32,675 bases of DNA from Pseudomonadota bacterium (GTDB taxonomy: Bacteria > Pseudomonadota > Gammaproteobacteria > Xanthomonadales > Xanthomonadaceae), in the NCBI GenBank assembly GCA_023439425.1, contig JAEXNZ010000299.1:1-32675 (forward strand), given 5' to 3'. The position numbers and the translations under genes are program-made. Below the pieces are notes generated by a model that saw only the letters and a program-made list of their open reading frames with translations, was not told the DNA's origin and searched no databases. Shown here piece by piece: positions 1-32,675 of the stretch; position 1 is the stretch's first letter, and each line of letters starts with the position of its first letter.

Positions 1-358
1 TGGTCAGGTACAGCTCGTTCTGCATGATGCGCTGCGAACCCAGCATGCCCATGTACTCGTCGGACACGTCCTGGTTGAACTTCTGTTTGTAGTGGCTCTT
101 GCCCTTGAGCGAACGGCGACGACGGATGTCGTGCGCCCAGAACGCCACGTTCACGAAGTCCGGCGCACGCAGGGTCTGCAGCAGCCGGTTGAAGGTGTTG
201 TGCTTGTGTTCCAGCTCCCACTCTTCGCGGCCCACGAACGGCAGCCCTTCCAGATGCCAGGTCAACAGGTAATCGCCGCCGGTCGTCTTGACCACGTTGG
301 TGGACACGTGTGACGACAGCGGGATGAATTCGGCAATGGAAGTGTCTGGGCTGAACAT
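1..358 (-). CDS. virB4: T4SS ATPase VirB4, N-terminal part (runs off the left edge)
   Basis: Not in the ORF track. Manual translation from ATG at 358 gives MFSPDTSIAEFIPLSSHVSTNVVKTTGGDYLLTWHLEGLPFVGREEWELEHKHNTFNRLLQTLRAPDFVNVAFWAHDIRRR..., a VirB4-type N-terminus directly downstream of virB3. Confidence 0.9.
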   Translation of the reverse strand, partial: MFSPDTSIAEFIPLSSHVSTNVVKTTGGDYLLTWHLEGLPFVGREEWELEHKHNTFNRLLQTLRAPDFVNVAFWAHDIRRRRSLKGKSHYKQKFNQDVSDEYMGMLGSQRIMQNELYLT

Positions 359-395
359 GACTGCATCAGTTTCCGATGGTGGGCGTTGCGGGGTT

Positions 396-430
396 GGAAT
401 GGCCCGGGCAGTGGCTGCCAGGGCCATTCC
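396..430. other. Intergenic stem-loop between virB3 and virB4
   Basis: GGAATGGCCCGGGCAG (396-411) / tgg / CTGCCAGGGCCATTCC (415-430): 16-bp inverted repeat with one mismatch, 5 nt past the virB3 stop, no U-tract on the coding strand. Confidence 0.75.
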
Positions 431-435
431 GGCAC

Positions 436-744
436 TCAATCCTTGCGTGCCGGGGTCTTGCGGTAGTGATTCGGGGTGAACACCCACATGCCGTCGTGGT
501 CTTTCACGTTGCGGGCCTTCAACTTGAACTGCAGGCGAAGGCCAATCAACCGGAAGATCATTTCGTCACGCTTGGCCATGTTGCGCATGATGAACACGGC
601 AACCGGAATGGACCCCAGGTACCAGAAGTTCGTGTACACGCTCAACAGGAACAGGCCACCCACGACGAAAAAGAACGGCACGTAGGGAACGCCCATGAAC
701 ATCGCTGGACGCGTACAACCTCGAAAAACGACGTTCTTATGCAC
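436..744 (-). CDS. virB3: T4SS inner-membrane protein VirB3
   Basis: 102 aa, GTG start overlapping the virB2 stop. VirB3-type motif FRGCTRPAMFMGVPY followed by two hydrophobic segments; lies between virB2 and virB4. Confidence 0.92.
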   Translation of the reverse strand: MHKNVVFRGCTRPAMFMGVPYVPFFFVVGGLFLLSVYTNFWYLGSIPVAVFIMRNMAKRDEMIFRLIGLRLQFKLKARNVKDHDGMWVFTPNHYRKTPARKD

Positions 745-1132
745 CGTAGTAGTTCAGAACGTTGTTCAGCATCGCGGTGCCCTGGCTGCAGGAGCTGCTG
801 CCACCTTCACCGCCCAGCAGCATGCTGGCGATCTGGCCGGCGGCACCGATCAGCAGACCACCGATCAGGATCGGGGCCACATCGGCAATACGCTTGTGGG
901 CGAAGGCGATCTGGTAGCCAGCGAAGATGACGGCGATGGTGACGACGGCGATCGAGGCGATGCTGAGCAGGCCGTTGATGCTTTCGAAGAAGCCGCACAC
1001 CTTCACATCGGTGCCGCCGAATTCCTGGGCGAACGCCGACGGGGCGAACAGCGCGCCAACGAAGGCGGTGGCCATCAGCACGGTCTTCAGGGTGCGCTGG
1101 GCGTTGACGAGGTCGAGATTGAATCGCTTCAT
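737..1132 (-). CDS. virB2: T4SS major pilin VirB2 (TrbC/VirB2 family)
   Basis: Start re-called at ATG 1132 (MKRFNLDLV..., 131 aa) after an AAGGA RBS. Signal peptide ends ...PSAFA/QE, then two hydrophobic helices separated by AGYQIAFAHKR. The 207-aa track ORF is over-extended into virB1. Confidence 0.9.
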   Translation of the reverse strand: MKRFNLDLVNAQRTLKTVLMATAFVGALFAPSAFAQEFGGTDVKVCGFFESINGLLSIASIAVVTIAVIFAGYQIAFAHKRIADVAPILIGGLLIGAAGQIASMLLGGEGGSSSCSQGTAMLNNVLNYYGA

Positions 1133-1205
1133 GGGTGGATATCCTTGTTGATGGGCTTGCATTACTGAAGTGGTCAATCGGGGGCTTGACCGTGCCGCGC
1201 CTTCA

Positions 1206-2156
1206 TCAGAAAACGAAGGCTGCATCCCCTGCGGGAACCGGTGGACCCGACGGCAGGGTTGCCGGCGGGGTGTACTGCGCGGGTGCCGAAACGGCCGGAA
1301 CCGGCGCATTGCGCTCGCTCCACGGTCGCAGCATGACGGGAGCTTCTGGACCGCCTGCATACGGTGCCGCCTGCTGCGGCATCGGTGCCTGCTGCACGGG
1401 CAGCTGCTGCGGCGCGGCGGCGGGCTGTGGCATCACCTTGTCCACGGCCCCCAGCACCACGCGCGACAAGGCCTGGTCCGCGGTGTTCAGCAGGCTGCCA
1501 CGGACGGCGTCCTTGGTTGACGGATACACCACGAAGGCACGCGCCGGATCGTCCGGCAGCGCCTGCGCATAGGCCGCCGCGACGGCGGGATTGGAGGCAA
1601 TGATCCGGCTCGGAGCCGGCGAATCAAACTGCGGATGGTGCTCGACCTTCACGCTGCGGCGCGAGGTACCGCGCGGCACCACGTCGATCGGGTTGGTTCC
1701 CCCCACCGCTGCCACACGCTGGCTGCGCTGGATGGAGTCGTAGATCTTCTGCACGTAGCCGTGGCGGAAGCCGGTGGTGAAGTTGCCGGAGTAGTAGCAG
1801 CTGAACGACTTGCCCCAATCCCCGCCGGAGCGCTTGTAGCACTCGGCCAGAATTCGCGAGCCGGCGACCAGGTTCTCGCACTGGCGGAAGGCTTTCTCGT
1901 AGGAGTCCAGACCGTACTTGGCCAGGTTGTAGCGATTTACCTGGGCCAGCCCGACCGAGAAGTTGTAGCCCTTCTCTTCCAGCATGCGCACGGTGGCCAG
2001 CGCTTCGTCCAGCTGCTTGGGCTGGCGCGCCAGCGCACCACCGACCACGCCGATTGCGAAGGGATTGCGCGAGGACTCCACGTTGATCACGTGCTGCATC
2101 ACGTCCATGGGCACGGCCATGTCCTGGCAGGCAGCGGCTTCGATTCCGGGAAGCAT
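1206..2156 (-). CDS. virB1: T4SS lytic transglycosylase VirB1
   Basis: 316 aa. SLT motifs VESSRNP (catalytic Glu), GLAQVN and SCYYSG; Pro/Ala/Gln-rich C-terminal half ending DAAFVF. Confidence 0.92.
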   Translation of the reverse strand: MLPGIEAAACQDMAVPMDVMQHVINVESSRNPFAIGVVGGALARQPKQLDEALATVRMLEEKGYNFSVGLAQVNRYNLAKYGLDSYEKAFRQCENLVAGSRILAECYKRSGGDWGKSFSCYYSGNFTTGFRHGYVQKIYDSIQRSQRVAAVGGTNPIDVVPRGTSRRSVKVEHHPQFDSPAPSRIIASNPAVAAAYAQALPDDPARAFVVYPSTKDAVRGSLLNTADQALSRVVLGAVDKVMPQPAAAPQQLPVQQAPMPQQAAPYAGGPEAPVMLRPWSERNAPVPAVSAPAQYTPPATLPSGPPVPAGDAAFVF

Positions 2157-3199
2157 CAGCCCTCCTGTCCCTGCGCACGGCCGGGATTGAAATCGATGCC
2201 GGTGATGTAACGCGAACCGGCGTGCGCCTTGATGTGCACGACGATATCGATGGTCATCATCAGCAGGCGCTTGATCACGTCGAACTCCAGGCCGGAGCCT
2301 TCGGTGGACGCCTTCACCATCAGTGCCAGCTGGTCCCAGGTCTGTTCCGGGCTGCCGGCGTGGCAGCTGGTGATGGAACCGGGGTGACCGGACGCGCAGT
2401 TACGGATGAAGTAGAACGCTTCATCGCCGCGCAACTCGGCGAGGATGATGCGTTCGGGCTTCATGCGCAGGCAGGCTTCCATGCAGCTCTTGGCAGTGAC
2501 GTTGCGGGTGCTCTGGCCACCCGTGGAATACAGCAGGTGAACCACATTGGGCTGGGTGAGGAACAGCTCGCGGGCGTCCTCGATGGTGACCAGCCGCTCG
2601 TTGTCCGGAATGTGATTGACCAACGCCTTCATGAACGTGGTCTTGCCGCTGCCGGTTGCACCGGAAACGACGATGTTCTTGCGGTACTTCACCGCGTGCC
2701 GGAAGAACTCGGCGTACTGCCTGCTGGCGCGCAGCTCCAGCAGTTCGCGGTCCTGTTCGCTCAGGCTGCCGTCCTGTTCCAGGATCTGGTTGAAGAAACC
2801 ATCCTCGTGGTACTGGCTCAGCGTTTTGGTGTGCTTGGACGGAAGACGGATGGTGATCGAGACCTTGCCGGCGTCACACGCCGGCGGGATCACGAACTGC
2901 GCACGCTGGCCGGTTGGGAACGTCAGCGACACCACCGGCTCAGCGTCGGTAATACGCTGACCGGTGATGCTTTCGTTCACCACCGCCGTGCCGAACTGCC
3001 GCGCCCGCTCGAAAGTGAGCGTCGGCACTTCCACGCGCTGCCACCCCTCCCGGGTTTCCAGGTACAGCTCGCCGGGACGGTTGATACAGATTTCCGTCAC
3101 GTCCGGCGAGCTCATGTACTCGGCAATTCCCAGCACTTCGTACTGATAGCGCAGGAAATCGCTGGAGACTTGGGCAATGGGGGCCACTTCTGCGTCCAT
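2156..3199 (-). CDS. virB11: T4SS traffic ATPase VirB11
   Basis: 347 aa. Walker A GATGSGKT, Asp box TIEDAREL, LRMKPERIILAELRG, His box SGHPGSITSCHA. Confidence 0.96.
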   Translation of the reverse strand: MDAEVAPIAQVSSDFLRYQYEVLGIAEYMSSPDVTEICINRPGELYLETREGWQRVEVPTLTFERARQFGTAVVNESITGQRITDAEPVVSLTFPTGQRAQFVIPPACDAGKVSITIRLPSKHTKTLSQYHEDGFFNQILEQDGSLSEQDRELLELRASRQYAEFFRHAVKYRKNIVVSGATGSGKTTFMKALVNHIPDNERLVTIEDARELFLTQPNVVHLLYSTGGQSTRNVTAKSCMEACLRMKPERIILAELRGDEAFYFIRNCASGHPGSITSCHAGSPEQTWDQLALMVKASTEGSGLEFDVIKRLLMMTIDIVVHIKAHAGSRYITGIDFNPGRAQGQEG

Positions 3200-3214
3200 G
3201 GTCAGGTCAATCCG

Positions 3215-4474
3215 TCAACGGCGTCCAAGAACCTGGGTGAAGTCGACGTCCTTGGCGACATAGACATTGATCCGCGTGCCCTGGTTGATGGTCACGGTCG
3301 GGCGCGGACGGTTGCTCAGCGCTTCGCCAGCCAGACGCTCCATCTGGCGCGCGGTGGCGCTTTCATACGGCGACTGCACGGCCATGCCACTGTTGGTCAC
3401 GGTGGTGGTTTCCGGGCCATGCTCGGCAGCGGCGTACTTGAAGGCATCGGCCAGCAGGCTGATCATCAGCGCCGAGGCAATGCGCTTGCCCCAATGCGCG
3501 CTGTACTGGCCCGGAAGGCCCGCGCCGCCCAGACCGTCGATACCCGGGCTGGACATCGCCACGTCGATACCGTTCGGGGTGGTGATGCGGTCCCAGATGA
3601 CTTCGACGCGATCACCCACCGGGCCACCGCCGTACGAACCGTAGATCTTGGACCCCTTCGGCAGCAGCAGGGTGCGGCCATTGATGGAGTAGACCGGTTC
3701 GGTCAGCAGGCACGAGGTGTAGCCGGCGTAGTCGGTGATGATGCGGGTTTCCAGGATGCAGCGCAGGTAGGTGCCGCGCACCAGCAGCGCATCCGGCGAG
3801 CGGATGAAGGACGCGTTGGACACGTCTTCCACATCCGGGCCACGCTGGACCTTGGCCGGAGCGGCCGGCGCACCGCCGCTGCTGGCCTGGATCGCGGCCA
3901 TCATCATCTTGTTGTATTCATCGTTCGGGTTCGGCGCGCCGTTGCCATCGCCACCGCCCACGCCACCACCGCCGCCAATGCGGCGGTCAAGCAGGCTGGG
4001 GCCACGATCGACTTCACGCTCAGCCGGCTCACGCGTATTGAAAGCGCTGACACGCTCCGGCTCACGCTCCGGCAGCGGCGGCAGCATCGGAATCGGCTGG
4101 GCCTCTTCCGTCGGCACCGGCGGAACCATCGCAGAAGTATCCGGACCCAGGCGCGGCATCTCCGGCGCGGAGGCACGGGTGGTTTCGGCCTGTTTCTTGA
4201 CCTCTTCGTCGGCGGTGCCCTTGCGGAACAGCAGGTAGCCCATGGCCACCAGCAGCACCAGAATGCCGCCCAGGAACGCCAGCGCCTTGCGGTTCAGGCG
4301 CTGCTCTTCGGCCGAACGCAGCTGCGGTGCCGCTGCGTCCAGGTTGGGAGCGGCCTGCGCCTGCGTGTTGCCGAAGTACGGGTTGGACGGATCGACGTTG
4401 TCGTGGCCGTACTGGCCCTGCCCTTCGTCGCGGTTGTCGTTCGGGTCGTTGCCCGGAGTGTTGTGCTGGGTCAT
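3215..4474 (-). CDS. virB10: T4SS core complex protein VirB10
   Basis: 419 aa. Single N-proximal TM, Pro-rich linker, TrbI/VirB10 domain (RGTYLRCILET, GIDGLGGAGLPG, PTVTINQGTRINVYVAKDVDF). Confidence 0.95.
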   Translation of the reverse strand: MTQHNTPGNDPNDNRDEGQGQYGHDNVDPSNPYFGNTQAQAAPNLDAAAPQLRSAEEQRLNRKALAFLGGILVLLVAMGYLLFRKGTADEEVKKQAETTRASAPEMPRLGPDTSAMVPPVPTEEAQPIPMLPPLPEREPERVSAFNTREPAEREVDRGPSLLDRRIGGGGGVGGGDGNGAPNPNDEYNKMMMAAIQASSGGAPAAPAKVQRGPDVEDVSNASFIRSPDALLVRGTYLRCILETRIITDYAGYTSCLLTEPVYSINGRTLLLPKGSKIYGSYGGGPVGDRVEVIWDRITTPNGIDVAMSSPGIDGLGGAGLPGQYSAHWGKRIASALMISLLADAFKYAAAEHGPETTTVTNSGMAVQSPYESATARQMERLAGEALSNRPRPTVTINQGTRINVYVAKDVDFTQVLGRR

Positions 4475-5250
4475 TTCTTCACGTTCCTTCGCAGGCCCAC
4501 AACGTTGTCGCCATGGCGGACAACCAGGTACGGGTAAGTACCGTGGACAATCAGGGTGTTGCCTTCCACGGTGGTGTTGACCACGTACTCCTCACCATAC
4601 TCCGCGTCACGGCCGAACACTGCCGGGAAAATACCGGTCTTGTACTCAGGCGAGTTCGGCAGCTTCACGTAGGTGAAACGGCTGTCGTCGTAGACGTTGA
4701 CCGGAATCAGCCAGCCCATCTTCTTCGGGCGGCGGGTCGAGTAGGAGTAGTCGAAGTTGTACTGACGGTCCTTGGCCAGCTCGGTGCTGAGCAGCGGCTT
4801 GGCCTCTTCCTCGACAGAGGTCTGGGCGATGCCGAATTCGGTATCGCTGGGATAGGTGAAGGCGATCTTGTACTGCACGCCGGCACGACGGGCCTGTTCC
4901 AGCTGACGCCAGTCGGTGGCCACGACCTTCAGTTCGAAGATGTACGAATGAGTTTCCGTGCGCACCATCATGTTGGTGTCCACGTCCACGTTCTTCGGCT
5001 TCAGATAGAAGACGTTCTCGCGGCGGGTCAGCTCCCAGCCACTGCTGAAGCCGGTGCTGTAATCGAGGATCTTCTCGTTCGGGCTCAGTTCGATCTGGGT
5101 GGTAAGGCCCAGGCCGGTGCGAACCGGATAGATGCGGTCCTGCTCATACTCGTAGTGATCGACCGCCTGCGCCGAAACGCCTGCGGAGAACATCAGCGAC
5201 AGCATTGACACGAAGGCCAATGCGCCTCCCTTTACCTTTCGACGACTCAT
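4471..5250 (-). CDS. virB9: T4SS core complex protein VirB9
   Basis: 259 aa. Signal peptide, IYPVRTGLGLTTQIEL, TNMMVRT, NFDYSY and VYDDSRFTY (VirB9/TrbG features); ATGA overlaps with both neighbours. Confidence 0.94.
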   Translation of the reverse strand: MSRRKVKGGALAFVSMLSLMFSAGVSAQAVDHYEYEQDRIYPVRTGLGLTTQIELSPNEKILDYSTGFSSGWELTRRENVFYLKPKNVDVDTNMMVRTETHSYIFELKVVATDWRQLEQARRAGVQYKIAFTYPSDTEFGIAQTSVEEEAKPLLSTELAKDRQYNFDYSYSTRRPKKMGWLIPVNVYDDSRFTYVKLPNSPEYKTGIFPAVFGRDAEYGEEYVVNTTVEGNTLIVHGTYPYLVVRHGDNVVGLRRNVKK

Positions 5251-6317
5251 CGGTTGCTTGCTCCATCAGCAGTTCCGGTGGAATTACCTTGTGCTGGCCT
5301 CATGGCCGGCTGCCCCTGCATCTGTTGTCCCGGCACGCCCGGCTGCGCCGGGTACCCGCCCTGCGGTGCCGGCTGGCCCGGGTACGGTTGGCCCTGCACC
5401 GGCTGCCCCGGTACGCCCTGACCCTGCGGGTAGCCCTGCGGCGGGACCGCCACCGGCTGCCCGGTGACCGGGTCGATGGCCGGGTTGGCAGCGGCCGCAG
5501 CGGCGGCGGCCTGCGCGGCCTGGTTGGCTTCGAACGCGGCCTGCTCGGACTGCTGCTGCAGCGCGGCGTCATCCGGGCCCGGAATGCCACGCGAGTAATC
5601 GTTGTCGACACGGTACTCGAACACTTCCATGCCCAGCGGATTGAGAATGCGTTCCTGCTCGTTCAGTGCCAGGCTCTTGTTGTATCGGAAGCGCATGGTC
5701 ACCAGCTGATTGTCAAGGTAATTGGTGGTGGCCTTGACCTTGTCGTAGACACTGCGCTGGATACGCACGGATGCACCGCGGAAGCCGCCGTTGGGCTGCG
5801 CTTCCAGCGGGGTGATGCTGAGGATCTTGACGCGGATCGCGCGTTCCTTGGAGTACATCGTGATCGGGTTCTGCGGGTTGTTGCCCGCGTAGCGCGCACG
5901 CACCGCGTCACTGACCGGCTTGGTCGACATCACGTGCACCAGCTGCCAGTCGCGCAGCCCCATCACCGCGAAGTCGTACGACTCACGTGCCATGACGTAC
6001 TGCGCCACATTGCTGCGGTTGATCGCGTCGCTGGCGGTGACGTCCTGGCCTTCAAACGTGCCCCTCAGGCGCGCCACCGTGGCGGTGCCGCTGTAGGCGT
6101 CGGCCATGACGATGAAGGGCACCTTCTCCTTGAGCGGCAACATGTAGTAGTAGCCACCGGCCAGCGCCAGCGACATCACCAGCGAGGCACCGGCCACCCA
6201 CCACGCGCGGCGTTCGCTGCGACGTGCCAGATCGGCCACGGTGACCTCATAGCTCACCGCCTTGGCGATGGCCTGGTCCACTTTGGGGCTGTTGCCTGCG
6301 TCCTTTTTTCGGAACAT
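5247..6317 (-). CDS. virB8: T4SS inner-membrane protein VirB8 with Gln/Pro/Gly-rich C-terminal extension
   Basis: Start probably ATG 6317 (MFRKKD..., 356 aa; 6326 is possible). RAWWVA + TM + LPLKEKVPF, YVMARESYD, NPLGMEVFEYRVD, then a low-complexity tail. Confidence 0.93.
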   Translation of the reverse strand: MFRKKDAGNSPKVDQAIAKAVSYEVTVADLARRSERRAWWVAGASLVMSLALAGGYYYMLPLKEKVPFIVMADAYSGTATVARLRGTFEGQDVTASDAINRSNVAQYVMARESYDFAVMGLRDWQLVHVMSTKPVSDAVRARYAGNNPQNPITMYSKERAIRVKILSITPLEAQPNGGFRGASVRIQRSVYDKVKATTNYLDNQLVTMRFRYNKSLALNEQERILNPLGMEVFEYRVDNDYSRGIPGPDDAALQQQSEQAAFEANQAAQAAAAAAAANPAIDPVTGQPVAVPPQGYPQGQGVPGQPVQGQPYPGQPAPQGGYPAQPGVPGQQMQGQPAMRPAQGNSTGTADGASNR

Positions 6318-6407
6318 GGAATTCATCCGTACTGCTGGAAGATCAATGGGCACGGCACCCCGGCATGCAGCGCCGGTAGCAACGCGTTCGTGAGCACCCG
6401 CAGGCGA

Positions 6408-6857
6408 TCAGCTTCCGTTGGACGCGGCGGCAGCAGGTGCCGACACGGTGGAAGCGGAGACCGACTGCACCACAATCTGATTGCCCACGATGGACACCGA
6501 CACGCCCTGCCCTGCATATGCGGCGCTGACATCGATCATCGCCTGCTGCGGGTTGGTGGTGGTGATGGTGGAAACCGCGCCGTACAGCGTGTAATCGGAG
6601 CTGAGGCGGTAGTCCAGGGTCATGCCCGAGTCCTTCGCCCAACGTTCGAGCATGGCCTTGAGCGTGCCGTCCATCGGCGAAGCCTGATAGACGTAGCTGG
6701 AATACAGCGGAATTTCCTGGGTGGTGTTGGCGAAACGATTCACCGGCTTCCAGCGGCCACCGAAATCCGGTGCCGGCTTGGTTGCACAACCGGCCAGCAT
6801 GACGGCGGCAGTGACCACGGCAACAACGCAACCCTTAGACAGAAACGCTTGCTTCAT
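6408..6857 (-). CDS. virB7: X-T4SS lipoprotein VirB7 with C-terminal N0-type domain
   Basis: 149 aa. Lipobox MLAG/C, then ATKPAPDFGGRWKPVNRF and a globular domain (DGTLKAMLERWAKDSGMTLDY). This long VirB7 form is diagnostic of Xanthomonadales T4SS. Confidence 0.92.
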   Translation of the reverse strand: MKQAFLSKGCVVAVVTAAVMLAGCATKPAPDFGGRWKPVNRFANTTQEIPLYSSYVYQASPMDGTLKAMLERWAKDSGMTLDYRLSSDYTLYGAVSTITTTNPQQAMIDVSAAYAGQGVSVSIVGNQIVVQSVSASTVSAPAAAASNGS

Positions 6858-7269
6858 ACGGACTTCCCTATGGCGTACGGAATAGCGGCTTTAACTCGGA
6901 GATTCAGAAAACGCGGTGGCGCGTCGGGCCCTGCTTCAGGCGCGACGTGCGATTGGTGCGTATCGGTACAACCGTGAAACACCTTTCAACGGTAAGACCG
7001 GGCCCCCGCCCCGTCTGATGTGCACACGCCCCGAACACCGGGTTCGGCCCCTGCGCTGCACACCTGCTCCGAGAAAAGCCATCCATGTTCCTCTTGACTA
7101 CTTCAGCACCTGGTTCCGGCGCTGTACTCAACTACAAGACACTGACGTGTAGAACGTCGATCACAAATACGATGCCACAGTTCAGCGTCAGGTCAATGTC
7201 AATCGCGACGAAATTTTTACATTTTCCGCCCCGTTTTGAGATGTGCGTCACATTGCTGTGCGCACACCG
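6858..7269 (-). promoter_or_regulatory. virB operon promoter / long structured 5' leader
   Basis: 412-bp non-coding gap. Minus-strand TTGACA at 7202-7197 and TTGACC at 7196-7191 (no convincing -10); hairpins at 6922-6947, 6971-6993 and 7031-7047; GGA motifs CAUGGAUG (7087-7080) and CAUAGGGAA (6872-6864). Confidence 0.6.
7234..7255. promoter_or_regulatory. CRP/Clp-like binding site
   Basis: tttTGAGAtgtgcgTCACAttg; minus strand TGTGA-N6-TCTCA, a 9/10 match to the TGTGA-N6-TCACA core. Confidence 0.5.
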
Positions 7270-8943
7270 TCACAGCTCAAGCATCTTCACATCCGTTTTG
7301 GGCAACAGGCGGGAGGTGAAGTACTTGTCCTTGTAGTACTTGATCTTGTCGCACTTGACCGGATGCGGAATGCCTTCGTACAGGAACACCTCGTGGTCCA
7401 TGCCCATGGCCTTGAGTTCCTGCGGCAGCATCAGCGCACGGCGCTCTTCGGTGAAGTTGTGGGTCTTCTCACGCGCATGGGTGACGTTCTTCTTGCGCAC
7501 GGTGGTGTAACCGAGCATTTCCGAATAGTCGTTGGCGTCCTGCTGTTCGCGCGGGGCGTACAGGATCTGCAGCGCGTGGTTGGTGATGATGGTGCGCGAC
7601 ACGTCGCGGCCGTAGGTGGCATCCAACTGGGCCATGCTCTGGATGATGGGCAGCAGGCGCACGTTGTAACCGGCCATGTAGGACACGGCCGAGGCAATGA
7701 TGTCGACCTTGCCGATGGAGGTGAATTCGTCCATCAGCAGCAGCACCTGGTACTTCAACTCCGGATTGCCCTTGGGCAGTTCCTTGGTGTTGAGGTTGAT
7801 GATCTGGCTGAAGAACAGGTTGATGATGAGGCGGCTTTCGGCCAGCTTGTTGGGCTGGATGCCGATGTAGACGGTCATCTTCTTCTTGCGCAGGTCGGTG
7901 AGCAGGAAGTCGTTGGCGCTGGTGGCCTTGTCCAGCACCGGGTTGATCCAGGCGTTCAGCGGTTCCTTGAAGGTGCCCATGATGGACGCGAAGGTCTCGT
8001 CCGCCTGCGACAGCATGTTGGCGAATGCAGCCTTTGCATTGCCCGACAGGAACGGCTGCGTGGACAGCGACTGCAGGTACTTCTTCAGGTCGGTGCCGTC
8101 GCCGGTGGACAGGCGGAAGATGGCACCGAGGGTGGGCGTGCCGCTACCGGCCGGGAAGCCCATGGCGCGCTCGTCGTCCCAGTTCTCGAACAGGTACAGG
8201 CCAAAGGCCATGAAGGCATTGCGCGCCTGGCTGATCCAGAACTTCTGATCGTCCGAGCCGTCCGGATACAGCATGGCGGCGATGCTCATCAGTTCGGAGA
8301 CGCGGAAATTCTGGTCGTCGGAGACGTAGCTGAGCGGATTCCAGCGATGGGTACGCTTGTCTTCGGCGAAGGGATTGAACAGGAACACCTCATGGCCCTG
8401 GCTGGCACGCCAGCCGCTGGTGAGGTCGAAGTTTTCCTGCTTGATGTCCAGCACGACGATGGATTCGCCGTACTCGAGCAGATTCGGAATCACCACGCCC
8501 ACGCCCTTGCCCGAACGGGTGGGCGCGGCCAGGATCACGAACTGCTGGCCACCCAGGCGCACCAGCTTGCCGCCGAAGCTGCCGACAACGATGCCGTTCT
8601 CGGCCTTTTTGAACATGCCGTGTTTGGCCAGGTCGGCGGCCGAGGCAAAGCGCGCATCGCCGTGGATCGACTTCTTCTTCGGCTTGAACATCAAGAACAG
8701 CACGACCAGCAGCACCAGCAGCGGCAGGCCAAAGCCGAGCACGCCGGCCAGCTTGATCTTGGTCAGATAAGGGGCCACCGCGGGCTGGTCCATGGCCTGC
8801 ACGTACTGCAGGTAGGTGTTCCACTTGTAATAAGTGGTTTCCACGCCCAGGAACGTCAGCGTCAGGTAGCCGGCCAGCGCATAGCCGGCAATCGCGGTCA
8901 CCAGAACAAGCACAGCAGTGGCAACAGACTTCTGCGTGGACAA
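7270..8943 (-). CDS. virD4: Type IV coupling protein VirD4
   Basis: 557 aa, TTG start after GGAGG. Two N-terminal TMs, HGDARFA, Walker A APTRSGKG, RWNPL, Walker B LLLMDEF, IIQSMAQLDATYG. Confidence 0.96.
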   Translation of the reverse strand: MSTQKSVATAVLVLVTAIAGYALAGYLTLTFLGVETTYYKWNTYLQYVQAMDQPAVAPYLTKIKLAGVLGFGLPLLVLLVVLFLMFKPKKKSIHGDARFASAADLAKHGMFKKAENGIVVGSFGGKLVRLGGQQFVILAAPTRSGKGVGVVIPNLLEYGESIVVLDIKQENFDLTSGWRASQGHEVFLFNPFAEDKRTHRWNPLSYVSDDQNFRVSELMSIAAMLYPDGSDDQKFWISQARNAFMAFGLYLFENWDDERAMGFPAGSGTPTLGAIFRLSTGDGTDLKKYLQSLSTQPFLSGNAKAAFANMLSQADETFASIMGTFKEPLNAWINPVLDKATSANDFLLTDLRKKKMTVYIGIQPNKLAESRLIINLFFSQIINLNTKELPKGNPELKYQVLLLMDEFTSIGKVDIIASAVSYMAGYNVRLLPIIQSMAQLDATYGRDVSRTIITNHALQILYAPREQQDANDYSEMLGYTTVRKKNVTHAREKTHNFTEERRALMLPQELKAMGMDHEVFLYEGIPHPVKCDKIKYYKDKYFTSRLLPKTDVKMLEL

Positions 8944-8981
8944 ACCCTATCCTCCATGACGCGCCCCGAGGGGCGCTGCGG

Positions 8982-9236
8982 CTAGCGACGACGCCGGCGT
9001 GGCCTCGTACGCGTTTCTTTCCTTTCGTCTTCCGCCAGGACGGGCTCGTCCTGTTCCAGCAGTTCGCGCCAGCGGGCGTGCGCCTGTTCGAGCGAAAGAA
9101 CCTCACTGATTCTCTCACCGCCAGTCGTCAGCACGGCATAGCCGATCACGTCCGCCGGGTTGTAGACCGGTGAATGTGTCAACGCTACCAGCTGATACCT
9201 GCCATCGGCCCGCAATGCATGAGGGTACTGGACCAT
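8982..9236 (-). CDS. Small hypothetical protein upstream of virD4, Arg-rich C-terminus
   Basis: 84 aa, ATG with a GGGGAG RBS; ends 38 bp before the virD4 start on the same strand; protein-like composition. Confidence 0.6.
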   Translation of the reverse strand: MVQYPHALRADGRYQLVALTHSPVYNPADVIGYAVLTTGGERISEVLSLEQAHARWRELLEQDEPVLAEDERKETRTRPRRRRR

Positions 9237-9388
9237 CGTGCAAGCTCCCCGGTCGACTTCAGTGGGCGCATGCTAATCCACACTGCCGCGTATGCCAATC
9301 AGAAAATCCTTACGCGGCGATGGGCGACAGACGGACGGCAAGGCGCGGCAGGCACCATACGGTGCCCGCCGCGCGTTACATCGATGCG

Positions 9389-10072
9389 TTACATGGATTG
9401 ATTGATGTGCGTCGCTACTGGCACGTTCGGCGCAGCATCGCCGGCGTTGCGCCGGATGACCACCGGTTCCCTTACCCGCTGCGCCACATAGGAAAGGCTG
9501 GCGGCCAGGATGAAGGTATAGCCCAGCAGTTCGGTGGTCTCTTCAATGGTGTTCTTGAACACCCGGATGTACTGGTCGCCGAGCAGCCCCGTCCACAGCG
9601 AGGTCATGCCGATCAGGCGCGAGTAGAACAGCAGCAGCACCAGACCAATGACCATCACCGTGCCGGGGCGCGAGCCAAGGAAGCGGACCAGGCCTGACAC
9701 CGACGCGCGCAGGTCACGGCTTGCCCAGCCCAACGAGCCCACGATCAACAGCGCCACCGGGTACTTCCAAAGACCATGCGCGATCAGATCCAGCGCTTCA
9801 TCCATCTCGCGCAGGAACATGCAGGCAAAGAAGGCGGCGGCCAGCACGGCGAAGCGACGATCATCGCGGCGTGCGATCGCCAACCGCACGAAGGCCAGCA
9901 CGCTGGCCGCGAGGAAGCCTTCCTGGGTCAACTCCACCAGCGACCACTCGCCCACCGCGTTGCCCAGCCAATGGATGTCCAGCCACGCCAGCAGCGGCGG
10001 CAACGTCACCATCACGCCAAACAGGAACGCTCGGCCCAGGTAGGACACCAGCAGCTGAAGATCATTTTTCAT
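9389..10072 (-). CDS. Hypothetical multi-pass membrane protein
   Basis: About six hydrophobic segments with embedded acidic motifs (VELTQE, LREMD, IEETTELLG). Start ATG 10072 (MKNDLQ) or GTG 10090. Confidence 0.75.
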   Translation of the reverse strand: MKNDLQLLVSYLGRAFLFGVMVTLPPLLAWLDIHWLGNAVGEWSLVELTQEGFLAASVLAFVRLAIARRDDRRFAVLAAAFFACMFLREMDEALDLIAHGLWKYPVALLIVGSLGWASRDLRASVSGLVRFLGSRPGTVMVIGLVLLLFYSRLIGMTSLWTGLLGDQYIRVFKNTIEETTELLGYTFILAASLSYVAQRVREPVVIRRNAGDAAPNVPVATHINQSM

Positions 10073-10112
10073 CGAACGCACCCGCGCCACACACGAAGGG
10101 CGCGCATTATCG

Positions 10113-10140
10113 ATGTCATAAAAATGTCGTTAAACGTCAT
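10113..10140. promoter_or_regulatory. Pho-box-like / OmpR-family direct repeats in a divergent promoter region
   Basis: ATGTCAT-AAAA-ATGTCGT-TAA-ACGTCAT; the first two units are 11 bp apart, resembling CTGTCAT-A(A/T)A(T/A)-CTGTCA(C/T). A minus-strand GATAAT lies adjacent at 10111-10106. Confidence 0.45.
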
Positions 10141-10310
10141 CAATAGAACAATGCGTGACCTTGACCCCTTATCGTTCAGCCACGAGACATGAAGCCGTCC
10201 AATCACCCTACGCACCACTGATTTCCACGAAATCGGGCCGTGTTGGTACGGATTTGCTGCACCGCACCAAGTACAATGGCCCTCCGTAAAAACGGTTACA
10301 TCCTCCCCGC

Positions 10311-11633
10311 ATGAGCTTCACCGCCCCTACCCTCGCCGAGCGCCTGACCCCGCGCGAGCGCACCCTGATCCTGTTGGCCCTGTCGCTGGGCGGCTTTGCC
10401 ATTGGCACCAGCGAGTTCGCCGCCATGGGCCTGATGCTGGAGATCAGCCGCGGCCTGGGCATCGGCGAGACGCAGGTGGGTCATCTCATCAGTGCCTATG
10501 CCATCGGCGTGGTGGTGGGTGCCCCGGTGCTGGCGTTCGCCGGCGCCGGCTATGCGCGCCGCACCCTGCTGCTGGGCCTGATGGGCTTCTATGCGGTGGG
10601 CAACCTGGCCAGCGCGCTGGCTCCCAACTACACCACCATGCTGCTGGCCCGCTTCGTGGCCGGCCTGCCGCACGGTGCCTACTTCGGCGTGGCGATGCTG
10701 GTGGCCGCGGCGATCAGCCCACCGGGCCAGCGCGGCAAAGCCGTGTCCAAGGTGCTGCTGGGCCTTTCCATTGCGATTCTGGTCGGCAACCCGCTGACTA
10801 CCTGGCTGGGCCAGCAGCTGAGCTGGCGCACCGCCTTTGCACTGGTCAGTGTGCTGGCCATTGCCACCGTTGCGATGATCGCCCGCTATCTCCTGCCGGA
10901 CCCGGATGAGGTGCGCACCTCGCCGATGCGCGAACTGCGCGCGTTCAACCGAACCCAGGTGTGGATGGCGTTGGCCATTGGCTCGGTCGGCTTTGCCGGC
11001 ATGTTCTGTGTCTTTACCTACCTGGCCCCCACCCTGGTGCAGGTGACCGGCGTGCGCGAATCGTGGATGCCGGTGGCAGTGGGCATCTTCGGCGTCGGCG
11101 CGATCATCGGCAATGTCGCCGGCGGCTGGCTGGTGGACAAATTCCAGTTCCGCGCCGCGCCCATCGTGCTGCTGTGGTCGGTGGTGGTGCTCATGCTGTT
11201 CCCGCTGGCCGCCAACGCCGTGTGGAGCGTGGTGCCGGTGATTGTCGCCGTGGGCACCATGGGCGCACTGGCCGCTGTGCTGCAGACCCGCCTGATGGAC
11301 GTGGCTGGCGAAGCCCAGACCCTGGCCGCTGCGTCCAATCATGCGGCGTTCAATACCGCCAACGCGCTCGGCCCGTGGCTGGGTGGCATGGCGATTGGTG
11401 CCGGTTTCAGCCCGGCGGTCACCGGCTATGTCGGCGCTGCCACCGCGGTGGGCGGCCTGCTGCTGTGGGGCGTGGCGGTGCTGGTGGAACGCCAGGGCGT
11501 GCGCAGGTTGCCTGCGAGCAGCGCTGACACGCATGGCGTGTCATTACGCGGGGCGTGCACAACGTTCCGACGGATTGCGGATGGCCGGTCACCCCTCGGT
11601 GACCGGCTGCCCACCGCGCTGATCAGAACTTGA
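10311..11633 (+). CDS. MFS transporter, DHA1 type (AraJ/YdhP/NepI-like)
   Basis: 440 aa, about 12 TMs. FAIGTSEF, GHLISAYAIG, ARFVAGLPHGAYFG, AFNTANALGPWLGG. The last ~35 aa look like read-through and overlap the TBDR stop. Confidence 0.9.
   Translation: MSFTAPTLAERLTPRERTLILLALSLGGFAIGTSEFAAMGLMLEISRGLGIGETQVGHLISAYAIGVVVGAPVLAFAGAGYARRTLLLGLMGFYAVGNLASALAPNYTTMLLARFVAGLPHGAYFGVAMLVAAAISPPGQRGKAVSKVLLGLSIAILVGNPLTTWLGQQLSWRTAFALVSVLAIATVAMIARYLLPDPDEVRTSPMRELRAFNRTQVWMALAIGSVGFAGMFCVFTYLAPTLVQVTGVRESWMPVAVGIFGVGAIIGNVAGGWLVDKFQFRAAPIVLLWSVVVLMLFPLAANAVWSVVPVIVAVGTMGALAAVLQTRLMDVAGEAQTLAAASNHAAFNTANALGPWLGGMAIGAGFSPAVTGYVGAATAVGGLLLWGVAVLVERQGVRRLPASSADTHGVSLRGACTTFRRIADGRSPLGDRLPTALIRT
11584..11607. 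terminator. Terminator-like hairpin between the convergent MFS and TBDR genes
   Basis: GCCGGTCACC-cctc-GGTGACCGGC, a perfect 10-bp GC stem 15 nt past the TBDR stop; no clear U-tract. Confidence 0.55.
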
Positions 11634-14496
11634 TCGACATCCGCGCCCAGTAGAAGCGACCGAGCACGTCATAGGTGGCCACGTCGGTGTTGCCGTTGCC
11701 GCCGTTGTTGGCGTAGTACAGCGGAGCCTGCTTGTTGGTCACGTTGTCCACGCCCAGCTCGAACGCGGTGTGCCACGGGGCCACGGTGTAGCCCACCTGC
11801 AGGTTGTGATACACGAACGACCCGATTCGCCGCACCACGCCGGCCTCGTCGGTATCGGCTGACAGGCCCTGGTCCAGGTCGCTGCTGCCGATGCGGGTCT
11901 TGCCGATGTAACGGACGCGCCACGAGGCGCTCCAGTCGTCCTTGTTCCAGCTCAACGTGCCCAGCCCGCGCCAGCGCGGGAAGTTGCCATAGGCATAGGT
12001 GTACATGCCGCCGTTTCGGATGGTGACGGTACTGGGGTCGGTGGTGTCCGGCAGCACGTCGTAGCGCTCCAGATAGGTGCCGTTGAGGCCGGCGCTGAAG
12101 CGGCCCCACGGGGTTTCGTTCAAACGGTAGTTCACGCTGAAGTCCACACCGCGCGTGGCCAGCGTGCCCAGATTGACGGTGGGCTCGGCCACATAGTTGA
12201 TGGTGCCATTGCCGTTGCGGTGGATCAGCGCGCAGAACGCACTTGCCGGGTTCGAGTAGCACTGGTTCAGCACGGTCTGGGCGGAGACGCCGGTGATGGT
12301 GTCCTCCAGGTCGATGCGCCACCAGTCGGCACTGATCGACAGCCCCTCCAGCCATCGCGGGTCATACACGAAACCGACGTCGTACGACTTGCCGGTTTCC
12401 GGCTTCAGCTGATAGCCCGCCACTTCCGCGCCCGACGCCTTTCCCGAGATCTGGCCGTCAGCCTGGTGATAGCTGCCATCGGTCGGCACGTTGGCACAAG
12501 CCACGTCATTGCCGCCGGTGTAGCCATTGCACGGGTCGTTGACCGTCGGCGCGTCGCCCACCACGCCCGAGTACAGCTCATTGATGTTGGGCGCGCGGAA
12601 CACTTCCGACACCGTGCCGCGCAGCAGCAGGTCCTGCACGGGACGGTACTCGATGGACAGCTTGCTGTTGGTCTTGCTGCCGACCGAGCTGTAATCCGAA
12701 AAGCGCGTACCGATGCTGACGTTGAGCGACTGGATGCCCGGCAGATCCTTCAGTAGCGGGAACAGGGCTTCCGCGTAGGCTTCCTTGACGTCGAAGCTGC
12801 CGGTCAGTTGCGAGGCGCAGAATTCGATGACGCCACACAGGCCATTCTCATCACCAGTCCAGAGCGCGTCGGCCTTGCTGGTGCTTTTTTCCTCGCGGTA
12901 GGAAACGCCGACCGCCAGACCCACCATGCCGGCCGGCAACTCGAACAGGTCACCGTTGGCATTGGCTTCGGCCTGCTTGACCGTGTAGACGCTGCTGACC
13001 ACCGGGTTGACGATCATCGACTGCAGCGTGCCCAGGCTGGAGGCGTCGTTGAGATTGAAGATGTTGAGCGGCGTGCAGCCGGCGATCACGTTTCCTGCGC
13101 TGCCGCACTTCACCGTGCCGTCCACGTCGAGGAACGACGGACCGACTGCCTGATTGAACGACGCATAATCCAGGAAGCCATAGTTGGTGGAGGTCTGCTT
13201 CACCCGCCCGTAGTTCAGATTGACGTCCCATTGCCAGGAGCTGCTGCCGAAAGCCCCGCGCAGGCCCGGGCTGATCTGGACGTTGTCGGTCTTGTACTCG
13301 TAGCGGCGATTGCCAAGCACGGTGGCGCGGCTGTTGAGGTCGTTGTAGGACACGCCCGTGGTGCGGTCGGTACCGAAGTTGACCCCGAACGGGTTGTAGT
13401 AGCTGTCGGCGGACACCAGGAAATTGTCGCCGTTGGCGAAGATCGGAATCGGCGCGATCACCGAGGCCGACTCTGTCTTGCTGAACCAGGTGTTGACGTA
13501 ACCCTCAATGTTGTCGGTGAACCGGAACGTCGCCAACGCGAACGCGTTGCTGCGCTCCTGCGGGGTCTGCAGCAGGTTGTACGGCTGGTAGTTGTACGAA
13601 TCGTTTGCCGCGTTGTAACAGTGGAAGTCACCCGGACCGGTGGCACCGGACACCCCACTGTTCAAGGTCACGCGCGAACAGCCATTGGCCGCTGCCAGTG
13701 CGTCCGAGGCGGCAGAGCCGTCATTGAAGTTGATCGACCCGCTCGGCGTGGCGGAGGAGCCCTGCTTCACCGCCTCGCCGCTGCTCAGGTACAGCGCATC
13801 CTTGGAGTAGTCACGGTCGAGCGCCGAGACGGCGTCCAGGTTGTGGTACGACACACCCGCCACGATGCTGCCGCGATCCCAGGCCTTGCCGCCGGTCAGC
13901 GAGAAGTTGCGCCGGTTGCCGTCACCTTCGCTGCTGGTACCGAAGTCCGCGGTGAACTGCACGCCCTCGAAGCGATCACGCAGAATGAAGTTGACCACGC
14001 CACCAATCGCGTCGGAGCCGTAGATGGCCGAGGCACCATCGCTGAGCACTTCGATGCGCTCGATCATGGTGGCCGGAATCGCGTTGACGTCGTTGTAGGC
14101 CAGGCGCACGCCATTGACCAGCACCAGCGTGCGCTTGTCACCCAGGCCGCGCAGCGAGATGGTCGATGCGCCGGTACCGCCGCCGTTGTTGGTATTGGGA
14201 TTGGTGGAGTTGCCGGCGATGGAGGGCAGTTCCTGCAACAGATCACCCACGGTCGCTTTGCCGGTGGCGGCAATCTGCTCCTGGGACACGGTCACCACCG
14301 GGTTGGCGCTTTCGGTATCGACGCGGCGCAGGCGCGAGCCCGTGACCACAATGCTATCCAGGTTGGTGGTCGCGCCGCTGCCGGCGGCCGGGGCCTCCTG
14401 CGCCACGGCAGGTGCAGCAGACGCGAGCAGCAGCACGGCGGCTACGGCAAGGGACAGCGAAGACGCATTCGGTGCATGGAACGGGTGGAACGTCAT
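11623..14496 (-). CDS. TonB-dependent receptor
   Basis: 957 aa. Signal peptide (...AVA/QE), TonB box LDSIVVTGSR, plug motifs ISLRGLG..RTLVLVNG and IERIEVLSDGASAIYGSDAIGGVVNFI, C-terminal Phe; GAGGA RBS. Confidence 0.96.
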   Translation of the reverse strand: MTFHPFHAPNASSLSLAVAAVLLLASAAPAVAQEAPAAGSGATTNLDSIVVTGSRLRRVDTESANPVVTVSQEQIAATGKATVGDLLQELPSIAGNSTNPNTNNGGGTGASTISLRGLGDKRTLVLVNGVRLAYNDVNAIPATMIERIEVLSDGASAIYGSDAIGGVVNFILRDRFEGVQFTADFGTSSEGDGNRRNFSLTGGKAWDRGSIVAGVSYHNLDAVSALDRDYSKDALYLSSGEAVKQGSSATPSGSINFNDGSAASDALAAANGCSRVTLNSGVSGATGPGDFHCYNAANDSYNYQPYNLLQTPQERSNAFALATFRFTDNIEGYVNTWFSKTESASVIAPIPIFANGDNFLVSADSYYNPFGVNFGTDRTTGVSYNDLNSRATVLGNRRYEYKTDNVQISPGLRGAFGSSSWQWDVNLNYGRVKQTSTNYGFLDYASFNQAVGPSFLDVDGTVKCGSAGNVIAGCTPLNIFNLNDASSLGTLQSMIVNPVVSSVYTVKQAEANANGDLFELPAGMVGLAVGVSYREEKSTSKADALWTGDENGLCGVIEFCASQLTGSFDVKEAYAEALFPLLKDLPGIQSLNVSIGTRFSDYSSVGSKTNSKLSIEYRPVQDLLLRGTVSEVFRAPNINELYSGVVGDAPTVNDPCNGYTGGNDVACANVPTDGSYHQADGQISGKASGAEVAGYQLKPETGKSYDVGFVYDPRWLEGLSISADWWRIDLEDTITGVSAQTVLNQCYSNPASAFCALIHRNGNGTINYVAEPTVNLGTLATRGVDFSVNYRLNETPWGRFSAGLNGTYLERYDVLPDTTDPSTVTIRNGGMYTYAYGNFPRWRGLGTLSWNKDDWSASWRVRYIGKTRIGSSDLDQGLSADTDEAGVVRRIGSFVYHNLQVGYTVAPWHTAFELGVDNVTNKQAPLYYANNGGNGNTDVATYDVLGRFYWARMSIKF

Positions 14497-14753
14497 GGCG
14501 AATTTCCTCGGTCATGCGACTGCCGGAGTTCGGGCGACAACACGTCCCCGCACCGGCATGCGCCAGTGGATCGGTTCTTTCGGAGTTATGGACGGGCGTT
14601 CCACGCCCTGAAGATGACTACGTGTTTTTCATCACACGGTCACAATGTGCCGGCCGCCCGGTGCGACGTCTTGACGCTTTTACTGCATCTGGATGCGGAA
14701 TAAGGCATGGCGGCAGGTGCACTGGGAACGGCCCAGCCACGCAGGGCGTGGCT

Positions 14754-17102
14754 CTACGTTGCATGGGTCAGCCAGCCACCGAACAGCGGGCCTGCGGTGT
14801 CGCCGTGTTGCGGCTCGAAGCGGATCTTCAGCGGCTTCCCCTCGCGGGTAAGCGCGTGCGGCAAGGCATATTCGTGGTCCACAAAATCCAGCACCTGCCC
14901 GCGCTCGACCTCGACTTCCACCGCAAGCGTTCCATTCACCAGAATATTGAAGCGCCCCTTGTCGCTGCCCCAGAAACGCAGGCGCAGGGCCAGCGGCTGG
15001 CGGCTGCCCTGCATCGCGAATTCCACGAAGCCCTTGCCGCGTACGTCACGGCATTCCTGGCGCCGGTAAGCCGCGGAGAACGACGTATCACTGGTGAGAC
15101 CATGGGCCTTCTCGGAGGCCTCGTTGCCAAACTGGATCATGTCCACGGCATCGGCCTGCAGCTGTGCACGCTCCGCAACGGCCTGTTCGCGACGTTTCGC
15201 TTCGGCGACCCATTGCGCAGCGTCCATGCGCTTGAAGTACAACGCGCTGCGGCGGTCGTGCTGGGCGTAGAAGGGAGAGAACTCCAGCGCCTGCGGACGC
15301 GTGGTGCTGGCCAGGAAGCGGCCCGGCTCCGGTAGCGCGCTGAAGCCGGCCAACGGCGACGCATCGGCCACCAGCGCGGGATCGGGCGCATCCCAGGGAT
15401 CACTGACCGGCCCAAGATCAGCCGCGAGTGCCAGCGGACCGCGCATCACCACCACGGTGTCGGCGTCGCCCGCGGCGTGCTCCAGTCGCAACGGCGTGGC
15501 GAGGTCCAGCTCGACGACATCGCCGACCTTCCACCGTCGCTCCAACAACGCGTACCCCTCCTGCAGGGTGCTTGACGCCTTGCGGCCGTTGACCTTCAGT
15601 GCAAAGCGCCCTTCCGTCCACGCGGGAATCCGCAGCAGCAGCCGCTGCGGCGCAGCGTCATCTGCACGCGTCACCTGCAGGCGCACCCGCCCATTGAGCG
15701 GCACGCCACTGTCGAGCGTCAGGGCCAGCCCGCCCTGCTTCCAGTCCAGCGTGGACGGGATGTACAGATTGACGTACAGCGACTGCTCGTCCTGCCAGTA
15801 AATGGAATCGCCGAACTGGGCGTGCGCCTCCATCCCGCTGCCCACGCAGCACCAGAACGAATCAAACTTGTCGGAGAAGCCCCGCTCACCACCGGTGATC
15901 ATCGGCGTCATGTAGGTGAACATGCCCGTCTCCGGGTGCTGGGCCGACATCGTGTGGTTCAGCAGGGTGCGCTCGTAGTAGTCGAAGTAGCGCGCCTGCG
16001 GCGTCCATTGGTACAGGTGCCGGGTCAGCTTGAGCATGTTGTAGCTGTTGCAGTGCTCGCAGGTCTGCTCGGTCAGAAACGCGGCAATGGTATCGGGCTG
16101 CTGGAAGTACTCGCGGTCGGCGTTGCCACCGATCACGTAGCTGTAGTGCGCGGTCACCGTCTCCCAGAAGAAGCGCGCGCCGGCCGCGGAATCGAGATCA
16201 CCCGTGACTTCGAACTGCAGCGCCTCGCCGATGAACTTGGGCACCTGGGTGTTGGCGTGATGGTGCGGCAGGTTGTCCTTGCCGGCGATGGCCGGGTCGA
16301 CAATGCCTTCGTGGCGCAGGCGCTTGCCGATCGCGATCCAGCGTGGATTGTTGGTGCGCGCGCCCAGCTCGATGTACGACTCGTTGAGGCCGCCGAATTC
16401 TGTGGCCAGCAGGGACTGCATCTGCGCGTGATCAAGGGCATCGAAAACACCGGCCAGGTACGTCGCCAGCAGCAGCAGCACCGGCAGTGCCTGTGTATTG
16501 GCGGCCAGCGCATCGGCATCCAGCAGGCCGGCGAACAGTTTGTGCACCGTGTACAGCGGCGACCAGCTGCCATTGATGTTGAATCTGCTGCCGGTCACCG
16601 CGCCGGCACGGATCTGTTCGAAGACCTGCTTGCCGCCCTCGATATCGCCTGCATCGGTCTTGCGGGTCAGTCCGCCGACGTAGCCATCCTTGTCCTGGGC
16701 CTGCGCACGCGCCAGCTCTGAGACGATGTAGTCGATGCGCTGCCGGACCTGCACATCGCGGGTCTGCGCATACAGCTTGGACAGCGCGCTGAGGTAATGG
16801 CCGAGGGTGTGGCCGGCGATGGTGTCGCCCTCCCAGCCGCCGTAGACCGCGCCTTTGGGCACGAGTCCGGCCTGCTGGAGGAAGTTGTGCAGCAGGCGGT
16901 CTGGCTCCAGCTCGAACAGGTAGCGACGGTTGACCTGCAGGGAATCCAGGAACATCGATGGTTTCAGCGTGACATCCTGCAACGGCAGCGCGGTGACCCG
17001 TCCGGCGGTAGACGCGGCCACGTCCAGCGGGAAGCGCAGCATGCCAGCGGCAACAGCCAATGCACTCCACTGCAGGAAACGTCGGCGGGACGGGTCAGTC
17101 AT
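14754..17102 (-). CDS. Tat-exported beta-L-arabinofuranosidase, GH146/GH127 cysteine glycosidase (HypBA1-like)
   Basis: Start re-called at ATG 17102 after GAGGAGG (782 aa). Tat motif SRRRFL; YGGWE, GHYLSA, HANTQVPK, GGNADREYF, TCEHCNSYNMLK and FWCCVGSG (Zn-Cys3-Glu site). Confidence 0.88.
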   Translation of the reverse strand: MTDPSRRRFLQWSALAVAAGMLRFPLDVAASTAGRVTALPLQDVTLKPSMFLDSLQVNRRYLFELEPDRLLHNFLQQAGLVPKGAVYGGWEGDTIAGHTLGHYLSALSKLYAQTRDVQVRQRIDYIVSELARAQAQDKDGYVGGLTRKTDAGDIEGGKQVFEQIRAGAVTGSRFNINGSWSPLYTVHKLFAGLLDADALAANTQALPVLLLLATYLAGVFDALDHAQMQSLLATEFGGLNESYIELGARTNNPRWIAIGKRLRHEGIVDPAIAGKDNLPHHHANTQVPKFIGEALQFEVTGDLDSAAGARFFWETVTAHYSYVIGGNADREYFQQPDTIAAFLTEQTCEHCNSYNMLKLTRHLYQWTPQARYFDYYERTLLNHTMSAQHPETGMFTYMTPMITGGERGFSDKFDSFWCCVGSGMEAHAQFGDSIYWQDEQSLYVNLYIPSTLDWKQGGLALTLDSGVPLNGRVRLQVTRADDAAPQRLLLRIPAWTEGRFALKVNGRKASSTLQEGYALLERRWKVGDVVELDLATPLRLEHAAGDADTVVVMRGPLALAADLGPVSDPWDAPDPALVADASPLAGFSALPEPGRFLASTTRPQALEFSPFYAQHDRRSALYFKRMDAAQWVAEAKRREQAVAERAQLQADAVDMIQFGNEASEKAHGLTSDTSFSAAYRRQECRDVRGKGFVEFAMQGSRQPLALRLRFWGSDKGRFNILVNGTLAVEVEVERGQVLDFVDHEYALPHALTREGKPLKIRFEPQHGDTAGPLFGGWLTHAT

Positions 17103-17121
17103 GAAAACCTCCTCAATGGAT

Positions 17122-19482
17122 TCAGCCATAGCGGGCCTGCACGCGCACGGTGGCCCCGGCGGTAAACGGCAGCGGCACGCGGTCGTGGTGGGGACCGCCG
17201 GCCTTGGCCGCCTTGCCGTCCACCGAAATCTCCAGCAGGCGTGTGCCAGCCGGCACCCGCAGGGTCAGCCAGGTGGTGCCGGGTTGCTGCGGAGGCAGGG
17301 TCACCTCGGCTTGGATGCGCTGCTGCGCCAAGTCCGCACGCAGCTGCAGGCCGACCCGGCCCCACGGGGTGGGTGCGTCCTGCAGTGCAATCGGCTGGCC
17401 GGTGGCCAGCCAGTCGCGCGGGACGCCACGGGCCAGATACAGGTCCTGGTCCTGGTCGAACACCAGCATCCAGCGCAGCAGCAGCGGTACCGTCATCTGC
17501 GCGGGCATGCAGAACAGCGGCATGCCGCCGGTGATGCCCGCCACTTCGCCTGCGGTCCAGCTGCCGCGCGTATGTGCCTGGTAGCGGTGGGCATACAGGA
17601 ACAGCAGATACTCCTCGATCCGATCCAGCCGCAGCAGCTGCTGGGCGTGGCCATAGGAGATGAAGCCGAGAATGTCGCGCGCTTCCGGGGTGGGCTTCCA
17701 GATATTGGACACAATGCCCAGCGTGGTGCCGCCATGGCCGCGCAGGCAATCGATCACCAGGTTGGCAAGGTCGGGCGGCAACACGTCGGCCTGCAGCAGT
17801 TCGGCATAGGAACGGTGCGACCACAGCTGTTCGCTTTTGCTCGGATCTTCCTGCGACATGGCCTGGCGGAAGGTCTCGGTGGTGCCCGGCAGCGGGCCCA
17901 GGTAGGCTGGCCGCAGGTCATGCCGGATATCCGCGCGGATGCTGTCCAGCAGGCGCTGGCGCAGTTGCCGGGCGCGGCGTTGCCAGTCGCGGCTGGTTGC
18001 ATCGTTGCCGGTCAGCGCCGGCCATACCGCGGCAATGTCCTCCCAACCGCGGATCACTAAGGCGCTGTTGCCGAAGTACGGCTTCCACCACAGCGAGGGA
18101 TCCGGATACAGGCAGGCGTCGGACTCGCTCCAGCCATGGATCAGGCCATGGCCGCGATCACTTCGCGGCAAGGCGAGGCTGGCGTCGTGCAGTTCGACCA
18201 GCAACGCGGCGGTCGCTTCGATCTTTGCCTGATGGCGGCGCAGCAGCGCCGTGTCGCCGGTGTAGCGGAGGTAACGCGCCAGCAGTGACAAAGTCAGGCC
18301 AAACTGCCCCACCTGTGGACCGCGCATGTTCACCAGACCGTCGGACTGGGTGTACTCGCCCAGGTAGTTGTCCAGCACCGCCCTCGCCTGCGCGAAGCGC
18401 CCCCATTCCAGATTGGCGTACAGCGAACTGGTGAAGGTGTCCTGGAAGCCGTCGTATTCGTTGCCGGCGTAATCGCGGTCCACCGCGCCATACTTCGGAT
18501 ACACACCGCCCGGGCGCACCACCAGCTCGCGTGCGAAGGCGAAGCGGGCCAGGTCGGGCCAGCTCGCATCGGGCAGCCGTGCCGCGCTGGCCTCGGCCAG
18601 CTGGGCCTGCCAGGTCGCGGCAAAGTCGATCAGCCCGCGGTAGAAGTCCTCGGCGCTGGCACCGTGGCGGCGCGGCGGAAAGTCGGGATAGCTGTAGCCC
18701 ACGACGGTGCGCACCGCTGTGCCGTGTTCGACCAGCACGGTGCGATGCCAGGTCTGCACGATGAAGCGGTCCTGCGCATTGACGTCGGCGAACACCGACA
18801 CGTCGTACCAGCGTCCCTCACCGGCCGGCACCACTTTGTGCACCGCCGGCATCCAGCCGCCCAGCAGCCCCTCCTCGCGGCGTGCGACCTTGTCCGCGTC
18901 GGCCAGCTCCGGGAAGGCGTGGATCGGCCGGTACGTGCGGCTGCGCCCGTCCGGGTAGATCTGCATGGTGTCGTTGCCCTGCACCGTGCCGACGAAGGTG
19001 GTCCACGGCAGCCGCCCGTTGTGGTCCTTCGGGTCGAGCCGGGACGCCGGCGGCGGTGCGACATCACGCACAGCCGCCTCATTCGGATCCCCATCGCGCA
19101 GCAACCGGTCGGCCAGCAGGTCGGCCTCAGCCATCGCCAGTTCGGCCAGCGGCAGGCCCAGGTATGGCGGAGCTTCGCTGCCCCACACCGCTTCGGTGCG
19201 CTTGCCGAGATTCAGTACGCCGACTGCACAGGCCAGCACCAGCGGCCCCTGCGGCGTGCGCAGATCTTCATGGACGCTCCAGCGCGTGCCGCGATGCTGG
19301 AAAGTGGCCAGCGTGGTGAATCCAGTGAGGTCGACGGTAGATGCAGGCTCCAGCATCGGCGCCGGTGGCACCGCCACGGACGGCGTGGCATCTCCCGCAG
19401 CGACGGCGCTGGCGAGGGACGGCAGCAGGCCCATGCCGGCGGTTGCCGCCGCGCCCTGACGCAGGAATGTTCTGCGATCCAT
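17122..19482 (-). CDS. Tat-exported uncharacterised protein, probable (alpha/alpha)6 glycosidase-like fold
   Basis: 786 aa. Tat signal MDRRTFLRQG; helical C-terminal half with NEYDGFQD, YLRYTGD, GWSESD and WTAGE; terminal LARGVPRDW...APTPWG segment resembling six-hairpin GH C-termini; lies between two glycosidase genes. Confidence 0.7.
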   Translation of the reverse strand: MDRRTFLRQGAAATAGMGLLPSLASAVAAGDATPSVAVPPAPMLEPASTVDLTGFTTLATFQHRGTRWSVHEDLRTPQGPLVLACAVGVLNLGKRTEAVWGSEAPPYLGLPLAELAMAEADLLADRLLRDGDPNEAAVRDVAPPPASRLDPKDHNGRLPWTTFVGTVQGNDTMQIYPDGRSRTYRPIHAFPELADADKVARREEGLLGGWMPAVHKVVPAGEGRWYDVSVFADVNAQDRFIVQTWHRTVLVEHGTAVRTVVGYSYPDFPPRRHGASAEDFYRGLIDFAATWQAQLAEASAARLPDASWPDLARFAFARELVVRPGGVYPKYGAVDRDYAGNEYDGFQDTFTSSLYANLEWGRFAQARAVLDNYLGEYTQSDGLVNMRGPQVGQFGLTLSLLARYLRYTGDTALLRRHQAKIEATAALLVELHDASLALPRSDRGHGLIHGWSESDACLYPDPSLWWKPYFGNSALVIRGWEDIAAVWPALTGNDATSRDWQRRARQLRQRLLDSIRADIRHDLRPAYLGPLPGTTETFRQAMSQEDPSKSEQLWSHRSYAELLQADVLPPDLANLVIDCLRGHGGTTLGIVSNIWKPTPEARDILGFISYGHAQQLLRLDRIEEYLLFLYAHRYQAHTRGSWTAGEVAGITGGMPLFCMPAQMTVPLLLRWMLVFDQDQDLYLARGVPRDWLATGQPIALQDAPTPWGRVGLQLRADLAQQRIQAEVTLPPQQPGTTWLTLRVPAGTRLLEISVDGKAAKAGGPHHDRVPLPFTAGATVRVQARYG

Positions 19483-19587
19483 TCAACCCCACCTGTGGTG
19501 ACGAGTCTCCATGCTGCGCGGCGCGACTTCTGCCGTCTTGTTACCGACCGATGACATCGATGCGGCTTTCCGCACACTTTCAAGCGT

Positions 19588-21195
19588 TCAATACGTCCCG
19601 ACCGTTACTCGCAGCACCGGCGGATCCTCGCGCACGAAATTGAGGCCATAGTCGGTCTGGTCGCCATTGAGCAGTCGCTCGAACTGCCACTGGCCGTTCA
19701 CGTAGCGGCCCTGCTCCACCCGCAGCAGCTGCCCATGCAGCGCATCGTTGGCGACGCGCACGAACTCCGCGCGGGCGGAAAGGCCGGTCAGCAGGAACTG
19801 ATTTTTGGCCGTCTGCGCCACCAGCAAGCGGCCGCCGTGGTCGGCGTTGCCGGGCAGGATCGGATCGGCATCCCCCCAGTACGGTGCGCCGTAGGACACA
19901 CGCACCTCCCAGTCGCCGAAGCGCAGACTGCGCTTGGGTTGGCCCGGCTGCTCGGCCACCGCCTGCAGCCGGCCTTCGAACGCCGCCTTTGCGATCAGCC
20001 GCTGCAGGGGCGCAAGCTGGCCGAAGTTGGCAGCATGCGCGGTGGTCGCCGCGCGCTTCTCCGGCGAATCCAGCCCATCCATGCCAAACACCGAGAAGCC
20101 GATGCCGCCCTGCCCCAGCACGTGGAACAGATAGGGGGTAGTGCCTGGCTCAAAGCCGGTTTCGGACACCCAGGCCGGATTGTCCGGGCGCGCATATTGG
20201 CCGATGACCTGGGTGTATTCGCTGTAGTCGGTGGTGTAGATGTCGGTGCCGATGAAATCGATCGACGGCGTGGCCGCACGCCACAGGTCGAACACGTTGA
20301 CCGTAGCCCCGCCGGAGGGATAGTCCACGCCCGGATAGCGCTTGCCCTTGTAGCGCAGCCAGGTGTTCACATACATCGGCATGTCGTAGACGCGTTTGCC
20401 TGCGGCTGCCACCTGCTCGATGTAGTGGGCGGTGGCATACGCATTGAAGGCTTCATCCGCCTCGGGCCCGAACACGTCCCGCCAGGTGCCGGCCGGCTTG
20501 CCCACCCGGGTGGTGATGGCCGCCGGTACAGGCTGGGCAAACGCCGCATTGGCGGCAGCGCCGTGGTCACGCACCGCGCCGATCGCGCCCGGCTCGTTCT
20601 CCACCTGAACCAGGATCACCGTGTGGCGCTGGCCATCGACCTCGCGCAGATGCTTCATCAGCGCAGCGAACGCGCGCGCATCTGCCTCGACATTCGCGCT
20701 GGCGTGCGGCGACAGCACATCCACCGGTTCGCCGCGCTCGTCCAAGGTGCGCGGGTAAGTCACCGCATCACGCTTGATCCACTCCGGCACGTAATGCATC
20801 TGCCCGTTCTTCCAGCTGCCGAACCACAGCAGGGCCACCCGCAGATTGCGTCGCCGGGCCTGCTCGATCAGCGCGTCAACATTCGTGGTGTCGTACTGCC
20901 CCGGCGAAGGCTCGAACTGTTCCCAGTACACCGGGGCCTCCACCGTATTGGCGTTCAGCGCCACCACCTGGTCCAGCGCACCCGGCAACACCGCCGGCCA
21001 GGCACTGGAATTGTGCAGCTGGGCGGCCAACACGGTGTACGGTTCACCATCGACCAGCAGAGCATGCCGACCGTTCTCGGTAACGAACCGTGGCATCTGT
21101 TCGGCCCCGAACGCAGGCAGGCTCAGGCACGCCAGCAACAGGCCGGTCACGCTGAACGCCATGGCGCGTCGCGGGGAAGTTGCGGAGACGGTCAT
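19588..21195 (-). CDS. GH35-like (clan GH-A) beta-galactosidase with DUF5597-type C-terminus
   Basis: 535 aa. Signal peptide; AAQLHNSSAW, WFGSWKNG, QVENEPG (acid/base), YPSGG, WVSETG (nucleophile), RLLNGDQT. Confidence 0.85.
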   Translation of the reverse strand: MTVSATSPRRAMAFSVTGLLLACLSLPAFGAEQMPRFVTENGRHALLVDGEPYTVLAAQLHNSSAWPAVLPGALDQVVALNANTVEAPVYWEQFEPSPGQYDTTNVDALIEQARRRNLRVALLWFGSWKNGQMHYVPEWIKRDAVTYPRTLDERGEPVDVLSPHASANVEADARAFAALMKHLREVDGQRHTVILVQVENEPGAIGAVRDHGAAANAAFAQPVPAAITTRVGKPAGTWRDVFGPEADEAFNAYATAHYIEQVAAAGKRVYDMPMYVNTWLRYKGKRYPGVDYPSGGATVNVFDLWRAATPSIDFIGTDIYTTDYSEYTQVIGQYARPDNPAWVSETGFEPGTTPYLFHVLGQGGIGFSVFGMDGLDSPEKRAATTAHAANFGQLAPLQRLIAKAAFEGRLQAVAEQPGQPKRSLRFGDWEVRVSYGAPYWGDADPILPGNADHGGRLLVAQTAKNQFLLTGLSARAEFVRVANDALHGQLLRVEQGRYVNGQWQFERLLNGDQTDYGLNFVREDPPVLRVTVGTY

Positions 21196-23507
21196 GGCTG
21201 TCCTTCCTTTTCTGCATTCCAGCGCGGTGTCGGCGCACGCATCAGGTGGCGTACGAAGAAATCAAACTGGCGTCGGGTGACGTAATCGATGGGCCCGGTC
21301 GAGCGGCCCACCGAGTGCTCGCCGCCGGGGACATTCAGCAGATCGAAGTCCTTGCCGGCCTTGATCAGCGCATCGACGACCTGTGCGGTCGAGGCCGGAT
21401 CGACGTTGCTGTCCTGCTCACCCACCACCAGCAGCAGGTCGCCACGCAGCTTGGACGCATGGGTCACGCCGGAGGCGCGCGCGTAGCTGGCGTCCACCGG
21501 CCAACCCATCCACTGCTCGTTCCAGCTGATCTTGTCCATGCGGTTGTCGAAGCAGCCGGCCATGGCCACCCCCACCGTGTACAGCTCGGGATGCAGTTCC
21601 AGCGCGCCCAGCGTGCTCTGGCCGCCCGCTGATGCGCCGTAGATACCCACGCCGCGGGAAATGTCGTAGGACGGATCTTTGGCCGCCAAGGCCTTGTGCC
21701 AGGCGATGCGGTCAGGAAAGCCGGAGTCGCCCAGGTTCTTCCAGGCCACGTCATGGAAGGCCTTGGAGCGGTGGGCGGTGCCCATGCCATCGATCTGCAC
21801 GACGATGAAGCCGAGGTCAGCCAGTGCCTGCATGCCGATCTGCTTGTCGCCACCAGAGTGGTAGCCGAACGGCCAGAAGGTCTTGGGCACGAAAGCATCA
21901 TGCGGGCCGGCATAGATGTTCTCCACCACCGGGTAGCGCCGCTTCGGGTCGTAATCACGGGGGCGCACCACCATGCCCCAGATGTCGGTGCTGCCGTCCC
22001 GTCCTTTGGCCACGAAGGTTTCCGGTGCCTTCCAGCCGGCGGCAAGCAGGCGCGAGATATCGCCACGGGCCAGCTCGCGGACCAGGGTGCCGTCAATGCG
22101 GTGCAGTGACGCGACCGGAGCCATGTCCGGGCGCGAGTACACATCGATGTAGTAGTGCCCATCCCGGGAGATGGCGACATCGTGATCGGCAGGGGCATGG
22201 GTCAGGCGGTTCAGATTGCGGCCGTCGAAGTCCACGCTGAACAGGTGCCGCTGGTATGGGTCCTGGCCCGCGTCCATGCCGCTGGCGCTGAACCAGATGC
22301 GGCGCTGGGCATCGTCAACATGCAGTACATCGCGCACCACCCAGTCGCCCTGGGTGATCTGCTGCCGGACGCTGCCATCGGTGCCATCGATCAGATAGAG
22401 ATGCCGCCAACCGTCGCGTTCGGAGATCCAGAGCAGCTCCCTGCCCTGCCCGCCAACATCGTGCACGAAGGTGCGATCGGCATACACAAAGGTGTCGGCC
22501 TTCTCTTCAACGGCCGCGTGCGCTTCGCCGCTGCCCGCGTCAACCGCAACCACCCGCACGGTCTGGAAGCCGCGTGCGACGTACTCGATGCTGAAGCTGC
22601 TTCCGTCGCTGCGCCATTGAATGGGCGACAGCGAATACGGGTTCGACAGCAAGGGGGTGTCGATCAACTTACGGTTTCCCGCCACGTCGAGCAGCACCGG
22701 CTGCTCGATGTCCACCGCATCACCGGGCTTGGGATACAACTGGGTCTGCAGCACCGGCTGAAGCTGGCCGGCGGGTGCGCTCTCAACGCGGGTCACCAGC
22801 CGCGGGAATCCGGGTGTCACCCGGTACAACGCGATATGCCGTGAATCCGGCGACCACGCGAGGGTTTCCGGATCGTAGAAGGCATCGCCGCGCCCATCGC
22901 GGGTCAGCGGGGTGACCTTGCCGTCGGCCACGTGGCGCAGCACCACGTTGAATCCCTCGGCATAAGCCTCCCATTGACCGTCCGGCGAACGGCGCGGCGC
23001 ATTGTCGGCCGGTACACGCAGATCGCGCACCACGCCAAATCCGCGTGGACGACCGGCCCGCGTGACCGGCGCGCAGAGGTAGTCGGTCAAGGTGCATCGC
23101 CACGTGGCATAGGTGCTGTCCAGGCTGAAGCGGATCGCACCGTTAGGGTTGTCACCTTCCGCCACGTATGCGAACTGCGAGAACGGCAGCTTCAGCGGTG
23201 CCACGTCCTGACCGCTGGCGGCCGACAGTCCCTGCGCCAGCCGCACGGCATCGAATGCAGGCTGCAGCTGCGCGCTGTCCGGCGAGCCGAGCACGAAGGC
23301 AAAGCCGCCTTCCACCGTGTGCCGGTAATAGAAATGCCCATCGCCGCGCCACTGCGCCGGGAAGGCCACGTCGCGGGTCAGCCCGCTCCAGGCCTCACGC
23401 AGGCCCAGCGAGCGGCGATAGTCATCTGCGTCCGGGGCGGCCGAGACCGTGGCACTCGCCCAGACCATGCCCACCAGCGTCAGCGCCCGCACCATCTTAT
23501 TCGCCAT
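21192..23507 (-). CDS. Secreted S9 family (DPP IV-like) serine peptidase
   Basis: 771 aa. Signal peptide; beta-propeller elements (SPDG, WSPDS, SERDGWRHLY), YAGPH, triad motifs GASAGG / DSNV / GGEHS. Confidence 0.9.
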   Translation of the reverse strand: MANKMVRALTLVGMVWASATVSAAPDADDYRRSLGLREAWSGLTRDVAFPAQWRGDGHFYYRHTVEGGFAFVLGSPDSAQLQPAFDAVRLAQGLSAASGQDVAPLKLPFSQFAYVAEGDNPNGAIRFSLDSTYATWRCTLTDYLCAPVTRAGRPRGFGVVRDLRVPADNAPRRSPDGQWEAYAEGFNVVLRHVADGKVTPLTRDGRGDAFYDPETLAWSPDSRHIALYRVTPGFPRLVTRVESAPAGQLQPVLQTQLYPKPGDAVDIEQPVLLDVAGNRKLIDTPLLSNPYSLSPIQWRSDGSSFSIEYVARGFQTVRVVAVDAGSGEAHAAVEEKADTFVYADRTFVHDVGGQGRELLWISERDGWRHLYLIDGTDGSVRQQITQGDWVVRDVLHVDDAQRRIWFSASGMDAGQDPYQRHLFSVDFDGRNLNRLTHAPADHDVAISRDGHYYIDVYSRPDMAPVASLHRIDGTLVRELARGDISRLLAAGWKAPETFVAKGRDGSTDIWGMVVRPRDYDPKRRYPVVENIYAGPHDAFVPKTFWPFGYHSGGDKQIGMQALADLGFIVVQIDGMGTAHRSKAFHDVAWKNLGDSGFPDRIAWHKALAAKDPSYDISRGVGIYGASAGGQSTLGALELHPELYTVGVAMAGCFDNRMDKISWNEQWMGWPVDASYARASGVTHASKLRGDLLLVVGEQDSNVDPASTAQVVDALIKAGKDFDLLNVPGGEHSVGRSTGPIDYVTRRQFDFFVRHLMRAPTPRWNAEKEGQP

Positions 23508-25068
23508 CGTCCTCGTCCAACTTCAGCTCACTGGGGGTCAAACCACTGCGCGCGCCCCAGTGGTAGATGAAGAACGCAATCACCGCCACGCTTGCGGTGT
23601 CCCACGGATGGGTGATGGCGGCGATGCCGCCGAAGGTTCCCAGGTACGACACGGCCATCACCAACACAAAGAACGCGATCAACCACGCGGAGCTGCGCAC
23701 CTGCCGCAGCACGCGTGCCCGGCGCTGCGGATTGGGCAGCTGCGAGACCACATACACCACGTAGATCCCCACCTGCAGGCCCAGCAGCCACGACACCGTT
23801 TTCCAGGTCGACCAGTACACGATCAATGCCGCAATCATGAACGACAGCGGTCCCAGTACAGACAGCGCCTTTACCCGGAACGGACGCTCAAGATCAGGCG
23901 CGCTGCGGCGCAGTGCGGCCACCGTCACCGGCGCGATGGCGTAGCTCAGCACCAGCGCCGCCGAGACCACGCCGATCAGCGTCTCCCACGACGGGAACGG
24001 CAGCGTCCAGAACACCGAAAGCCCGAAGCTCAGCCACAGTGCGGGACGCGGAATGCCCGACTTCGCATCCACCTTGGTCAGCGCCGGCAGGAAACCACTG
24101 CCCCGCGCCCAGCCATACACCACGCGCGGCGTGGCATTCATGTAGATGTTGCCGGTACCGCTGGGCGACACCACGGCATCGGCCACCACCATCGTGGCCA
24201 GCCAGCCCATGCCGAGTGCCACCGCGATGTCGCGGTACGGCAGCGCATACAGCTTGTCCATGCCGGCCCAGCCATTGGCCAGCACGTCGCCCGGCACCGC
24301 GCCCAGAAAAGAGACTTGAAGCAGCACGTAGATCACCGTGGACAGCGCCACCGACAGAATCAGCGCGAACGGGATGGTGCGCTGGGGGTTACGCACCTCG
24401 CTGGCGACAGACACGATCGGCGTCAGCCCAAGATAGGCAAAGATGATGCCGCCTGCGGAGATCGCCGCTTCCACACCGGCCATGCCCGAGGGCGCGAAGC
24501 CCTGGCTGGTGAGATTGTCCGGATTGAAGTGTGCGAGCAGCAGCACGATCACCAGCACCGGTACCAGGAACTTGAACACGCTGATGATGTTGTTGGCCCG
24601 GGCGAAGGTCTTCACGCTGAAGTAGTTCAGCAAGAAGAACGCAACGAGCAGCGCGAACTGCACCAGCCAGCCGAGCAGCGTGGGATGGGTGCTGTCCGGT
24701 TGAGTAAGTGACGGGAACCAGGCTGCGGCGTACTGCCGGCAGGCTTCCACTTCGATGGCGATCAGACTGGAAAAGGCAATGAGCGTGATGAAGCCGGTCA
24801 GCCAGCCGAGCAGCGTGCCGTGCGAGTACTCCGGGTAGCGCACCACGCCGCCGGCGCGCGGCAGCGCCGCGCCCAGCTCGCAGTACACCAGCCCCAGCAG
24901 GAACACCGCGATGCCGCCAATGATCCAGGACAGGATGCCGGCGGGTCCGGCAATCGAAGACACGTGGCTGGCGGCGAACAACCAGCCCGAGCCGAAGATC
25001 GAGCCGAGGCCGATGAAGGTGAGATCGGTCAGGCTCAGGCGCTTGTGGAACTTTCCTGCAGGTGCCAT
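23497..25068 (-). CDS. APC family amino acid permease (YveA-like; candidate hydroxyproline/proline transporter)
   Basis: Start probably ATG 25068 (523 aa). GSIFGSGWLF, YCELGAALPRAGG, FAYLG, SEVRNPQRTIP, LERPFRV; 12-14 TMs. Confidence 0.9.
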   Translation of the reverse strand: MAPAGKFHKRLSLTDLTFIGLGSIFGSGWLFAASHVSSIAGPAGILSWIIGGIAVFLLGLVYCELGAALPRAGGVVRYPEYSHGTLLGWLTGFITLIAFSSLIAIEVEACRQYAAAWFPSLTQPDSTHPTLLGWLVQFALLVAFFLLNYFSVKTFARANNIISVFKFLVPVLVIVLLLAHFNPDNLTSQGFAPSGMAGVEAAISAGGIIFAYLGLTPIVSVASEVRNPQRTIPFALILSVALSTVIYVLLQVSFLGAVPGDVLANGWAGMDKLYALPYRDIAVALGMGWLATMVVADAVVSPSGTGNIYMNATPRVVYGWARGSGFLPALTKVDAKSGIPRPALWLSFGLSVFWTLPFPSWETLIGVVSAALVLSYAIAPVTVAALRRSAPDLERPFRVKALSVLGPLSFMIAALIVYWSTWKTVSWLLGLQVGIYVVYVVSQLPNPQRRARVLRQVRSSAWLIAFFVLVMAVSYLGTFGGIAAITHPWDTASVAVIAFFIYHWGARSGLTPSELKLDEDDGE

Positions 25069-25119
25069 GGGGTTCCCCGGTTGGTGCATGGAATGCAAGC
25101 TGAAGTGGTACGAGTGGCC

Positions 25120-26895
25120 TCAGTGCTTCGAGTCGCTCCAGGGCGAAGCACCGCCTTCGGCGATGAATCGGTCGATGCGTGCCTCCAGCACCGGCAGCGG
25201 CACCGAGCCAAGCGACAGCACCGCATCGTGGAAGTTGCGGATGTCGAACTTCGCGCCCAGTGCGGCTTCCGCCTTGCGACGCAGCTTCAGAATTTCCAGC
25301 TCGCCCAGGTAGTACGAGAGCGCCTGGCCTGGCCACGCGATGTAGCGGTCCACCTCGGTGGTGATTTCGTGTTCGCTCAGCGCGGCGTTGTCGCGCAGGT
25401 ACGCCAGCGCCTGCTCGCGGGTCCAGCCCTGGCTGTGCACGCCGGTGTCGATCACCAGCCGCGCCGCCCGCCACATCTGATAGGTCAGGTAGCCGAAGCG
25501 CTCGTAAGGCGTGGTGTACATGCCCATCTCCAGCCCCAGATACTCGCAGTAGAGCGCCCAGCCCTCGCCGTAGGCGGAGATGTAGGTGTAACGACGGAAG
25601 TCTGGCAGCTGGGTGTCCTCGGCGGCCATCGACATCTGCAGCGAATGGCCCGGCGACGATTCATGCAGGGTCAGCGCCGGCAGCACGTACAGCGGCCGCG
25701 ACGGCAGGTTGTAAGTGTTCAGCCAGTAGGTGTCCAGACCACCACGTCCACCGGTGTAGAACGGCGCGAGATCATCCGGCACCGGTTTGATGGTGAAGCG
25801 CTGGCGTGGCACCCGGCCGAAGTAGCGACCGAGGTTGCCGTCCATGGTCTTGGAGATCCACGCGGCGCGGTCGAGCAGCTCCTGCGGGGTCTTCGCGTAG
25901 AACTGAGGATCGGTGCGCAGGAAGGTAAGGAAGTCGGCGAAGCTGCCCTTGTAGCCCACTTCGTCCATCACGTCCTGCATCTCGCGGCGCAGGCGGGCCA
26001 CCTCGTCCAGACCGATCTGGTGGATCTGCGCGGGCTCCATGTCGCGGGTGACGAACTCACGGATCTGCGCACGGTAATACGCCTTGCCATCCGGCAGTGA
26101 TTCGCCGGCCAACGTGGTGCGGGCCTGGGGCAGATATTCCTCGCGCATGAAGTGCAGCAGCTTTTCGTAGGCGGGAATCACACTGGCGTCGATGGCGGCC
26201 AGCGCCTGCTGGCGCAGCTCCACCTGTTGTGCGGCCGGGATGCTGGCCGGCATCTTCTTGAACGGGGTGTAGAACAGGTTCGTCTCGCCCTTGGCCTCGG
26301 CCACATCGGCGATGGACTGATCGCGGCCGGTCAACGTCACCCGCGGCTGGCTGAAGCCACGCGCCAAACCCGCCTGCATGTTACGGGTCTGGTCGTCGAA
26401 GTAGCGCGGAATGTCGGCCAATTGGGACAAGTAGCGCCGGTAGTCGTCAGCCGTGTGGAAGGTGCCGCGTGCGGTGAAACCAAGATTGGTCCAGAATGCC
26501 GTGTCGCTGTTGAACGGCATCTCCCAGGCGCGATAGTGCTGCTGGTCCAGCAGCACTTCGATCTGCTGCCGGTAGACCTGGTAGTTCACCTGGTCCGCGG
26601 CCGACAACTGCGCCTGCGGCACGGCTTTCAGCTCCTTCAGTACCTGCGTCCAGTACGCGGTGCGCTCGTCCTGCGTGGCCGGGTCCACCTTGGGCAGGTG
26701 GTCGGCGGGTCGGCTGCCACCGTTCTCGTCATCGCCGCCTGCATTCTGCTGTGAGCGCCAGGTCCATTCCCGCGTGTACAGCGCCTTGAAACGCGCACTG
26801 GCGTCGGTATCGGCAGCGGAAGCGACGGGGCTGAGCAGGCTGCTTGCGCTGATGCCGAGCATGAGGGCGAGAGAAAGCGGGGAACGCAGGTTCAT
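25120..26895 (-). CDS. DUF885 family protein (putative zinc metallopeptidase), Sec-exported
   Basis: Start re-called at ATG 26895 ([14 protein letters not shown]..., 591 aa; ATGA overlap with the upstream gene). [55 protein letters not shown]. Confidence 0.9.
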
Positions 26896-28700
26896 GGAGT
26901 CTCCTTGGTCTGGGCTATCCAGGCCTCGATGCGGGCGTTGAGCAGGTCCAGCGGCATCGCACCACCGCCCAGCACAGCGTCGTGGAAAGCGCGGATGTCG
27001 AAGCGATCGCCCAGTTCCTGCTCCGCCTTGGCACGCAGGGCGAGGATGTCGAGCTGGCCGATCTTGTAGCCCAGCGCCTGACCGGGCCACACGATGTAGC
27101 GGTCGGTCTCGGCCTGGATGCTGGGTTCGTCGTCGGACGGATGGGCGTGGAAGAAGTCGACCATCTGCTGACGCGTCCAACGCTTGTAGTGCACGCCGGT
27201 GTCGAGCACCAGGCGGTTGGCGCGCAGCAGCTCGCCGGCCAGATGCCCGTAACGGCTGTACGGGTCCTTGAAGAAGCCCACTTCGCCGGCCAGTCGCTCG
27301 GCATACAGCGCCCAGCCTTCGATGAAGGCGTTGTAGCCGGCCTGCTGGCGGAACGGCGGCAGCGGCAGCGTCTGCGAGAGCGAGATCTGCAGGTGATGCC
27401 CTGGCACGCCTTCGTGGTACGCGGTGGTTTCGATGTTCACCAGGGTGCGTTCGGTGGCATCGTTCGCGTTGACCATCACGATCGCCGGCTTGGTGCCCTC
27501 CGGATTGCTCTGCCAGTACTCCGCGCCGGGTGCCTCACGACGGAAGGCCGGCATGCCCTGCACCACCAGCGGCGTCTTCGGCAGATGGCCGAACAGCTTG
27601 GGCAGCTCCGGTTCCATGTCGGCGATGTAGCCACGGTACAGGCCCAGAATCTGCTCGCTTGAAGTGGCAAAGTGACGCCTGTCGGTGGCCACCGACTTGC
27701 GGAAGCTGGCCAGGTCGGCGAAGCCCTGCTCCTTCGCGATCCGCGTCATCTCGCCTTCGATCCGGGCAACTTCGGCCAGGCCGATCTGGTGGATCTCTTC
27801 CGGCGATTTGTCGGTGGTGGTCTGGGTCCGCACGGCGAACTGGTAGCGCTTGTCGCCCTCCGGAAGCGACCAGACGCCTTCCTGCGCGCGCCCCTGCGCG
27901 GCGTATTCGTCCTTAACGAAGGCGGCCAGTTTCGTGTAGGCCGGTCGCACCTGCTCGTCGATGGCGGCGATCAACTGTTTGCGGATCTCCGCCCGCTGCG
28001 CTGGATCCGCCACCGCGGTGTCCAGCTTTTTCAGCGGTGATGCAAACGCGCTGTCCGCGCCTGACGGTTCGGCAATCCGCGCGATCTGCGCCGGCAGCTT
28101 CTCCAGCAGGTAGCGCGGCTGCACCAGGCCATCCTTCGCCCCCTGTCGCGAAACCTCGACGATCTGATCAAGCAGCGCCGGAATGGCGTTCAGTCGCGCA
28201 ATGTAGTCCTGGTAGTCCTTGGCATTCTCGAACGGAAACGCATCGCCCATACCGGCCAGCGACAGCTGGATGCCGCCGACCGGTTCCAGCGGCATCTCAT
28301 GGGTTTTCAGATCGATTGACGTCAGCCTGTCACGCAACTGGCGCAGCATCATCTGCAGACTCAGCTGGCGCTGCTCGTCCAGGGCCTTGGCGTCCACCGC
28401 CTCGAAGCGCGTGAGCAGATCGGCGGTGGCCGCGCGGTCCGCCGCGACCGCCGCCAGGCTGTAGTCGGTCCAGCGGTCGTTGTAGCGCTTGTCGCCGATG
28501 ATGCTGGCGAACTCCGGGCTGTGTGCCAGCTGATACTGCCACTGCTCGTCCAGCAGCGCGTCGAAGCCCTGCGTGGCAGGAGCCTGGGTTGCCGCGCCTG
28601 CCGACGTATCGGCAGCCCCCGGCGCGGGCGTGGACGGCGAACAGGCCGTGAACAGCGCTGCGGCAAGCAGGCCGATGACAAGGGGACGCAACGGGGCCAT
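26892..28700 (-). CDS. DUF885 family lipoprotein (putative zinc metallopeptidase)
   Basis: 602 aa. Lipobox-like LFTA/C plus Ala/Pro linker; [40 protein letters not shown]. Confidence 0.9.
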
Positions 28701-28729
28701 GCGCTTACTCCGGTAGGGGCGTGATGTCC

Positions 28730-29932
28730 TCAGGCGAACGGGCGGTCAATTGCCGGCGACGGCCGCGTGAACCACTGCGCGCCGCTGGCGGTTACGTAGA
28801 AGTGGTCTTCCAGGCGCACGCCGAACGCCCCCGGGACCACGATCATCGGTTCATTGCTGCAGCACATGCCCGGCTGCAGGACGGTGTCGTTGCCGCGTAC
28901 CAAGTACGGAGCTTCGTGGATGGCCAGACCGCAACCGTGACCAGTGCGGTGCGGCAATCCGGGCAGGCGGTAATCGGGGCCCAGCCCAGCGGCTTCCAGC
29001 ACTGCGCGTGCCGCTGCGTCGACCGAGGCACAGGCGACGCCGGGGCGCACTGCTTTGAACGCCGCCGCCTGTGCAGCATGTTCCAGATCCCAGATGCGCC
29101 GTTGCTCATCGCTGGGCTCACCGAAGATCCAGGTCCGGGTGATATCGGAGTGGTAGCCCTGCACCGTGCATCCGGTATCGATCAGCACCAGCTGGCCGGG
29201 GGCCAGATGCTGCACGCCGGGAATGCCATGCGGGAACGCGGTGGCATGACCGAACTGCACGATGCAGAACGTGGACCCATTGTCGGCCCCGAGGGCGCGA
29301 TGGGCCTGGTCGATGAAGCGCACCAGTTCATCGGTACCGATGCCTTCCCGTGCGATGCCTGCGGCGAGGCGATGCACATGCAGGGTCATGTCGCAGGCCT
29401 GCTGCATCAACGCCAGTTCCGCCGGCGACTTACACATGCGGCAGCCGTCGATGATCGCGGTCGCGTCACGGATGTCGGCCGCTGCAAGGTGCGCGGTCAG
29501 ACCGGTGTGCACGCCGAAGGCAATGCCCGGGTCCACCGCCAGCGTGCGCGCACCGCGTTCGGCCATCAAGCCGGCCACCAACGCGTGCGGGTCTTCGTGC
29601 TCCTCCCACAGGCGCTTGTCCGCCGGGATCTTCAGCACCGCGTCCAGCGAGCCTTCCTCGAACACCGGGCAGACCAGCAGCGGCTCGCCTTCCCGTGTGA
29701 GCAGCAGGGCCACCAACCGCTCGGTCGCGCCCCAGGGCACGCCGGCGAAGTAGCGCAGCGACGTCCCGGCACCCACCAGCAGTGCGTCCACGCCCTGCGA
29801 CTGCATCAGTGCACGGGCGTGGGCGATGCGCGCTTGGTACTCCTCGGCTGCGATGGCCGGGGCACGGTCTTCCCATGGCTTGAGCTGGGCCTGGGCTTCG
29901 GCAAGCGTGAGTCCGCCGATCTGGCCGCTCAC
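28730..29932 (-). CDS. M24B Xaa-Pro peptidase (prolidase / aminopeptidase P family), cytoplasmic
   Basis: 400 aa, GTG start. Creatinase-like N-domain, KSPAEL, metal-ligand motifs DTG..YHSDITRT, HRTGHGCGLAIHE, SNEP, RLED. Confidence 0.92.
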   Translation of the reverse strand: MSGQIGGLTLAEAQAQLKPWEDRAPAIAAEEYQARIAHARALMQSQGVDALLVGAGTSLRYFAGVPWGATERLVALLLTREGEPLLVCPVFEEGSLDAVLKIPADKRLWEEHEDPHALVAGLMAERGARTLAVDPGIAFGVHTGLTAHLAAADIRDATAIIDGCRMCKSPAELALMQQACDMTLHVHRLAAGIAREGIGTDELVRFIDQAHRALGADNGSTFCIVQFGHATAFPHGIPGVQHLAPGQLVLIDTGCTVQGYHSDITRTWIFGEPSDEQRRIWDLEHAAQAAAFKAVRPGVACASVDAAARAVLEAAGLGPDYRLPGLPHRTGHGCGLAIHEAPYLVRGNDTVLQPGMCCSNEPMIVVPGAFGVRLEDHFYVTASGAQWFTRPSPAIDRPFA

Positions 29933-31521
29933 GAACCGGCTCCCACGTCGGAAACGCCAGTTACGCCATCGATCGTGCGCTGCACATTGCCCGGATTCCG
30001 GTCGCGCAGTTCCACCGGCAACAACGCATCCGGCACCGCGTCATAACTGTGCAGCGCCGCGAAACGATGGATCGCCGCCGGCATGCCCACCGAAGTGAAA
30101 CCGGGATGGCCGGTGCTCGGGAACGGACCGCCATGGTTCTGCGCCGCACTCACCGCCACGCCGGTCGGCATGCGTGAACTGATCAAGCGTCCCACACGCG
30201 CGCGCAGCACCGGGGCGATGCGCTGCCAGGCAGCATCGTCGCCACCGTCAGCGGCGCGGTACAGCGTACCGGTGAGGTTGCCTTCGAACGCGGTCGCTAC
30301 CTGGACCATGGCCTCCACATCCTTCACCCGCACCAGCAGGCTGACCGGACCGAAGGCTTCGGTCTGCAGCGCCTGCGGTTGCGCGATGAAGGCGTCGGCA
30401 TCAACGCTCAACAGGGTCGGCGCGTGGCGGAAGCCGCCCTCGCCCACCACGCCGCCGGCCAGCAGTTCGGCACCGGCTGCGCGCAGGGTCGCAATGCCCT
30501 GCGTGAGTTGCTCCAGTCCGCTCTGCGAGAACAGCACCATCGGGGCCGCGGCTGCGAAGTGGGCCGTAGCCGCGGCGACAAACGCATCGCCTTCGGCACC
30601 GTGCGGCACGACGACCACGCCGGGATTGGTGCAGAACTGCCCACTGCCGAGCGTGCACGAGGCAAAGAATTCCTGGGCCAGCGCTTCACCGCGTTCGGCC
30701 AGAACGCCCGGCAGCATGAAGACCGGATTGACGCTGGAGAGCTCGGCATAGAACGGAATGCCTGCGGCGTCGGCCGCCGCCTTCAAGGCGAGACCGCCAC
30801 CGCGACTGCCGGTGAAGCCAATCGCACCCAGACGTGCATCACCGGCCAGCTTCAGGCCCAGCGGGTTGTCGAATTGATACAGCAGCTGCACCGCCGCCGC
30901 CGGCAGGCCGGCTGCCAGCAGCGCGGTGTGCGCCAACTGTGCCATGCGCTGGCTGGTGGCCGGATGCAACGGGTGCGCCTTGGCGATGACCGGATTGCGC
31001 GCGGCAATGGCGGAGGCAAAATCACTGCCTGCGATGGCATTGAAGGCAAACGGGAAATTGTTGGGACCGAATACCAGCACCGGCTTGGACAGCGGTGCCC
31101 GATGCGAGCGCAGCCCGGCCGCCGTATCGATCACCGGCTGGGTCCAGCTGTAGCTGCGCACCGCCGCGGCGGCCTGACGAAGCTGGCCGCTGGTGCGCGG
31201 CAGTTCATTGCCGCGCAGCCGGGTGGGAGCCGACAGTGCGGTCTCGGCGTTGGCCAGCGCCACCAGCGTGTCGGCGTCGGCATCCAGTGCATCGGCATAC
31301 GCATCCAGGAAGGCTGCGATGCGCTCGGCCGGTGCTGCCGCCAGCTCCGCGGCCACGGCACTGGCTGCCGCGACCGCCGCTTCAATGTCGGCCGCGCCGC
31401 TGACGGGGAACGCCGGTCCGATGGCGTCGCCCGTGGTGGGATCCGCCGCGCGGAAGCTTCCCTCGGATGACAGACTGGTTTGCCAGCGTCCCGCCAGCAG
31501 GAGCGGTTCGACGTTGCTCAT
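29929..31521 (-). CDS. Alpha-ketoglutaric semialdehyde (2,5-dioxopentanoate) dehydrogenase
   Basis: Start ATG 31521 (530 aa). ALDH motifs FGPNNFPFAF, GSDFASA, KAHPLHP, GFTGS, ELSSVNP, GQFCTNPG, EAFGP, PTGVAV..HGGPFPST, typical of the KGSADH subgroup. Confidence 0.88.
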   Translation of the reverse strand: MSNVEPLLLAGRWQTSLSSEGSFRAADPTTGDAIGPAFPVSGAADIEAAVAAASAVAAELAAAPAERIAAFLDAYADALDADADTLVALANAETALSAPTRLRGNELPRTSGQLRQAAAAVRSYSWTQPVIDTAAGLRSHRAPLSKPVLVFGPNNFPFAFNAIAGSDFASAIAARNPVIAKAHPLHPATSQRMAQLAHTALLAAGLPAAAVQLLYQFDNPLGLKLAGDARLGAIGFTGSRGGGLALKAAADAAGIPFYAELSSVNPVFMLPGVLAERGEALAQEFFASCTLGSGQFCTNPGVVVVPHGAEGDAFVAAATAHFAAAAPMVLFSQSGLEQLTQGIATLRAAGAELLAGGVVGEGGFRHAPTLLSVDADAFIAQPQALQTEAFGPVSLLVRVKDVEAMVQVATAFEGNLTGTLYRAADGGDDAAWQRIAPVLRARVGRLISSRMPTGVAVSAAQNHGGPFPSTGHPGFTSVGMPAAIHRFAALHSYDAVPDALLPVELRDRNPGNVQRTIDGVTGVSDVGAGS

Positions 31522-31522
31522 A

Positions 31523-32425
31523 TCAGGCCTTCTTGGTTGCAATGGCGTGGTCGATGATCTTCAGTGCTTCGGCGCGTTCGGCACCTTCCACCACCAGGCG
31601 CGGTGCGCGCACGGTCTCGCTGCCCAGGCCGACCTTCGCCTGCACCAGCTTGATCAGCTGCACGAACTTGGGCACGGTGTCCAGGCGCAGCAGCGGCAGG
31701 AACCAGTTGTAGAGCTCGGCCGAGGCGGCATAGCCGCCATCGCGGGCCAGTTCGAACAGCTTCACCGACTCCACCGGGTACGCATTGACCAGGCCGGCGA
31801 TCCAGCCTTCGGCTCCCATCGCCAGACCTTCGACGATGGCATCGTCCATGCCGACCAGCAGCACCAGGCGGTCGCCCAGCAGCTCCTTGATCGCGGCAAA
31901 GCGACGGATCTCACCGGAGGATTCCTTGACTGCCTGCAGGTTGGGGAACTCACCGGCCAGCTGTGCGATCTGTGCCGGCAGGATATCGGTGCGGTACGCG
32001 ACCGGGTTGTTGTAGAGGATGCACGGCAGGTCGGTGGCACCCAGCACGGCACGTGCATGTGCGGCGGCTTCGTGCCAATCGGACGTATACACGTACACCG
32101 GCAGCACCATCAGGCCCTTGGCACCGGCCGCCTTGACCGCCTGCGCCAGCTTGACCGCTTCGCCAGTGGACAGTGCGGCAATGCCCGGCACCACCGGTAC
32201 GCGTGCGCCGACGGCCTTGACCAGCGTGGTGACGATGGCGACCTTCTCGTCGAAGCTCAGCGTGGCCGCTTCACCCAGCGAACCCAGCGGCACGATGGCG
32301 GTGGAACCGGCATCCACCAGCTTCACCGCGTGCTCGGCAAGGAAGGCGTGGTCGACGCTGCCGTCGGCATTGAACGGGGTGGTGATGGCGGGCAGCACGC
32401 CCTTCCAGAAAGAAGCATTGCTCAT
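31523..32425 (-). CDS. DapA/NAL family enzyme, probably delta1-pyrroline-4-hydroxy-2-carboxylate deaminase
   Basis: 300 aa. GVLPAITTPF, GSLGE, LYNNP, Schiff-base Lys in VKESSG, FLPLLRLDTVPKFVQLIK; lies between a D-Hyp dehydrogenase-like subunit and KGSADH. Confidence 0.82.
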   Translation of the reverse strand: MSNASFWKGVLPAITTPFNADGSVDHAFLAEHAVKLVDAGSTAIVPLGSLGEAATLSFDEKVAIVTTLVKAVGARVPVVPGIAALSTGEAVKLAQAVKAAGAKGLMVLPVYVYTSDWHEAAAHARAVLGATDLPCILYNNPVAYRTDILPAQIAQLAGEFPNLQAVKESSGEIRRFAAIKELLGDRLVLLVGMDDAIVEGLAMGAEGWIAGLVNAYPVESVKLFELARDGGYAASAELYNWFLPLLRLDTVPKFVQLIKLVQAKVGLGSETVRAPRLVVEGAERAEALKIIDHAIATKKA

Positions 32426-32675
32426 GGATGGATCCCTTGCGAGTCGTCGGTGAAAGAGTCGGCCAGCGCCGCGAGGCGGACCGGGAACAACGGCGGCCGG
32501 CGGCCGCCATCGGTGGAGGATTCAGCGTTGCCGAGACCCAGTTCGGCCAGCGCGGTACCGCAGATACGGCCCTGACAGGCCCCCATGCCGCAGCGCGAGG
32601 TCAGCTTGGCGTCGCGGCTGTCGGTGAAGTCGCGCAGCGCGCCCAAAGGCACGTCTTCGCAGCGACACACCAGGG
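32422..32675 (-). CDS. C-terminus of an FAD/[2Fe-2S] oxidoreductase subunit (D-hydroxyproline dehydrogenase alpha / HcnB / opine oxidase A type), runs off the right edge
   Basis: The frame is open to the window edge: LVCRCEDV...RCGMGACQGRICG...RPPLFPV, the BFD-like Cys pattern of this family; ATGA overlap with the next gene. Confidence 0.8.
   Translation of the reverse strand, partial: LVCRCEDVPLGALRDFTDSRDAKLTSRCGMGACQGRICGTALAELGLGNAESSTDGGRRPPLFPVRLAALADSFTDDSQGIHP

Follow-up and report, generated by a model that had tools for sequence, protein, structure and literature searches.

The window (the whole 32,675-nucleotide stretch of DNA that we analyzed) contains a run of genes on the minus strand, and we focused on one that encodes a 786-residue protein, P0001 (17122..19482). 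All of the genes described here are on that strand. Directly upstream of the P0001 gene is a GH35 beta-galactosidase with a DUF5597 domain and a Sec-type signal (19588..21195, from Pfam and NCBIfam), whose matches in PDB are 8faa (1.7e-272), 7kmn, and CjBgl35A. Further upstream are a DPP-IV-type S9 peptidase (21192..23507; DPPIV_N and Peptidase_S9), an amino-acid permease (23497..25098; AA_permease_2), two DUF885 genes (25120..28700; 1.3e-161 and 2.4e-171), an M24 peptidase of the Xaa-Pro dipeptidase type (28730..29932; Peptidase_M24 and Creatinase_N, with the PepQ model below its cut-off), an aldehyde dehydrogenase (29929..31542; Pfam), and a DHDPS-family gene (31523..32425; Pfam). The two DUF885 ORFs overlap as listed (25120-27180 and 26892-28700), so the true start of the first is probably internal. 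NCBIfam gave no above-cut-off name to the DHDPS-family, aldehyde dehydrogenase, prolidase-type, or DUF885 genes. We infer a role in hydroxyproline catabolism for the aldehyde dehydrogenase and the DHDPS-family gene, whose matches in NCBIfam are all below the cut-offs; they are candidate steps of that pathway and lie in the same co-directional array as the P0001 gene.

Downstream of the P0001 gene are a XeHypBA1-type beta-L-arabinofuranosidase with a Tat signal (14754..17102) and a TonB-dependent receptor with plug and beta-barrel domains (11623..14496). The arabinofuranosidase has the GH127 catalytic and middle domains from Pfam as well as DUF6805 (4.4e-118). Its best match in PDB is 5opj (7.1e-130, vs. 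1.4e-13 for GH127 3wkw), and it is 54% identical to a 791-residue protein from Xanthomonas euvesicatoria (L111:7068-9443). It probably starts at 17102, where an ATG follows the Shine-Dalgarno sequence GAGGAGG; if it instead began where its longest ORF does, at 17129, it would overlap the P0001 gene by 8 nt. With the likely start, the two genes are separated by 19 nt. A scan of 11000-30500 for promoters and terminators found no more than expected by chance (1 vs. 2.0 expected, and 10 vs. 9.8). We scanned 21 ORFs from the window with Pfam and, as a sequence-only reading of this DNA had stated, there was no alpha-L-arabinofuranosidase, GH121, or alpha-galactosidase among them.

The ORF for P0001 is open on the minus strand only (the plus-strand frame over 17122..19482 is interrupted by stops), a strand that the sequence-only reading had not given; it starts with ATG and ends with TGA at 17124-17122. 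The protein begins with MDRRTFLRQGAAATAGMGLLPSLASA, followed by VAAG, and includes a twin-arginine motif and then a hydrophobic stretch and ASA. The consensus for Tat signals is a motif of the S/T-R-R-x-F-L-K type, followed by a hydrophobic stretch and then an AxA site, and P0001's DRRTFLR ... LASA is of this kind. The putative signal peptide comprises residues 1-26 (DRRTFLR ... ASA; 19405..19482), with cleavage probably after A26. All 113 full-length close homologs of P0001 have an RR motif within their first 60 residues, as do 9 of the 39 members of a diverse alignment (A1). Pfam's TAT_signal model missed P0001 and all but 3 of the 39 members of A1. Overall, the sequence-only reading's description of a 786-residue twin-arginine ORF, 19 bp before the beta-L-arabinofuranosidase gene, is correct.

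The sequence-only reading could not assign P0001 to a named family, and neither could we: P0001 had no match in Pfam (E ≤ 0.01), in NCBIfam, or among PDB sequences. Similarly, no Pfam family recurs across the 39 members of A1 (E ≤ 10), and the A1 profile matched no PDB chain (E ≤ 10). Relatives of P0001 include 1271 cluster representatives (E ≤ 0.001), and a search for fused forms of over 1376 residues found none, which is weak evidence. When we considered specific families, neither the Glyco_hydro_15 model from Pfam nor the solved members of GH15 matched the sequences of P0001 or A1. The catalytic model for GH116 (PF04685) did not match P0001 or members of A1, and Pfam gave no matches for them to GH95, GH94, or GH78. 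A class-wide search for PF22422 found it in 0 of 61 genomes. We saw no relation to GH121: comparing A1 to 10 GH121 sequences with hhalign gave 0.2%, and 6m5a from PDB was unmatched. Nor did we see one to GH127/146 (PF07944), as there was no Pfam match and the hhalign result of 8.4% is confined to the C-terminal sandwich. Topic searches of the literature found no paper that describes the P0001 family, supplementary gene tables apart. Searches for XCV2725 and 8IWD found nothing, those for 8FAA/8FA4 found unrelated text only, and DUF5695 was mentioned in a fungal paper only.

Profile-profile comparisons did identify distant relatives. The family of P0001 aligns by hhalign to a family of CBM32-bearing paralogs (99.4%, E = 3.6e-21, residues 279-760). 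These paralogs are uncharacterized proteins of about 1060 residues (G000:C334 and L086:1805-4990, for example) with N-terminal CBM11-like and F5/8 type C modules. They share the acids at E453 and E646 with P0001 and have WIRDGA where the P0001 family has E(Y/H)DGFQD. The P0001 family also aligns to A7 (97.8%, E = 8.7e-13, 454 columns), an alignment that was built from homologs of one acidobacterial protein. NCBI names A7 "GH116 family glycosyl hydrolase," and it has GH116, MGH1-like, and GDE_C domains from Pfam. The homology extends over the barrel and the C-terminal domain, and the two families share their domain order. A7's solved relatives are the GDE 7vma (E = 5.6e-19), ExoMA2, and TxGH116, for which the alignment covers profile positions 420-565 only. 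With a merged profile, the sole direct matches in PDB were 8iwd (E = 0.02) and 7vma (E = 0.67). Feature-based leads from the ESM Atlas were GH15-like proteins (0.94, with 187 shared features), MGH1/trehalase (0.91), and GH63 (0.90).

To describe the fold, we relied on an AlphaFold2 model of P0001 (pLDDT 92.7, pTM 0.92), in which pLDDT is below 50 at residues 1-3 and 13-35. (A Chou-Fasman profile of the alignment was uninformative.) The model has three domains. A beta-rich N-terminal domain, assigned with DSSP as a beta-sandwich (residues 56-263; 18694..19317), contains the invariant D121 and the near-invariant E72. A helical barrel of the (alpha/alpha)6 type (residues 277-673; 17464..18654) contains E453, D455, R557, E561, and E646. 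It also holds the motifs NEYDGFQD (341-348), HGWSESD (449-455), and SWTAGE (641-646), which the sequence-only reading had rightly placed in a helical region. A C-terminal beta-sandwich (residues 674-786; 17125..17463) aligns with the C-terminal sandwiches of the paralog family and of A7.

Foldseek found 147 structures similar to the model with E ≤ 0.001, and the best 47 of these are all carbohydrate-active enzymes or putative glycosidases. The best match is 2rdy (E = 2.4e-10, TM 0.38, which indicates likeness of fold alone). The top matches from VIA-align are GH15-type glycosidases, led by the 5z3a series (Z = 28.0, rmsd 3.2 Å, 316 residues over 301-675 of the model), a "Glycosidase" that we take to be the isomaltose glucohydrolase of Kribbella flavida. 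These are followed by a bacterial glucoamylase (1lf6, Z = 26.1, 450 residues over 155-680) and a glucodextranase (1ug9, Z = 25.0). GDE, GH63, GH94, GH116, and rhamnosidases score at Z = 22-25; for example, GH94 phosphorylases reach Z of about 24 over 520-530 residues, and GH116 has Z = 23.3. The matches to bacterial glucoamylase, GH94, and GH116 reach into P0001's N-terminal domain. GH121 and GH142, which have the same general barrel, are absent among the matches listed (the best 50 from VIA-align and the best 47 of 147 from Foldseek). In the model, as in bacterial members of GH15, a beta-sandwich precedes the (alpha/alpha)6 barrel. On the other hand, P0001 differs from GH15 in that structural alignments have just 9-13% identity, there is an extra beta-sandwich at the C-terminus, and its genomic context is the breakdown of plant glycoproteins instead of alpha-glucans. 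Overall, we predict with high confidence that P0001 is a glycosidase-type protein with an (alpha/alpha)6 barrel, so the sequence-only reading's proposal of such a fold stands. Given the signal peptide and the model, we predict that it is a periplasmic, Tat-exported, three-domain glycoside hydrolase from an uncharacterized family.

Potential catalytic residues are highly conserved. Across 179 sequences, D121 is conserved in 176, E453 in 177, D455 in 178, E561 in 177, and E646 in 178, so these five acidic residues are near-invariant; R557 is also conserved in 178. The invariant glutamates E453 and E646 are about 190 residues apart, and the acid/base pair of GH15 has a similar spacing (about 190 residues). 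Because of the conservation of these residues and the likeness of the motifs, our candidate assignment is that E453 is the general acid and E646 is the general base of an inverting, GH15-like hydrolysis. We consider the odds of this to be about even. GWSES in the P0001 family resembles GWKDS of 7vma in the alignment. However, hhalign aligns the GH116-like family's invariant Asp to D455 rather than E453, and it places A7's invariant E405 opposite a glycine of P0001. GH116 enzymes have a Glu nucleophile and an Asp acid/base and use a retaining mechanism.

Comparison to X. euvesicatoria suggests a link to the breakdown of hydroxyproline-rich glycoproteins. In that bacterium, the ortholog of P0001 (about 66% identity) heads the characterized hypBA2-hypAA-hypBA1 cluster for degrading Hyp-arabinosides (XCV2724-XCV2729), which, with the hypBA1/hypBA2/hypAA system of B. 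longum, is among the known systems that most resemble the window's locus. The gene order is the ortholog, a TonB-dependent receptor, GH121 (which matches 6m5a at 8.7e-212), GH43 (528 residues), an S9 peptidase, another TonB-dependent receptor, and the 791-residue arabinofuranosidase, which is about 16 kb downstream. Unlike this cluster, the locus in the window lacks GH121 and GH43. The available text of the report on the X. euvesicatoria cluster characterizes three enzymes and does not mention the ortholog of P0001 (PMC6085000).

We then asked if this context is conserved. Among 80 related genome loci (most of the loci that we compared come from related bacteria and hence are not independent), 75 have a glycosidase-family partner and 73 have a TonB-dependent receptor near the gene. 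In 74 of the 80, a GH127/146, GH121, or GH43 gene lies no more than 10 kb away. GH121 adjoins the ortholog in 34 and GH43 in 31, while orthologs of the aldehyde dehydrogenase and the DHDPS-family gene are within 10 kb in 24 and 18. In all 17 of the family-sample genomes that have an ortholog, the ortholog shares its contig with a XeHypBA1-type gene, at a distance of 0.1-18 kb. GH127/146 is nearby in 3 of 4 loci from public acidobacterial genomes, and one of these also has M61 and M1 peptidases. From a metagenome scan with 10 family sequences, we considered 26 distant loci that extend 3 kb or more to either side of the gene: 17 have a glycosidase partner, 12 have a peptidase or amino-acid partner, and 5 have none of our panel of partners (L144, L159, L169, L171, and L184). 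At L077, which belongs to a genome flagged as unpublished, a glycosidase-family partner was also absent. Overall, the partners across Xanthomonadales and Acidobacteriota are the XeHypBA1-type arabinofuranosidase, TonB receptors, peptidases that are specific for proline, and genes that probably act in hydroxyproline catabolism. Homologs are not mostly in unrelated contexts, as most of the relatives that we examined have a glycoprotein-degradation context. The P0001-type gene is probably a conserved core part of loci for utilizing hydroxyproline-rich glycoproteins (Hyp-arabinosides).

These results suggest a role for the locus in importing and dismantling glycopeptides from extensin-type, hydroxyproline-rich plant glycoproteins. 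The TonB-dependent receptor would bring glycopeptides or oligosaccharides into the periplasm, where P0001 and the adjacent XeHypBA1-type beta-L-arabinofuranosidase would remove sugars. The DPP-IV, DUF885, and prolidase-type peptidases would cleave the Pro/Hyp-rich backbone, and the permease and the downstream enzymes would take up and catabolize the products. We estimate a probability of roughly 70% that P0001 is a glycosidase that works in the breakdown of Hyp-glycopeptides.

Which bond might P0001 cleave? Its target is probably one that the characterized enzymes handle poorly. Araf-beta1,2-Ara is the product of GH121. XeHypBA1 acts mainly on Ara-Hyp and cleaves Araf-beta1,2-Ara only partially, according to the available portions of two reports (PMC6085000, PMC10850190), so the latter bond is poorly served. 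Our tentative choice is therefore the beta-1,2-L-arabinofuranosyl bond of Araf-beta1,2-Ara and/or of Ara2-3-Hyp glycopeptides. GH116 includes an exo-beta-D-arabinofuranosidase (per the available text of PMC10509167), so furanosidases do occur in this superfold, and GH121 and GH142 enzymes that are active on beta-L-arabinofuranosides would share this kind of substrate. The gene persists where GH121 was not found (in G204, in G017, and in the host genome, which is 76% complete and in which we saw only distant GH43 genes), so a role as a disaccharidase alone would be insufficient there.

The main rival to the beta-1,2-L-arabinofuranosyl bond is Gal-alpha-Ser: P0001 might be a periplasmic alpha-galactosidase and cleave Ser-O-alpha-Gal off extensin peptides. 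Glucoamylase, glucodextranase, and GH63, which include the nearest structural relatives of P0001, act on alpha-D-glycosides; we saw no alpha-galactosidase family among the 21 window ORFs that we scanned; and this role is compatible with loci that have GH121 and GH43 as well as with those that do not. Also, none of the three characterized Xanthomonas enzymes cleaves this bond, as far as the available text of PMC6085000 describes them. However, GH27 (Melibiase) adjoins the gene in 3 genome loci and 4 metagenome loci (of 80 each), and GH31 does so in 10 of the metagenome loci. Both families include alpha-galactosidases, so this role would be redundant in those lineages, and we know of no alpha-galactosidase family with an (alpha/alpha)6 fold. 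We consider Gal-alpha-Ser unlikely, and less likely than the arabinofuranosyl bond.

More doubtful still, P0001 might act on another glycan, or might be a phosphorylase, lyase, or transglycosylase, with only its neighborhood linking it to Hyp-glycoproteins. GH94 phosphorylases do share its fold, and in one relative the barrel is fused to DUF4962 and Hepar_II_III_C and sits behind the heparinase-like lyase domain. Distant paralogs adjoin genes for GH35, GH31, DUF2961, or 3-keto-disaccharide hydrolase, and when we scanned the neighbors at two of the distant loci (L159 and L184) with Pfam, they were unrelated genes. But export to the periplasm by Tat would suit a phosphorylase poorly, the linkage to XeHypBA1-type genes and proline-specific peptidases recurs in two phyla, and hydroxyproline-catabolism-type genes are in the same array. 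Least likely is the sequence-only reading's suggestion that P0001 substitutes for a missing GH121 beta-L-arabinobiosidase and/or GH43 alpha-1,3-L-arabinofuranosidase: GH121 is likewise an (alpha/alpha)6 protein (in the available text of PMC7263609) and we saw no GH121 and only distant GH43 genes in the host genome, but the gene co-occurs with GH121 (34/80 loci) and GH43 (31/80), including in X. euvesicatoria, and is not a simple replacement for either, and hhalign to GH121 gave 0.2%. Furthermore, loci that have the GH121/GH43 cassette are intermixed on the protein tree with loci that lack it, which implies that the gene is retained in both cases.

Plant cell walls hold a large and recalcitrant pool of carbon and nitrogen in the form of extensins and other hydroxyproline-rich glycoproteins related to them. 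Only three bacterial enzyme activities are characterized for the arabinosides of these glycoproteins in the available text of PMC6085000 and PMC7263609. The unnamed family of P0001 is widespread and is genetically tied to the Hyp-glycoprotein pathway. With its confident model, it offers a concrete candidate for a step that this pathway is missing. If P0001 proves active, the classification of glycosidases would probably gain a family, and the turnover of plant glycoproteins in soil metagenomes could be annotated better. Our full proposal, which we hold at less than even odds, is that P0001 founds a periplasmic glycoside hydrolase family that is dedicated to the O-glycans of Hyp-rich glycoproteins. 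It might be a beta-1,2-L-arabinofuranosidase for trimming Ara2-3-Hyp and Araf-beta1,2-Ara to Ara-Hyp, which XeHypBA1-type enzymes would then take. Alternatively, it might be an alpha-galactosidase for Gal-alpha-Ser, in which case it would be the first with an (alpha/alpha)6 fold. Each of these activities would complete the bacterial pathway for deglycosylating extensin, and the family would be a genomic marker of this process in soil and plant-associated bacteria. Hosts of the family include plant pathogens (Xanthomonas), rhizosphere Stenotrophomonas, Dyella, and Luteibacter, and soil Acidobacteriota.

On the minus strand, the only open strand at 17122-19482, the ORF translates to a 786-aa product that begins MDRRTFLRQG (P0001). 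A sequence-only reading had already placed a 786-aa ORF next to an arabinofuranosidase gene, and this is confirmed, with the strand now added. The motifs that it quoted lie at residues 341-348, 449-455 and 641-646. The 19-nt spacing is also correct: the TGA of P0001 is at 17124-17122, and the ATG of the beta-L-arabinofuranosidase gene is at 17102, behind GAGGAGG. The ATG of P0001, at 19482, follows a Shine-Dalgarno-like AGGTGGGG. The window is one entire contig, and its nearest relatives carry Stenotrophomonas names (P0002, with 96% identity, and the loci L003 and L004). All 113 full-length close homologues have the RR motif, while just 9 of 39 distant family members do; most of the distant members have a Sec-type signal or none.

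As the sequence-only reading had found, P0001 could not be placed in a named family: searches of Pfam and NCBIfam reported no domains, neither the sequence nor its profile matched any PDB chain, and every family-level sequence test that we ran was negative. The homologous part of 25 distant relatives had no Pfam domain, and a Pfam scan at E ≤ 10 of the 39 sequences in a diverse alignment brought up no recurring family. With hhalign, we saw no kinship to GH121 (profile comparison, 0.2%) or GH127/146 (8.4%). The family comprises 1620 proteins at E ≤ 0.001 among scored candidates, and its cluster representatives number 1271 at E ≤ 0.001 and 148 at 1e-30. Where the 120 listed homologues are named, they are "Tat pathway signal protein," [quoted passage not shown] "secreted protein" or "hypothetical protein." A literature search at the level of article text found no paper describing the family.

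Profile comparisons that predate the structural model link P0001 to two other families. First, the P0001 profile weakly matches an uncharacterised family of ~1060-aa proteins in many Xanthomonadaceae genomes. These paralogues have CBM11-like and F5/8 type C modules, as well as faint GDE_C and rhamnosidase six-hairpin matches (Pfam), and in hhalign their match to the P0001 family scores 99.4% (E = 3.6e-21, residues 279-760). In the PDB, only the CBM32 module of the paralogues has a match, and at E ≤ 10 the merged profile has just two, 8iwd (0.02) and 7vma (0.67), both six-hairpin enzymes. Second, the P0001 family compares at 66.7% with a single acidobacterial neighbour protein that has Pfam GH116 and MGH1-like domains, and at 97.8% with an alignment of 20 homologues of that protein (E = 8.7e-13, 454 columns, residues 288-786), whose precomputed Pfam lists also include GDE_C. 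This GH116/GDE-like family matches GDE 7vma, a solved structure, at 5.6e-19; its matches to RhaB and TxGH116 are at ~5e-4. The ~1060-aa family, whose C-terminal half is homologous to P0001, gave weak profile matches in the majority of the 90 genomes with a match; one member is G000:C334 (L086:1805-4990, + strand). A P0001-type domain is also found at residues 1047-1609 of P0190 (1611 aa), where it is fused to a lyase-type module: DUF4962 and then a C-terminal domain of heparinase II/III type come before it.

The sequence-only reading had proposed structure prediction and a Foldseek search. In the AlphaFold2 model (pTM 0.92, mean pLDDT 92.7), residues 56-263 form a beta-rich domain, 277-673 a helical one and 674-786 a beta-sandwich. 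At E ≤ 10, Foldseek gave at least 500 matches, of which 147 reach E ≤ 0.001. Each of the 47 matches listed is a carbohydrate-active enzyme or a putative glycosidase, from GH95, GH94, GH116, GH127, GH139, rhamnosidases, glucodextranase, GDE and a cyclic glucan synthase; 2rdy ranks first (E = 2.4e-10, TM 0.38). Among the top 999 Foldseek chains, 727 had Z ≥ 8 with VIA-align, whose chance level for helical matches is ~14; the values that follow (22.1-28.0) are far higher. The highest is for the 5z3a series, labelled "Glycosidase" (Z 28.0, rmsd 3.2 Å, 316 aligned, model 301-675), which we take to be GH15 isomaltose glucohydrolase. Then come dextran dextrinase (27.1), the bacterial glucoamylase 1lf6 (26.1; 450 aligned, model 155-680), glucodextranase 1ug9 (25.0), GDE 7vma (24.2), GH63 4wvb (24.1), GH94 3s4c (24.0; 521 aligned, model 91-783), TxGH116 (23.3) and ExoMA2 8ic6 (22.1; 526 aligned, model 93-785). 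Glucoamylase and glucodextranase belong to GH15. The model places P0001 among the six-hairpin glycosidases, and its predicted structure is nearest to GH15.

Conservation of the acidic residues, another check that had been proposed, was computed from 121 close and 58 distant sequences, 179 in all, each 650-1000 aa long. D121 is conserved in 176 sequences, E453 and E561 in 177, and Y331, D455, R557, E646 and W691 in 178; D344 is found in 157, with Glu in 8 more. By hhalign, the invariant glutamates of the ~1060-aa paralogues align with E453 and E646; in the GH116/GDE-like family, it is the glutamate of an invariant "PE" that aligns with E646. From these alignments we infer that E453 may be the acid and E646 the base; we go no further because hhalign pairs D455, not E453, with the invariant Asp of the GH116/GDE-like family, even though "GWSES" in P0001 is similar to "GWKDS" in 7vma.

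In the window, P0001 lies within a co-directional minus-strand array that spans 32425 down to 11623 (Pfam, NCBIfam and PDB matches). A DHDPS-family gene comes first and is followed by genes for an aldehyde dehydrogenase and an M24 prolidase-type peptidase, then by two DUF885 genes and those for an amino-acid permease and an S9 peptidase of DPP-IV type. A GH35 beta-galactosidase directly precedes P0001, the arabinofuranosidase directly follows it (best PDB match 5opj at 7.1e-130, vs. 1.4e-13 for the GH127 HypBA1), and a TonB-dependent receptor (TBDR) ends the array. By family type only, the aldehyde dehydrogenase and DHDPS-family genes (29929-32425) would match the final steps of bacterial hydroxyproline catabolism, with alpha-ketoglutarate semialdehyde dehydrogenase and Pyr4H2C deaminase as possible identities; NCBIfam gave both below-cut-off matches only. 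Elsewhere on the minus strand are a type IV secretion set that is unconnected with P0001 (737-8943: TrbC/VirB2 pilin, SLT transglycosylase, VirB11-type ATPase, TrbI/VirB10, CagX/VirB9, VirB8, a TcpQ-like ORF and a VirD4-type coupling protein) and, at 9389-10090, a 233-aa ORF whose third-position GC is high and which matches no family in Pfam.

We searched 80 genome loci, nearly all from Xanthomonadales, for partners within 10 kb of the P0001-type gene (tblastn panel). TBDRs were found at 73 loci, the permease at 56, DUF885 at 54, GH35 at 46, S9 at 42, GH127/146 at 41, GH121 at 34 and GH43 at 31. Orthologues of the aldehyde dehydrogenase and DHDPS-family genes also lie within 10 kb, at 24 and 18 of the loci; related genomes are non-independent, and the panel may overlook divergent genes. 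GH127/146, GH121 or GH43 is present at 74 of the 80 loci; of the other six, three are short, two come from Dyella marensis and one is L077. One or more glycosidase-family partners were found at 75 of the 80 loci and at 17 of 26 distant metagenome loci (from a set of 80; <57% identity, ≥3 kb on each flank), so homologues do not lie mostly in unrelated contexts, which the sequence-only reading had said would count against it. Of those 26, 12 had a peptidase or amino-acid partner and 5 had no partner. Metagenome orders (Pfam on neighbours) include DUF885-GH31-gene, DUF885-gene-DPP-IV and a proline dehydrogenase adjoining the gene; at L159 and L177/L184, the neighbours are unrelated. Overall, P0001 is a well-conserved candidate to found a glycosidase family, in a superfold and a type of locus that are both known; the data show its fold and linkage, while the substrate and mechanism proposed here are putative.

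In a family-level sample of 201 genomes including the source genome (200 scored), 17 had an orthologue-level match to P0001, and all 17 had an XeHypBA1-type gene on the same contig, 0.1-18 kb away and 54-100% identical. Two others had a 49%-identical XeHypBA1-type gene and no P0001 orthologue, and no orthologue was found in six further genomes of the source genus. The X. euvesicatoria contig has, in order, the P0001 orthologue, a TBDR, GH121 (PDB match 6m5a, 8.7e-212), a 528-aa GH43, an S9 peptidase, a TBDR and a 791-aa arabinofuranosidase with DUF6805. These lengths are those of XeHypAA and XeHypBA1, and the available text of PMC6085000 does not mention the P0001-type gene of this cluster. 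A comparison of L021, L028, L030, L034, L039, L044, L045, L047 and L050 with the remaining Xanthomonas loci shows that some species of the genus have the TBDR-GH121-GH43 cassette and others do not, with the flanking genes in place.

Which bond might P0001 cut? According to the available text of PMC6085000, XeHypAA (GH43) converts Ara4-Hyp to Ara3-Hyp and XeHypBA2 (GH121) sets free Araf-beta1,2-Ara. XeHypBA1, classed as GH146 (PMC10850190), acts mainly on Ara-Hyp and cuts Araf-beta1,2-Ara only partially (PMC6085000; PMC10850190). The P0001-type gene occurs alongside all three, and a tree built from 159 distinct sequences mixes loci that have the GH121-GH43 cassette with loci that lack it. So P0001 is unlikely to duplicate these activities. 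Of the earlier proposal, a new-family (alpha/alpha)6 glycosidase, the helical glycosidase-type fold, the conserved Asp/Glu and the glycoprotein context are supported; a substitute for missing GH43 or GH121 is not supported. The bonds left would be Gal-alpha-Ser and the beta-1,2 arabinofuranosyl linkage of Ara2-3-Hyp and of the biose. We favour the beta-1,2 arabinofuranosyl bond as the putative target because it explains the strict pairing with a narrow Ara-Hyp enzyme at both kinds of locus, and because the superfold includes furanosidases (ExoMA2; PMC10509167, in its available text). Gal-alpha-Ser is less favoured, since GH27 or GH31 genes already adjoin the P0001-type gene in several lineages. 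Against the beta-1,2 bond, GH121 was not found in the genomes G204 and G017 or in the source genome (76% complete), where the role could be only to trim Hyp-linked chains and not to hydrolyse the biose.

In Acidobacteriota, 8 of 301 genomes had matches at 1e-40, five of them (including G201) at orthologue level. The gene orders at the four orthologue-level loci other than G201 are M61 and M1 peptidases, P0001-type gene, GH127 and TonB-like barrel; GH127, GH27 alpha-galactosidase, DUF5695, P0001-type gene and barrel; DUF5695, barrel, P0001-type gene and GH127; and GH31, DUF5695 and P0001-type gene. DUF5695 proteins (~930-960 aa; L104:5613-8411, L105:343-3201, L106:5501-8299, L158:2665-5541, L177:12905-15757 and L180:13754-16546) recur beside the P0001-type gene at 3 of 4 acidobacterial loci and at 9 of the 80 metagenome loci. 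None were seen at the 80 Xanthomonadales-rich loci, and our literature search found the name in one fungal paper only. The DUF5695 protein is a candidate for a further uncharacterised enzyme of the same pathway. Also, an accessory domain of GH121 (alignment positions 1103-1258) has matches near the C-terminal end of arabinofuranosidase genes (G483:C1:4190321-4190743, within the GH127 gene of L103, and G044:C31:13569-14042), which suggests that the two enzyme families have an accessory module in common.
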